Source of the DNA: Dehalococcoidales bacterium
GTDB taxonomy: Bacteria > Chloroflexota > Dehalococcoidia > Dehalococcoidales > E44-bin46
Reading direction: 5' to 3'
Length of the DNA: 40,577 bases
NCBI GenBank assembly: GCA_034430355.1
Contig: DAOUFA010000080.1
Coordinates: 1-40,577 of the forward strand
Shown: one piece after another, positions 1-40,577 of the stretch
How the letters are laid out: every line of letters begins with the position of its first letter
How positions within the stretch are numbered: position 1 is the first letter of the stretch
Position numbers and translations under genes: made by a program
The notes under the pieces: model-generated
What the model was told of the DNA's origin: nothing
Databases searched by the model: none
What the model saw: only the letters and a program-made list of their open reading frames with translations

Positions 1-2
1 AT

Positions 3-101
3 ACCCTGGTCATGATTACCCACGAAGCTGATATTGCTCATCATTGCCAGCGTGTCATACATCTCAAGGACGGCCAGATAGTCAGGGAGGAAGAATTATG
101 A
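3..101 (+). CDS. ABC transporter ATP-binding protein, C-terminal fragment (5' end outside window)
   Basis: The frame is open from the window edge and reads ...TLVMITHEADIAHHCQRVIHLKDGQIVREEEL*, a typical tail of MacB/LolD-type ABC ATPases. Its TGA overlaps the ATG of the following permease (ATGA at 98-101). Confidence 0.6.
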   Translation, partial: TLVMITHEADIAHHCQRVIHLKDGQIVREEEL

Positions 102-1345
102 AGAGGTTGCTCGAGCCTCTGGCTAACGCCTGGGTAGGGGTGAGGACGCATAAGCTACGCAGCTCGCTGACCATCTTGGGCCTCGTTATTGGCGTAGCCG
201 CTGTAATTGCCCTGATGTCTATTGGCAGGGGTGTGCAGGCACAAATCATATCCCAAATTGAATCTCTTGGCTCAAACCTTGTTACTATCATGCCCGGTGC
301 GGCTACGCAATGGGGGGTCAGGGGTAGTGCTAGTAGTGCTGCCACCCTTACTTCGGAAGACGCGACAGCAATATCAGAACAGGTTCCTTACGTAAGTTCA
401 GTGGCACCTTATTCTTCAGCGAACCAGCAGTTAGTCTTCGGTAGTGAGAATATGAATGCCCAGGTTATCGGGGTAACTCCCGAGTATCAGGAGGTATATA
501 ATTTGGAGATAACCGAGGGAGCTTTCATCTCCCAATATAATTATCAGAGTGGGGCGAAGGTAGCCGTCATCGGTGCCAACGTGAAAGATGAGCTTTTCAG
601 CGGTGTTGACCCCGTAGGGCAGCAGATAAGAATGGGTAATAATATTGTCCGAGTTATGGGCGTCCTGGAAAGTAAAGGAGCATCCATGATGGGATCAACC
701 GATGATGCCATTCTAATTCCGTTGACCACTCTCCAGCAAACAGTTACTCAACAACGAAGCAGTACCGGTGAGCACCTGGTTAGTTCAATAGCGCTAACGG
801 TTAGCGACCAGGAGCAGGCGGATTATGTTGTTAGTGAAGTCACCTCATTGCTTCGCTCGCGGCACCAGCTTGGTTCGGGTGTGGAGGACGATTTCACCGT
901 ACGCTCTATGGAGGAACTAGCCAGTACTGTGTCCGAAATGACAGGCACACTGACCCTCTTTTTGGGTGCCATCGCTGGCATCTCATTGCTGGTGGGGGGT
1001 ATTGGGGTGATGAATATCATGCTGGTCTCGGTCGTCGAGAGAACCCGGGAGATAGGTATCCGCAAGGCGCTGGGAGCCAGAGAGCGTGATATATGGACTC
1101 AATTCCTTACCGAGTCGGCTTTCCTATCGTTTGCCGGCGGCCTTATTGGGGCTGCCGTTGGGTGGGGGGCCTCAAAGCTTATTTCCAGCATGGGGATAAT
1201 GGGGGGGACGATAACTACTGTGGTATCCTCTGATATCATAATCCTGGCTCTTGCGGTGTCCGTTGGTATCGGTTTACTTTTTGGATTCTTACCGGCACGG
1301 CGTGCTGCCCGCCTCAATCCTATCGAAGCGCTCAGGTATGAGTAG
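98..1345 (+). CDS. ABC transporter permease, MacB/FtsX family
   Basis: The track ORF is 44..1345. MKRLLEPLANAW at 98 is the likelier start because of the 4-nt overlap with the upstream ATPase stop. The protein has an N-terminal TM helix, a large periplasmic domain and a C-terminal FtsX-like 3-TM bundle (ERTREIGIRKALGA motif). Confidence 0.85.
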   Translation: MKRLLEPLANAWVGVRTHKLRSSLTILGLVIGVAAVIALMSIGRGVQAQIISQIESLGSNLVTIMPGAATQWGVRGSASSAATLTSEDATAISEQVPYVSSVAPYSSANQQLVFGSENMNAQVIGVTPEYQEVYNLEITEGAFISQYNYQSGAKVAVIGANVKDELFSGVDPVGQQIRMGNNIVRVMGVLESKGASMMGSTDDAILIPLTTLQQTVTQQRSSTGEHLVSSIALTVSDQEQADYVVSEVTSLLRSRHQLGSGVEDDFTVRSMEELASTVSEMTGTLTLFLGAIAGISLLVGGIGVMNIMLVSVVERTREIGIRKALGARERDIWTQFLTESAFLSFAGGLIGAAVGWGASKLISSMGIMGGTITTVVSSDIIILALAVSVGIGLLFGFLPARRAARLNPIEALRYE

Positions 1346-1480
1346 GGAGCCGTTCCTCCTGACTATGCGAATACCACCAGAGAGATTATGCCTTTGCTGT
1401 ATTCTGTGAGATTGCACAAACCGCTAGAAGGTGTAATTAGGAAAGTGCAGTTAGGTAGGAAAGGGGCGCTATTAGTCGGG

Positions 1481-1557
1481 TGGTGGGCAGTAGAGGACTT
1501 GAACCTCTGACCTCCTGTGTGTAAAACAGACGCTCTAACCATCTGAGCTAACCGCCC
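1481..1557 (-). tRNA. tRNA-Val (anticodon TAC), CCA encoded
   Basis: The reverse complement folds by hand into a cloverleaf. The acceptor is GGGCGGT/ACTGCCC, the anticodon stem TCTGT/ACAGG, the loop TTTACAC and the T-loop TTCAAGT. The 3' end is ACCA. Confidence 0.85.
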
Positions 1558-1562
1558 ACAAG

Positions 1563-1639
1563 TGGCGCGCTTGGCGGGTCTCGAACCCACGACCTCAGCC
1601 TCCGCAGGGCTGCGCTCTATCCTACTGAGCTACAAGCGC
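1563..1639 (-). tRNA. tRNA-Arg (anticodon GCG as read), CCA encoded
   Basis: In the reverse complement the acceptor is GCGCTTG/CAAGCGC, the anticodon stem CAGCC/GGCTG, the loop CTGCGGA and the T-loop TTCGAGA. The 3' end is GCCA. Confidence 0.8.
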
Positions 1640-1650
1640 CAGACTAATAG

Positions 1651-1736
1651 TGGTGCCGAAGGGGAGATTTGAACTCCCACACCCTTACGGGCACTACGTC
1701 CTGAACGTAGCGCGTCTGCCATTCCGCCACTTCGGC
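1651..1736 (-). tRNA. tRNA-Leu (anticodon CAG), long variable arm, CCA encoded
   Basis: In the reverse complement the acceptor is GCCGAAG/CTTCGGC, the anticodon stem CTACG/CGTAG and the loop TTCAGGA. There is a long variable arm and the T-loop is TTCAAAT. Confidence 0.85.
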
Positions 1737-1737
1737 A

Positions 1738-1813
1738 TGGTGGGCGATACTGGACTTGAACCAGTGACCTCTTGCGTGTGAAGCAAGCGCTCTAACCACT
1801 GAGCTAACCGCCC
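1738..1813 (-). tRNA. tRNA-Val (anticodon CAC), CCA encoded
   Basis: In the reverse complement the acceptor is GGGCGGT, the anticodon stem CTTGC/GCAAG, the loop TTCACAC and the T-loop TTCAAGT. Confidence 0.85.
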
Positions 1814-1824
1814 AAATCATATCT

Positions 1825-1853
1825 ATTTTAGCCCAAATAACCAGCCTTGTAAA
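1825..1853 (-). promoter_or_regulatory. Putative sigma70-type promoter of the tRNA cluster
   Basis: The minus strand reads TTTACA, a 17-nt spacer, then TAAAAT. It ends about 11 nt upstream of the first tRNA (Val-CAC). Confidence 0.4.
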
Positions 1854-2130
1854 CCTAGTTGGTTGGACTTGACTTTAGTCGTCTTTCAGGACATTGTCAA
1901 TATCCCAAAGTATCCCAACACCTACACCCTAAATCATCGCATTTATAGTACTAAAGTCATACAAAATGCCTCGTACTAATGAGGGATTGTCAATACAGCT
2001 GGGAGAAGTTAATCTAAATATGGTTAGCTTGAGCTAAAGAATAGGAGTTAATGTTCTATGGCGATAAGTCCAGGGTGTTACGCCATCGCCAGGAATTAAC
2101 GCCAAACTTGAAGGTAGGAGGCAAATAGGC

Positions 2131-2223
2131 ATGTCAATTTGGGTTGGTATAGGAATAGTTATTGCTCTGGTAGCAGTGTTGATTGGGCTGAGAAGGCGAA
2201 AGTCTCAAAGTTCCAAGAGTTAG
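2131..2223 (+). CDS. Possible 30-aa single-TM micropeptide (MSIWVGIGIVIALVAVLIGLRRRKSQSSKS)
   Basis: It is below the ORF-track size cut-off. AGGAGG lies about 8 nt upstream of the ATG. A hydrophobic helix is followed by a basic tail. Confidence 0.35.
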   Translation: MSIWVGIGIVIALVAVLIGLRRRKSQSSKS

Positions 2224-2252
2224 GGATATGCTTACCGCGAACCGGGATTATT

Positions 2253-2606
2253 TCAAGGCAAGAAGCGCCCCTCATCCAGATAACCTTGCAGAATAATTGC
2301 TGCCGCTATCGCATCATACCGAGCTTTCTTTCTGGGTTTCTTGCCACTAGCCGCTTGCATCAAACGCCTGGCTAATACTGTTGATAAGCGCTCGTCCCTA
2401 AACTCTACCGGAACCTGGGTTTGGCTACATAGTTTCTGGACAAAAGCTTTTACCTTTTCGGCTTGCTTACCCAGACTACCGTCCATAGAGCGGGGCAAAC
2501 CAACTACAACTCGCTCGACCTGATGCTGGCTAATAAGGTTAATAATAGCCTCAATATCCGCTGTCTCATTTTTACAAGTGATAATGGTAAGCGGGCTAGC
2601 CAGCAT
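2253..2606 (-). CDS. ruvX: Holliday-junction resolvase-like nuclease RuvX/YqgF (first-ATG model; the true N-terminus probably lies upstream, to about 2663-2693)
   Basis: The body is YqgF-like (VVVGLPRSMDGSLGKQAEKV..., DERLST). The conserved N-terminal SLGLDIGDKRIGVALSDPQG is encoded in frame upstream of the first ATG. Confidence 0.8.
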   Translation of the reverse strand: MLASPLTIITCKNETADIEAIINLISQHQVERVVVGLPRSMDGSLGKQAEKVKAFVQKLCSQTQVPVEFRDERLSTVLARRLMQAASGKKPRKKARYDAIAAAIILQGYLDEGRFLP

Positions 2607-2664
2607 GCCCTGGGGGTCGCTGAGAGCTACGCCAATTCTTTTATCTCCGATATCAAGTCCCAGG

Positions 2665-5334
2665 CTACGCGTTGTGTTTACCTCCGCGTGATATCAAGTC
2701 TTTCACCAGACTCAAGGCTTCATCTAACTTGCCTTTATACTTGCCCCCCGCCTGGGCAAATCGGGCTTTGCCACCACCACTGCCACCGGTGACCATTGCC
2801 ACTTGCTTAACTATTTCGCCAGCATGATAGCCCCTAGCAACTAAATCAGGGGTTACCGCAGCCAAGAAAACCGGCTTATTATCATAAACTGTGCCCAGGA
2901 CTATAACCACACTTTTTAGCTGTTCCCTGAGCAGGTCGCTCATTTCTCGCAGCGCCTCCAGTCGAGAGGATGGCACCCTGGCGGCGAGCACGGTTATCCC
3001 CTTGACCACCTCTGTCTGACCTAATAAGGATGTGGCTATTTTCTGGGACAGCTCCCTTTCCAGAGCCAGAGCCCGTCGGCGTTCCTTACCCAGTTCAGTA
3101 ACTAGACTAGATACCTTGTCCTGGACCTTATCTGGTGAGGCACCTATAAATTGAGCAATCTTATCTAAACTGGAAGATTGCCGATTAATAAATTCCTCCG
3201 CCCCCCTACCAGTGACGGCTTCAATGCGGCGCAACCCAGTACCAATGCTACTCTCACTAATGATGTGAAAGAAGCCTATCTCCCCGGTTGAGGCGACATG
3301 GGTACCGCCACATAGCTCAGCACTAATAACCGGTTCGCCAATTTTCACTACTCGAACTACATCACCATACTTTTCACCAAACAGGGCTATAGCCCCTTCC
3401 TCTATAGCCTGCTTATATGGAATATCTTCACTATAGACCTTCAGGTTCTGGCGAATTTTATCGTTGACGATATGGTTAACCTCCTCTATCGCCTCTGGCA
3501 TCAGTGCCACTAAGTGAGAGAAGTCAAATCTAAACCGGTCGGGGGCTACCAGTGAACCCCTTTGCTCAACATGCTCGCCCAATACCTGCCGCAGAGCCAA
3601 CTGGAGTAAATGGGTAGCGGTATGGTTACGAGCAATATCAAGCCGCCGTTCTTTATCCACTATAGCCTCTACTTTATCCCCTACCGTTAGACTGCCCTCG
3701 GTAACATGCCCCTGGTGGACAGCAATGTCCGGTGGAACCCGAACAGTATTGGTAACCTGAAATTTCCCCGACGAGCTCCGTATCTCACCGGTATCGCCTA
3801 CCTGCCCCCCCATCTCGCCATAGAACGGGGTGGACTCCAATATAACGCTTACCTCCTGCCCCTCCGATACTGTCTCCACAGATTCATTCTCAATCAAGAG
3901 GTCAACAATCTTGGATTTATGTTTGAGCCTATGATGACCAACAAAAAGGTGTTTATGTACCGTTGCCCTGGCTCTCAGTGTTCCTCTCCCACGCAAGGTG
4001 GCTTTTCCAGTCACTACCCGGGCTGCTCTTGCTCTCTCCCGCTGCTTCGCCATTTCCTGCTCAAAGCCGGCTAAATCAACTGAAAAACCGCGCTCGGTGG
4101 CAATCTCGGTGGTTAGCTCCACAGGAAAGCCGTAGGTGTCGTATAGCTTAAAAGCCTTCTCACCCGAGATTTTGCTTTCTCCCTTGCTGGCCAGTTCGTC
4201 TATAGTGCCATCCAACAATTCAAGCCCGGTGCTAAGTGTCTCCTTGAACCTGGCTTCCTCAGCCTCAATGACCTTAATGATGAAGTCCCGTTTTGGCACT
4301 ATTTCAGGGTAAATATGCCCCATCTGCTGGATAGTAGTCTTAGCCGATTCCAGCAGGAACGGCTTGTCCACCCCCAATCTGCGGCTAAGGAGTGCGGTGC
4401 GGCGCAGTAGCCGACGCAGGACATAGCCCCGCCCCTCGTTACCGGGGATTACTCCGTCAGCGATAAGGAAGGCAATTCCCCGACTATGCTCAGCTATTAT
4501 CCGCATAGTATTATCAGTATCTTTATCAGCGCCATATTTAATTCCGGCCAGCCCAGATATACATCCCAGTAAAGGAACAAAGAAGTCAGTTTCATAGACC
4601 GAGGTTTTGCCCTGGACTACAGCCGCCGTCCTTTCCAAGCCCATACCGGTATCAATATTAGGCTTGGGCAGTGGGGTGCGGTGCCCTTCCTTATCCTGGT
4701 TATACTGGGTAAACACCAGGTTCCAAATCTCGGAAAAGCGACCACAATCGCAATTTGGACCGCAAGAAGCCTTGCCACAGCCAAACTCCTCACCAAAGTC
4801 ATAGTGAATTTCACTGCAAGGTCCGCAGGGTCCGGAATCACCGGCTGGTCCCCAGAAGTTGTCCTCCTCACCAAATCTCAGTATCCTAGGCTCAGGCACA
4901 CCTATTTCCCGCCAGTAGCCAAAAGATTCTTCATCGTCAAGAAAAATAGTTATCCAGAGCCTCTGTGGCGGGAGCCGTAAGCGTTGAGTTGCAAATTCCC
5001 AGGCCCAGTTAATGGCTTCCTGCTTAAAATAGTCACCGACACTGAAATTACCCAGCATCTCAAAGAAGGTGAGGTGGCCGGGGTCACCTACCGATTCAAT
5101 ATCAGTAACCCGAAAGCACTTCTGGCATGAGGCTAAACGGGGACTAGGTGGTGGCGTCTCGCCTAAAAAGTAAGGCTTAAACTGCACCATACCGGCACTA
5201 GTAAGCAGTAGAGTAGGGTCACCCCGGGGTATTAAAGAGGAGCCAGGAATAATTTTATGCCCTTTCCCCTCAAAGAAGCTCAAAAATGCCGCCCTAATTT
5301 CATCGCCAGTCAATTGTTGCTCACCATCGGTCAA
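2665..5334 (-). CDS. alaS: Alanine--tRNA ligase
   Basis: The product is 889 aa. The N-terminus reads IRAAFLSFFEGKGHKIIPGSSLIP. Class II core motifs, the editing-domain HxxxH/CGGTHV motif and a C-terminal DHHA1-like tail are present. Confidence 0.97.
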   Translation of the reverse strand: MTDGEQQLTGDEIRAAFLSFFEGKGHKIIPGSSLIPRGDPTLLLTSAGMVQFKPYFLGETPPPSPRLASCQKCFRVTDIESVGDPGHLTFFEMLGNFSVGDYFKQEAINWAWEFATQRLRLPPQRLWITIFLDDEESFGYWREIGVPEPRILRFGEEDNFWGPAGDSGPCGPCSEIHYDFGEEFGCGKASCGPNCDCGRFSEIWNLVFTQYNQDKEGHRTPLPKPNIDTGMGLERTAAVVQGKTSVYETDFFVPLLGCISGLAGIKYGADKDTDNTMRIIAEHSRGIAFLIADGVIPGNEGRGYVLRRLLRRTALLSRRLGVDKPFLLESAKTTIQQMGHIYPEIVPKRDFIIKVIEAEEARFKETLSTGLELLDGTIDELASKGESKISGEKAFKLYDTYGFPVELTTEIATERGFSVDLAGFEQEMAKQRERARAARVVTGKATLRGRGTLRARATVHKHLFVGHHRLKHKSKIVDLLIENESVETVSEGQEVSVILESTPFYGEMGGQVGDTGEIRSSSGKFQVTNTVRVPPDIAVHQGHVTEGSLTVGDKVEAIVDKERRLDIARNHTATHLLQLALRQVLGEHVEQRGSLVAPDRFRFDFSHLVALMPEAIEEVNHIVNDKIRQNLKVYSEDIPYKQAIEEGAIALFGEKYGDVVRVVKIGEPVISAELCGGTHVASTGEIGFFHIISESSIGTGLRRIEAVTGRGAEEFINRQSSSLDKIAQFIGASPDKVQDKVSSLVTELGKERRRALALERELSQKIATSLLGQTEVVKGITVLAARVPSSRLEALREMSDLLREQLKSVVIVLGTVYDNKPVFLAAVTPDLVARGYHAGEIVKQVAMVTGGSGGGKARFAQAGGKYKGKLDEALSLVKDLISRGGKHNA

Positions 5335-5456
5335 AAATAATTACTATACGATTTTAGTCGAAGTCACACTAACTGTCAAAAGGGGGCTCGGGCATGGCTA
5401 CAGTTTTGGCTTACTGCCATTTTGCCTCCCGATTCGCTCTAAACTTGAAGAAGCGG

Positions 5457-6461
5457 CTATACCTTACGCCGCTGGCATAGCTCAGCAATCAGAATATTGA
5501 GAGCAAGCTCACCGCTATATTTCCCGGTCTTAATAGACAGGTCAGTTTCCAAAAGTCTATGATATGCTTCCTTAATCCGCGCTAAAGAGTACCTACCAGC
5601 TTGCTCTAATGTCTTACGCAAGACAAAGTCTGAGGTCAAACCCAACTTATTCTGAATCTCTACTTCAGGTTTCCCCTGGCTCCTTAGCTCCTTTGCCCGG
5701 ACCATCATCTCAATCTGGCGTAATAGCATAGCCAGAAGATAGGCGGGGGCAGCTCCCCTCTCCAGTAACTGCTGGAGAGACTGCTCAGCTATCCCAGCCT
5801 TGAACTCAAGGATAGCATCAACCATAGCAAAAACATTAACTTGATGGGTATAGCTTACTACCCTCGTAACATCCTCTTCCTCAATACGGCGACCTGAGGT
5901 GAACAGGACAAGCTTGTTAATTTCACTGCTCATAATCCATAGATTGCCGCCTACGAGCTTAACCAGCTGGTTTACTGCCCCCGGGGATATACTGCCGCCT
6001 TCCTTCAGCACGCGCCTTCGAATCCATTGGCGAAGCTCAGTGTTTCTCAGCAGAGGGAATGTCCTTACCTCTGCCCTAGTTGAAAGTGCCCTCAGGAGAG
6101 GATTTTTGCTGACCAGTCTACCATCTATTAATACTAATATGGTGCTATCGGGTATCTGGCTAATGCCGTCGACTAATAATTTATACTCGTTTTGCTGGTT
6201 TGCCGGTGTAATTTTCTTTTGACCACCGGATTTACCTTTGGGCTCAAAACGTCCCAACAGCCCGTTAACGATAACCAATCGCCTTTCCGACAGAAAAGGC
6301 ACCGTCTCACAAACAGCTTTTAATTGGTCCAGGGTCACCTGCTGACCATCAAGTACAGTGGTATTAGCCGCTAAAAGTGCCTGGTCGCCCATACCTCTTT
6401 TTATCTCCTCCAGCGACTCACCAAGGGAAAAATCATCCTGTCCTGACAGTATATACAACAA
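5457..6461 (-). CDS. holA: DNA polymerase III delta subunit
   Basis: The product is 334 aa. The N-terminus is MLYILSGQDDFSL, followed by ...CETVPFLSERRLVIV... in the delta-subunit pattern, with a helical C-terminal domain. Confidence 0.8.
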   Translation of the reverse strand: MLYILSGQDDFSLGESLEEIKRGMGDQALLAANTTVLDGQQVTLDQLKAVCETVPFLSERRLVIVNGLLGRFEPKGKSGGQKKITPANQQNEYKLLVDGISQIPDSTILVLIDGRLVSKNPLLRALSTRAEVRTFPLLRNTELRQWIRRRVLKEGGSISPGAVNQLVKLVGGNLWIMSSEINKLVLFTSGRRIEEEDVTRVVSYTHQVNVFAMVDAILEFKAGIAEQSLQQLLERGAAPAYLLAMLLRQIEMMVRAKELRSQGKPEVEIQNKLGLTSDFVLRKTLEQAGRYSLARIKEAYHRLLETDLSIKTGKYSGELALNILIAELCQRRKV

Positions 6462-6603
6462 GGTCTGGTTCCCCCTATTTATCGGTCTCCCTCATTTTAT
6501 CACATTAATGAATACTTTTATTGAAGAATAGAGATATAAAGAGTAAAATGAAGGCGAATAATGCCTTGCCCGACGGCATTACAGGGCTAATAGGAGAGGT
6601 ATA

Positions 6604-6825
6604 ATGTCAGAGCAACCAAATGAACTAAAGAAGCTAACTGCTATTGCCACCGACCTACAACTTGCTGGTGAGCTGAGGACTAAATCTATTGAACTGATAG
6701 GTAATATGGGCAGCCATGAGGCACTTCTAGCCTTACTCGATTTAGTCGCTAACGAAAAGTTGATTGTTGATGAAAGAGACCTCGCCCTTAAGCAGGCCAG
6801 AAGAATAATAAAGTCGAGCCGTTAA
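6604..6825 (+). CDS. Small HEAT-repeat-like protein (73 aa)
   Basis: GGAGAGG lies upstream of the ATG. ELRTKSIELIGNMGSHEALLALLDLVANEK resembles a PBS-lyase/HEAT-like repeat. Confidence 0.5.
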   Translation: MSEQPNELKKLTAIATDLQLAGELRTKSIELIGNMGSHEALLALLDLVANEKLIVDERDLALKQARRIIKSSR

Positions 6826-6836
6826 TAACAGGGTGT

Positions 6837-7955
6837 GTGGTTAAGCCAATGAGTGTTGATATTGGCATTATAGGGCTAGCTAAAAGCGGCAGGACGACCA
6901 TCTTCAATGCTTTAACCGGGGGTAAAGTTGAGACCGGAAGCTATGCTCAAAAAGGCTTAACCCCGCATGTTGGAATAGCCAGGGTTCCAGAGCCCCGTCT
7001 TAAAATACTAGCCGATATGCTTCACCCTAAGAGGGTGGTCTCAGCTGAGGTAAGGTACCTTGATATCGGGGCTTCAGTTAAGGGTCTGGTCAAGGACAAG
7101 GCTATAAGCAGCCAATTCCTGGCCCAGCTTAGCAACACAGATAGTCTTATTAATGTTGTCCGAGCCTTTGTTGATGAAAGCATACCCCATATTGAAGGTA
7201 GCCTGGATGTGGAGCGGGATATTGCCACTATAGATTTGGAACTTGCCTTCTCCGACCTGGCGTTACTAGAGCGAAGACTGGAGAGGATAGAAGTAGCCTT
7301 AAAAGGGGAGAAACAGCTTGAGCACCAAAGTCTTCTCCGAGAGCAAGAATTGCTAACCAAGGTTAAGGCTAATTTGGAAAAAGAGCTACCCCTCAGGGGG
7401 CTAGAGCTAACTACTGACGAAGCTAGAACAATTGCTAATTACCAGTTCCTCACCGCTAAGCCACTGTTAATAGTGGTCAATATTGGAGAGGAACAGCTAT
7501 CTCAGGCAGTATCTTTAGAGGCGGAACTGAAGACACATTATTCACGACCGAAATACGGTGTTATTGCCCTCTGTGGCAAGCTAGAAATGGAGCTGGCTCA
7601 ACTGGATGAGATTGCTGCTGAGAGATTTCGCGCTGAATTCGGTATAACAGAATCCGGCCTTGACCGCACTATTAAATTATCCTACGAACTATTAGGGCTA
7701 ATCTCGTTCTTCACTATAGCCTCAGATGAAATTAAGGCTTGGTCTGTTCAAAATGGAACCAGTGCTCTTAAGGCTGCGGGTAAAATCCACTCCGATATGG
7801 AAAGGGGCTTCATTCGGGCAGAGGTAATTAGCTACGATGACCTGATGAAGTGTACTAGCCTATCTGAAGCTCGCAAGAAAGGGCTTCTCCGGCTGGAGGG
7901 CAAGAACTACATAGTTCAGGACGGCGATATAATTACCTTCCTATTTAATGTCTAA
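6837..7955 (+). CDS. ychF: Redox-regulated ATPase YchF (Obg-like GTPase family)
   Basis: The P-loop is GIIGLAKSGRTTIFNALTG. The central coiled-coil insert and C-terminal TGS-like domain (YIVQDGDIITFLFNV) are present. The start may be the ATG at 6849 rather than the GTG at 6837. Confidence 0.9.
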   Translation: MVKPMSVDIGIIGLAKSGRTTIFNALTGGKVETGSYAQKGLTPHVGIARVPEPRLKILADMLHPKRVVSAEVRYLDIGASVKGLVKDKAISSQFLAQLSNTDSLINVVRAFVDESIPHIEGSLDVERDIATIDLELAFSDLALLERRLERIEVALKGEKQLEHQSLLREQELLTKVKANLEKELPLRGLELTTDEARTIANYQFLTAKPLLIVVNIGEEQLSQAVSLEAELKTHYSRPKYGVIALCGKLEMELAQLDEIAAERFRAEFGITESGLDRTIKLSYELLGLISFFTIASDEIKAWSVQNGTSALKAAGKIHSDMERGFIRAEVISYDDLMKCTSLSEARKKGLLRLEGKNYIVQDGDIITFLFNV

Positions 7956-7979
7956 ACGGAAATATCCCCAGGAGTGAAA

Positions 7980-7992
7980 TTGGCTCCCCGAG
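7980..7992. repeat. 13-nt exact copy of the tRNA-Asn 3' end (TTGGCTCCCCGAG)
   Basis: It is identical to 21078-21090 in direct orientation. It sits in the ychF/acs intergenic region and also forms the small hairpin GGCTC-CCC-GAGCC. Confidence 0.5.
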
Positions 7993-8128
7993 CCATTTAA
8001 TAGATAGAACTTCCAAGATGGTTTTTACGTTCTGTTAAGCTCGCCCTGGAGGAACTTCTGAAAAGCGATTGGGCACTTCCCTCGCAGGTACCCCATCACA
8101 CAATCAGGAAAGAGTGCCAACAGCAGGG

Positions 8129-10291
8129 TTAAGAGAGCATGACCCGGGCATCGACTACCACATACCCTTTATCTTGCTCTAGTGCCTTCACTGGATTGAG
8201 GTCCAGGTCCGCTATTTGTGGTAAGTCTGCCACCATTGCTGAGACCCTTAGCAAGAGTCCCTCAAGGGCCTTTATATCACAGGGCTTCGATCCCCGCCAG
8301 CCCTCAAGAAGTTGATAAGTCTTGACTGAGCGGACCATCTCATAAGCATCAACGTCAGTCAGCGGATGAATGCGGAAGGTGACGTCTTTAAATAACTCGG
8401 CCTGTGTCCCACCCATACCGAACATAATCAGTGGCACAAAAGAGGGGTCCTGAGTTACACCAACAATTACCTCGGTCCCCCCACGTATCATTTGTTGAAC
8501 AGTGACGCCTTGCATCTCTTTTTCTCTCCCGATAAGGGTCAGTCGCTTCTTGATTTGCCTAAATGCCTGTTCTACTTCTCTCTGCGAGCGAAGGTCAAGA
8601 ATTACGCCTCCAACTTCTGTTTTATGGGCTATTGTGTCTGAGAGCAGCTTCACAGCCACGGGGAAGCCGATTTCTTCAGCTGCCTGGACAGCCTCTTCGG
8701 TAGTCGCCACTGACTTCGACTGCACCAAGCGAATTCCATAGCAGTCAAGAAGCTCAGTGACAGAAATAGCATCTAGCCACAAGGGTCGAGCTGGGCTCCT
8801 CTCTAAAGCCCTGGCGACTACCTGCTCAGCCTTCTTTCTATCGGTGCTCACTATCTCTGGAATTATCCCCTTTGGTCTCCTTAGCCAGTCATTGTATTCG
8901 CAAGCCTTGGCGACGGCCGTGGCTGTAGCTTCAGGGAAAGCAAAAGAGGGAACGCAATACTCTTCTTCGGAGCCCAGTTGGATGGAGGCGCTGCGCGAGC
9001 CCATAAATGAAGCCACCAGGACCTTACCTCGTCGGCGAAACTCCGGAGCTACCTTCTGGATGGCACCAGCTACCAATTCCAGCTGTGTACGTATCGGCGG
9101 GATAAAAATGACAATCATAATGTCTATACAATCATCTTGTGCCACAAGTTCCAGTGCCTGGCTATACTGGTCGGCAGTAGCTTCAGCAGTCATGTCGATG
9201 GGGTTAGTAAGACTGGCACGAGGTTGCAGGAAATTCTTCAGCCCTGAATAGGTCTTCCCCGAAAGAGACGGCAATTCAAGGCCTCTAGCAGCACAGGCGT
9301 CAGCAGTTAAAATTCCTGGGCCACCACCATTGGTAAGTATAGCCACTCTTCTTCCCGAAGGTATGGGTTGATGGGACAGCAGGTTGGCTACGTCAAATAG
9401 CTCCTCCAACGTGTCTACCCGGATTATCCCAGTCCGCGTAAACAGTGCTTCGGAAGCCACCTCAGCAGTAGCTAGTGCTCCCGTATGAGATGCAGCCGCC
9501 CTGGAGCCCGCCAGAGTGCGTCCGCTTTTTACGGCTACAATTGGCTTGGTAGGCGTTATGCTCTGGGCTATGCGAGCAAACTTTCCGGGGTTGCCGAAAG
9601 ATTCAAGGTAAAGGAGGATAAGATCAGTAGCTGGGTCTTCCTCCCAGTATCGCAACAGGTCGTTGCTGGATACATCAGCCCTGTTTCCTATACTGACAAA
9701 ACTAGAGAGACCAATATTCAAATTCTTCGCATATTCTAGAATAGCAACTCCGAGGGCACCGCTCTGAGTACCCAGAGCAATGTTGCCGGTAGGAGGAAAA
9801 ACTGGGGAGAAAGTGGCATTCATATTGACCTCTGGGTCGGTATTGATGACCCCCATGCAGTTGGGGCCTATCAGGCGCATTCCATAGCGGCGAGCTATAC
9901 TAAGTATCCTTTCTTGCTTTTCTATCCCTTCAGCCCCACTTTCTCCAAAGCCGGCTGATATTACCACAACGCCTCGCACACCCTTCTGCCCGCACTGTTC
10001 CATCACCTGGTGGACTGTTTCTGCGGGGACGATAACCACCGCCAGGTCCACTTCTCCCGGAATATCTAAAACAGAGGGGTATGTCTTTACGGATGCCACT
10101 ACGTCAGCATTTGGGTTCACCGGATAGACAACGCCCTTAAAGTCCTGTTGCAATATGTTATGGAAAAGCTTATTACCGATGGTTCCCCGTCGTCGCGAAG
10201 CTCCGATAACAGCTATGGAACGGGGCTTGAGCAAAGCTCTCAACGAAGCTGTGGTGGCAATCTTATCCTGATCTCCAAACGTCTCCTTCAT
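8129..10291 (-). CDS. Acetate--CoA ligase (ADP-forming) / NDP-forming acyl-CoA synthetase, fused alpha-beta
   Basis: The product is 720 aa. It has an N-terminal CoA-binding domain (SIAVIGASRRRGTIG), a succinyl-CoA-ligase-like flavodoxin domain and a C-terminal ATP-grasp domain. Confidence 0.85.
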   Translation of the reverse strand: MKETFGDQDKIATTASLRALLKPRSIAVIGASRRRGTIGNKLFHNILQQDFKGVVYPVNPNADVVASVKTYPSVLDIPGEVDLAVVIVPAETVHQVMEQCGQKGVRGVVVISAGFGESGAEGIEKQERILSIARRYGMRLIGPNCMGVINTDPEVNMNATFSPVFPPTGNIALGTQSGALGVAILEYAKNLNIGLSSFVSIGNRADVSSNDLLRYWEEDPATDLILLYLESFGNPGKFARIAQSITPTKPIVAVKSGRTLAGSRAAASHTGALATAEVASEALFTRTGIIRVDTLEELFDVANLLSHQPIPSGRRVAILTNGGGPGILTADACAARGLELPSLSGKTYSGLKNFLQPRASLTNPIDMTAEATADQYSQALELVAQDDCIDIMIVIFIPPIRTQLELVAGAIQKVAPEFRRRGKVLVASFMGSRSASIQLGSEEEYCVPSFAFPEATATAVAKACEYNDWLRRPKGIIPEIVSTDRKKAEQVVARALERSPARPLWLDAISVTELLDCYGIRLVQSKSVATTEEAVQAAEEIGFPVAVKLLSDTIAHKTEVGGVILDLRSQREVEQAFRQIKKRLTLIGREKEMQGVTVQQMIRGGTEVIVGVTQDPSFVPLIMFGMGGTQAELFKDVTFRIHPLTDVDAYEMVRSVKTYQLLEGWRGSKPCDIKALEGLLLRVSAMVADLPQIADLDLNPVKALEQDKGYVVVDARVMLS

Positions 10292-10542
10292 GACCTCCTC
10301 CTGTAAGCCTAATTGACCCTGAAGGAATTATATGCCAAAGCAAGTTTTGTGTCCATTGTGCTACCAAACCACTGGGGAAGTAGGCAGCTTTCTCGATTCC
10401 TTAACTGGCACAATCTGGCGTTTTGTGTTGGTGAATTTTATCACTGTAATGGAAATCGCTACTGGTGCGGTGGCATGCCTAAAACCCATTCCTATAGAAA
10501 AAGATAGAACCTCTGAACGAGAAGTCCTACCTATTAAACGAC

Positions 10543-10552
10543 TTGGCTCCCC
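10543..10552. repeat. 10-nt copy of the tRNA-Asn 3' end (TTGGCTCCCC); candidate distal att site
   Basis: It is identical to 21078-21087 in direct orientation. It coincides with the point where composition turns AT-rich. Confidence 0.5.
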
Positions 10553-10879
10553 CTGGTTGACTTATTCCGCAACTATAAGCTTGAAATCCAGTTTACCTTA
10601 GTAGAGTTAAAACGATTGTTTGAAGTATTCAATTTGTCTCCAATAACCCATGCTTGACCTTCCCCCCAATGAATAATTCTGAAAAACCCCCAAACAGCAC
10701 GAGGCGTGCAGAAAGGTGGAAAGTTTAAAAATTGAGAACCAGAACCGAGGGACGTTACTATTCCTTTTGCGTCAGGTCGGTTTGGCATATGGATAGTTGG
10801 AAGTTTATTCATCAATAATAACTTGATAAGCCCACTGGCTTTATGATTTATAGGTCAAACCTGTATAATACTATACGCT

Positions 10880-11527
10880 ATGAGTCTATTGTGGATTATT
10901 ATCATAGGTTTAGGCGCAAGTATTATCGGCGGTCTTATTTCGGGTCGTCTCGTGATACGAAAGGTTACACACGATACAAAGCGCCTATACGCAAGGCAAA
11001 TTAAAGAAGACTTCGAGATAATGTCTATTCTTCTATTTATGTCAGCCAGAAGCTTCTTAGAATTAATCGGGTATCACATTAAAGATTTTGACGCAAATCA
11101 ACCTAAAATGATTGAAAAAGTGAATCAAACCATAGTAAATCAAGTTCGAAAGGAATACCAACGTGAGTATGAACGAAGATTATTAAAATATGATTTAAGT
11201 AAACTCATATCTCAAGTTGAAGAGCTCGTGAAAGACATTACGAACGAGACTACTGGCTTTAATAGCTTTTTTAGTAAGTATCCCTTACACGCATCTTATT
11301 TCGACGCACTTTATCAAGCGTCCTCTGCGGTAGAACTGATAATTTTTTGGCGAAATCAGATACCAGAGCAAATTAACGAAGAGCAAAAGCGGATTTGTAT
11401 ATCTAATGTAACCTCTTACCTGCTAGATGTTCTCGATTGTCTACTCAAAGCTAGCTCGGAGATAAAGTATTATTGTAAGGCGAAAGCGTGGACGTGGCGG
11501 CTTATCGTGCCGACTACTCGAACTTGA
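10880..11527 (+). CDS. Hypothetical membrane-anchored protein (215 aa)
   Basis: An N-terminal TM helix (LLWIIIIGLGASIIGGLISG) is followed by a helical soluble domain. I recognise no family. TATAAT lies at 10864-10869, only about 10 nt before the ATG. Confidence 0.55.
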   Translation: MSLLWIIIIGLGASIIGGLISGRLVIRKVTHDTKRLYARQIKEDFEIMSILLFMSARSFLELIGYHIKDFDANQPKMIEKVNQTIVNQVRKEYQREYERRLLKYDLSKLISQVEELVKDITNETTGFNSFFSKYPLHASYFDALYQASSAVELIIFWRNQIPEQINEEQKRICISNVTSYLLDVLDCLLKASSEIKYYCKAKAWTWRLIVPTTRT

Positions 11528-11658
11528 CCATCTAATTATCCGCATAAGACCGATAGATACGTCATCCCATCAAGCAAATACATTGCATATACTCTATTGA
11601 CCTGCCCCCCGAAAAGGAGTCCAGGTAAAATGTTAGCAATATTAGATGTATGATTTTG

Positions 11659-12183
11659 TTATTCAGATATTCCCAGCTGTTGCTTTAATTCTGGTTTCAT
11701 CTTTTTTAAATCCAGTTGCCCCCTTGTGTAGGCCTCCTTAAGTCGTGCTTCTATATCTTTCCAACCCATTCGGTCAAATTCACCATGTCTGCTGAGTAAA
11801 TGGGCAAAATAGACAACATTGTTTATTGACAGATTGGAAACATTGCGATGATAATGGTTCATATCACGATAGGCTGTTTTGGCAGGCTTTTTTGAGTGTG
11901 TGAAGCTAAGTTCATCAAGATAGTTTGCACTTAGCAGGGCATAATCAAAATCATATTTTATGTCCTTACGTAAAGAAACGAAGGCAGCGACAATATCGAG
12001 CAAATTAGACTTATCGTCAGAAATCTCCCACAAAGAGAGAGCATTGTTATCCGCTCTTAAATCCCTGATAATACACGAAGGCAACTCACCTTCTTTAAGC
12101 CACGAAGGAAATTGTGTTCTCTCCCAATTAATGTTGCTATATATTGCACGTAGAAAGTAAGGCATTTCATTAATATGTTTCAA
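11659..12183 (-). CDS. Hypothetical protein, third gene of the three-gene operon (174 aa from TTG 12183; 168 aa if ATG 12165)
   Basis: The ORF overlaps or abuts the stop of the upstream gene at 12170-12172. No motif was recognised. Confidence 0.6.
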   Translation of the reverse strand: MKHINEMPYFLRAIYSNINWERTQFPSWLKEGELPSCIIRDLRADNNALSLWEISDDKSNLLDIVAAFVSLRKDIKYDFDYALLSANYLDELSFTHSKKPAKTAYRDMNHYHRNVSNLSINNVVYFAHLLSRHGEFDRMGWKDIEARLKEAYTRGQLDLKKMKPELKQQLGISE

Positions 12184-12967
12184 GCCCCTTAATTGCGACT
12201 TTAATATTATTCCTCAAAATTGGAACAGTATCTGTTTCAAAAAGCATACGGAGTTGAGGTAAAGCCCTATTGTCATCTAAGAATGAAAGCCCACTAACCG
12301 CTCCGTCACGAATAATTGCAGATTCATTTTTAATTGAGTCTATGAGAAGCTCATAGCGTTCATATTTAGTATTTTGGTCTTCTATTCTGCCTAATGCTTT
12401 TAGTGTTTCGGATATTATGTCATCATCAAGGATTTGTTTCCTGATTAGGTTATTAATAATGCGGACAGCAGGTTTCCCGTTAGCTCGAATCAGTCCATCA
12501 AGAGCATTCGTGAACTCATATGCGATATCCGTATCAAATTCTTCGTTACTGTAAGCGTCAAAAATGCTGATGGCACTTTGTTCTATTTGGAGGTCACTAG
12601 CTGATATTTGAGGGGTATAGGTAGAAACTGTATCGAAAACTTCATGATAGGAATGCGTTTGTATACGACTTTGTATTGTATAGAATCTACCGGCAAGTAA
12701 CATAATTCGTTCACAGATTGATTCATCAGGTAAAAATTTTTGACCAAAACCAGAGGCGGAAAATACTGTCGCGCTCTCTGCGTCTCTATTGAACGAATAC
12801 AAATAATTTCCACGGATTTCACTCGGCAAAAATATACCACTAACTTGCGTTGCTATTTGGGGATTCTCTTGAAACAGAAAATAGCAGTACCCACAATGCT
12901 TTATTTGAGGCAAATTAGTTACTTGATATTCATAAAGAGTAGAAGCTTCAAGTTCAGTAGTGAACAT
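12170..12967 (-). CDS. Hypothetical protein with C-terminal HEAT-like repeats, second gene of the operon (265 aa)
   Basis: The ATG lies 1 nt after the upstream stop. The C-terminal third (ETLKALGRIEDQN...RDGAVSGLSFLDDNRALPQLRMLFETD) looks like HEAT/PBS-lyase repeats. The N-terminal two thirds are unrecognised. Confidence 0.6.
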   Translation of the reverse strand: MFTTELEASTLYEYQVTNLPQIKHCGYCYFLFQENPQIATQVSGIFLPSEIRGNYLYSFNRDAESATVFSASGFGQKFLPDESICERIMLLAGRFYTIQSRIQTHSYHEVFDTVSTYTPQISASDLQIEQSAISIFDAYSNEEFDTDIAYEFTNALDGLIRANGKPAVRIINNLIRKQILDDDIISETLKALGRIEDQNTKYERYELLIDSIKNESAIIRDGAVSGLSFLDDNRALPQLRMLFETDTVPILRNNIKVAIKGLETY

Positions 12968-12968
12968 A

Positions 12969-13730
12969 CTATTTATCTCCGTCAGTCGATATTTGGTCTC
13001 CGAGTTTACTTAACTCTTGAAGCAATAGAGTTAGTTTCTCTTTTGAGAATATTTTCTTGTTAGACTGATGGGTACTAATATCAAGTTCCAAACGACTGGC
13101 AAAATAACTTCTTTTTTCTTGAATTACTTCCGACTTCTCTCCAACAAACAATCCAAATCCCATAGCGCGTACTGCGCTCCATTTGGAAAGCCTGTTAATA
13201 ATAAGGCCTGGTTCAACAGTTGATTGTATTGGGCGGTTGATTTGATAAAAGAAATCAGTTGAATTTTCAATATCTATTGTTACATGATGTAAAAGAGTAG
13301 ATAATTGCTTGTAGGCTGATGCTTTATTGTCATTGACAATTAAGGAAACTGAACCTAGAGCTATCCTATTAGTTTCTGGTACAGCATCTGAAGATAACCA
13401 ATCATTCATCATCTTAAAAAACTGACCTTTGGTTTCGAATAAAGAACCAAGAGTAGGAAATGAGGCAGTTTTCTGTTGTTGTTCTTGTGATGGTGATAAG
13501 GTCCAGTTAATCCTTAAAGGGTCAGACATGTGAGTGAGTGACCCAAGAACGACGGTACCCTCCTCAATAATTATATTAGCTCTCGGTTGAGAATCAACCT
13601 TCTCTGGTTTTTCTCCAGTAAGAGTTTCCCAAAGAGGTATTACCGTTTCGATGGGTTTGGCTCTGAACAACGTAAGACGAAGCGATTCTACTTGCCAATC
13701 AATCACTTTTTTACCCTTTAAGGAATTCAA
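12969..13730 (-). CDS. Hypothetical protein, first gene of the operon (253 aa from TTG 13730; GTG 13706 is an alternative)
   Basis: This is a long ORF in AT-rich DNA, where stop codons are frequent. It is tightly coupled to the next gene. No motif was recognised. Confidence 0.6.
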   Translation of the reverse strand: MNSLKGKKVIDWQVESLRLTLFRAKPIETVIPLWETLTGEKPEKVDSQPRANIIIEEGTVVLGSLTHMSDPLRINWTLSPSQEQQQKTASFPTLGSLFETKGQFFKMMNDWLSSDAVPETNRIALGSVSLIVNDNKASAYKQLSTLLHHVTIDIENSTDFFYQINRPIQSTVEPGLIINRLSKWSAVRAMGFGLFVGEKSEVIQEKRSYFASRLELDISTHQSNKKIFSKEKLTLLLQELSKLGDQISTDGDK

Positions 13731-13776
13731 TTATACAGTCTAATGCTTAGTTTTTCTGGTGTCAACATGATTAACC

Positions 13777-13785
13777 ATTATACCA
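13777..13785 (-). promoter_or_regulatory. Extended -10 element (TGgTATAAT) for the three-gene operon
   Basis: The minus strand reads TGGTATAAT about 45 nt upstream of the first start codon. The -35 is weak. Confidence 0.4.
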
Positions 13786-13907
13786 CATAGGTTGTAATAC
13801 TCAGATTCGTATTAATTAGGGTGGCACAAATGGTATTAATCTACATTTGAATTTTATCACCTTTAGTTCAATATGACAAATATTCAAATTCCTTGCTATT
13901 GACGGTA

Positions 13908-13936
13908 TTGACAAGCTATTTAGTTCTTAGTATATG
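13908..13936 (+). promoter_or_regulatory. Putative promoter facing the noncoding region (TTGACA, 17 nt, TATATG)
   Basis: The -35 is consensus and the spacer is 17 nt. It diverges from the operon promoter, and no convincing ORF lies downstream. Confidence 0.4.
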
Positions 13937-14188
13937 TACGTCGTCAGCATTTATGGCACAACCTGATAATGAGCACTTTAACCGGTTGAATTACCCCTGT
14001 CAAGCTCCCTCACTTTGTGGTTATGCTCTCTCTTGGCTTGTAGTGTTCTTCGCTTTGCCTCCTTTCTCCTGTTGATTATACCCTGACCCTGCCAGACCTT
14101 CCTAATGTTCCTAACCTATTGTGTCCAGTCTCAGGGGTTCACTCCGTAGAGTAATTTCTTGACACCATAAAAAGTGGACATAAAACGC

Positions 14189-14217
14189 TTTGGCTTTTGC
14201 AGAGAATGTGCTATACT
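14189..14217 (+). promoter_or_regulatory. Putative promoter with extended -10 (TTGGCT ... TGcTATACT)
   Basis: TGCTATACT lies at 14209-14217 and a TTGGCT -35-like hexamer lies 16 nt upstream. It immediately precedes the GC-enriched structured segment. Confidence 0.4.
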
Positions 14218-14223
14218 AATAGT

Positions 14224-14593
14224 AGTGGGGCAGTGCCCCGTAGAACATTAATAATTGAATAGGGTAAATGCAGAGCTGTTCCGAAGCCTAAAGACTCCTC
14301 ATATCGTTCTCGAAAGAGAACCGTAAAGAGGACTCCTTCAGGTTCCGGCAGATGATATGCACCAAGGCGAAACAGAGCATCGACAAGATTGAGGGCGGGC
14401 AAGAGAAATCTCCCCAAATTCAGTCTGGCACGGCCTCTGGCAGTCAAAGTGAGCCTCACCTGAATTTAGGAGCTCTGTCACCTGACAAAGACTATTAGGC
14501 TTTGTGGTGTTCTGCATTTATTATCAGTAGTAGCTTACTGATAAACAAAAAGGAGTATTTGAAGCCAATGGGCTTTGGGTTCTCCTTTTTTTA
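14224..14593 (+). ncRNA. Candidate structured noncoding RNA (or structured replication-origin region), class unknown
   Basis: The segment runs from a promoter to a terminator with no credible ORF, and its G+C is visibly higher than the surrounding island. Hand-found helices are GGGGC-agt-GCCCC (14227-14239), GTTCTC-GAAA-GAGAAC (14306-14321, extendable by CCTC/GAGG), AAATTCAG/CTGAATTT (14416-14423 with 14460-14467) and TTATCAGTA-n6-TACTGATAA (14521-14544). Confidence 0.35.
14550..14593 (+). terminator. Rho-independent terminator
   Basis: AAGGAG...AAGCC-aatg-GGCTT...CTCCTT forms a hairpin followed by T7. On the opposite strand it is also followed by TTTTTGTTT, so it may act in both directions. 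Confidence 0.55.
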
Positions 14594-14623
14594 TTTTATA
14601 TACGGTTCTTAAGAAGATTTGTG

Positions 14624-14800
14624 ATGCAATCGAAAAGCAAGAAAACTGTAATCGAACAAACCTACCGAGAGTCCGGTAGCGAAACTGAAGAGCTACGGGA
14701 TAATGATAGGCTGTCTAAGTTTTTCGAAATTTTAATGCAAATTGACCAGAGGCAAAAACGGGATGGGAAGAATAACCGAAGTTCAAATAGTCCCTATTAA
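14624..14800 (+). CDS. Possible 58-aa ORF (MQSKSKKTVIEQTYRESGSETEELRDNDRLSKFFEILMQIDQRQKRDGKNNRSSNSPY)
   Basis: It is below the ORF-track cut-off and begins just after the terminator. It overlaps the SpoVG-like start in another frame. The RBS is weak. Confidence 0.25.
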   Translation: MQSKSKKTVIEQTYRESGSETEELRDNDRLSKFFEILMQIDQRQKRDGKNNRSSNSPY

Positions 14801-15059
14801 GCCAAAGGATGGACTCATAGCTTTCGCGAGCTTTGTTTTGGACGACAGCCTATATTTAGGCTCTATTGGTATCGCTACAAGGCTTCAAGGGGGCTACCGG
14901 CTAATCTATCCTACCAAGCGAACTGGTAATAAGGATATAAACGTCTTCCATCCCATTAAAAAGGCATTCGCTGAAGCAGTGGAAGACGAAGTAGTAAAAC
15001 GACTTGAAGATGTAATGAATAAAGGCAATGATAGACACAATAGTATTAACCCTCAATGA
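14742..15059 (+). CDS. SpoVG-family nucleic-acid-binding protein (likely start ATG 14763)
   Basis: ITEVQIVPIKPKDGLIAFASFVLDDSLYLGSIGI...GGYRLIYPTKRT...NVFHPIKKAFAEAVEDEV follows the SpoVG pattern (ITDVRIRK..G.mKA.aSIt.D..fvvh.I.v....G.f.amPsrk......d.aHPI....r..i..av). Confidence 0.65.
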   Translation: MTRGKNGMGRITEVQIVPIKPKDGLIAFASFVLDDSLYLGSIGIATRLQGGYRLIYPTKRTGNKDINVFHPIKKAFAEAVEDEVVKRLEDVMNKGNDRHNSINPQ

Positions 15060-16161
15060 GAATAGCTTCACAATCGTTGAACATGATAAGTTCAGCCCTT
15101 CCACAGAGGGACTATATTCCTCTTCCTATTACCGGCTGGGCGGGCGTGCGAATCTAATCTGCAAGCAGAACCCGACTTCTAGGGAACTGGCAGCCGGCAT
15201 CTATAAGCCCAGGCTTTCGGCTACCAAGCGACTCAATAGACATCGTAACTTCGAGATTACCCTAAAGGTTGAGTTTTCAATCCCCAAGCTCCTATTCGGC
15301 AATAACTTTGACGAGCTAGAAGACGCCGATTTCCCCCTGGTCGTCTCACGGCTAAGAGAAAAGCTCAGGGACATGGGCGTTCTCGTGACAGAGCCGATTT
15401 TATCGAGCGCCCCTATATCCAGTATCCATTTCTCAAAGAACGTGCCCCTTGTTGACTACACGACGCCCTACACCTATTTGGAGAGACTGTCTAGGATTAA
15501 CCTTAACCAACGGCTAGACCTGAATCAAACGGACTTCCGGAACGAAGGGCACAGCCTGAAATTTCGGGCTAATTCTTTCGAGGTAGCTTTCTACGATAAG
15601 ATGAAGGACTTGAGCAAGGCGAAGATTAGCGAAAAACGTGCTGAAGAAACTGAGAACGTTATCCAGATGAAGCTGTTTGAAAAACTGGAAATCAGCAAAC
15701 CCTTCGAAGTCCTTAGAATGGAAGTAAGGCTAAACAAAAGGCAAAAGCTGAAGCAGGTCTTGAAGAATATCGGCATTGAGACAGAGCCTACGTTCCAATT
15801 CCTATTCAGAAAAGACATAGCTCAAAAGGTTCTTCTTCACTATATGGGTGTGATAGAGAAGGGCTATCCTTTGATTCTCTCATACGATTGCAAAGACGCC
15901 AAAGACTTCCTATCTGATTTCATAATCCATAACCCAAAAGCAGGGCTTAAAAAGGCAATACAGATGCTAGGTTTACGAGTCCTTATAGACCAAGTGGGCG
16001 TGCGAGAATTCAGGGAAATCACGAGAAAATACGGCAAGGCGAACTGGTATCGGCTAAACAAAGAGATGCAGTCTCTTAACTATCCCCAAAGTAAGGATGT
16101 GTTTATGACCTTACGGCAATGCCTAGAAGAATTCAAGCCCTTAAAGCTTATTGACTTTTAA
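15028..16161 (+). CDS. Replication initiation protein, rolling-circle type (filamentous-phage gene II / Phage_CRI-like)
   Basis: The N-terminus MIDTIVLTLNE... resembles the MIDMLVLRLPF start of Ff gene II proteins. The size is about 377 aa. The gene overlaps the SpoVG-like gene by 32 nt. Assignment is by eye only. Confidence 0.5.
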   Translation: MIDTIVLTLNENSFTIVEHDKFSPSTEGLYSSSYYRLGGRANLICKQNPTSRELAAGIYKPRLSATKRLNRHRNFEITLKVEFSIPKLLFGNNFDELEDADFPLVVSRLREKLRDMGVLVTEPILSSAPISSIHFSKNVPLVDYTTPYTYLERLSRINLNQRLDLNQTDFRNEGHSLKFRANSFEVAFYDKMKDLSKAKISEKRAEETENVIQMKLFEKLEISKPFEVLRMEVRLNKRQKLKQVLKNIGIETEPTFQFLFRKDIAQKVLLHYMGVIEKGYPLILSYDCKDAKDFLSDFIIHNPKAGLKKAIQMLGLRVLIDQVGVREFREITRKYGKANWYRLNKEMQSLNYPQSKDVFMTLRQCLEEFKPLKLIDF

Positions 16162-16179
16162 GAAAAAAGGTGTATAATA

Positions 16180-16395
16180 ATGTTAATCAATGTAAAAGGT
16201 AGATTTATGGAAGAGAAATATTACACACCTCAAGAAATTGCCTCTATTCTGAAAGTAGCTTATATGACGGTTTATCGCTGGATTCGAGCCGGTAAACTGG
16301 AAGCTTATCAGGTGCAGAAACAATACAGGATAAGAGAAGCCGACTTCAACAAGTTCATGGAAGCTAACAAAAAGGTAACAAGTAAAGGAAGCTAA
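16180..16395 (+). CDS. Excisionase-family / MerR-superfamily HTH DNA-binding protein (likely start ATG 16207)
   Basis: YYTPQEIASILKVAYMTVYRWIRAGKLEAYQVQKQYRIREADFNKFME is the classic helix-turn-helix_17/excisionase signature. Confidence 0.7.
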   Translation: MLINVKGRFMEEKYYTPQEIASILKVAYMTVYRWIRAGKLEAYQVQKQYRIREADFNKFMEANKKVTSKGS

Positions 16396-16396
16396 A

Positions 16397-18199
16397 ATGA
16401 ATAATAGCGATTCTATTCTCATGGAGAACGTAAAGAGGGGAATCGAGAAAGGAATAATTAGCCTTTCCGATAACGAGTCAAGAATAACCTATAAGTGCAG
16501 TCGTGAGTACTCCGTAAGCTTCAAGAATCCAGAAGAGAAGGTAAGAGCTTCCTATTTCGTTGAACTGGTTGAAGACTACCGCTATCCTCAAGAAAGAATC
16601 GGGCTTGAGGTTACCATTCCAAGAAGGACACCGGAAGACAGGGCTGATATTGTTATATTTGAAGATGACACACTGAAAAAGCCGTATCTTGTAGTGGAAT
16701 GCAAGAAAGATGGGATTTCAGATGCAGAATTCAAGCAGGCAATAGAGCAGGTATTCGGTAATGCTAACAGCCTAAGAGCAAAATTTGCCTCTGTAATTGC
16801 CGGAACAACCAGGACTGTCTTCGATGTGGCTGGTTTTACCCCAGGCGAAAGAGAAAAGAACGTAATCTCGGATATTCCTGTCAAATATGGTCAAACCCCT
16901 AAATACAGGTTCATAAAGGGCGAAAAGGATAAAGAGCTTAAGGTAGTCTTGAAGGAAGACCTTATCAGAACGCTTCAGAAGGCTCACGATACCGTATGGC
17001 AAGGGGGTAAACTAGCACCTACCACTGCTTTTGATGAAATCTCAAAGCTTTTGTTCTGCAAGCTTCAAGATGAAACGGAAAGCACCATTACCTCAACGGG
17101 AAAGCCCTACAAGTTCCAGGTGGGAACATACGAGACTGCAAACGAAGTATTTGACCGGATAAATAAGATTTACCAAGAAGCAAAACAAAAGGATGCCGAG
17201 GTCTTTAAGGAAGATATCAGGTTGGAACCGAAAATTGTTTACGCCGTTGTGGAACACTTGCAAAGTATCAACTTCAATGAGACTGACCTGGATGCAAAAG
17301 GGGTTGCCTTCGAGAAGTTCATGGAAGATTTCTTTAAGGGGAAAATGGGGCAGTTCTTTACGCCGAGAGAGCTGATTAGATTCTGTGTAAAGATGATGAA
17401 TCCTCAAACGAACCAACTGATATTAGACCCTGCTTGTGGCTCTGGTGGTTTCTTGCTTAATGCGATGGATTTAGTACGAGAGCAAGCCAAGAAAGAGTAT
17501 GGCGATGGCACTATTTCAGCTTATAGAATGTGGTATGACTTTGCCAGAGAAAACTTGTACGGCATAGATATTAACGACCAGATTGCTAGGGTATGCAAGA
17601 TGAACATGATTCTCCACGATGATGGTCATTCCAACGTTATTAGCGTTGACAGTCTAGTAGATGTAAACGAGATTAACCGAATTCACCCAAAGTTCAAAGA
17701 GAATGCTTTCGATTTAGTCCTGACTAACCCGCCCTTCGGAGCAACAGCAAAAGAGTCAGAAAAGCCTTATCTTAAGAATTACAATTTAGGCAAAGATAGG
17801 AAGACGCAGAAGACGGAGATACTATTTATTGAGCAATGCCTCAAATTCCTAAAGACAGGAACGGGCAAGCTAGCTATCGTCTTACCTGACGGTATCTTGA
17901 CCAATAGCTCTTTGCAATACGTGAGAGACTTCATAATGGAACGAACTCAAATTCTAGCTATTGTCTCTTTACCTCAATTTGCCTTTACCCATTTCGGAGC
18001 TGGTGTTAAAAGCTCCCTCGTATTCTTGCGAAAGAAAGACCTCAATGAAAGACCAGACAATTACCCTATCTTCATGGCTATCGCTGAGCACATTGGCTAT
18101 GACGCAACTGGTAGAAAAGAGCCTGTTAATGATTTAGATACGATTCATACCGAGTATCAAACATTCTTGGTAAATCAAAAGGACTATAAGGGCTGTTAG
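16397..18199 (+). CDS. N6-adenine DNA methyltransferase (gamma class, HsdM-like) with N-terminal PD-(D/E)xK HSDR_N-type domain
   Basis: Motif I is ILDPACGSGGFLL and motif IV is LVLTNPPFGA. The N-terminal 150 aa contain DRADIVIF...KPYLVVECKK, a D...ExK nuclease-like signature. Confidence 0.85.
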   Translation: MNNSDSILMENVKRGIEKGIISLSDNESRITYKCSREYSVSFKNPEEKVRASYFVELVEDYRYPQERIGLEVTIPRRTPEDRADIVIFEDDTLKKPYLVVECKKDGISDAEFKQAIEQVFGNANSLRAKFASVIAGTTRTVFDVAGFTPGEREKNVISDIPVKYGQTPKYRFIKGEKDKELKVVLKEDLIRTLQKAHDTVWQGGKLAPTTAFDEISKLLFCKLQDETESTITSTGKPYKFQVGTYETANEVFDRINKIYQEAKQKDAEVFKEDIRLEPKIVYAVVEHLQSINFNETDLDAKGVAFEKFMEDFFKGKMGQFFTPRELIRFCVKMMNPQTNQLILDPACGSGGFLLNAMDLVREQAKKEYGDGTISAYRMWYDFARENLYGIDINDQIARVCKMNMILHDDGHSNVISVDSLVDVNEINRIHPKFKENAFDLVLTNPPFGATAKESEKPYLKNYNLGKDRKTQKTEILFIEQCLKFLKTGTGKLAIVLPDGILTNSSLQYVRDFIMERTQILAIVSLPQFAFTHFGAGVKSSLVFLRKKDLNERPDNYPIFMAIAEHIGYDATGRKEPVNDLDTIHTEYQTFLVNQKDYKGC

Positions 18200-18208
18200 G
18201 CTGCTAGA

Positions 18209-19615
18209 ATGAAGTGCTTTAAGGTATTCTATGACGATATTGAAGGCAGACTGGATTGCTTCTTTTATCAGCCTGAATTAGTTCAACTAGAGCATAAAGT
18301 AAAAAGGATTACTGATAGAAAGCTGGGGGACTACATACTAGGCATTTCGGGCGGAGCTACTCCAAACAAGAATGAAAGCGAGAAGTACTATTCTGAATCC
18401 GGCATTCCGTTTTTGAGGGTGCAGAATGTTACCAGTGCAGGCTTGAGTCTCGAAAACTGTATATTCATCAACCAAGAAACGCACAACAACATGCTTAAGA
18501 GAAGCCAGGTAGAAGAAGGCAACCTGATTACTAAGATTACTGGCGTGGGAAGAATGGCTGTCTCTGCGGTTGCTCCACCAAGCTTTGAGGGGAACATTAA
18601 CCAGCACTTGGTTGTCATAAAGACGCAAAGCACTGAGGTAAGCAAAGTACTGGCAACATTCTTAAATTCTGATATTGGCGAAAGGTTAGCTTTTAGACGC
18701 TCAACCGGTGGCACAAGACCTGCGTTGAATTACGAGGCTTTAAAGACAATTCCTGTTGTATATAGACCTGAAATTGTTGAAATCATGGAGTCAGCTTATG
18801 AGCGCAAAAAACAAAAAGACGAGGAAGCCAAGAAGCTATTAGATTCCTTAAATGGCTTTGTTCTTGAACGTTTGGGGATAAGCTTGCCCGAAATTAATGA
18901 CAAGAGCTGTTTTGTTGTATGGAGTGATGATATAAAGGGGCGGAAGATTAATCCGCAAGCTTATACAGCAAAGCCCAAAGCAATCAGAAGTGCAATTGAA
19001 GGCTCTACATATCCAATTAAAAGACTCTCTGATATTGTAACTCAAAACATATCCGGAGAGTGGGGTGAAGACCCAGTTTTGGTAAAGAAGACAGATGGCC
19101 ATGTCTTATGCAGAGTCCTAAGGAATACTAATTTTGTTAATCAGTATAACCTAAATTTTGAGAACGTAGCGGAACGGCTTATTAGGAAAGACAAATACCA
19201 AAAGATTAGGTTAAAAAAGGGGGATATCTTAATCGAGAAATCAGGTGGTAGTCCAATACAGCCTGTTGGTAGAGTAGCATTGGTCGAGAGTACAAGTGAA
19301 GGATATGCTTTTAGCAATTTTGTTCAATTGATACGGATTAGTGAAGAGTGCATACCGCAATACTTATTCATCTTTTTGAAAGCAGTTTACGCCCTTAATT
19401 ATATGGAGTATTTACAGAATCAAACGACAGGAATAAAGAACCTGATAATGAGTGAGTATCTGTCAATTCCCATACCGATTCCTCCTCTAGAAGTTCAGAA
19501 AGTGATTGCAGACGAAGTTGAGTCAAGAATGCAGAAAGCAGAACAGCTACAAAAGGAAGCCGAACAAGAGGTCGAGAAAGCCAAAGCTGAGGTCGAAAAG
19601 ATAATACTTGGCTAG
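18209..19615 (+). CDS. Restriction-modification specificity subunit (HsdS-like, two target-recognition domains)
   Basis: There are two Methylase_S-like TRDs (…GIPFLRVQNV…, …ILIEKSGGSPIQPVGRVALV…) and a C-terminal coiled coil. The gene starts 10 nt after the methyltransferase gene. Confidence 0.85.
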   Translation: MKCFKVFYDDIEGRLDCFFYQPELVQLEHKVKRITDRKLGDYILGISGGATPNKNESEKYYSESGIPFLRVQNVTSAGLSLENCIFINQETHNNMLKRSQVEEGNLITKITGVGRMAVSAVAPPSFEGNINQHLVVIKTQSTEVSKVLATFLNSDIGERLAFRRSTGGTRPALNYEALKTIPVVYRPEIVEIMESAYERKKQKDEEAKKLLDSLNGFVLERLGISLPEINDKSCFVVWSDDIKGRKINPQAYTAKPKAIRSAIEGSTYPIKRLSDIVTQNISGEWGEDPVLVKKTDGHVLCRVLRNTNFVNQYNLNFENVAERLIRKDKYQKIRLKKGDILIEKSGGSPIQPVGRVALVESTSEGYAFSNFVQLIRISEECIPQYLFIFLKAVYALNYMEYLQNQTTGIKNLIMSEYLSIPIPIPPLEVQKVIADEVESRMQKAEQLQKEAEQEVEKAKAEVEKIILG

Positions 19616-19629
19616 GAGTTGAAGGTATT

Positions 19630-21093
19630 ATGACTAAAGCCGTGATTCTAGCACGTGTATCAACTGTAAGACAGGAAAAGGAAGGGTTGTCGCTGAAAGA
19701 CATTCAGCTTCCAGCTTTAAGAGAGTACGCCCAAAACAAAGAGTTAGCGGTTGAAAGAGAGTTCGTCTTTACTGAGAGTGCTGATTACAAGATAAGAAGA
19801 AAATTCGATGAAATGGTCGAGTATGTCAAAGTCAACAATGACATTAAGACCATTATCGCTTACCGAGTGGATAGGATAACCAGGAACTTCAGGGATGCAG
19901 TTCTGATTGACGAGCTACGTCTTAACCATGACAAGGAAATACACTTTGTTTATGACCGGCTGGTAATTAACAAAAACACAATGGGGAGGGACATTCAGGA
20001 CTGGGACTTAAAGGTATTCCTAGCCAAGCAATACATCAACCGGCTCAAAGAGGATGCCACTAATTCAGCCTCATACATGCTAAGGAATGGTTTACTGCCT
20101 GGCAAAGCGCCTTACGGCTACAAGAATGTGGCTCTAGAAGACAAAAAGAAGTGGGTCGTTACCGAGCCATTTGAAGCTAGAGTCGTTCAGAAAATGTATG
20201 AATGGTATGGCTCCGGTTGCTTTTCTATGCTGGAAGTAAGAAAGAAGCTGAAAGAAGACTTTGACATTGATTTTTCTAAAGGTTTCGTTGACTTCATTCT
20301 CAAGAATCCATTTTATTGTGGGACGATTCAGTATGACGGACAAAAGTATCCCCATAATTACGAGTGTATTATATCTAGAGAGCTATTCGACAAAGTTCAA
20401 CAGGTGAAAGCCGGCTATAACAAGAAGCACTTCAAATTCGCAGGTTTACCTTACCTCTATCGAGGGTTAATCAGGTGTGCTGATTGCGGTTGTATGATTA
20501 CACCGGAAAAGAAAAAAGGCAAGTATGTTTATTACCATTGCACTGAATATAACGGCAAGCATAATGCTAAGTGGCTAAGGGAAGAAGAACTAACCAAGCA
20601 GTTTGCCCAGCTATACAAATCATTACAGATTCCTGAAGATGTAATCGAAGAAATTACGGCTTCATTAAGGAAGTCCCATAAAGACAAAACACAGTTTCAT
20701 CGGACTATGCTTGAAGGCTATCAAAAGGAATACCAGAAATATGAGGCTCGCATTGAAGCCATGTATGAAGACAAACTGGACGGTAGTATTACTCAGAGCG
20801 ACTATAACAAAAAGCGTGAAGAATACCGGACAAAACAGAAGGAAATATCAGATAAGATTAGCAGGCTAGGCTTTGCTGATGAAGAGTATTATTTGACTTC
20901 AGAATATATATTACAGCTTGCTAATAGAGCCTATGAACTATTCATGAGTTCTGAAGCGGAAGAAAAACGGCAACTTTTAAAACTCACACTTCAGAACTTA
21001 AAATTAGAGGGCAAAAAGGTTGAATTTGAACTCGTAAAGCCCTTCGATAAGGTCTTCGCTTGCTCAAGTAGTCAAAGTTGGCTCCCCGAGTAG
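19630..21093 (+). CDS. Large serine recombinase (integrase)
   Basis: The resolvase-type catalytic N-terminus is AVILARVSTVRQEKEG...YRVDRITRN. A recombinase domain, a zinc ribbon (CADCGCMITPEKKKGKYVYYHC) and a coiled coil follow. The last 15 nt overlap tRNA-Asn. Confidence 0.9.
   Translation: MTKAVILARVSTVRQEKEGLSLKDIQLPALREYAQNKELAVEREFVFTESADYKIRRKFDEMVEYVKVNNDIKTIIAYRVDRITRNFRDAVLIDELRLNHDKEIHFVYDRLVINKNTMGRDIQDWDLKVFLAKQYINRLKEDATNSASYMLRNGLLPGKAPYGYKNVALEDKKKWVVTEPFEARVVQKMYEWYGSGCFSMLEVRKKLKEDFDIDFSKGFVDFILKNPFYCGTIQYDGQKYPHNYECIISRELFDKVQQVKAGYNKKHFKFAGLPYLYRGLIRCADCGCMITPEKKKGKYVYYHCTEYNGKHNAKWLREEELTKQFAQLYKSLQIPEDVIEEITASLRKSHKDKTQFHRTMLEGYQKEYQKYEARIEAMYEDKLDGSITQSDYNKKREEYRTKQKEISDKISRLGFADEEYYLTSEYILQLANRAYELFMSSEAEEKRQLLKLTLQNLKLEGKKVEFELVKPFDKVFACSSSQSWLPE
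21078..21090. repeat. att-like core at the tRNA-Asn 3' end (TTGGCTCCCCGAG)
   Basis: This is the reference copy of the repeats at 7980-7992 (13/13) and 10543-10552 (10/10). Confidence 0.5.
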
Positions 21094-21153
21094 GACTCGA
21101 ACCTACAACCTAGCGGTTAACAGCCGCCCACTCTACCATTGAGCTATCGGGGA
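21079..21153 (-). tRNA. tRNA-Asn (anticodon GTT), CCA encoded
   Basis: In the reverse complement the acceptor is TCCCCGA/TCGGGGA, the anticodon stem GGCGG/CCGCT, the loop CTGTTAA and the T-loop TTCGAGT. The 3' end is GCCA. Confidence 0.85.
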
Positions 21154-21334
21154 AGGCATTGCTCCAAGGTTTGCAGCACAGCATTAGCTTATTACATCCC
21201 CTACTTCTTGTCAAAGTAGTGGAGCTGCAGACAAGACAACTCGATGGATTGTTAAATGCCTTGGAAGAGGCCACACTAATGCTCAATAGATGCCATAGTA
21301 ACGGCACGAGCAAGGTTTCAACTCTTTGGGGTCA

Positions 21335-21363
21335 TTGACAAAGCCCTGGAAGAGGGCTAAACT
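21335..21363 (+). promoter_or_regulatory. Putative promoter of the DAHP synthase gene (TTGACA, 17 nt, TAAACT) with a palindrome in the spacer
   Basis: The -35 is consensus. The spacer contains AGCCCT-ggaag-AGGGCT, a possible operator. Confidence 0.4.
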
Positions 21364-21435
21364 CAAATCCTATCTGGTGAAATGACTTTGGCAGGTGAGA
21401 AATCTCAAAATACAAGGGGGTTAATGTAAGACACT

Positions 21436-22452
21436 ATGATAGTTGAAATGCGAGCCGACACCACTCAAGAGGAGATAGACGGCGTAGTGCAGAGGGCGAA
21501 GTCACTGGGACTCGGCGTCCAGTTGAACCTAGGGACTGATATAACGGTGGTGGCTATATTGGGAAGCAATACGGGACAGTTATCCACAGACCTTTTTGCC
21601 GTACTCCCTGGAGTTGAGAGGGTAAACCGAATTATGAAGCCTTACAAGCTCGCCTCCAGGGAATTTAAGGCCGAGGACAGCCTGGTTTCTATTAATGGAA
21701 TTGAGGTTGGGGGTAATCGTATCGTGGTCATGGCCGGACCCTGCGCCGTGGAGAGTGAAAAACAACTTGTTCAGGCGGCCAAGGTAGTAAAAGAGGCCGG
21801 GGCTTGTGTGTTACGTGGTGGTGCCTACAAACCACGTACCTCCCCCTTCAGCTTTCAGGGTCTGGAGGAAACCGGACTGAAATTACTAGCCCAGGTCAGG
21901 GAGCAATTCGGCATACCCGTAATCACCGAAGTGGTAGACCCTCATCATGTTAGTTTGGTAGCTAACTACGCCAATATCCTTCAAGTCGGTTCCCGGAATA
22001 TGCAAAACTTCGCCTTGCTCACCAGTATTGGGAAAAGCCAGTGTCCCGTGGTCCTGAAACGCGGGTTTTCGTGCACTGTTACCGAGTGGCTTACCGCCGC
22101 CGACTATCTGCTGGCAGAGGGGAATAGCCAGGTTATTCTGTGCGAAAGGGGAATCAGAACGTTTGAGGATAGTACTCGCTTTTCTCTGGATATTTGTTCA
22201 ATAGCGGTAATTAAGCGATTCAGCCACCTGCCGGTAATTGTTGACCCCAGCCATGCTGCTGGTCACTATTCACTGGTACCGTCAATAGCCAAGGCGGCGA
22301 TAGCTGCTGGCGCCGACGGGCTTCTTATTGAAGTCCATCCTAACCCGACGGAAGCTCTGGTGGACGGGCTCCAGTCCCTGACACCGTCAGACTTCGCCAG
22401 GTTGATGGTGGAACTCAGACCAATTGCGAAAGCGGTGGGCAGACATATCTGA
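21436..22452 (+). CDS. 3-deoxy-7-phosphoheptulonate (DAHP) synthase, type I-beta with N-terminal ferredoxin-like regulatory domain
   Basis: The core reads VVMAGPCAVESEKQ...LRGGAYKPRTSPFSFQGL...VDPSHA. An N-terminal extension of about 70 aa resembles that of the Thermotoga-type enzyme. Confidence 0.85.
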   Translation: MIVEMRADTTQEEIDGVVQRAKSLGLGVQLNLGTDITVVAILGSNTGQLSTDLFAVLPGVERVNRIMKPYKLASREFKAEDSLVSINGIEVGGNRIVVMAGPCAVESEKQLVQAAKVVKEAGACVLRGGAYKPRTSPFSFQGLEETGLKLLAQVREQFGIPVITEVVDPHHVSLVANYANILQVGSRNMQNFALLTSIGKSQCPVVLKRGFSCTVTEWLTAADYLLAEGNSQVILCERGIRTFEDSTRFSLDICSIAVIKRFSHLPVIVDPSHAAGHYSLVPSIAKAAIAAGADGLLIEVHPNPTEALVDGLQSLTPSDFARLMVELRPIAKAVGRHI

Positions 22453-22611
22453 ATATGAGTTTGTCCTGCGGGTAAAATTAACCCAACTGAACAATAGACA
22501 TCTTTGGTGGCTGAAAAAGTAGTGACTTTTGATGGGTCAGTATCGGGATAGTATTATTAAATTAACGCTTGGGAAAGGACAAATAGCCGGACTGGTTCGA
22601 TATGTTTTAAG

Positions 22612-25194
22612 ATGGTAAAAGGTAAGTCTAAACGCATAGCCATAATACTACTGGTAATCTCTCTTTTATTGCCGGGATGCGCGAGGCAGGAAGAACATAA
22701 AATTGAAACTGAAAACGTCGTTTCGCTGACAGAACTCAACTTTGAGCTTGAAAACTTTATCGGGGAAAACATCTGGACTTCAGGTTTTTACGCAGATGAT
22801 AGATTTACAGACGACGGTGTTGCCTTTGTGGTGCCTGACTTTCATATGATGGTAATCGACGAAGGATTACCGGACTATTCATTTGCCAGACTTGATGGAG
22901 ATTTGCCTCCCTACGATATGAATGAGGCTGAGATACTTGTCTATGGTGAAGTAAAAGACTTTGCTCAAACCTACAACGTTTTCACCCTCCTGCCAACACC
23001 TTTGATTACCGTTGACGAATACCGTATTTTGACCCCACCAGTGGAAGCTACCGGGGCAAGGCAAGGCTTCCTTTTACCTACTGCCTGGGGAGGCCCCCTC
23101 CAGCCGAAGCAGGCATTTGCGCAGGAGAATGCCGCTACGCCAACCAAAGCCAAAGACTGCGACCGGGCTCTAATAATAAGTGGTGGTATTGATGCTAACA
23201 ACAATCGGTCGAGGTTTCGGCAGAACATGAGAGCTAAGTACCAAAAACTTAAGGAACTTGGTTTTAGCGATGAGCAGATTGGAGTTCTCTACAACGACGG
23301 CGGGGAAGTAAAAGTAAAAGAGAAGGACGAAAGAAACAATGAAATAGAAAAGAATATCGTTGATGGCAAAGCTTCAAAGCAAAAGATAAAGGAGACCCTA
23401 GAAAAATACAAGGAGGAAATGTCAGCCAGCTGCACCCTGGTTATATTTGTTACCGACCACGGCACCGGTTACAACGATGGGCAAGGGTATCATGGTGCCC
23501 GGCCGGCCTTTTCCGGAACTGACAGTAAGACGAAGACATATCCGGAAAAGACATTCGAAATAGACCTGTGTCGTTATGTTTACGCGTCGGGCGGATTGCT
23601 CAAAATTGAGAGTAAGGAGTGGGATACAGACAAAGATGGCGAGATAGATTTGAAAGCCGAATGTGACACTCGTACAAGAGAATATGTCCTGAAAAGAAAG
23701 ATGCCGGATGGAACATGGAAGGAGATAGGAAGAGCTACCGGTGATACTAAGAAGTGGGGGATAAAATGTAAGATAACAGGCGTAGACTGGAATGCTGATG
23801 GTGATAAGGATGACGACGTAGGTTTTCACGAAGGAATAAACCTGTGGGGAAAAGAAGTCTTGTGGGATGATGAGTTCGCCGAGATGCTTAAATCCCTCCA
23901 CGAGAAGGGAATACATATAGTCGTTGAAATGGCCCAATGTTTTGGCGGGGGATTCGTAGATAATCTCAAGGGAATTGTTGACAAAATTGTTACCTTCTCA
24001 GGCGAAGATACCAAGCACCATAACAGAAAAGATGCCAGTGGAAAGAGGTATGCCGCTGATGAAATGGCGTTTGTGGATAACCTTGCCGGTATAGACCTGA
24101 AAAGCTGGGATAAAGCCTTTGACAAGGCAAAGGAGGTAGACACACAGGAATGGGAAGATGAAGGTAGCTTCTCAGATGAAGAAAACGAGTATAGAAAATG
24201 GGAAAAACCACTAGTCCAAACAGATTCAACCTTTTACGAAGAAGATGGAACCTACACACTTACCCTTAAGATTCCAAAAGGCATGAAAGATAAGGTCTAT
24301 GATATTGAGATTTTCTTCGGTCTTCAGACGCCTAGATGGGATGAGGGTGAAGTCATACAGCTCCCGGAAGGCTTCACAAAAGAGGACATTGCCGGTGGCA
24401 TAAGAATAAAAAGCACTAATCCTTTCCCGTTAACACCCTTAGTATTCAAACTTAAGGGGGCAGCCGGTGCCGAGTCGCTGAGGATTCACCTAACGGATAA
24501 GGAACACAAAAATCTCGGCTACATCACGCCTACAAAAACCACGCCCCCACCTCCAGCCGAGAAGGCATTGGACACCTCTCTTACGCCCAGCGCTCAAAGT
24601 GTCTGGGACGAGTCGGGATGCCACAGTACCCTCACCATCTCCTTCGATGCAATCGACCTCACCGGGGGTGACATGCCAGTTACCAGCGTGGTTCTAAAGG
24701 TAAATGAGGAAGTATGGCACGATTCGAGTAGTATATCTACTGAGCACTACCAGAATTCAGTCTCAAGAGAGGTGGGCTGTGGAGAAATCCTACTTATTGA
24801 GTTGATAGCCACCAACGCCATCGCCCAGACAGTTACGGCCACTGAATCCATCACTACCCCCATACCTCCAGCCCCTGAACCCGAGGAAGTACTGCAGGTC
24901 TCCTCTGCTGCTAGTGCTCACAGCGTCCGCGATGAATCAGGGTGCCGCAGCACCCTCACTATCTCCTTCGATGGCACTGACCTTACCGGAGGCAATTATC
25001 CCGTCACCAGGGTAGTACTGGTGGTAAATGGACAGACCTGGTTCGATTCGGGGAGCATATCTACTGTACACTATCACAACTCTATTGAAACAGAGGCAAA
25101 CTGCGGCGAAACCTTCAACTTCGAGGTGACTGCCACCAACCAAATCGGGCTGACGGCTACCTCTACTGGCTCTATCACTACCCCCATCCCCTAG
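22612..25194 (+). CDS. Secreted lipoprotein with legumain-like (clan CD, C13-type) peptidase domain and two C-terminal tandem beta-rich domains
   Basis: The lipobox is LLLPGC. The His motif is TLVIFVTDHGTG and the Cys motif is IHIVVEMAQCFGGGF. Acidic Ca-binding-like loops (DTDKDGEID, DWNADGDKDDD) lie between them. The C-terminus carries a duplicated module of about 108 aa. Confidence 0.6.
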   Translation: MVKGKSKRIAIILLVISLLLPGCARQEEHKIETENVVSLTELNFELENFIGENIWTSGFYADDRFTDDGVAFVVPDFHMMVIDEGLPDYSFARLDGDLPPYDMNEAEILVYGEVKDFAQTYNVFTLLPTPLITVDEYRILTPPVEATGARQGFLLPTAWGGPLQPKQAFAQENAATPTKAKDCDRALIISGGIDANNNRSRFRQNMRAKYQKLKELGFSDEQIGVLYNDGGEVKVKEKDERNNEIEKNIVDGKASKQKIKETLEKYKEEMSASCTLVIFVTDHGTGYNDGQGYHGARPAFSGTDSKTKTYPEKTFEIDLCRYVYASGGLLKIESKEWDTDKDGEIDLKAECDTRTREYVLKRKMPDGTWKEIGRATGDTKKWGIKCKITGVDWNADGDKDDDVGFHEGINLWGKEVLWDDEFAEMLKSLHEKGIHIVVEMAQCFGGGFVDNLKGIVDKIVTFSGEDTKHHNRKDASGKRYAADEMAFVDNLAGIDLKSWDKAFDKAKEVDTQEWEDEGSFSDEENEYRKWEKPLVQTDSTFYEEDGTYTLTLKIPKGMKDKVYDIEIFFGLQTPRWDEGEVIQLPEGFTKEDIAGGIRIKSTNPFPLTPLVFKLKGAAGAESLRIHLTDKEHKNLGYITPTKTTPPPPAEKALDTSLTPSAQSVWDESGCHSTLTISFDAIDLTGGDMPVTSVVLKVNEEVWHDSSSISTEHYQNSVSREVGCGEILLIELIATNAIAQTVTATESITTPIPPAPEPEEVLQVSSAASAHSVRDESGCRSTLTISFDGTDLTGGNYPVTRVVLVVNGQTWFDSGSISTVHYHNSIETEANCGETFNFEVTATNQIGLTATSTGSITTPIP
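24568..25191 (+). repeat. Tandem duplication (2 x about 324 nt) inside the lipoprotein gene
   Basis: The two units read SAQSVWDESGCHSTLTISFDAIDLTGGDMPVTSVVLKVNEEVWHDSSSISTEHYQNS... and SAHSVRDESGCRSTLTISFDGTDLTGGNYPVTRVVLVVNGQTWFDSGSISTVHYHNS.... Both end in TTPIP, and the similarity is visible at the DNA level. Confidence 0.8.
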
Positions 25195-25346
25195 CTTTAA
25201 CTTTGCTGTCAGTTGTTTCATTCTGCAATGTTTGACTTGACGCCTTCATTCTCAAGGATATTGACAACCACGGAAGAAAGACTACAAAAAGCACGCGTAC
25301 ACGAGCTAATCTAATAGCGGTGGCCGGTGCCTTTTTCGGCTTAGCT

Positions 25347-26339
25347 TCAGACTAGCTGAACCGGCACCGAGGGGTTGAGTGGCAGCAAAAATGTAGGGCC
25401 TGGCTTACGCCACAAATAAGACCTGGTATATTTAACCGGGAAAGAATAAACAACCTGGACTTTAGGATGCTCCAAACAGAAAAGAAACATACCTACCGCC
25501 TGTGGTTTTGTCCCGAAGGGGCCAATTACCATATTGAATGAACCTTTTATTTCATCGTAAATAGTCTCAAGCACCTTCTTCACCGCGTACGGGTTATCCG
25601 CCGGTACGTTTCTTACTTCTACAGAAGGTTGCGAAAGTAAGTGGGAATTATTTTTCTCGGCATATTTCAGGTAGTTAAGATTACCGTAGCGTGGCGGGTT
25701 GGTTATCAGGGCGATGGTCTTGGTAGGGTTGAAGTGCTTCCACACTGCCAGAGAACGCTCCGGCTCAAAGCCCAAGAACAGAACAAGAACCGTCTGTTTA
25801 TCCATTGAAATATTGCCAAAGAAGTTAGGTATAGTAGTTATTTGGGCCACCCCTCTGGTAAGCTTAGTCGGTAAATATTTTTGTGCGGTGTGAAACATAC
25901 GAGGCAGCCCCAGCTTCAAATCGATGATGAGATAATTAAGAAGCTGCAACAAGTAGATCTTGGTAAACCCACTGATATCAATTGTGATAAAAGGACTTTC
26001 CGGGTCCCGAGGCTTACACCGGTCCCAGATATTTTTAAGCTGAGCAATCCCGTCAACTGGACTGTCGCGCAGGCACGAAATAACAAAGACACCTTTGGAA
26101 CTTCTTGCTCCCAGCATATTTTTTAAGCTGAACAGGTTATTATCAACTTGCTTCCGGTAAAGGGGCTCCTCGATAACAAAGATTATGGAAAAATTTGTCC
26201 GGTAGTTGAGGCCCATTCTTGATGCGCTGGCGAGGCACCTCTCTTCAAAGCTAGCACAGCAGATAAAAAGGTCATCGGGACCATATTCATTCAACCTTGT
26301 CAAATGTTCGACTGCAGTCGGCTGCTCCGCCATGCTCAT
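25347..26339 (-). CDS. Hypothetical protein built from two CARF/Csa3-like Rossmannoid half-domains (330 aa)
   Basis: There is an internal duplication. The first half reads LFICCASFEERC...ITIDISGFTKIYLL and the second reads VLVLFLGFEPERS...MVIGPFGTKPQAVGM. This echoes the CARF beta1 (T-LGF-D/E-E) and beta4 (D-x-T-G-x-K) signatures. The family assignment is tentative. Confidence 0.6.
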   Translation of the reverse strand: MSMAEQPTAVEHLTRLNEYGPDDLFICCASFEERCLASASRMGLNYRTNFSIIFVIEEPLYRKQVDNNLFSLKNMLGARSSKGVFVISCLRDSPVDGIAQLKNIWDRCKPRDPESPFITIDISGFTKIYLLQLLNYLIIDLKLGLPRMFHTAQKYLPTKLTRGVAQITTIPNFFGNISMDKQTVLVLFLGFEPERSLAVWKHFNPTKTIALITNPPRYGNLNYLKYAEKNNSHLLSQPSVEVRNVPADNPYAVKKVLETIYDEIKGSFNMVIGPFGTKPQAVGMFLFCLEHPKVQVVYSFPVKYTRSYLWRKPGPTFLLPLNPSVPVQLV

Positions 26340-26494
26340 CTTAGTGACCCTTCTTAGTGTATATCATTGGTTATTATAGCACAAGTTTTCAGGCTATTGC
26401 GGTCTTTTAACTTCCTTCGTCTAACCAGAGGCTCTCGGCTACCGTGCTGCCACCCCCTGACTATTTACTCAGTTAGATTAGCCAATTCGGGGGA

Positions 26495-26523
26495 TTGACC
26501 CACCAAATTGTAGGTAACATAAT
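26495..26523 (+). promoter_or_regulatory. Putative promoter P1 (TTGACC, 17 nt, CATAAT)
   Basis: It lies upstream of the MerR-like gene and is paralogous to P2 at 26974-27002. Confidence 0.5.
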
Positions 26524-26552
26524 TGGGTATACCTGAGAACTGCGGGAGGAAC

Positions 26553-26885
26553 ATGAAATTGCCAGTCAGAATTAACGGACAGACTTACTATAGAACGGCC
26601 GAAGCCTGTCGAATGGCCGGGATAAGCAAAAATACTTTTCTCCGCTGGGTCAGGGAGGGGATGCTTGCCGATGTAGAACTTCGGGACAGGAGGGGGTGGA
26701 GATTATTCACTAATGATGATTTACATAGATTAAAGGCCGAGGTTCACAAGGTCCACAAGAACCAGATAGCTCAAAAACCAGATAATACTTCAGTAAGCCT
26801 CAAAGAAGCTACTATATTCTGTATGTTGGAACCGAACTCAAACTTTAGCCAGCCAACCACACACCTTCCACTAGCCCTACCCTAG
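26553..26885 (+). CDS. MerR/excisionase-superfamily HTH protein (110 aa from ATG 26553)
   Basis: GGGAGGA lies 3 nt before the ATG. YYRTAEACRMAGISKNTFLRWVREGMLADVELRDRRGWRLFTNDDLHRLK is a MerR-type HTH. Confidence 0.65.
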   Translation: MKLPVRINGQTYYRTAEACRMAGISKNTFLRWVREGMLADVELRDRRGWRLFTNDDLHRLKAEVHKVHKNQIAQKPDNTSVSLKEATIFCMLEPNSNFSQPTTHLPLALP

Positions 26886-26973
26886 ATATCCAATAGCCTT
26901 TCTGCTCGCTAGTACCATCTACTTATTATCTACCTAGTACTATCTACTTCGTTAAATTAGCCCCTTTGGGTGA

Positions 26974-27002
26974 TTGATTTGCCAAATGGGGAAGAGCATA
27001 AT
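26974..27002 (+). promoter_or_regulatory. Putative promoter P2 (TTGATT, 17 nt, CATAAT)
   Basis: It lies upstream of the LuxR-type gene. About 68 nt align without gaps to the P1 region. Confidence 0.5.
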
Positions 27003-27138
27003 TTAAATACACAGATAGTATATTTGAGTATACCCAGATATGTGAATGGGAATGCAGTTTAGGCTTAATTTTATCTTACCGCGGAATAATTAAGAGGGTA
27101 CTAAGTAATATACGAAATGCTAGCGGGGGTGTAGAGAA

Positions 27139-27645
27139 ATGGTGATTGTGCGAAATGGCAACGGAAATGGGCAGGCTGGTTCCAACAAGATGGGGAAGCA
27201 CCCGTACATCATGGTGGTGGACCGCGAGGAGGAGATGGTGCTAATACTCAAGCACGCCCTGGAGCTAGAACTAGAAGAGGAAGAGCATTCAACAAATGAC
27301 AGCTCACTGGAAGAGTCGACTGTGGCTAAGAAGATAATACGGTTGTTTCATAAGCTTTCTCCGGTGCGTGAGGGGACGGCGATTAGTATTACACCGCTCA
27401 GCCCTCGGCAAACGGAAATATTAAATCAGATTGCCAAAGGGCAGGCAAACAAGCGGATTGCTCGTAGCCTCGGCATTAGCGAGCAGACTGTCAAGAATCA
27501 TGTTACCTCTATTATGGACAAGCTAGACGCTAATGACCGTACCCACGCCGTAGTACTGGCCATGCTTAACGGCTGGCTCAATATACAAGACGCCTCAGAG
27601 GTTCGTTCAGAACCAGAGCTAGTGCCTTCATTGGCGGAGAGCTGA
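27139..27645 (+). CDS. LuxR/GerE-family HTH transcriptional regulator with degenerate N-terminal region
   Basis: LSPRQTEILNQIAKGQANKRIARSLGISEQTVKNHVTSIMDKLDANDRTHAV is a GerE HTH. The N-terminus (PYIMVVDREEEMVLILKHALE) looks like a truncated receiver-domain remnant. Confidence 0.75.
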   Translation: MVIVRNGNGNGQAGSNKMGKHPYIMVVDREEEMVLILKHALELELEEEEHSTNDSSLEESTVAKKIIRLFHKLSPVREGTAISITPLSPRQTEILNQIAKGQANKRIARSLGISEQTVKNHVTSIMDKLDANDRTHAVVLAMLNGWLNIQDASEVRSEPELVPSLAES

Positions 27646-27882
27646 GGTAACCGGCCAGGATAAGCCAAATAGCTCCGCTCCACGACAGTGCTATTATAGT
27701 CCCTCATCCAAAGCCTCTAGGTGTCCACTAATCTTAGACCTAAACTAGCCATTTCATGCTGACGATTTACAATCCAGTGTCTTTGCGCTACAATGAGGTT
27801 CAATTCACAGTGGGAGTAACTTTTTGCCCGGAAATTCGTTATATATTTATAGACAGATAAACACAATAAGTGAAGGAAGCTC

Positions 27883-30279
27883 ATGAAGACAAAATTAATT
27901 ATTTCTTTGGTGCTAATCAGTGTTATTATCACCACCGGGTGTGTAGCCCAAAAGCCTTCTCCGCCACCCACCCTAGGCATACCATCAATAGCCGCCGGTG
28001 ACATAGCCAACCCCAAGCTGGCACTAGCCTCATCCTATGAGCTGGAGGGTTTCTCCGTCACCTTAGCTTCACCTGCCTATTCCCTGCCGCTAGCCTTAAC
28101 CGAAATCACCAACTTATCCGAGATAGACTCCCAGTTCCAGTTACGGGCAAACCAGAAAGAACTGCTTCAGCAAAACGGATTTGTGGTCATTCCCTGGTAC
28201 GGTGACGATATAGTAGAACCCTATAAGGCTATGAAGGAGCGGGATGTCCCCATCTTCGTAACCTCTGACACGCTTCTCCATCTGTACCATATCCAGTTCA
28301 ATGAGGTCCTGAAGCGGATTGAAGAAGAGGAATTCTTCGACCAGCTCATTGATATGAGCCAGGCTATGCTGGAAAGGTCTATCCAGGACTATAACGCCTT
28401 TACTGATTCAGACCTCAAGGAAGCAGCCAGGAGAAACGTGGCTTACTTTGCTGTTGGACTAAAGCTCCTCCAGACGCCGACTGAGGACTATGACGAGGCA
28501 AAGCTGAAGGCGGAGATTGAACAATGGAACCGGGAACACCCCTATGATAAAAAGGAATTCAAGCCGATAAGGAAGGTAAGTTTCAGCATACCCAACTATG
28601 TGGCCAGTGGGGTGGAAGAGGAAATCAAGAACATTGAGGAGCATGAGGGCTTTAAGCCAAGCGCTATCTTCAATTCAGATACAGATTGCATATGCGTCGC
28701 TCCCTGCTGCTACTGTGAAGACTACTCCCAGTATGTCCCCCGAGGGCACTACACCCGCAGCGAGACCTTAAAGAGGTTCTTCAAGTCGATGATGTGGTAT
28801 GGCAGGATGGCTTTCCTGTTGAAGGGTGGAGAAGCCAACGAGTGCGCTTCTTTTGAAGGTCCTCTGATTACGGAACAGGATGCCAGACTGGCTACCATCC
28901 AGGCGTCTTTGATTTCGGCTGAATTATCCAATGTTGAGGTGGGTGACGGCACCGCCCAGGAAATATGGGACCGTATCTACTCGGTCACCTCATTCTTCGT
29001 TGGTACCGCTGACGACCTGACCCCCTATGAGTATCTCGGTGCCATAGAGAAGGTCTTTGGCACCGAGTTTGACGCCAGTCTACTGACCAATGAAGACAAT
29101 CTACTTGCCCTCAAGGCTGAGCTGGCTCAGATGAGAAGCCCGGAAATCTACGGTGGCTCAGGTATATGCGTGGTGTATCCTCCAATAACCAAGGAAAAGC
29201 TCTATGAGTGCCTGGCTAAGACCAAAGGGATGCGGTTCATGGGGCAGAGGTTTGTCCCCGATTCCTACATGTTCCAGAACCTGGTCTTCCCAACGGTCGG
29301 CATGTATATTGGTGATGATGAGCCTTTTACCATGAAGATGACCCAGCTTGGTCCAACTAGATGCTTTCCGCGGGGTCTGGATATAATGGCAGTTCTGGGC
29401 TCGGAGCGAGCTTACCAAATACTAAAAGAAGAGGGCGATACTGAGTATGAGGGTAAAGATACCAGCTACGATAAACAACTAAGCGAGTTGAAGAGTCAGT
29501 TTGGTGAATTTGATGTCGCCGACTGGAACCGTAATCTCTACTGGGCGTGGCTGTATGCGTTAAAACCCTTGCTTAATGAGTTTGGTGAGGGCTACCCCAC
29601 CTTCATGCAGACCGAGGCATGGCAGAACAAGGAACTGCAAACGACTCTGGCATCCTGGGCTGAACTGCGGCACGATACCATCCTCTATGCCAAGCAGAGC
29701 TATACTCCAGTGGCTATGTCGGCACCGCCACCACCCAAGCCAGTAGTCGGCTATGTGGAGCCTGTCCCCGAGTTTTATGCCCGAATGCGGGCACTAACCA
29801 GCATGACCAAGGAGGGTCTGGCTCAGCTTAACGCTCTGAGTGATGAGGAGAGGTCACGGCTGGAAAGCCTGGAGCACATCCTGACCAGGCTGATTGACAT
29901 CTCCAAGAATGAGCTGGAGAACCAGGAATTAGATGAAACCGATTATGAGTTCATCAGGAACTTTGGCCAAGAGCTTGAGTCCATAGTCGCCGGCGTTGAG
30001 GCGGAGGGGAAAGAAACGACTATAGTTGCCGATGTCCATACCGATATCAACCCACCGATGCAGGTCTTGGAGGAAGGGGTTGGTTATGTCGACCTAATCC
30101 TGACGGCATACAAATTACCCGATGGTAGAATCCTGGTTGGGGCTGGGCCTGTTTTCAGCTATTACGAATTCAAGCAGCCTATAGATGAGAGGCTCACCGA
30201 TGAGGAGTGGCGGGAGATGCTGGAGCAAGGTGAGGCACCTGAAAGACCTGCCTGGATAAGTAGTTTCTACGCCGAATAA
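27883..30279 (+). CDS. Secreted lipoprotein, DUF3160-like (798 aa)
   Basis: The lipobox is IITTGC. PIFVTSDTLLHLYH and the overall size recall the DUF3160 family. Assignment is from memory only. Confidence 0.6.
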   Translation: MKTKLIISLVLISVIITTGCVAQKPSPPPTLGIPSIAAGDIANPKLALASSYELEGFSVTLASPAYSLPLALTEITNLSEIDSQFQLRANQKELLQQNGFVVIPWYGDDIVEPYKAMKERDVPIFVTSDTLLHLYHIQFNEVLKRIEEEEFFDQLIDMSQAMLERSIQDYNAFTDSDLKEAARRNVAYFAVGLKLLQTPTEDYDEAKLKAEIEQWNREHPYDKKEFKPIRKVSFSIPNYVASGVEEEIKNIEEHEGFKPSAIFNSDTDCICVAPCCYCEDYSQYVPRGHYTRSETLKRFFKSMMWYGRMAFLLKGGEANECASFEGPLITEQDARLATIQASLISAELSNVEVGDGTAQEIWDRIYSVTSFFVGTADDLTPYEYLGAIEKVFGTEFDASLLTNEDNLLALKAELAQMRSPEIYGGSGICVVYPPITKEKLYECLAKTKGMRFMGQRFVPDSYMFQNLVFPTVGMYIGDDEPFTMKMTQLGPTRCFPRGLDIMAVLGSERAYQILKEEGDTEYEGKDTSYDKQLSELKSQFGEFDVADWNRNLYWAWLYALKPLLNEFGEGYPTFMQTEAWQNKELQTTLASWAELRHDTILYAKQSYTPVAMSAPPPPKPVVGYVEPVPEFYARMRALTSMTKEGLAQLNALSDEERSRLESLEHILTRLIDISKNELENQELDETDYEFIRNFGQELESIVAGVEAEGKETTIVADVHTDINPPMQVLEEGVGYVDLILTAYKLPDGRILVGAGPVFSYYEFKQPIDERLTDEEWREMLEQGEAPERPAWISSFYAE

Positions 30280-30314
30280 TAGCCTGCCCCAGACGGCAAA
30301 AGTAAAGTGGTCTC

Positions 30315-31121
30315 TTAATGCTCAATCTGTTTAATCTGGTAGCGCAACTTGCCTGCCGGGGCTGTTACCTCTACTACCTCCCCCTGACCTCGACCAATAA
30401 TGGCTTTACCTATAGGTGAGGCACTAGAGAGCTTGCCCCGGGTCGGGTCTACCTCCCGGGGATTGACCAGCATATAGTGCAACTCCTCACCAGAAGCTAG
30501 GTCGCACAGGATAATACTATCACCAACACCCACCTTGGAGGTGCCCCCCGGTTTGCCATCAATAATAGTGGCTAATTTCAGGGTCTCTTCCAGCTCTTTA
30601 ATCCGCCCCTCCAGTTGCCCGCGTTGCTCCCTGGCCGCTTCCAGAGGTGCATTCTCACGGAAGTCCTTATCCGCGGCGGCTCTACGCATTTCCTCAATAG
30701 CCTGGGGGCGCTTATCCTTAAGGGCAGCCAGTTCAGCCTCCAGTTCGGCATATCCCTGCTGAGTTAAAGAGATAGCTTCGGGCAGACCCCGTCCGGGCGA
30801 AGACCGGGATGAGGATTTTACCTTCTTAATCCTAAGGTGAATGGCAAGATTAGTCTTACTCCACCCTTCCTTTTTAGCATAAATGAGGAAGGCTCGTATT
30901 AGTTCAAGCTTTTTGGTGTAGTCGGCATCCGATAGTGATAACCGTTCCGCATAGTTAGCTATGTCGGGGGCGGTAAGCTCAGCCAAAGGTTGTTCCCACC
31001 CGTACCAGCGAGCAAATCTATATACCTCCTGCTGGCTTATTTCCCTGGCTTCGGGTGGTAAACTAACCAAAAAACGACTAGCTGCCTCGCCCAAACTTAG
31101 ACTCTGGCTCCCACCATTCAC
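30315..31121 (-). CDS. greA: GreA-family transcript-cleavage factor fused to an N-terminal integrase-SAM-like (core-binding) domain
   Basis: The C-terminal 160 aa are GreA-like, with a coiled coil carrying DFRENAPLEAAREQ and a C-terminal domain KVGVGDSIIL...SPIGKAIIGRGQGEVVEV. The N-terminal region of about 105 aa resembles a phage-integrase core-binding domain. Confidence 0.75.
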   Translation of the reverse strand: MNGGSQSLSLGEAASRFLVSLPPEAREISQQEVYRFARWYGWEQPLAELTAPDIANYAERLSLSDADYTKKLELIRAFLIYAKKEGWSKTNLAIHLRIKKVKSSSRSSPGRGLPEAISLTQQGYAELEAELAALKDKRPQAIEEMRRAAADKDFRENAPLEAAREQRGQLEGRIKELEETLKLATIIDGKPGGTSKVGVGDSIILCDLASGEELHYMLVNPREVDPTRGKLSSASPIGKAIIGRGQGEVVEVTAPAGKLRYQIKQIEH

Positions 31122-31224
31122 TTCCAGGATGCCCCCCTATATGAATAATTACTCACTTAGTCTCATTTATTATGACCATTAACTATTGGAAATTATATCA
31201 AATATCCTATCAATAAAAAATTAT

Positions 31225-32334
31225 CTATATCCCTAACTCAGCGCGGGTGCGAAGAAAAGTTATCAGGTCGTCACGAGCAATTACCCCGATAACCCTTCCC
31301 TCACTTGCTACCAGTATCTGGTTGGTATCACTCTCATCCATCTGCTCCAGCACGTTTAGCGCATCCTGACCAGGCTCGGCTACCTTTAGCTTGTCAATGG
31401 GGACCATTATCTCCTTTACCTGGGTCACACCCCAATTTTGCTGGGAAACAGGCTTGATATTTTGCAGAGGCAAAATACCTTCCAGTTTACCTCTGTCAGC
31501 TACCATAAAAAGACGACACCCGCTGGGGATGATATACTCCTGAACCACTTGATTGAGGGTAACATCGGAAGGGACTACCGGGCAGTTAACCGTCATTACC
31601 TGAGCCGCAGTAAACCTCTTAAGGGTTTGGCGCCATTGAGCCTGACGATAGCTGGTTGAGGCAGCGTTTTTCAGAAACCAGCCAATAAAGGCTATCCACA
31701 GACCACTGAACCAGGACAGATCAAATGGATGGAGGAAGACTATTGCAATACCACCGGCAATAAATGTGTAGCCTACACCCTCCCCTACTCGGGTGGCAAT
31801 TCGGGTAGAGCGTTTATAATCACCAGTAAAGCGCCAAAGTGTGGCACGTAAAACACGCCCTCCGTCCAGAGGGAAACCTGGAATCATATTGAAGGTAGCT
31901 AGTGCCAAATTCATAAACATCAGCCACCAAACCATATTAGCTATGGGAGCAGCCATGCCCGAATTAAAGGACCAAATCAAAAAACACACCCCGCCAATTA
32001 CGGCGCTACAGGCAGGACCGGCAGCCGCCATTTTTAACTCAGCATTAGGGCTGGCCGCCTCCTTAGTCATCTGAGCAATGCCGCCAAAGATAAAAAGGGT
32101 TATGCTCTTTATCGGGATACCGTTGGCTCTGCCGACAAGACTATGGGCTAATTCGTGGGCAATTACTGAAGCAAAAAATAGCAGACAGGTAGTTATGCCA
32201 ATACCCCACCAAAACCCAGAAGACCAGTGAGGAGCGACTAAAGCGAAAGCCAGCAGAGCAAATATTATGAACCAGCTGTAATGGAGTCTGAGTTGTATGC
32301 CAAAGACCTTACCTAAATTAAAAGCGCCACCCAT
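31225..32334 (-). CDS. Site-2 (M50) family metalloprotease with C-terminal CBS pair
   Basis: The HExxH motif is HELAHSLV. The protein has multiple TM helices, an NxxPxxxLDG-like motif (MIPGFPLDGG) and CBS-type repeats at the C-terminus. Confidence 0.85.
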   Translation of the reverse strand: MGGAFNLGKVFGIQLRLHYSWFIIFALLAFALVAPHWSSGFWWGIGITTCLLFFASVIAHELAHSLVGRANGIPIKSITLFIFGGIAQMTKEAASPNAELKMAAAGPACSAVIGGVCFLIWSFNSGMAAPIANMVWWLMFMNLALATFNMIPGFPLDGGRVLRATLWRFTGDYKRSTRIATRVGEGVGYTFIAGGIAIVFLHPFDLSWFSGLWIAFIGWFLKNAASTSYRQAQWRQTLKRFTAAQVMTVNCPVVPSDVTLNQVVQEYIIPSGCRLFMVADRGKLEGILPLQNIKPVSQQNWGVTQVKEIMVPIDKLKVAEPGQDALNVLEQMDESDTNQILVASEGRVIGVIARDDLITFLRTRAELGI

Positions 32335-32461
32335 TTTCTAACTCCTATATTAGCACAATCCCCCTATTATTAATAACGTTCATTGATGGGATATGGTTAG
32401 CCACATTACCGTGGGGGGAGTTACAACCTATCGTATATTTCGGTTCTAATCTCGGCTCAGC

Positions 32462-33694
32462 CTATCCAGCCGTAGCCAGTATTTTCCGCAACTTAAACAG
32501 AGCAGTAGCCACCGCCCGGCGCTTGACCCAAGCTCTATCTCCGGGGTAACGAGCAGTAGTTGCTCTTTTATTCTTGCCGTCATCTATTCCAATATATATG
32601 GTACTGACAGGTCTCCCTTCCCCTCCACCTGGTTCATCTACTCCGGCTATGCCAACCCCGATATCAGCCCCTAAGCGTAACCTGGCAGCTCCAGCCATAG
32701 CCTGGGCTGCTTCCCTACTGCTAGCTCCACAATCAGAAATAACCCCGGCGTCAACCCCATAAGCTATCTGGGCTTCCTCTGAACCGGCAATCAGTCCCCC
32801 CTTAAAATACGTTGAGGCGCCAGGAGCATCGGTGATGGTAGCCGCCAATAAGCCTCCGGTATAGCCCTCCATAACTGCCAGACTCAATCCCTTTTCCGCC
32901 AGCATATGCCCGACTACGGCTTCCAGCGTGTCACTATCAGTTCCCCAGATATATTCACCCAAGATTGACCTAAGTCTAGCTTCACCGGGGGCAATCATCT
33001 CCTCAGCCTGCTTCTGGCTCCGAGCCTTAGCTGCCAGGCGTAGATAAATACCGTCAACCTTAGCGTAAATACCCAGGGTAGGATTGGATGCGGCGAGCAA
33101 AGGTGAGACCATTTCACCCACCTTGGCCTCAGTCAAACCAAAAGTCTTAAGGGTCTTAGAAACAATGATTTCCCCGGTGGTGCTTTGACGTAATCGGGGT
33201 AGAATGTGGTGGTGCCACATGGGCTGCATCTCTCTAGGTGGACCGGGCATAGCGATTAATATGTGTTTATCTTTTTCCACCCACCACCCAGGGGCAGTGC
33301 CGCTTACATTACGAATGGCATCAGCCGAAGGGATAAGAGTTGCCTGCTTGAGGTTAGTCGGGGGCATGTCTATACCCAGGCGGGCAAAAAACTCCTGTAG
33401 CTCACGCTCTAATGCTGGGACGAGTTTCAATTTCTCTCCCAACATCTCAGCTATAGCCTCACGGGTCAGGTCATCCTCAGTAGGTCCCAGCCCGCCGGTA
33501 ATCAGGATTAGGTCGGAACGCTGCCAGGCACGCCTTAGAACCTCGACCAACCTTACCTGATTGTCACCTACCTGCGAAATCCAATAAAGGTCTATCCCTA
33601 GCCCTGGTAACTGGCTAGCCAAGAAACGGGCATTGGTATCAGTTATCTCTCCCAGAAGAAGTTCCGTGCCCACAGAAATAATTTCGGCTCTCAT
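32462..33694 (-). CDS. cinA: CinA-family protein (MoCF-binding domain + nicotinamide-nucleotide amidase PncC domain)
   Basis: The N-terminus is MRAEIISVGTELLLGEITDTNARFLA. The C-terminal domain is CinA/PncC-like. Its ATG directly abuts the thi4 stop codon. Confidence 0.9.
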   Translation of the reverse strand: MRAEIISVGTELLLGEITDTNARFLASQLPGLGIDLYWISQVGDNQVRLVEVLRRAWQRSDLILITGGLGPTEDDLTREAIAEMLGEKLKLVPALERELQEFFARLGIDMPPTNLKQATLIPSADAIRNVSGTAPGWWVEKDKHILIAMPGPPREMQPMWHHHILPRLRQSTTGEIIVSKTLKTFGLTEAKVGEMVSPLLAASNPTLGIYAKVDGIYLRLAAKARSQKQAEEMIAPGEARLRSILGEYIWGTDSDTLEAVVGHMLAEKGLSLAVMEGYTGGLLAATITDAPGASTYFKGGLIAGSEEAQIAYGVDAGVISDCGASSREAAQAMAGAARLRLGADIGVGIAGVDEPGGGEGRPVSTIYIGIDDGKNKRATTARYPGDRAWVKRRAVATALFKLRKILATAG

Positions 33695-34489
33695 TTAAGA
33701 TATTGCCAGTTGCTCCAGTATTTCTATGGTAATCTCAGCGGCTCGCTTCCCCGATAGAAGCATGCCACCAAAGGTAGGACCCATGCGGGGTAGCCCGTAA
33801 ACAGCGGCTACTGCCATACCAGCGACGATTAATCCAGGATAGACCTCACCGGTATGCTCCACCACCGCATCCTCTGATTTATTAATCCACAATGCTCCTT
33901 CTCCAATCAGCTTGAGCGCACCCCGCTGCTCCAGCTTTCTCGCCACACAGGCATCGTGACCGGTAGCATCAATAACCATCTTTGTTTCCAAAGGTATAGG
34001 GTCAAGAGCGGAAATCTCCTTAGGCAGATAGGCAATGGGGCTCCAATTAATCACTACCCCGGCTACCCGGTTATCCTCGCCTACCACCAGGTCTTCCATA
34101 AGGGTTAGCTGGAGAAATTTAACCCCGGCATCGCAGGCAGCGCCAATAAGCTTAGAACAGGCATAAGGGGCGTCAGCGACATAAAGACCGTCGCTAACCA
34201 TGGAATAGGGCACGTTTAGCTCATCAAGAATCCCCTGGGCCGGCGCTCTCAGGGTAACCTTATTCATAAAATAACCACCAATCCAGAAGCCACCACCCAA
34301 GTAGTTATTCCTCTCTATAATCAGAACCTTAACCCCGGCTTTGCCCAGCTCTCTGCCGGCAATGAGACCACTGGGGCCAGCCCCAACAATAATAACATCG
34401 CTTTGGATATAATCCTCAAACTGTCGCCAAAAGCTACTTGTAATAGCCTTAGCTACCTCTCCTTCTCTTACCGGGTGAAATAGTGCCAT
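33695..34489 (-). CDS. thi4: Thi4-family thiazole synthase (sulfide-dependent ADP-thiazole synthase type)
   Basis: The dinucleotide-binding motif is VIIVGAGPSGLIAGRELGKAGVKVLIIERNNYLGGG. The length (264 aa) and downstream motifs are typical of Thi4. Confidence 0.9.
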   Translation of the reverse strand: MALFHPVREGEVAKAITSSFWRQFEDYIQSDVIIVGAGPSGLIAGRELGKAGVKVLIIERNNYLGGGFWIGGYFMNKVTLRAPAQGILDELNVPYSMVSDGLYVADAPYACSKLIGAACDAGVKFLQLTLMEDLVVGEDNRVAGVVINWSPIAYLPKEISALDPIPLETKMVIDATGHDACVARKLEQRGALKLIGEGALWINKSEDAVVEHTGEVYPGLIVAGMAVAAVYGLPRMGPTFGGMLLSGKRAAEITIEILEQLAIS

Positions 34490-34514
34490 TTCAGTTTCTC
34501 CTCTCTGTTATCAT

Positions 34515-35813
34515 CTAGAAACCTTTAGGTGAGGTGATGCCCAAGTATTTCTCCATTAGTTCCATAGCACAGAAATCCCCACACATACTACAAGCCACCC
34601 CAGCCGAAGCATGCTTACTATGAACTTGACGAGACAGCTCAGGGTCTAAGGACAGCCTGGCTTGCTCCTGCCAATCAAGCTTCTTTCGTGCCAGAGACAT
34701 CCTCCTATCCCAGTCCTCAGCCCCGTTTACCCCTTTAACTATATCGCCAGCATGGGCGGCAATACGCGAGGCTATCACCCCTTGCCTCACATCTTCGGGG
34801 TCTGGTAGAGAAAGATGCTCGGCTGGCGTCACATAGCACAGAAAATCGGTACCGGCAGCGGCAGCGATAGCCCCACCTATAGCCCCGGTGATATGGTCAT
34901 AGCCAGCGGCAATATCAGTCACCAGTGGACCTAACACATAGAAAGGAGCCCCCTTGCAGATAGCCTTCTCTAACTGAACATTAGCCTCAATCTGGTTCAA
35001 GGGTAAGTGCCCCGGACCCTCAACCATTGCCTGAACTCCAGCTTGCTGAGCCCGCTGTACCAATTCCCCGATAATAAGTAGTTCCTCAACCTGGGCTCGG
35101 TCGGTAGCATCAGCCAGGCTGCCAGGACGCATCCCATCGCCAAGGCTCAGCGTTACATCAAACTCTCTGGCTATCGCCAGCAGGCGGTCATAATACTCAT
35201 AGAGGGGATTTTCTCGCTCATTGTGAAGCATCCAGCCTATCAGGAAAGCACCCCCTCGAGATACAACATCGGTTACCCTTCCCTGCTGCTTAAGCTTGGC
35301 GATAGCCGACCGGGTTACACCACAATGCACGGTTACGAAATCAACGCCATCGCGAGCATGCTCTTCAATCCCAGCAAATAGGTCATCAACGGTCATTTTG
35401 ACTATAGCGCCACATCTATCTATCGCCTCAATCCCGGCCTGGTAAATAGGCACCGTTCCTATCGGTACCGAGCTTGCGGCAATAATGGCCCGCCGAATAG
35501 CCGATATATCGCCACCGGTGCTCAAGTCCATAACCGTATCTGCCCCTGAGTCGATAGCCACTCGCAACTTTTCCAGCTCGGTGTCAATATTACCAAAGTC
35601 AGAAGAGGTTCCGATATTGGCATTGACCTTGGTTTTGAGCCCCTGACCGATGCCACAGGGAACGAGGTTGGTGTGGTTGATATTAGCCGGAATTACTATC
35701 GTCCCTTTAGCCACACCCTGCCGAATGAACTCAGCATCCACCCCCTCCTGCTCAGCCACCAGCTTCATTGGCGATGAAATTATACCTTCTTTGGCCAATT
35801 CCAGTTGAGTCAT
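34515..35813 (-). CDS. thiC: Phosphomethylpyrimidine synthase ThiC
   Basis: The C-terminal cluster is CSMCGDFCA and the ThiC core is conserved. The start is placed at the second ATG ([10 protein letters not shown]), which has GGAGGTG 5 nt upstream. The track ORF begins at 35825. Confidence 0.93.
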
Positions 35814-35823
35814 ATCCACCTCC

Positions 35824-35870
35824 ATAAAAATAGACCAAGGGTTTCAGCGGTTAATACTAGACCCTTGGTC
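35824..35870 (-). terminator. Riboswitch expression-platform terminator
   Basis: The minus strand reads AGACCAAGGG-n20-CCCTTGGTCT followed by ATTTTTA. It lies between the TPP aptamer and the thiC RBS. Confidence 0.6.
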
Positions 35871-35877
35871 TAGGTTG

Positions 35878-35967
35878 CTACCGCTTCCCTACGCTCGTAT
35901 TACCAAGATCAGGTTCCCAGGGTTGGCATCAAATCGCCTCTCAGCTTTTGAGCACCCCTAGCGGTTT
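35878..35967 (-). promoter_or_regulatory. TPP (THI-box) riboswitch aptamer
   Basis: The minus strand reads CCGCTAGGGGTGCTC..GCTGAGAGG...AACCCTGGGAACCTGATCTTGGTAATACGAGCGTAGGGAAGCGG. The conserved GGGGUGC, CUGAGA, ACCUGAUCUGGAUAAUGCCAGCG-type and GGGA elements are all present, upstream of thiC. Confidence 0.88.
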
Positions 35968-36119
35968 GCCTATTAAGTTTACTTTATAATATTAACATAA
36001 GAGAATCTGAAACGCAAATGTACCTTGTTATTGGATTATCTACCTCACCCGCTTTATGCACCCTAAAAAATCTTTGATTTTTCAGGGAACCCGCTTTAGA
36101 TTTTTATTGGTAACCCTAT

Positions 36120-36310
36120 CCCCTTTATCCCCTTCCCCTTGATAAGGGGAAGGGGAATTATTTTTTAGAGGGGCTTCGCCCCTCTAACACCCCCTGATTA
36201 TTGCTTATAGCCGAGGCTCCGCCTCCCTTTGACTCTCTGTAATATGGATATATATTCCTATCATGAGGGGGAATTATTATGTAAGAGAGGCTTCGCCTCT
36301 CTTTAACTCT
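36120..36310. repeat. Cluster of G/C-run hairpin repeats (REP-like)
   Basis: The hairpins are CCCCTTCCCCTT-gat-AAGGGGAAGGGG (36129-36155), TAGAGGGGC-ttc-GCCCCTCTA (36166-36186), GAGGC-tcc-GCCTC (36213-36225) and AAGAGAGGC-ttc-GCCTCTCTT (36283-36303). Two units share the flank GGGGAATTATT. Confidence 0.7.
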
Positions 36311-36351
36311 CCTTACCCCAGCTGCAGGAGCAATGGTATAATGATATTGCT

Positions 36352-37071
36352 ATGGAAAAACTTAGCGCTGGGGCTAGAAAATTAGGGCTGCCGCTTAATC
36401 AAAGGCAACTTGAGCAGTTTCATATCTACTATCAAGAGTTGGTAGATTGGAATAAGCGGGTGAACCTTACCCGCATAACTGGTTATGAGGAGGTGCAAAT
36501 AAAGCACTTCCTTGACTCTCTCACTGTGGCCCTGGCCTGGCAGCCATTGCCACCCAAAGCTGACTTCCGCCTTATTGATGTCGGCACTGGTGCTGGCGTG
36601 CCAGGGATACCGCTTAAAATTCTGTTGCCTGATATAAGGCTAGTCCTGCTTGACTCCATAGCCAAAAAGGCAGCCTTTTTACACCACCTCAAACATAAAC
36701 TTGGGCTGGATAATGTTGAAATCGTAGTTGGTCGGGCTGAAGAAATTGCCCATCAGCCACAATACCGGGAGAACTTTGATATAGTGCTTTCCCGAGGTGT
36801 TGCCCCGCTGGCAACTCTGGTTGAATTAACCCTGCCCTTTTGCCTTATTGGCGGTAGCTTTATTGCCCAGAAAAAGGGGGCTACTGACCCAGAAATAAGC
36901 CAGGCAGGTAAGGCGATTAGCCTATCCGGGGGGAGGCTGCGGGAGGTGAAACGGGTCAACCTGGAAGAGTTTACCGATGAGCGCCGGTTAGTAATAATTG
37001 ACAAGGTATCGCCAACGCCTGAGCTATACCCCCGCCGCCCCGGCATACCAGCAAAAAGACCAATCGTGTAA
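36352..37071 (+). CDS. rsmG: 16S rRNA (guanine527-N7)-methyltransferase RsmG
   Basis: The sequence is GidB/RsmG-like: YYQELVDWNKRVNLTRITGYEEVQIKHFLDSL and the SAM motif IDVGTGAGVPGIPLKI. Confidence 0.9.
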   Translation: MEKLSAGARKLGLPLNQRQLEQFHIYYQELVDWNKRVNLTRITGYEEVQIKHFLDSLTVALAWQPLPPKADFRLIDVGTGAGVPGIPLKILLPDIRLVLLDSIAKKAAFLHHLKHKLGLDNVEIVVGRAEEIAHQPQYRENFDIVLSRGVAPLATLVELTLPFCLIGGSFIAQKKGATDPEISQAGKAISLSGGRLREVKRVNLEEFTDERRLVIIDKVSPTPELYPRRPGIPAKRPIV

Positions 37072-37087
37072 CATAAAGAGCCTAAAT

Positions 37088-37906
37088 ATGAAAATAAAAT
37101 ATCTCAGCAGTATCTTGGTTTTGTTCCTTCTAATTTTAGCCACTGGTTGTGCTACTCCTGCCACTCCTCTAGTCACCAGGGTGATTGATGGCGACACCAT
37201 TGAAGTTAACATTGGTAGCACAATGCACAAGGTTCGCTATATTGGCATAGATACGCCAGAACTGGACGATAAGCGAGCCGAATATTGTGCCCTGGCGCAA
37301 GAGGCTACTAGATATAATAAGCAGCTAGTAGAAGGAAAAAGCGTTCGGCTGGAGAAAGATGTTTCCGAAATTGACAAATATGGAAGGCTTCTACGCTATG
37401 TTTATGTTGATGATATCTTCATCAATGCTGAGCTGGTAAGGCAAGGGCTTGCTTGGGTTAAAGCCTACGAACCTGATACTAAGTACCAGGACACTCTAGA
37501 CAAAGCCGAGTCAGAGGCAAGGCAGGACAGAATAGGGATTTGGCGAGAGATTCAGCCATCACCACCGATAATAGTTCAAAATGTCCAAATTACTTACATT
37601 TTTTATGATGGTCTGGTGCCTAATGTAGAGTCTGATGAATATGTAGAAATCACCAACCTCGGAGACCAACCACAGGAGCTAGCTGGCTGTGTGCTAAGGG
37701 ATATATCAGAGGGGTATCCATCATTCACTTTCCCACCTTATATCTTGACTCCGGGCCAAAGCATTCGAGTCTATACCAACGAATATCATCCCGAATGGGG
37801 AGGATTCAGTTTTGAATATAGCCGAGCCATTTGGAACAACAGCGAACCTGATGTAGCTGTGCTCTACGATAACCAGGGTAATGAGGTCTCTCGAAAGAGT
37901 TATTAA
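37088..37906 (+). CDS. Secreted thermonuclease (SNase-like) lipoprotein with C-terminal lamin-tail domain
   Basis: The start is taken at MKIKYLSSILVLFLLILATGC (lipobox). The track ORF start at 36998 overlaps rsmG. The SNase motifs are VIDGDTIEV...VRYIGIDTPE...RLLRYVY. The LTD-like tail is DEYVEITNLGDQPQELAGCVLRD...LTPGQSIRVYT. Confidence 0.8.
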   Translation: MKIKYLSSILVLFLLILATGCATPATPLVTRVIDGDTIEVNIGSTMHKVRYIGIDTPELDDKRAEYCALAQEATRYNKQLVEGKSVRLEKDVSEIDKYGRLLRYVYVDDIFINAELVRQGLAWVKAYEPDTKYQDTLDKAESEARQDRIGIWREIQPSPPIIVQNVQITYIFYDGLVPNVESDEYVEITNLGDQPQELAGCVLRDISEGYPSFTFPPYILTPGQSIRVYTNEYHPEWGGFSFEYSRAIWNNSEPDVAVLYDNQGNEVSRKSY

Positions 37907-37965
37907 TTAGTAAAACATTCCCTAACCATTGAGCAAGGATTATAAAGCTGTTTTTTAACGGTAGC

Positions 37966-38032
37966 TTGAAGGGGCTTCACCCCTTTAAAACTTATACTTC
38001 CCCCCCTTCAAAGGAGAGGGGGATAAAGGGGG
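37966..38032. repeat. Second copy cluster of the G/C-run hairpin repeat family
   Basis: The hairpin is TTGAAGGGG-cttca-CCCCTTTAA. GGGGATAAAGGGG (38019-38031) is the exact inverted copy of CCCCTTTATCCCC at 36120-36132. Confidence 0.6.
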
Positions 38033-38126
38033 TGAGGTAGACAAAGAGGTTGATAAACAAGCTAAACCAGAGTAAAATATATTTATGACAAAAGTAGCGA
38101 GGTTACAGTAAAGGAGACGTAAAAAC

Positions 38127-39008
38127 GTGGAAAGTGGCACATGGAAGGTTAAAGCTGGGCTGGCTCAAATGCTGAAAGGCGGGGTGATTATGGATATAAT
38201 CAACGCCGACCAAGCCAAGATTGCCCAGGAGGCTGGTGCTTGTGCTGTGATGGCACTGGAGAGGGTCCCAGCCGATATTCGCACTGCTGGTGGTGTGGCT
38301 CGCATGGCTGACCCAGCGATTATTGAAGCCATTATGAAAGCCGTTTCCATACCGGTAATGGCTAAGTGCCGCATCGGTCACTTTGTGGAGGCTCAAGCAT
38401 TGGAGGCTATTGGTGTAGACTATATTGATGAGTCTGAAGTGCTTACCCCGGCTGATGAATCACACCATATCTGGAAGCACGACTTTAAGGTTCCTTTTGT
38501 CTGCGGCTGCCGTGACCTGGGTGAAGCCCTGCGTCGTATCGGTGAGGGGGCAGCTATGATTAGAACCAAGGGTGAGGCTGGCACGGGCAATATTGTAGAG
38601 GCAGTCAGGCATATGCGAGCGGTAATGGACGGTATCCGCAGGCTGGTAAACACACCTCAGGACGAGTTGATGACACAGGCTAAGGAAATGGGTGCCCCCT
38701 TTGAACTGGTAGAGGAGATACATAGAACCGGGAAACTGCCGGTGGTCAATTTTGCCGCTGGCGGAGTGGCTACTCCGGCCGATGCGGCCCTAATGATGCA
38801 GCTAGGTGCTGAGGGTGTCTTTGTTGGTTCAGGTATATTTAAATCCAGCAACCCAGAGGTTAGAGCCAGGGCAATTGTCAAAGCGACTACCCACTTTCAA
38901 GACCCAGAAATCATCGCTGAGGTCTCCAAAAACCTGGGCCAAGCCATGCCCGGATTAGATATAAAACAAATCCCGCCTGAGGAACTGCTGGCATCTAGAG
39001 GATGGTAG
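38127..39008 (+). CDS. pdxS: Pyridoxal 5'-phosphate synthase, lyase subunit PdxS
   Basis: The sequence reads [42 protein letters not shown].... The start is GTG, with AAAGGAG 9 nt upstream. Confidence 0.95.
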
Positions 39009-39009
39009 T

Positions 39010-39597
39010 ATGAGAATAGGTGTCCTTGCCTCGCAAGGAGCCTTTGCTGAGCATATAGATATATTGCACCAACTAGAGGTAGAGGCACTGCCCGTCCGCC
39101 TGCCCTCAGAACTTAGGGGCTGGGGCGGGCTAATTATACCCGGAGGCGAAAGCACCTCTATTAGCCGGTTGATGCTGGATTATAACCTGGTGAGCGAGAT
39201 AAGAAACCTAGCTAAGAGCGGTCTGCCAATACTTGGCACCTGTGCCGGTATGATACTTCTAGCCAAGGAGATTTTAGATTCTGATGTAGAACCTCTGGAG
39301 CTAATGGACATAACAGTTAGACGTAACGCCTTTGGTCGACAAAAGGAGAGCTTTGAAACTGAACTCATAATACCAGTGCTGGGCGAAAAGCCCTTTCCCG
39401 GTGTATTCATTCGAGCCCCCATAATTGAGCAGTCAAATAGTGAAGTAGAAATATTAACCAGGTTAACTAATGGTACTGGCGTAGCTGCCAGGCAAGGAAA
39501 GATACTAGCTTCTGCTTTTCATCCTGAGCTGACTAACGACCTGAGATTTCATCAATATTTCCTGAATATCGTAGCCGAAGGAACAAATTCAGGTTAA
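39010..39597 (+). CDS. pdxT: Pyridoxal 5'-phosphate synthase, glutaminase subunit PdxT
   Basis: The sequence is MRIGVLASQGAFAEH...LIIPGGESTS...GTCAGMILLA, a class I glutamine amidotransferase. It lies immediately downstream of pdxS. Confidence 0.95.
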   Translation: MRIGVLASQGAFAEHIDILHQLEVEALPVRLPSELRGWGGLIIPGGESTSISRLMLDYNLVSEIRNLAKSGLPILGTCAGMILLAKEILDSDVEPLELMDITVRRNAFGRQKESFETELIIPVLGEKPFPGVFIRAPIIEQSNSEVEILTRLTNGTGVAARQGKILASAFHPELTNDLRFHQYFLNIVAEGTNSG

Positions 39598-39603
39598 AGG
39601 GGA

Positions 39604-40577
39604 ATGGGTTTGCAAAAGGTAATTACCGATGACCTAGACGCTTTGCTTGACATTTTACCGCCCCATATTCGCCAGCCATTATGCCAGCGAAGCGACAACA
39701 GCGAACTGCTGGAAGTAGTCCTAGACCTAGGTCGCCCCTCCGAAGCCCGCTTCCCCCAGCGAGAAGTAGTCCTCAGCCCCCAAGAGGCCAGTGAACAGGA
39801 CATTGACTACGTGGTCTCACGCATCGGTAGCTTCGGCGATGACAATCGGGCTGGAATTGAGCGCACTTTACACCGCATCTCAGCTATCCGCAACCGTGAG
39901 GGGCAAATTGTCGGGCTTACCTGTCGGGTGGGTCGAGCGGTGTTTGGCACCATAAAAATTATTGAAGACCTTGTCCAATCAGGCAAGAGCATCTTATTGC
40001 TCGGTCGTCCCGGGGTAGGCAAAACAACGATGCTACGCGAGGTCGCCCGGGTACTAGCCGACGACTTTAATAAACGGGTTATCATCGTTGACACCTCAAA
40101 TGAAATTGCCGGCGATGGTGATATTCCCCACCCGGCTATCGGACACGCCCGGCGGATGCAGGTAACTACCCCCACCAAGCAGCACGCAGTGATGATTGAA
40201 GCCGTAGAAAACCACATGCCTGAGGTAATCGTTATTGATGAGATGGGTACTGAGCTTGAGGCTCAGGCAGCGCGAACCATCGCCGAGCGTGGAGTCCAGC
40301 TAATCGGTACCGCTCACGGTAACACGCTGGAAAATCTGATAATGAACCCCACCCTGTCCGACCTTATCGGCGGTATTCAGAGCGTAACCCTGGGTGATGA
40401 AGAGGCCAAGCGGAGGGGGACACAGAAGTCCATACTGGAGCGCAGGGCACCGCCTACCTTTGATATCGTGGTTGAAATCCAGGAGTGGGACAAGGTAGCA
40501 ATTCAACCCGATGTTAGCCAGGCGGTTGATGCTACCCTACGTGGTCAACCTATAGCTACCGAGACTCGCTGGCTGGA
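39604..40577 (+). CDS. AAA-type ATPase, SpoIIIAA/Ycf45-like (R3H-domain family); 3' end outside window
   Basis: This ORF is not in the track because it runs off the window. My own translation is [26 protein letters not shown]...[22 protein letters not shown]...[32 protein letters not shown], with Walker A and Walker B motifs. Confidence 0.8.

Follow-up and report, generated by a model that had tools for sequence, protein, structure and literature searches.

Several described systems resemble the locus analyzed here, a 10.5-kb element (window positions 10544-21087; hereafter element B) in the 1.22-Mb genome of a Chloroflexota bacterium, the window being the whole analyzed stretch of 40,577 nucleotides. 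First, the ssrA-specific genomic islands (ssrA-GIs) of Dehalococcoides (McMurdie et al., 2011; PMC3146451) share with element B a Chloroflexota host, a large serine recombinase (LSR) gene beside the 3' end of a small RNA gene, flanking direct repeats of that end, and tandem arrays in which some islands have no integration module. In both systems the att site and the recombinase ORF overlap, which gives the ORF a different stop codon in each form, and McMurdie et al. (PMC3146451) speculated that dsiB is perhaps fully functional only on the circle. Element B differs in its target (tRNA-Asn vs. ssrA), in its repeat (10 nt vs. 20 bp), and in encoding a single LSR with no DsiA partner. It also lacks the RecF-like, ParB, Mom, and tRNA-Gly-like module genes of the ssrA-GIs and harbors a SpoVG/Rep-like/HTH module that is absent from those islands, for which no replication genes have been reported (PMC3146451). 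In addition, the overlapping recombinase C-terminus is, as described, divergent in ssrA-GIs, whereas the element B tail is conserved across phyla.

Second, integrative and mobilizable elements (IMEs) with serine recombinases or Rep_trans proteins, as well as CIME accretion, have been described by Guedon et al. (2017; PMC5704250). Like element B, IMEs are small, site-specific integrative elements with very short flanking repeats and no transfer apparatus of their own. Some of them encode initiators or relaxases of the Rep_trans type and have R-M or TA genes as cargo, and tandem arrays generated by integration beside a decayed CIME (PMC5704250) match the arrangement of element B and the neighboring cassette A. 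The serine-recombinase IMEs so far described belong to Bacillota and usually disrupt protein genes instead of restoring a tRNA 3' end (PMC5704250). Unlike element B, no IME in that work is described as having its attP within the gene for the recombinase, and element B has no recognizable relaxase or oriT.

Third, the SSV-type "suicidal" tyrosine integrases of archaeal viruses and plasmids (reviewed in PMC8371274) have, as does element B, the recombination site inside the integrase gene, so that the gene is broken up on integration and whole again on the circle. Self-disrupting recombinases have been described as exclusively archaeal (PMC8371274). SSV-type enzymes are tyrosine recombinases whose essential parts are removed by the split, whereas the enzyme of element B is a bacterial serine recombinase that loses just a C-terminal tail beyond the canonical fold. 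Finally, in the integration-dependent immunity of mycobacteriophage BPs and its relatives (PMC3694055, PMC4557955), attP lies in coding sequence near the 3' end, as in element B, so that free and integrated genomes express different C-termini, a difference that acts as a switch in the BPs system. The gene split in BPs is that of the repressor, which loses a degradation tag, and integration there is by a tyrosine recombinase, whereas in element B the split gene is that of the serine recombinase itself.

Our analysis suggests, with a probability of roughly 0.8, that element B is a small plasmid-like integrative element in its integrated form, with an LSR gene split by its own attP, located in tandem with the older cassette A, and with a rolling-circle-type module on its circle (Table 1).

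Table 1. Features of the tRNA-Asn insertion locus (window coordinates).
Feature	Coordinates	Strand	Remarks
Distal repeat of tRNA-Asn 3' end, TGGCTCCCCGAG	7981-7992	+	Outer junction of 13.1-kb insertion; left junction of cassette A
Cassette A	7993-10543		2.55 kb; GC 0.503 (host-like); no recombinase gene
ADP-forming acetyl-CoA synthetase family gene	8129-10291	-	Sole gene of cassette A
Left att core of element B, TTGGCTCCCC	10543-10552	+	Shared crossover region GCTCCCC
Detached 3' end of LSR gene	10544-10657	+	37 codons + stop; conserved tail of ~34 aa
Variable cargo	10658-14154		Four ORFs, 3.5-kb block
Cargo ORF	10880-11527	+	
Cargo ORF	11659-12183	-	
Cargo ORF	12170-12967	-	Weak HEAT_2 match
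Cargo ORF	12969-13730	-	
Conserved, mostly non-coding backbone upstream of SpoVG-like gene	14155-14741	+	71% nucleotide identity to L035 9128-9733
SpoVG-like gene	14742-15059	+	Pfam SpoVG 4.8e-8
377-aa core protein, Rep-like	15028-16161	+	Fold, language-model features, motifs
HTH_17/excisionase-family DNA-binding protein	16180-16395	+	Pfam HTH_17 1.5e-16
Cargo: type I-like methyltransferase (HSDR_N_2 N-terminal domain) and specificity subunit	16397-19615	+	No HsdR
LSR, integrated tail-less form, 487 aa	19630-21093	+	Last 5 codons read into tRNA
Right att core of element B, TTGGCTCCCC	21078-21087	+	Overlaps tRNA CCA end, discriminator base, acceptor stem
tRNA-Asn(GTT), intact, integration target	21079-21153	-	ARAGORN; Rfam 69.7 bits

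The target tRNA-Asn(GTT), called by both ARAGORN and Rfam, matches that of an insertion-less relative with 100% identity over 75 nt and lies on the minus strand, so that its 3' end faces element B. A first-pass annotation, made from the sequence alone, had placed the right end of an AT-rich element at this 3' end and the left end at a direct repeat of a 10-mer, TTGGCTCCCC. The repeat is indeed present in direct orientation at 10543 and 21078, with a third copy, not listed at first pass, at 7980; only five occurrences exist in the 1.22-Mb genome (both strands), three of them at this locus. The proposed drop in composition was also borne out, as element B is the most deviant 10.5-kb stretch of the genome by GC and by tetranucleotides. 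The GC content of 10553-21077 is 0.403 (0.488 for the genome), and among 10.5-kb windows genome-wide (mean 0.484, sd 0.019) the minimum of 0.403 falls essentially on this stretch; by tetranucleotide distance it scores 0.349 (background 0.131 +/- 0.046), with 0 of 213 windows equally deviant. The composition shifts at both ends of element B, on the left at 10.55 kb and not at 7.98 kb. Homology to an independent element from a Dehalococcoidia MAG (L035) begins exactly at 10544, the sequence to the left being unrelated, and joining the right and left ends of element B generates an attP with a moderate dyad (AGTCAA...TTGACT, 12/22, P = 0.006) centered within the repeat. The GCTCCCC motif is common to the junctions of the family. 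Three independent tests (the empty site described below, the start of L035 homology, and the attP dyad) agree and, together with composition, confirm both proposed edges.

The gene adjoining the tRNA, rightly read at first pass as a large serine recombinase, encodes Resolvase, Recombinase, and Zn_ribbon_recom domains (Pfam) and matches the PHROG 95 integrase family (4e-58). Alignment to the A118 integrase placed all canonical LSR domains upstream of the att core. The detached segment at the opposite end of element B is in frame with 19630-21087 only after circularization, and attP is situated within the LSR gene. More than 40 relatives have a conserved copy of the tail peptide at their left end, its frame has stops in 0/36 unique relatives (35/36 in other frames), and its codon-position identities are 0.59/0.74/0.50. 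Among the 120 closest LSR homologues, six (plus one marginal case) have the tail, and most others end in tRNA-derived residues.

Element B belongs to a family of at least 160 loci (80 genome and 80 metagenome) in Patescibacteria, Dependentiae, Omnitrophota, Chloroflexota, and Alphaproteobacteria, for which we found no published description. Its gene order is SpoVG-like gene, 377-aa Rep-like protein, HTH, variable cargo, LSR, and tRNA. The LSR stop overlaps the 3' end of an ARAGORN-called tRNA in half of the genome loci (40/80), the targets being Asn (22), Arg (5), Asp (5), Gln (3), His (2), Glu (2), and Pro (1). The circular form expected from the first-pass annotation exists for one relative: contigs L148 and L150, from two metagenome assemblies, correspond to one 7,575-bp molecule (99.99% identical, circularly permuted, terminal overlaps of 123 and 127 nt) in which the tail is contiguous with the LSR in a continuous ORF and no tRNA is present. 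An integrated counterpart of the same lineage (L151, 88% nucleotide identity) lies at tRNA-Asn, and the attP, attR, and attL sequences match. The attP of L148 is weakly symmetric by eye, and the circular contig could in principle derive from tandem copies instead.

The SpoVG/Rep-like/HTH backbone recognized at first pass is present here and conserved in relatives. The SpoVG-like gene lies directly upstream of the 377-aa gene in 61/80 genome loci, and the HTH protein, found in 47/80 loci and called Xis-like at first pass, does carry an excisionase-family domain (TIGR01764 "excise", 57.8 bits, above cut-off) and is a putative Xis/RDF. The conserved stretch preceding the SpoVG-like gene may be a control or origin region; a search there gave only short repeats and hairpins, and no origin.

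The 377-aa protein represents a family of more than 1,800 proteins (1,097 clusters at 50% identity). Its AF2 model (pLDDT 77, with low confidence in the catalytic region, residues 144-223) has as best structural matches the Rep_trans initiators of the pT181 RepC/RepD type (4cij and 4cwc; Foldseek probability 0.93, VIA Z 7.5 and 7.1, a range classed by the tool as common). Among named ESM Atlas clusters, the nearest (score 0.97) carry PF05144 (Phage_CRI, gpII initiators) on 25-31% of their members. Its invariant motifs RLDL, FYDK, and LRMEVRL occur in the same order as RLDL, RIYNK, and WRVEIEL of pT181 RepC (RLDL, F/I-Y-D/N-K, and R-x-E-x-x-L), with different spacing, and, compared to Rep_trans and Phage_CRI initiators, it carries an additional helical domain of ~100 aa at its C-terminus. 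No Pfam, PHROG, or PDB sequence match was detected, nor any HMM or profile match to Rep_trans or Phage_CRI, and neither hhalign against pT181 RepC nor a PF02486 search of the genome found anything. The protein is probably a rolling-circle-type initiator or relaxase distantly related to Rep_trans/Phage_CRI; the rolling-circle Rep of the first-pass annotation is favored by fold, language-model features, and motifs, but not by a Pfam match.

It is possible, although rather unlikely, that this protein is a MobT-like relaxase or another DNA-binding protein for transfer and not a replication initiator, the circle being transient and non-replicating. MobT proteins, which are Rep_trans relatives, act as relaxases in Tn916/ICEBs1-type elements (PMC5704250), and the 377-aa protein fails every sequence-based Rep model. 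Against this, the circle of the relative was abundant enough to be assembled in two metagenomes, element B has no coupling protein or other transfer gene, and the MobT/Rep_trans proteins found in Tn916 and ICEBs1 reportedly serve in both roles (PMC5704250).

The remaining ORFs correspond to cargo. The block between the detached tail and the backbone is missing from L035, where the equivalent of 10641 abuts that of 14155; no homologues of its ORFs were detected in the 160 related loci, and they have no Pfam, PHROG, or PADLOC assignment other than HEAT_2. The methyltransferase-specificity pair has N6_Mtase, HSDR_N_2, and Methylase_S domains (Pfam) and PADLOC matches to MTase_I (5e-140) and Specificity_I (1e-52), its MAD2- and MAD5-like scores being below cut-off; methyltransferase homologues occur in 21/80 loci.

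That element B is a family member now fixed as an island incapable of excision or replication seems improbable. We searched Logan contigs for its circular junction or empty-site joint and found neither, the integrated LSR lacks the conserved tail, and no RDF was identified. On the other hand, every core ORF is intact, the two att cores match exactly, the frame of the detached tail remains open (88% amino acid identity to the L035 tail), the composition is not ameliorated, and in one sample contig depth is lower over element B than over its flanks, a weak hint of cells without it.

The empty site was predicted as tRNA-Asn followed by the sequence left of 10543. An insertion-less relative does exist: a genome of the same genus (G002) has the order holA-ychF, 25 nt, tRNA-Asn, and DAHP synthase, with flanking genes of 95-96% amino acid identity to those here. 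In this closest relative, however, tRNA-Asn is followed by ychF, an adjacency also present in G003, G005, and G006. Between the ychF stop and 7981, the sequence aligns with the ychF-tRNA spacer of G002, so that the whole insertion is a composite of 13.1 kb. Its outer repeat, the 12-mer TGGCTCCCCGAG, occurs twice in the genome (7981 and 21079). Cassette A is not between ychF and tRNA-Asn in G002. Its acetyl-CoA synthetase gene (Pfam ATP-grasp_5, Succ_CoA_lig, and CoA_binding; NCBIfam acetate/hydroxyacid--CoA ligase models) was not found in G002, with just fragments elsewhere in G001 and G003, and its close homologues are all from Chloroflexota/Dehalococcoidia. Joining the ends of cassette A gives a strong attP dyad of its own (16/22, P about 1e-5) with the same center as that of element B. 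Cassette A has the appearance of an older, CIME-type insertion in tandem, and since it earlier used the same tRNA site, A and B form an accretion array.

It is quite unlikely that 7981-21087 is a single element with the acetyl-CoA synthetase as cargo and a chance or internal repeat at 10543. The outermost repeat is the longest (12-13 nt) and matches the G002 empty-site junction, and composite arrays can move as one unit (PMC5704250), but the L035 homology and the conserved LSR tail both start at 10544, the composition shifts at 10.55 rather than 7.98 kb, and the dyad appears only in A-A and B-B joins, cross-pairings scoring 3-4/22 (4/22 for B right with A left). A prophage, such as a filamentous inovirus-like virus with a gpII-like Rep, is very improbable: the Phage_CRI clusters and sizes of 7.6-10.5 kb fit, and there are reports of inoviruses that have serine recombinases and of inoviruses in CPR hosts (PMC6813254), but Pfam and PHROGs gave no pI/Zot ATPase, coat, or other virion family in the window or the L148 circle, the non-core region is variable cargo, mostly R-M genes, and hence no conserved morphogenesis module, IMG/VR gave just one weak match, and the earlier statement that capsid, tail, and conjugation genes are absent held in Pfam, PHROGs, NCBIfam, and PADLOC searches.

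Taking element B as a plasmid-like integrative element, its LSR would recombine the attP inside its own gene with the tRNA-Asn 3' end, as shown for the family, with crossover within the shared GCTCCCC, beside the older, recombinase-less cassette A. The tRNA 3' end that element B brings in is identical, so that the tRNA remains intact. Integration would leave the 487-aa LSR, with all canonical domains, adjoining the tRNA and carry its last ~34 conserved codons over to the opposite end of element B. Excision would restore an LSR of ~521 aa on a 10.5-kb circle, which may be maintained or mobilized by the SpoVG-like/377-aa Rep_trans-like/HTH module through rolling-circle-type nicking, with the methyltransferase-specificity pair and the four-gene block as cargo.

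The first-pass annotation had placed a large serine recombinase (LSR) beside the 3' end of a tRNA-Asn gene, at the right edge of an AT-rich stretch bounded by a direct repeat, and each of these features was recovered when computed. In the source genome (1.22 Mb, 166 contigs), positions 10553-21077 have a GC content of 0.403 vs 0.488 genome-wide and a tetranucleotide distance of 0.349 vs 0.131 +/- 0.046. None of 213 background windows was equally deviant, making this the most deviant 10.5-kb window in the assembly. The tRNA gene and the recombinase, with its Pfam and PHROG assignments, are included in the table of features. The repeat TTGGCTCCCC was found in direct orientation at 10543 and 21078, with a third copy at 7980; these three are among only five occurrences of the 10-mer in the whole genome.

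Features of the array in contig C80 and of tandem arrays in related loci
Feature	Position	Strand	Description
Cluster of four tRNA genes	1481-1813	-	Val-TAC, Arg-GCG, Leu-CAG, Val-CAC
Cassette A	7993-10543		2.55 kb; ADP-forming acetyl-CoA synthetase as sole gene; no recombinase; tRNA-Asn 3'-end repeats on both sides
Element B	10544-21087		integrated mobile element
Tail-encoding segment	10544-10657		left end of element B
377-aa protein	15028-16161	+	no Pfam domain
LSR	19630-21093	+	Resolvase, Recombinase, Zn_ribbon_recom (Pfam); PHROG 95 integrase, 4e-58
tRNA-Asn(GTT)	21079-21153	-	3' end towards the AT-rich stretch
Upstream recombinase, L121	167-1714		beside next element's tail
Upstream recombinase, L069	5751-7328		beside next element's tail
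Upstream recombinase, L104	5943-7604		beside next element's tail
Upstream recombinase, L039	4-438		beside next element's tail
Upstream recombinase, L067	423-1391		beside next element's tail

An empty target site was identified in a close relative of the same genus (G002), where holA, ychF, tRNA-Asn and the DAHP synthase gene lie in the same order as in the window, the flanking genes having 95-96% amino acid identity. The tRNA-Asn of G002 is 100% identical to that of the window, and its 3' end is separated by 25 nt from the ychF stop codon; the ychF/tRNA-Asn adjacency is also present in three further genomes of the family. The spacer that follows ychF in G002 aligns with window positions 7956-7980 and continues directly into TGGCTCCCCGAG at 7981-7992, a 12-mer with two occurrences only in the genome, and thus all of 7993-21078 (13.1 kb) is inserted relative to G002. 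The empty-site comparison that had been predicted did therefore yield a relative lacking the insertion, but it is ychF that follows the tRNA there, and the insertion measures 13.1 kb rather than about 10.5 kb. Beyond the synthetase gene of cassette A the genomes were too divergent for comparison at the DNA level, and protein-level synteny was used instead. In G003, another genome of the genus, a BLAST match with 96% identity (C11:2149-2194, L016) extends over no more than the first 46 nt at the 5' end of tRNA-Asn and is close to another tRNA-Asn (82% identical) that adjoins ychF; it may be the remnant of an earlier recombination event.

The insertion comprises two units. Composition shifts at 10.55 kb, the part to the left (7993-10542) being host-like with a GC content of 0.503. 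In an independent element from a Dehalococcoidia MAG (L035), whose core proteins are 72-88% identical to those of element B, homology to the window starts exactly at 10544 (TGGCTCCCCC...), and the sequence left of this position is unrelated. Large serine recombinases recombine attP with attB at a 2-bp crossover, and the att sites of serine integrases are dyad-symmetric half-sites flanking this central crossover. The att junctions of the LSR share the core GCTCCCC and, from the junction sequences alone, have their dyad centre between GGCT and CCCC. Candidate ends were joined around the repeat and their symmetry was scored at this fixed centre, with 200,000 random genome flanks as the null. The right end of B joined to its own left end (AGTCAA...TTGACT) scored 12/22 (P 0.006), and the right end of A joined to its own left end (CTATTAAA...TTTAATAG and more) scored 16/22 (P about 1e-5). 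The right end of B with the left end of A, as in a single 13-kb unit, scored 4/22, and the genome arrangement, the right end of A with the left end of B, 3/22. Since the A-A and B-B joins produce serine-integrase-like dyads and the cross-joins none, the insertion is read as a tandem array, in which element B, because it adjoins the tRNA, is the later arrival. Such an array fits the pattern of accretion of a CIME plus an element described for IMEs and ICEs (PMC5704250) and for the ssrA islands of Dehalococcoides (PMC3146451).

Cassette A is absent from the corresponding site of G002, and no copy of its synthetase gene was detected in that genome. All homologues of the synthetase belong to Chloroflexota/Dehalococcoidia, some of them being 95-96% identical; the close homologues of element B do as well, and these affiliations, with the label 'Chloroflexi bacterium' on a contig of G025, place the host in Chloroflexota. 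Short C-terminal synthetase-type fragments with 53-60% identity were detected at unrelated loci of two genomes of the genus (G003:C1:139881-140144, L033; G001:C1:504023-504130, L032), the latter interrupted by an internal stop. This distribution suggests that the genus lost its native synthetase gene by decay and that cassette A brought one back to the source genome.

Four runs were mapped over 7000-22500; the mapped material consisted of assembled Logan contigs only, with no joints among them, and speaks neither for nor against excision of this copy. In one of them (X3, a salt-marsh sample), depth was about 0.5-3 over element B (10619-20958) vs about 5-9 over the flanks and cassette A, these being contig depths that cannot rank regions, with no bridging contig listed. 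The lower depth may reflect cells without element B.

Element B also encodes a 377-aa protein annotated at first pass as a rolling-circle Rep, a claim without matches in HMM and profile searches and with possible parallels in structure and motifs. No Pfam match was obtained at E 10 for this protein or 20 family members, a search of the genome with PF02486 (Rep_trans) gave no match, hhalign against pT181 RepC returned a probability of 0.2, and neither the PDB profile search nor PHROGs, NCBIfam or PADLOC assigned the protein. For its AF2 model (pLDDT 77, with a low-confidence catalytic region), both structural searches placed two RepD-type initiators, 4cij and 4cwc, at the top. VIA ranked 4cij (Z 7.5) first and 4cwc (Z 7.1) second among 48,161 chains, followed by TBP (5.1), values of 7-8 not being decisive by the calibration of the tool; Foldseek gave a probability of 0.93 with a TM of only 0.24-0.31. 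In the ESM Atlas, 25-31% of the proteins in the nearest named clusters have Phage_CRI (gpII) (score 0.97; 225/256 features shared). In addition, the invariant motifs RLDL, F-Y-D-K (Tyr189) and L-R-M-E-V-R-L are collinear with RLDL, R-I-Y-N-K and W-R-V-E-I-E-L of pT181 RepC (NC_001393), in which we take the tyrosine of RIYNK to be the catalytic Tyr191. The protein is probably a nicking initiator or relaxase and may serve replication, mobilisation or both, MobT relatives being reported to do both (PMC5704250). A repeat search of 13700-15100 and an Rfam scan of 7000-22000 for a candidate origin gave nothing beyond tRNA.

The region between this gene and the recombinase (16180-19615) encodes an HTH protein, a methyltransferase and a specificity subunit. 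In the HTH protein, the excisionase-family model TIGR01764 scores above its cut-off. Since the protein belongs to the core of the family with or without restriction-modification (R-M) genes, a role in the control or excision of the element itself is plausible. The methyltransferase has an N6_Mtase domain and an HSDR_N_2-type N-terminus and makes up a type I-like pair with the specificity subunit; no HsdR gene is present in element B, which thus lacks a complete type I R-M set (HsdM, HsdS and HsdR). The resemblance of the three proteins to MAD1 (the HTH protein), MAD2 and MAD5, from the MADS defence system, stays below the NCBIfam cut-offs in every case, and further mad genes are absent. An inovirus prophage is unlikely: no pI/Zot-type ATPase or coat family was detected in any ORF of element B or of a circular relative, L148 (very divergent versions being possible), which agrees with the absence of capsid and tail genes noted at first pass.

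The 377-aa protein has more than 1,800 homologues in 1,097 clusters at 50% identity, and 80 loci from species-representative genomes and 80 from metagenomes were fetched. The genome loci represent Patescibacteria, Dependentiae/Babeliales, Omnitrophota, Dehalococcoidia and Alphaproteobacteria; where the record says Gammaproteobacteria, the bin is probably mislabelled. The common gene order is SpoVG-like, 377-aa protein, HTH_17, variable cargo and LSR, with SpoVG in 61, HTH in 47 and LSR in 68 of the 80 genome loci. In half of them (40/80), the LSR stop overlaps the 3' end of a tRNA detected by ARAGORN (Asn 22, Arg 5, Asp 5, Gln 3, His 2, Glu 2 and Pro 1). As in element B, which has direct repeats of its target at both ends, relatives carry short repeats, 9-16 nt long and anchored at the CCA end of the tRNA, which in these relatives lie 5-15 kb upstream. 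At L038, L057, L049 and other loci, the recombinase C-terminus reads through tRNA-like sequence (WLPR-DSN...) with no tRNA called by ARAGORN; these may be intron-containing or unusual tRNA genes of the hosts. Methyltransferases or R-M genes are frequent cargo in relatives, homologues of the window methyltransferase being present in 21/80 loci. A 3.5-kb block of four uncharacterised genes (10658-14154) is missing from L035 and every other locus and is therefore considered cargo. A scan of IMG/VR gave one weak partial match, and no description of this element family was found in the searchable literature.

Both the integrated and the circular state exist in the family. L148 (7,698 nt) and L150 (7,702 nt), from two metagenomes, have exact terminal overlaps of 123 nt and 127 nt and represent one 7,575-bp molecule, 99.99% identical and circularly permuted. 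This circle encodes a 540-aa LSR in a single ORF, SpoVG, a 390-aa homologue of the 377-aa protein, an HTH protein and a pair of R-M proteins of the MvaI/BcnI type; neither a tRNA nor virion genes were found in it. L151 corresponds to the same lineage (88% nucleotide identity) integrated at tRNA-Asn, and the sequences of all three junctions are consistent with attP x attB recombination within the shared core GCTCCCC. Another candidate circle, L140 (8,076 nt), was rejected because its end overlap has only 91% identity.

The LSR reading frame is cut by its own integration. In the integrated copy, the frame terminates in ...SQSWLPE, five codons inside the tRNA, and beyond the left repeat this frame (TGG CTC CCC ...) continues without a stop through 34 further codons, to 10657. 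The peptide encoded there, hereafter the tail (consensus L-P-L-V/K-D-x-F-x-N-x-x-I/L-E-F...), is shared by more than 40 related elements, which encode it at their left end in the frame of the att core. Among 36 unique tail sequences, no in-frame stops occur over 28 codons vs stops in 35/36 for each other frame, and nucleotide identity per codon position is 0.59/0.74/0.50. Of the 120 nearest LSR homologues, most terminate in residues translated from the tRNA complement (WLPRVDSN...); the tail is present in six of them (512-527 aa) and marginally in one more, some tail-bearing recombinases lying on ENA/Logan contigs (e.g., 8,487 and 9,569 nt).

The catalytic part of the enzyme is complete in the integrated form. 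Its Resolvase domain (Pfam) spans residues 4-119 and includes an RVST motif with an invariant Ser11 (alignments A3 and A4), the serine nucleophile of this class, and an AF2 model has long helices at 340-418, in line with the recombinase, zinc-ribbon and coiled-coil architecture. Residues 186-473 of the L148 orthologue align with the C-terminal domain of A118 integrase. In the alignment to A118 integrase, the canonical fold finishes about 15 residues ahead of the att core, and the integrated 487-aa protein therefore retains all known domains, the tail being an add-on. In the AF2 model of a full-length tailed integrase, the tail has a pLDDT of about 35-57, at which no docking or fold is claimable. 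A second LSR of the source genome (contig C65, about 4046-5566; L023/L024), with a 530-codon open frame, is distantly related (27-30% identity) and has no tRNA beside it on its 12.4-kb contig.

Tandem arrays place tails next to other recombinases. A second recombinase lies just upstream at no fewer than 10 of the 80 loci from genomes, and in L121, L069, L104, L039 and others the LSR of the upstream element adjoins the tail of the next one. The tail exon of the next element may complete the recombinase of the older, upstream element.

Directionality of serine integrases is normally set by separate RDF proteins. Our leading inference, drawn by analogy, is that the tail would exert state-dependent control over the directionality or stability of the recombinase. 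In archaeal self-splitting tyrosine integrases, integration likewise disrupts the integrase gene, a self-disruption said to be exclusive to archaea (PMC8371274), and in integration-dependent phage immunity attP lies within a gene from which integration removes a C-terminal tag (PMC3694055). The same circle-dependent idea was raised by McMurdie et al. for dsiB of Dehalococcoides (PMC3146451). We put at roughly one in three (0.35) the probability that the circle-only tail is a built-in state sensor, a bacterial serine-recombinase counterpart of the archaeal integrases and the phage switches, at the core of an undescribed family of integrative plasmids that is very widespread. On this reading, the enzyme with the tail, made from the circle, would for instance promote or allow integration, or be short-lived, and the tail-less chromosomal enzyme would be biased to excision, or silent; in tandem arrays, the integrase of the upstream element would borrow the tail of the next.

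The closest described system is that of the ssrA islands (ssrA-GI) of Dehalococcoides, which share with element B the phylum, a recombinase whose 3' end overlaps the att site, and tandem islands. The two differ in target, module genes and recombinase pair: the ssrA islands use ssrA with a 20-bp repeat (PMC3146451) and carry a DsiB and DsiA pair with RecF-like, ParB and Mom genes, whereas element B uses tRNA-Asn with a 10-nt repeat and encodes a single LSR and none of those domains.

Elements of this general kind, which integrate at tRNA genes and combine a serine recombinase with a rolling-circle-type protein, are known. The contributions of this window are that the empty site is clean and the left edge mapped exactly, that the host belongs to Chloroflexota, that a metabolic cassette lying in tandem has an att dyad of its own, and that one lineage is seen both as a circle and integrated. 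For a family in more than 1,000 protein clusters, the att sites are now defined exactly and in testable form, together with a minimal set of genes. To our knowledge, few genetic tools or vectors exist for Patescibacteria, Dependentiae, Omnitrophota and Dehalococcoidia. Through cassette A, site-specific insertion brought a gene of central metabolism, acetyl-CoA synthetase, to a streamlined genome whose relatives hold fragments only. The LSR is a bacterial serine integrase whose gene is cut by its own reaction with the catalytic domains intact, against the archaea-only claim of a review (PMC8371274). If the tail does act as a directionality switch encoded in cis, it would be new biology and potentially useful for genome engineering, and the family so controlled would spread cargo genes for R-M, defence and metabolism between uncultured bacteria, among them the ultra-small ones (CPR, Dependentiae).

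Follow-up and report, generated by a model that had tools for sequence, protein, structure and literature searches.

Toxin–antitoxin–chaperone (TAC) systems combine one constant partner with interchangeable toxin–antitoxin (TA) pairs and sense phage proteins; their accessory protein controls antitoxin stability and can serve as the phage sensor (PMC5105189; bioRxiv 10.1101/2024.02.24.581848). Two protein architectures discussed below have also been described: TBP-like domains occur in RNase HIII, where they bind RNA–DNA hybrids, and as fusions to RNase LS toxins (PMC3710099), and the HEAT repeats of DSR2 form a cavity that binds a phage protein (PMC11263360). The locus analysed here comprises three genes, A, B and C, on the minus strand of a 40,577-nt stretch of DNA from a Dehalococcoidales bacterium (contig DAOUFA010000080.1, hereafter the window). 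Judged by its architecture and by the operons of its relatives, it most likely acts like a three-part toxin–antitoxin or abortive-defence module of protein families not covered by the libraries searched.

The three open reading frames, 12969–13730 (253 aa, TTG start), 12170–12967 (265 aa, ATG start) and 11659–12183 (174 aa, TTG start), were found exactly as given in the preliminary description. Gene A can also be read from a GTG (12969–13706, minus strand, 245 aa; alternative TTG at 13730) and gene C from an ATG (11659–12165, minus strand, 168 aa; alternative TTG at 12183), with gene B (12170–12967, minus strand) between them. Since homologues of A and C measure 245 and 168 aa, we assigned the starts to GTG 13706 and ATG 12165; the B–C junction is therefore a 4-nt gap, one of the two arrangements initially considered, and the other, an overlap, was discarded. 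As read from the sequence, the stop codon of A (TAG) is followed by 1 nt and the ATG of B, and that of B (TAA) by ‘tgaa’ and the ATG of C at 12165. With junctions of 1 and 4 nt, A, B and C are translationally coupled as one co-translated unit, as previously proposed. The GC content of the trio is 36–38%, against about 50% in the flanks. The number of homologues per open reading frame ranges from 53 to more than 168, and pairwise dN/dS values are 0.13–0.33 for A, 0.15–0.41 for B and 0.05–0.34 for C. All three are coding genes under purifying selection (dN/dS 0.05–0.41), with values well below 1.

Profile searches of Pfam, PADLOC, NCBIfam, PHROGs and PDB gave nothing significant for A or C, in agreement with the first reading of these proteins as unrecognisable; the sole exception, C, matches phrog_10743, a group of unknown function, weakly but over its full length (E = 2e-4). 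A, B and C each had no match in PADLOC-DB v2.0.0 at E ≤ 1, and sequence-profile searches of the PDB with close and broad alignments of all three retrieved designed HEAT proteins only. The searches of known families (Pfam, NCBIfam, PADLOC, PHROGs) covered A, B, C, eight distant A relatives and 45 C relatives. They returned HEAT_2 for B, the above PHROG for C and one borderline MksE match for a single A relative, and placed none of the three proteins confidently in a metabolic or structural family.

The A family is represented by 3,773 unannotated representatives of 50%-identity clusters, with homologues mostly about 245–260 aa long, and A itself has no Pfam, NCBIfam, PADLOC or PHROG match. Its AF2 model (pLDDT 93.2, pTM 0.88) consists of two halves, each a β-sheet plus a long helix, and was matched by Foldseek to AdoMetDC, TBP (1mp9, E = 7.5e-4), Bet v1 and viral TBP/VETF proteins. 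For AdoMetDC, TBP and the viral TBP-like proteins, Foldseek probabilities were 0.94–1.0 but TM-scores only 0.2–0.5; A is thus predicted to have a TBP-like, pseudo-dimeric β-sheet/long-helix fold, the likeness being at fold-class level only. No sequence similarity between the two halves was found by hhalign, and an internal duplication was not detectable. Even at 30% overall identity, A proteins keep about 12 invariant residues (R10, F14, R114, A116, G118, Y154, N157, N171, R172, L173, W176 and D209) and about 28 near-invariant ones; the majority of all these are polar and lie on predicted β-strands. To judge from the invariant polar residues, roughly a dozen, a ligand-binding or catalytic site seems likelier than a chaperone surface.

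A possible affiliation of A with MksE of the Wadjet/Mks condensins was considered and rejected. Only one distant relative (P0089) matches Pfam MksE (30.2 bits, cut-off 27), and the match was judged spurious; neither A nor the seven other relatives show it. Genes for SMC or kleisin proteins (the MksB/MksF partners) are absent from all A-family operons examined, and the predicted fold of A is of β-sheet/helix type, not a winged helix. N-terminally extended A proteins were likewise not accepted as domain fusions: the extensions are of low complexity and look like miscalled starts.

The HEAT-like C-terminus of B, the only recognisable element noted at the outset, is well founded: residues 181–255 match Pfam HEAT_2 (E = 1.3e-6, 29 bits against a gathering cut-off of 27.7), and alphaRep/HEAT proteins of the PDB are matched at E = 8.5e-4. 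By sequence, B is assigned to the HEAT-repeat class, which is a repeat class and not a functional family. The protein is divided into a hypervariable, indel-rich N-terminal half (residues 1–140), which is probably disordered, and a conserved HEAT half (141–265), with invariant columns beginning only at D147. Relatives carry deletions of 13 and 34 residues, and dN/dS is 0.38–0.70 in the N-terminal half versus 0.14–0.24 in the HEAT half. Neither a DNA-binding nor a known antitoxin domain was found in B, which we propose as a candidate neutraliser or adaptor of C.

Homologues of C are 165–170 aa long and start with MPYFLR. The AF2 model (pLDDT 78.7) is that of an α/β protein and has no match among PDB folds at E < 0.5 (Foldseek), so that C is predicted to be an orphan fold. 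S44 and H106 never vary in a broad alignment (45 sequences, 20–83% identity), which also shows at least 90% conservation at W14, D35, L43, A61 and N103. Searches for a recognised toxin superfamily yielded no Pfam, NCBIfam, PADLOC, PDB-sequence or PDB-fold match and no toxin motif. In other operons of the A family, however, genes for PemK/MazF, PIN and Fic stand where C stands here; as known toxins come last in these sister operons, C occupies the toxin slot. A profile of C compared by hhalign with one alternative third-gene protein (locus L056) showed no relationship.

These sister operons consist of the A backbone followed by different gene pairs, in which the last gene encodes PemK/MazF (E = 8e-17), PIN (E = 4e-4, plus a precomputed PIN assignment beside a HEAT_2 middle protein) or Fic with HPYANGNGHAAR (E = 3.8e-4). 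The MazF case represents one independent locus only, since L067-69 are identical, and the PIN and Fic Pfam scores lie slightly under the gathering thresholds. The toxin genes follow A with 4-nt overlaps and are therefore operon members, not mere neighbours. The second and third genes are exchanged jointly, the profiles of B and C missing the alternatives, and exchange as pairs, in the manner of antitoxin and toxin, argues for a TA-type module. On the A tree, operons with different pairs are intermingled: the A protein of locus L059 is 63% identical to that of L051, yet an unrelated pair lies downstream. Middle proteins are long (180–300 aa) and have no recognisable DNA-binding domain. A docking motif common to all of them was not found, the sampler settling on a B-subfamily motif (FEDGMES), and an [A/S/E]-S-T element was enriched only in B-type middle proteins, in a post hoc test. 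HEPN and retropepsin were considered for two alternative third-gene families and rejected (Pfam E = 0.08 or nothing; nothing in the PDB search). The presence of PemK/MazF, PIN or Fic toxins in the third position elsewhere strengthens the reading of the trio as a conflict system.

The trio together with its promoter forms a mobile cassette (11627–13881, minus strand), which was delimited by blastn of window positions 10301–15100 against the loci of relatives. A Nitrospirota MAG (L010) is 84% identical over window positions of about 11629–13719 and 76% over 13770–13881, locus L001 is 74% identical over 11627–13800, and a Dehalococcoidales MAG (L011) is 81–85% identical to the cassette, all at the nucleotide level; outside 11627–13881 the same search found no nucleotide homology to any of the three. 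A 2.2-kb cassette with its own promoter thus moves alone between Nitrospirota, Dehalococcoidales and this host, at 74–85% nucleotide identity. Alignment of the upstream regions revealed a conserved extended −10 element of a predicted promoter, TGTGGTATAAT (13777–13787, minus strand), which reads TGTG(G/T)TATAAT in the window, L010 and L001 and GTGATATAAT in L011. A second promoter-like site just upstream of the A start, TTGACA-17-TAGACT (13737–13765, minus strand; 10/12 in a consensus scan), may be incidental, because relatives do not keep the same site. The suggested link to a structured noncoding locus upstream was abandoned: homology with relatives ends at about 13881, and no Rfam match was found there. 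Type II TA modules are recognised, among other things, by small neighbouring genes that are co-transcribed from a promoter of their own and mobile as a unit, and the trio agrees with this on all counts.

The surroundings of the trio are as initially described: a low-GC integrative island, with a restriction-modification (RM) module nearby and a convergent gene (10880–11527, 215 aa) with a hydrophobic N-terminus. A PD-(D/E)xK (HSDR_N_2) and N6-methylase fusion (16397–18199) and an S subunit (18209–19615) are located about 2.7 kb from the trio, and a large serine recombinase (19630–21093) abuts tRNA-Asn (21079–21153); no convincing att repeats bounding the island were found. The trio is kept as a unit in other genomes. 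At least 43 of the 76 full-length, species-level A loci, spread over different species and phyla, have the order A-B-C, most junctions being 4-nt overlaps of the ATGA type, and metagenomic contigs show this order too. The family is scattered over at least ten phyla, including one archaeon. Some loci are in mobile or defence settings (RM systems, integrases, a casposon-like element, NACHT, transposases) and others amid housekeeping genes; landing in both, as TA cassettes do, again counts in favour of a TA-type module. Of the preliminary view of a classic defence neighbourhood, the RM module of the window stands, whereas enrichment near defence genes is only modest across the family: about 5 of 150 nearest neighbours (25 loci) match defence models, and many neighbours are housekeeping genes. 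A and C were not found in phage, plasmid or IMG/VR collections, where the IMG/VR scans used short peptide patterns that could miss distant relatives. No fourth conserved component emerged, the only recurrent neighbour cluster being generic two-component signalling domains.

Three other explanations were weighed. In CBASS-, Pycsar- and retron-type systems a conserved first gene is combined with interchangeable effectors, and the trio could follow the same logic, with A as a sensor of nucleic acids or small molecules, or an enzyme, acting through its saddle or pocket, B as a scaffold of HEAT repeats that relays the signal or recognises a phage protein, and C activated rather than de-repressed upon infection. 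The many invariant and near-invariant polar residues on the predicted strands of A would suit such a role, as would the RM systems adjoining several family loci and the precedents of TBP-like domains in RNase HIII and RNase LS toxins (PMC3710099) and of the DSR2 HEAT repeats (PMC11263360). We nevertheless consider a sensor-effector system unlikely. What lies downstream of A in the alternative operons resembles complete two-gene pairs with toxins of the classical TA type, and MazF, PIN and Fic normally require a bound antitoxin, not an activator; moreover, A has no nucleotide-cyclase, NTPase or other signal-generating signature (Pfam, PADLOC, NCBIfam, PDB profiles), and defence genes are only weakly enriched among neighbours.

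It is still less probable that A is a transcriptional autorepressor of a three-gene TA operon, like omega or PaaR, supplying the DNA binding that the middle proteins lack. No shared operator was found upstream of A in 78 loci (7.2–7.8 bits versus 6.7–7.5 for shuffled sequences, at scattered positions), yet the candidate contact residues of A are invariant and a conserved operator would therefore be expected. A protein of 245 aa with so many invariant residues would also be unusual for a TA regulator, and Pfam detects no HTH, RHH or AbrB signature in A. What speaks for an autorepressor is the DNA-binding nature of the TBP-like saddle fold, the absence of recognisable DNA-binding domains from middle proteins and the first position of A, shared with omega-epsilon-zeta and paaR-paaA-parE (cited in PMC8832971). 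Finally, the trio could be a housekeeping or accessory complex, for example with a HEAT-dependent assembly function or a lyase function like that of cyanobacterial CpcE/NblB, next to which the toxin-like genes of sister operons would be coincidental. NblB and CpcE do appear as faint hits of B in NCBIfam (E about 0.01–0.02), and many loci are amid housekeeping genes. These matches, of 14–15 bits against cut-offs of 300–330, reflect generic HEAT repeats, and B was rejected as a phycobiliprotein lyase. The sporadic distribution over at least ten phyla including one archaeon, the near-identical cassettes in unrelated phyla and the operon membership of the toxin genes behind A (4-nt overlaps) make a role outside conflict very improbable.

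The explanation that we prefer, and to which we give about an even chance, is that the trio would be a self-contained, horizontally mobile, tripartite module of toxin, neutraliser and constant partner, TAC-like but without SecB. We infer the toxicity of C, its neutralisation by B and the role of A. C would be a growth-arresting effector of a new fold, its active site probably centred on Ser44/His106 and helped by Asp35 and Asn103. The conserved HEAT solenoid of B, the cognate neutraliser or adaptor, would hold C, and its fast-evolving N-terminal half would serve as the segment that is labile or recognised; a division into a labile, variable half and a conserved half for binding is in keeping with an antitoxin or adaptor. 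A would be the constant, family-defining partner that controls the stability of B or senses the trigger, which might be a phage component, a nucleic acid on the TBP-like saddle of A, or loss of the element. The trigger would titrate A or destabilise B, and C thus released would arrest the cell, resulting in abortive infection or post-segregational killing.

A broader proposal, which we put forward tentatively and hold to be possible rather than probable, is that the A family would be a large, unrecognised superfamily of tripartite conflict modules in bacteria and some archaea, with the TBP-like pseudo-dimer as the universal trigger-sensing or stabilising partner of swappable neutraliser–toxin pairs, C as a new toxin fold (Ser/His centre) held by a HEAT neutraliser, and the whole as a second, SecB-independent TAC solution. 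If true, several thousand ‘hypothetical’ three-gene loci of environmental bacteria, mostly in poorly cultured phyla (e.g., Chloroflexota, Nitrospirota, Planctomycetota, Acidobacteriota and Cyanobacteria), would become interpretable at once. A would be a new constant partner for modular toxin systems, C a new toxin fold and B an example of a HEAT solenoid as neutraliser or sensor. The family would also offer an experimental handle on how one protein controls unrelated toxins (MazF, PIN, Fic and C), a question which SecB-based TAC systems answer only partly. Since the partners of A are swappable, hybrid defence modules could be engineered from such systems; one has reportedly been made from HigC with CmdTA.

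Among known systems, the single modules offer partial parallels. A shares its predicted fold class, per Foldseek, with the TBP-like domains of RNase HIII and RNase LS/LsoA, which are a precedent for a TBP-like domain on a defence toxin (PMC3710099), but A is a free-standing double module with no detectable sequence relationship to them. The HEAT cavity of DSR2 illustrates a possible role for B; DSR2, however, combines its repeats with a SIR2 NADase in one large polypeptide, A and C are not homologous to it, and the HEAT region of B spans only about 120 residues. Omega-epsilon-zeta and paaR-paaA-parE would resemble the trio in having an extra first gene, then a neutraliser, then a toxin (PMC8832971); their regulators are small RHH/HTH proteins with defined operators, whereas A is a 245-aa TBP-like protein for which a conserved operator was not found.

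Type II TA systems (MazEF, VapBC, Phd-Doc/Fic) are likewise small, coupled, self-promoted, mobile cassettes in chromosomes and mobile elements, and A-family sister operons end in a MazF-, PIN- or Fic-type toxin after its cognate partner. The trio differs by its obligatory extra 245-aa first gene, A-family middle proteins by a length of 180–300 aa without DNA-binding domains, and B and C of the window by falling outside known antitoxin and toxin families. From TAC systems (HigBAC, MqsRAC, HicAB-SecB, CmdTAC) the trio is set apart by A, which is not SecB-like in sequence or fold (A, B and C have no Pfam match to SecB at E ≤ 1, and Foldseek retrieved no SecB structure from the PDB for A or C) and is encoded first, whereas the accessory gene is last in TAC. 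The pairs also differ: B/C, MazF, PIN, Fic and others here, HigBA, HicAB, MqsRA and CmdTA in TAC, with B and C matching none of the latter four families, and the middle proteins yielded no ChAD-like element that all of them share. The two nevertheless have in common three co-transcribed genes and a constant accessory protein with interchangeable toxin/antitoxin pairs from unrelated families, and the disordered recognition segment of the TAC antitoxin may be comparable to the variable half of B.

The three minus-strand ORFs of the preliminary description were recovered in the window as gene A (12969-13706), gene B (12170-12967) and gene C (11659-12165). Read directly on the strand, the stop codon of A (TAG) is separated by one base from the ATG of B, and the stop codon of B (TAA) is followed by 'tgaa' and the ATG of C at 12165. 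Almost all homologues are ~245 aa long for A and 165-170 aa long, with an MPYFLR start, for C, which argues that GTG at 13706, preceded by AAGGG, is likely the true start of A and ATG at 12165 that of C. A word-indexed search returned more than 168 relatives of A, 53 of B and 60 of C, often on shared contigs, with pairwise dN/dS ratios of 0.13-0.33, 0.15-0.41 and 0.05-0.34, respectively. Such ratios, well below 1, and the presence of the intact trio on other contigs confirm that these are real genes forming one unit; none of the proteins could be placed by confident homology in a known metabolic or structural family, the genes co-occur elsewhere and each shows coding-level conservation.

The trio is 84% identical in nucleotide sequence to its counterpart in a Nitrospirota MAG, 81-85% to that in a Dehalococcoidales MAG and 74% to that on a third contig (L001). 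Homology with all three is limited to 11627-13881, i.e., the three genes and ~170 nt upstream, a shared piece in which an extended -10 element, TGTGnTATAAT (13777-13787), is conserved. On longer contigs the surroundings of the trio are otherwise unrelated: intact, it adjoins a hydrogenase operon in L001, stands beside SAM-cycle genes in another A-family locus (L095) and lies close to a PIN pair and a restriction-type nuclease in L003, from a Dehalococcoidales MAG.

The GC content is 36-38% in the trio region and ~50% in the window outside 10.3-21 kb. The gene for a large serine recombinase of 487 aa with Resolvase, Recombinase and Zn_ribbon_recom domains (19630-21093) ends 15 nt inside a tRNA-Asn(GTT) gene on the opposite strand (21079-21153). 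This overlap, together with the GC dip from ~10.3 to 21 kb, suggests integration of the element at tRNA-Asn; no convincing att direct repeats bounding the island were found. A 600-aa fusion of a PD-(D/E)xK nuclease (HSDR_N_2) with an N6 DNA methylase (16397-18199) precedes a 468-aa specificity subunit (18209-19615). A separate R subunit is absent from this restriction-modification (RM) locus (16397-19615), the layout of which is closer to type IIB/IIG (BcgI-like) than to classical type I systems. The segment 14742-16395 encodes a 105-aa SpoVG-like protein (E=4.8e-8), whose gene overlaps that of a 377-aa protein without a family match, and then an HTH_17 (excisionase-type) protein; these genes probably serve replication or regulation of the island itself. 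With the recombinase at tRNA-Asn, the fusion and S subunit and the low GC content, an integrative element carrying an RM module is a fair description. Elsewhere in the window, a TPP riboswitch (35869-35969, minus strand, 70 bits) lies upstream of a 436-aa minus-strand ORF (34515-35825), and an 860-aa plus-strand ORF just outside the island (22612-25194) has no Pfam match at E<=0.001.

The 740 nt between the A promoter and the SpoVG-like gene (13881-14620) contain no convincing ORF. The suggestion that the trio is linked to this noncoding locus was not upheld: there was no Rfam match even at E<=1, the minus strand folds only somewhat better than shuffled sequences (z = -2.65) and the stretch is not conserved beside the cassette in any relative, so it is part of the host island and not of the trio.

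Searching the A profile against 1.84 billion cluster representatives gave 3,773 proteins at E<=1e-3, of which 2,109 reached E<=1e-30. Almost all are stand-alone proteins of ~250 aa; the few longer ones have N-terminal extensions of low complexity, which resemble miscalled starts. Residues 151-266 of one distant relative (P0089) gave a borderline Pfam match to MksE (30.2 bits, cut-off 27), which is absent from A and seven other relatives, is at odds with the predicted fold and is probably spurious. A locus scan with one genome per species yielded 80 A loci, 76 with full-length A, in Chloroflexota, Nitrospirota, Cyanobacteria, Planctomycetota, Acidobacteriota, several proteobacterial classes, Verrucomicrobia, Latescibacterota, Gemmatimonadota and one Nitrosopumilaceae archaeon. 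Homologues of both B and C were recognisable downstream of A in 43 of the 76 and B alone in three, the remainder having other genes or none. Most junctions in A-family operons are 4-nt overlaps.

Where B and C are missing, a different pair stands behind A, made up of a middle gene of 130-300 aa without a Pfam domain and a last gene. Neither was picked up by broadened B and C profiles even at E<=10, and middle and last genes covary as pairs across loci. The last gene encodes PemK/MazF in one independent locus (E=8e-17), a PIN protein in L013 and L016 (E=4e-4) and also in a metagenomic operon, preceded there by a HEAT_2 middle protein, and a Fic protein with the motif HPYANGNGHAAR in L035 and L039 (E=3.8e-4). 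The remaining last genes represent further families without recognised identity; two of these looked HEPN-like and retropepsin-like by eye, and searches gave no confirmation. A proteins accompanied by alternative pairs are scattered among those accompanied by B-C. The clearest single replacement of a module on a constant A is seen between two Dehalococcoidia MAG chromosomes (L051 and L059, ~10000-12100 in each), whose A proteins are 63% identical, L051 having B-C and L059 an unrelated 281-aa/145-aa pair. The pair downstream has thus been exchanged repeatedly on a retained A, and C accordingly occupies the slot taken elsewhere by classical toxins and B that of their cognate partners.

In the high-confidence model of A (pLDDT 93.2, pTM 0.88), an antiparallel sheet leading into a long helix occurs twice in succession, once per half, and no trace of duplication is left in sequence similarity between the halves. 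The best structural matches were AdoMetDC/prozyme, archaeal TBP and Bet v1/PYL proteins in the PDB, and TBP/VETF-type and unnamed proteins in the viral set, with high probabilities and TM-scores of only 0.2-0.5; A is thus predicted to have a fold of the TBP-like class, with no one structure standing out as its relative. At an overall identity of ~30%, about a dozen residues remain invariant, among them R10, R114, Y154, N157, N171, R172, W176 and D209. In B, the HEAT half (residues 141-265) is conserved (dN/dS 0.14-0.24), whereas the N-terminal half evolves at two to three times that rate (0.38-0.70), has lost stretches of 13 and 34 residues in close relatives and cannot be aligned across the family; matches of B to NblB/CpcE were generic HEAT noise. 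Only S9 and T10 are near-invariant N-terminal positions in the close family. They fall in an [A/S/E]-S-T element (E-A-S-T, residues 7-10) found within the first 100 residues of 29 of 42 B-type proteins, against ~9 expected from shuffles in a post hoc test on related sequences; neither the reversed TS nor the non-B middle proteins showed enrichment. As a candidate docking, modification or cleavage site it is only a lead. C is modelled with moderate confidence (pLDDT 78.7) as a small alpha/beta protein without a structural match in the PDB. Its Ser44 and His106 do not vary among 45 sequences of 20-83% identity, in which Trp14, Asp35, Leu43, Ala61 and Asn103 reach at least 90% conservation.

The defence neighbourhood proposed for the trio is seen in the window, where RM genes stand beside the cassette, but is only modest family-wide: the 150 nearest neighbours at 25 loci include many core metabolic genes, and matches to defence models were confined to three DNA methylases and two RhuM/PDC-S05 proteins. 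RM systems also adjoin L005, L092 and L051; other A-family loci adjoin integrases, transposases, a NACHT protein and a casposon-like Cas1-PolB element. No member of the A family was found in the phage, plasmid and IMG/VR collections. This distribution resembles that of toxin-antitoxin cassettes, for which addiction and defence are possible roles, singly or together. In L008 (3475-9306), A and a 191-aa gene adjoin a Cas1 homologue of 516 aa and a large gene whose precomputed match to DNA_pol_B_2 (family-B DNA polymerase) is faint, in a casposon-like layout. In L092 (774-8023), a type III-like RM pair (768-aa N6_N4 methylase and 901-aa ResIII helicase-nuclease) lies directly upstream of A-B-C on the same strand, with ParA and a DUF559 (Vsr-like) gene nearby, suggesting a plasmid- or ICE-borne defence cluster.

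The trio is most likely a tripartite toxin-type module. From what was observed, the architecture and the toxin identity of the sister third genes, we infer that C would be the effector and B its neutraliser or adaptor, with the HEAT half binding C and the variable half serving as a labile or recognised part, while A would be the constant partner that governs B or senses a trigger. A housekeeping role is unlikely because the distribution is sporadic across phyla and A-family operons contain toxin genes. A could instead autorepress the operon, in keeping with its first position and with middle proteins devoid of DNA-binding domains, but motif discovery on 78 upstream regions gave nothing above shuffled controls. 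The trio might also be a sensor-effector defence system, in which A binds a nucleic acid or small molecule and the HEAT repeats of B recognise a phage protein. The many invariant polar residues of A, the binding of RNA-DNA hybrids by TBP-like domains in RNase HIII and RNase LS toxins (PMC3710099) and the HEAT cavity in DSR2 (PMC11263360) speak for this; however, toxins of the MazF, PIN and Fic types as a rule depend on a bound antitoxin, not on an activator.

Neither A nor C was recognised in the protein libraries and collections searched, and full-text literature searches did not find the architecture of the trio. For the toxin-type module, the closest documented logic is the toxin-antitoxin-chaperone (TAC) system, in which a SecB-like chaperone paired with HigBA, HicAB, MqsRA or CmdTA stabilises the antitoxin via a disordered addiction element, and a phage structural protein displaces the chaperone, resulting in toxicity (PMC5105189; bioRxiv 10.1101/2024.02.24.581848). 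Toxin modules built around a constant third partner are known in principle; the components of the trio are new, as is the use in such a module of a TBP-like protein and of a HEAT-repeat protein in the middle position. A is not SecB-like and is encoded first, whereas the TAC chaperone is encoded last, so the trio would be an analogous, non-homologous counterpart of TAC.

Follow-up and report, generated by a model that had tools for sequence, protein, structure and literature searches.

A structured unit at ~14190-14607 of the window, a stretch of 40,577 nucleotides from a Dehalococcoidales bacterium (contig DAOUFA010000080.1), most likely encodes a transcript of ~370 nt on the + strand. That this is a transcribed structured RNA without an Rfam match is well supported. 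As to its role, we favour the reading, to which we assign a probability of about 0.55, that the RNA is a terminator-based attenuator leader, i.e. a transcription stop/go switch, of the backbone operon of a mobile element. The unit comprises, in this order, an extended -10 promoter, a 5′ hairpin, an AU-rich linker, a core of ~250 nt folded around a four-way junction, a further hairpin (P5) and a strong intrinsic terminator (Table 1). An RNA switch placed before excision and maintenance genes would be a control point for the movement of the element.

Table 1 Features of the leader locus and of the backbone genes that follow it, in window positions.
Feature	Position	Strand	Basis or remark
Unconserved spacer, not part of the RNA	13731-14185		promoter-like minus-strand sites for the leftward 253/265/174-aa operon
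Sigma-70-type promoter, extended -10	14190-14217	+	TTGGCT-16 nt-TGcTATACT; found by promoter scan
5′-terminal hairpin GGGGC-AGU-GCCCC	14227-14239	+	a few nt past the likely transcription start
AU-rich linker ATTAATAATTGAATA, conserved, single-stranded	14247-14261	+	(near-)invariant in leader types A, B and C
Type-A core, four-way junction	14266-14519	+	RNAalifold consensus, 7 sequences
P1, long closing helix, AAAUGCAGAGC paired with GUUCUGCAUUU	14266-14276 with 14509-14519	+	RNAalifold, 7 sequences
P2, three stacked helices with GNRA (GAAA) tip	14281-14348	+	helices covary
P3, variable-length domain	14349-14484	+	shortened in L024 and L109
P4, short hairpin	14485-14505	+	RNAalifold, 7 sequences
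P5 hairpin UUAUCAGUA/UACUGAUAA, outside P1, between core and terminator	14521-14544	+	2 pairs covary
Intrinsic terminator	14547-14592	+	stem of ~19 bp, dG -21 kcal/mol, then U7
Conserved box TTTTATATACGGTT	14594-14607	+	directly 3′ of the terminator; kept across leader types
o59p, 59-aa ORF, first gene past the terminator	14621-14800	+	tblastn 30-83% identity at the equivalent position in dozens of loci
SpoVG-like gene	14742/14763-15059	+	present in every element
p377 (377 aa)	15028-16161	+	
HTH_17 excisionase-like gene	16180-16395	+	

The locus lies inside an element of ~10.5 kb (~10540-21093) that is integrated into tRNA-Asn by a large serine recombinase. At the right end, the stop codon of the recombinase gene (19630-21093) overlaps the 3′ end of tRNA-Asn(GTT), which spans 21079-21153; the left end (~10536-10638) matches a left-end profile from 11 related loci and opens with a duplicate of the tRNA 3′ end. 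The same backbone order, namely o59p, SpoVG-like gene, p377, HTH_17 excisionase-like gene, variable cargo and recombinase, is found in more than 80 metagenomic loci. The cargo in the window is a type I-like methyltransferase with a specificity subunit, and in related elements it includes restriction-modification and other defence genes. Those loci that derive from genomes belong to MAGs with the labels Dehalococcoidia, Gammaproteobacteria, Alphaproteobacteria, Omnitrophota, Thermodesulfobacteriota and several CPR phyla, and tandem arrays of related elements occur in L003, L031, L037 and L075. No description of this element family was found in the literature searched. The RNA locus sits between a leftward three-gene operon of unassigned function and the backbone; its position as the 5′ leader of the backbone operon is a point absent from the preliminary description of this DNA.

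Two of the backbone proteins bear on what follows. o59p, whose gene overlaps the start of the SpoVG-like gene, has no family match. p377 has 1812 homologues at E ≤ 0.001 in the protein database, none with a Pfam domain, and the protein itself matched nothing in Pfam, PHROGs, NCBIfam, PADLOC or the PDB sequences, Rep families included; a PDB fold search gave no Rep among the matches listed, and a search of viral contigs with p377 returned nothing. Its AlphaFold model (pLDDT 81) resembles four unnamed viral proteins in BFVD (326-382 aa, TM 0.43-0.55, probability 1.0) and weakly matches an Inoviridae protein named ‘GST REP’; the BFVD matches include A0A345MP47, A0A345MVG1 and A0A345N4R7. By our own reading, p377 also has an invariant FYDK motif. 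The preliminary description had taken this protein for an adjacent rolling-circle Rep, an assignment that finds no family in Pfam, PHROGs, NCBIfam or the PDB behind it, the likeness to unnamed viral proteins being at the level of fold only.

The transcription signals are shared well beyond the window. In 12 related leaders, as well as in the short variants L027 and L110, a promoter lies upstream and an intrinsic terminator directly 5′ of the gene, all on one strand. The promoter is kept by position in 12 of 12; its -10 element reads TGnTAnAAT at the equivalent position in 11, and L104 has TATAAT without the TG. Where the window has its 5′ hairpin, 11 of the 12 also have one, of differing sequence, and the linker follows the -10 at a constant distance of 25-33 nt. 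The linker, with the consensus AUUAAWAAYUGAAUA across the 12, is at its position confined to leader-bearing loci. At the far end, the 12 terminators have dG values of -17.6 to -28.3 kcal/mol and U-tracts of 4-7. Their position is kept, with a different sequence, in leader types B, C, D and E (see below); a box UUUAUAUACGG usually follows the terminator in the 12 leaders of types A, B and C, and the first ATG of o59p lies 25-35 nt past it (28 nt in the window). Between terminator and o59p, and likewise on the minus strand, a scan of the 12 leaders for sigma-70-type sites gave no positionally conserved promoter; the hosts are MAGs of poorly studied phyla, and a weak site or one of another type may be present.

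The conserved unit is shorter than first proposed. Similarity to the homologues starts at ~14155, and for the spacer on the promoter side homology was sought in related loci and none was found. The 5′ third of the locus as first delimited (13908-14185) is neither conserved nor structured, and 13935-14215 shows no excess structure (z = +0.76) and is without a counterpart in the related elements. A promoter TTGACA-17-TATATG had been placed at 13908; its -10 hexamer does not end in the invariant T, and the promoter scan makes no call there. The transcript of ~650 nt that would start at this site is likewise not supported. By contrast, the other promoter claimed, with a TGcTATACT -10 at 14209, is called by the scan as TTGGCT-16-TATACT with the upstream TG at 14190-14217. 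The core had further been described as richer in G+C than its surroundings. This is true to the left, with 0.47-0.50 at 14200-14500 versus 0.30-0.44, but not downstream, where the gene is equally rich (0.46-0.51). The statement that the region has no credible ORF holds up to 14620, but not beyond the terminator, where the conserved 59-aa ORF lies.

Segment 14222-14595 folds with an MFE of -131 kcal/mol, z = -5.0 against shuffled sequence; the opposite strand also folds well, as the helices predict. The consensus structure in Table 1 derives from seven type-A sequences, those of the window and of L001, L024, L104, L107, L109 and L112 at the equivalent location. L096 is a truncated, more distant relative. 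Standard pairing is found in 94.8% of the cells of the seven-sequence alignment, and 17 of the 88 predicted pairs show compensatory change on both sides, compared with 8.6±1.9 in column shuffles, where 0 of 500 reached 17; since the seven sequences are related, these shuffle statistics overstate the significance. As a control, the structure slid by 1-3 columns gave 2-6 compensatory pairs. The compensatory changes fall in P2, P5 (U-A to C-G and A-U to C-G) and the terminator, and covariation is no test of P1, P4 and the base of P3, because those pairs never vary. Most of P3 is absent in L024 and L109, and in L109 the P2 tip is an unrelated 7-bp helix in place of the usual one. Loss of P3 and replacement of the P2 tip, with the helical frame kept, thus support conservation of helices rather than of sequence.

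Most helices singled out in the preliminary description recur in this structure. The GGGGC/GCCCC hairpin is present at 14227-14239, GTTCTC-GAAA-GAGAAC nested in CCTC/GAGG at 14298-14333, and the strong intrinsic terminator at ~14547-14592; the pairing TTATCAGTA/TACTGATAA at 14521-14544 is P5. An 8-bp pairing, AAATTCAG/CTGAATTT, does exist in the sequence, but its place is the variable P3 domain, and the homologues have not retained it.

The strand and the nature of the product follow from several observations. G·U/U·G cells number 63 in the alignment as opposed to 15 A·C/C·A cells, and this excess, with the U-tract terminator and the promoter, argues for an RNA on the + strand. No ORF is kept in frame among the seven homologues, the longest stop-free runs differing in strand and frame, and in L109 none exceeds 38 aa. 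An 82-aa minus-strand ORF, whose coding conservation had been named as the case that would speak against an RNA, is broken or frame-shifted in the homologues and is not coding-conserved. Rfam 15 at gathering thresholds returned, over the whole window, only tRNAs and one TPP riboswitch elsewhere; at E ≤ 10 within 13700-14800, the best match scored 20 bits against a threshold of 45 and was the terminator alone. The locus had no blastn match in phage and plasmid collections, a conserved 20-mer had no exact match in viral contigs, and nhmmer with single-sequence and profile queries recovered close type-A relatives only. An unclassified structured RNA, as had been proposed, is therefore what conserved promoter and terminator, covariation, G·U asymmetry, lack of an Rfam match and lack of a conserved ORF all point to. 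For the guide-like role suggested alongside, we found nothing in support.

Sister elements keep the promoter, the 5′ hairpin, the linker and the terminator position, and their structured cores are unrelated; from linker to terminator, the sequence of one type has no relation to that of another. Type-B leaders (L028, L029, L040 and L111) are 300-470 nt long and extremely structured (z = -9.2). They contain 2-6 copies of CUGACC-N-AAYRGGAGGCG, which fold as GCU-GA-[stem-loop]-A-GGC hairpins, the last copy overlapping the 5′ arm of the terminator. Type C (L106 and L108) has a core that differs from both A and B, and L027 and L110 have a short leader of ~170 nt with the terminator at its end. The leader is absent only in L025 and L026, where ~100 nt with a candidate promoter (read by eye) lie upstream instead; where present, it is always on the same strand and immediately 5′ of o59p. 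The core type does not go with similarity in o59p, the SpoVG-like protein or p377, and sharp core differences are seen even at 72-88% identity of p377.

Several further ideas were tried and dropped. A generic ‘GA-internal-loop hairpin’ module showed no enrichment relative to shuffles, and only the GCUGACC...GGAGGC copies of types B and C recur. A leader peptide in the terminator loop was rejected because the conserved TTTATATACGG box lies in different frames in the window and L028. A CsrA-like sponge for GGA motifs does not fit either, as o59p bears no likeness to CsrA and such motifs are few in type A. The inverted core ends suggested a MITE, of which no extra copies occur in the sequence available.

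The attenuator reading draws on the invariable place and strand of the leader, next to the first backbone gene, on a terminator that holds its position while its sequence turns over completely, and on the scan for sigma-70-type sites, in which no second, positionally conserved promoter was found before the operon. The leader would head an operon of o59p, the SpoVG-like gene, p377, the HTH_17 excisionase-like gene, the cargo genes and the large serine recombinase. By default, RNA polymerase would halt at the terminator, leaving the replication and excision module nearly silent. For read-through, the 5′ arm of the terminator would be captured by the 3′ strand of P4/P1, ~32 nt upstream. This capturing strand would be a copy, since diverged, of the 3′ arm of the terminator, which would give the 1:2/3:4 versus 2:3 layout known from classical attenuators and from the pT181 ‘pre-emptor’ (PMC5703833). 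A diverged direct repeat is indeed seen between 14498-14522 (the 3′ strands of P4 and P1) and 14571-14595 (the terminator 3′ arm and U-tract). In 7 of the 12 leaders the best complement of the terminator 5′ arm lies 30-37 nt upstream, and in an eighth (L029) 62 nt upstream, always in an upstream hairpin that is paralogous, on its 3′ arm. The 2:3 duplex has an energy of -16 to -25 kcal/mol in type B (z -2 to -5), and is weak in type A of the window (-10.8 kcal/mol, z = 0.36).

In thermodynamic folding of transcripts truncated before the terminator 3′ arm, the upstream (1:2) hairpins stay intact and the 2:3 pairing does not appear in the MFE structure. Termination should thus be the default, and read-through would need a factor that opens the core fold or prevents it; the antiterminated state is accordingly a hypothetical one. 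The folding state of the core would choose between stop and go, and it might be set by a ligand, the SpoVG-like protein, o59p or another RNA. According to a summary in PMC13123087 of Burke and Portnoy (2016), SpoVG proteins bind RNA in Listeria. On the attenuator reading the core would be a swappable module between ends that are constant in sister elements.

A strong terminator is equally compatible with a stand-alone small RNA, and the chief rival, a minority prospect that we nevertheless take seriously, is an abundant RNA that acts in trans. The terminator would then merely set a high ratio of RNA to downstream protein, and the RNA would bind or titrate a protein, e.g. the SpoVG-like one, or pair with transcripts. 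The logic resembles that of protein-sponge RNAs or the layout of type III toxin-antitoxin loci (promoter, RNA, terminator, gene). Such an RNA would fit a discrete unit that runs from promoter to terminator, is stabilised by a 5′ hairpin and has a strongly folded core, the 2-6 repeats of type B recall multi-site protein-binding RNAs, and the RNA binding by Listeria SpoVG, as summarised in PMC13123087, agrees with it. However, type A in the window has no tandem repeats, no ToxN/AbiQ-like or other known partner gene was found in the element (PADLOC included), and the SpoVG-like gene is in every element whereas the RNA is absent from L025 and L026. Moreover, o59p similarity does not track the core type, and no separate operon promoter was found in the sigma-70-type scan. 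The chance is smaller still that an antisense countertranscript targets the leader, the divergent core being a copy-control or incompatibility determinant by which related elements at a shared tRNA site would keep their regulation independent of one another, as in the pT181/pIP501 families. The terminator just 5′ of the operon with its pre-emptor-like upstream complement (compare PMC5703833), the sharp core differences at 72-88% identity of p377 and the tandem arrays all accord with such control. Yet the minus strand of the 12 leaders has no positionally conserved sigma-70-type promoter, the sole candidate being a weak TTGTTT-17-GATAAT within P5 (read by eye), and p377 has no Rep family match, only its fold likeness to unnamed viral proteins.

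The preliminary description had offered a DNA-level alternative, in which the region is a double- or single-strand replication origin for p377 as rolling-circle initiator, and to this we give very little credence. A hairpin followed by a conserved AT-rich block near the gene is reminiscent of an origin, as are the viral likeness of the p377 model, its weak ‘GST REP’ match and the FYDK motif. But the linker, the one sequence block that all leader types have in common, is missing in L025, L027 and L110, whose p377 proteins are 77-88% identical, and p377 matches no Rep_trans, HUH or other Rep in Pfam, PHROGs, NCBIfam, the PDB sequences or the PDB fold matches listed. The flanking promoter and U-tract terminator are features of a transcript, and the G·U asymmetry points to RNA. 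In addition, the region is G+C-rich rather than an AT-rich unwinding element, and the ssoA CS-6 motif (TAGCGT/A) is absent from 14222-14600 on direct reading.

Returning to the attenuator leader, a broader version of it can be put forward, which we hold to be unlikely as a whole. The leaders (types A, B and C, possibly D and E) could be the modular members of one family of exchangeable sensor or specificity RNAs with a shared 5′ ‘adapter’ (hairpin and linker) and a terminator ‘output’, gating excision and replication of very broad-host-range serine-recombinase elements by way of an RNA-binding protein of the element itself (SpoVG-like or o59p) or of a new ligand-binding fold. If so, type A would be a new riboswitch-like or protein-responsive RNA class controlling the activation of mobile elements. 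The leader design as such, unusual in its fixed ends and exchangeable folded core, could reveal a new RNA fold, and also a new way for related elements to separate their regulation.

Known systems share parts of this arrangement. Type III toxin-antitoxin loci, with a ToxI-like RNA, consist of ~36-nt tandem direct repeats, a terminator and a ToxN-family endoRNase gene; this class was rejected here, as 14200-14610 (type A) has no tandem repeats and no ToxN/AbiQ or PADLOC match was obtained for the proteins encoded downstream. In the prgQ leader of pCF10 (Qs RNA / IRS1 terminator), transcription from a promoter yields a structured RNA of ~380 nt with a terminator at its end, and read-through expresses transfer or maintenance genes of the mobile element. 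The present locus is alike in having a promoter-driven structured RNA of similar length, a terminator at its end and mobile-element genes beyond. pCF10 in addition uses a convergent Anti-Q RNA and peptide pheromones, of which no counterpart is visible here.

Among protein-dependent antiterminator leaders (BglG/SacY RAT, ANTAR, PyrR and HutP), the likeness lies in types B and C, where the two-tier GCU-GA-[stem-loop]-A-GGC hairpin overlaps the start of the terminator 5′ arm, as RAT and ANTAR sites do. Unlike those systems, the two-tier module is not evident in type A of the window, and no CAT/PRD, ANTAR or PyrR proteins are encoded in the element. Transcriptional OFF riboswitches likewise have a promoter-proximal multi-helix junction closed by P1 and followed by an intrinsic terminator, and the terminator 5′ arm is a possible alternative partner for the 3′ strand of P1. 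They differ in that none of the 4227 Rfam families matched, that the conserved nucleotides here are mostly in helices rather than junctions, that no metabolic gene context suggests a ligand, and that the core is exchanged wholesale between sister elements.

The leaders of pT181 repC and pIP501 repR offer a further parallel. There, leader, pre-emptor and terminator stand just 5′ of rep: a structured leader of a few hundred nt ends in a terminator tens of nt before the first maintenance gene, an upstream pre-emptor is complementary to the terminator 5′ arm, and the control region diverges while the downstream protein is conserved (PMC5703833), all of which has its like at the present locus. In contrast to those plasmids, an antisense promoter was not found here in the sigma-70-type scan, the host is an integrative element with a large serine recombinase, and the protein encoded downstream is no recognised Rep; the core, a large four-way junction, also exceeds the pT181 leader by far in complexity. 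Leaders that control the maintenance module of a mobile element through a terminator are known as a general kind, and what is new is the fold, the host element family and the modularity, with a core that can be exchanged.

In four related elements, the leader RNA upstream of the backbone operon belongs to type B, one of the leader types that differ in the core (coordinates in the table). These type-B leaders fold very strongly (z = -9.2) and consist of duplicated modules with a period of ~70 nt, each carrying one CUGACC…GGAGGCG hairpin and one terminator-like hairpin. The copy number of the modules differs from element to element, ranging between 2 and 6.

Two further sequence features lie close to the leader. 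A block, TTGACACYATAAAAA…GGGCGCAAAAC, is common to several leader-bearing elements, namely that of the window and those at the metagenomic loci L001, L024 and L106; it may act as an operator or provide a second promoter. The hairpin CTACCGAGAGTCCGGTAG, inside the first gene after the leader terminator (o59p, 59 aa), is kept across leader types and was scored by the scan as a terminator-like site on the minus strand. Elsewhere in the window, a TPP riboswitch lies upstream of a 436-aa ORF (34515-35825) and is unrelated to the leader RNA.

Features in the window and type-B leaders at related loci
Feature	Location	Strand	Remark
Four-tRNA gene cluster	window 1481-1813	-	Val, Arg, Leu, Val
Element ends	window 10536-10638 (left), 19630-21153 (right)
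Cargo region (presumed)	window 10880-13730		within element
TTGACACYATAAAAA…GGGCGCAAAAC block	window 14160-14185		immediately upstream of the -35 of the leader promoter
CTACCGAGAGTCCGGTAG hairpin	window 14662-14679		within o59p coding sequence
p377	window 15028-16161		377 aa
TPP riboswitch	window 35869-35969	-	70 bits
Type-B leaders	L028 5118-5585; L029 4400-4835; L040 5128-5590; L111 2286-2595

The left end of the element starts with a copy of the 3' end of tRNA-Asn, and the recombinase ORF is truncated at the tRNA when the element is integrated. Because the conserved sequence that follows the tRNA copy reads as coding (…LPLKDLFINRELEFDYTLDDFKILYSNLNL in relatives), the recombinase ORF would probably extend through attP in the excised circle, giving the protein a longer C-terminus. 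At L003, L031, L034, L037 and L075, a second related element, present as fragments or as a complete copy, adjoins the first, the two standing in a tandem array at a shared tRNA site.

Between the left end and the leader, the element carries a plus-strand 215-aa ORF and a leftward operon encoding proteins of 253, 265 (with HEAT repeats) and 174 aa. None of the four gave an informative family or PADLOC match, and together they presumably represent cargo.

The backbone protein p377 has 1812 homologues, from MAGs of many phyla, and no match in Pfam, PHROG, NCBIfam or PDB. AF2 predicts its fold with confidence (pLDDT 81), and the only likeness of the model was to unnamed viral proteins of BFVD. The protein also holds an invariant FYDK motif, which we take to be reminiscent of Rep_trans active sites.
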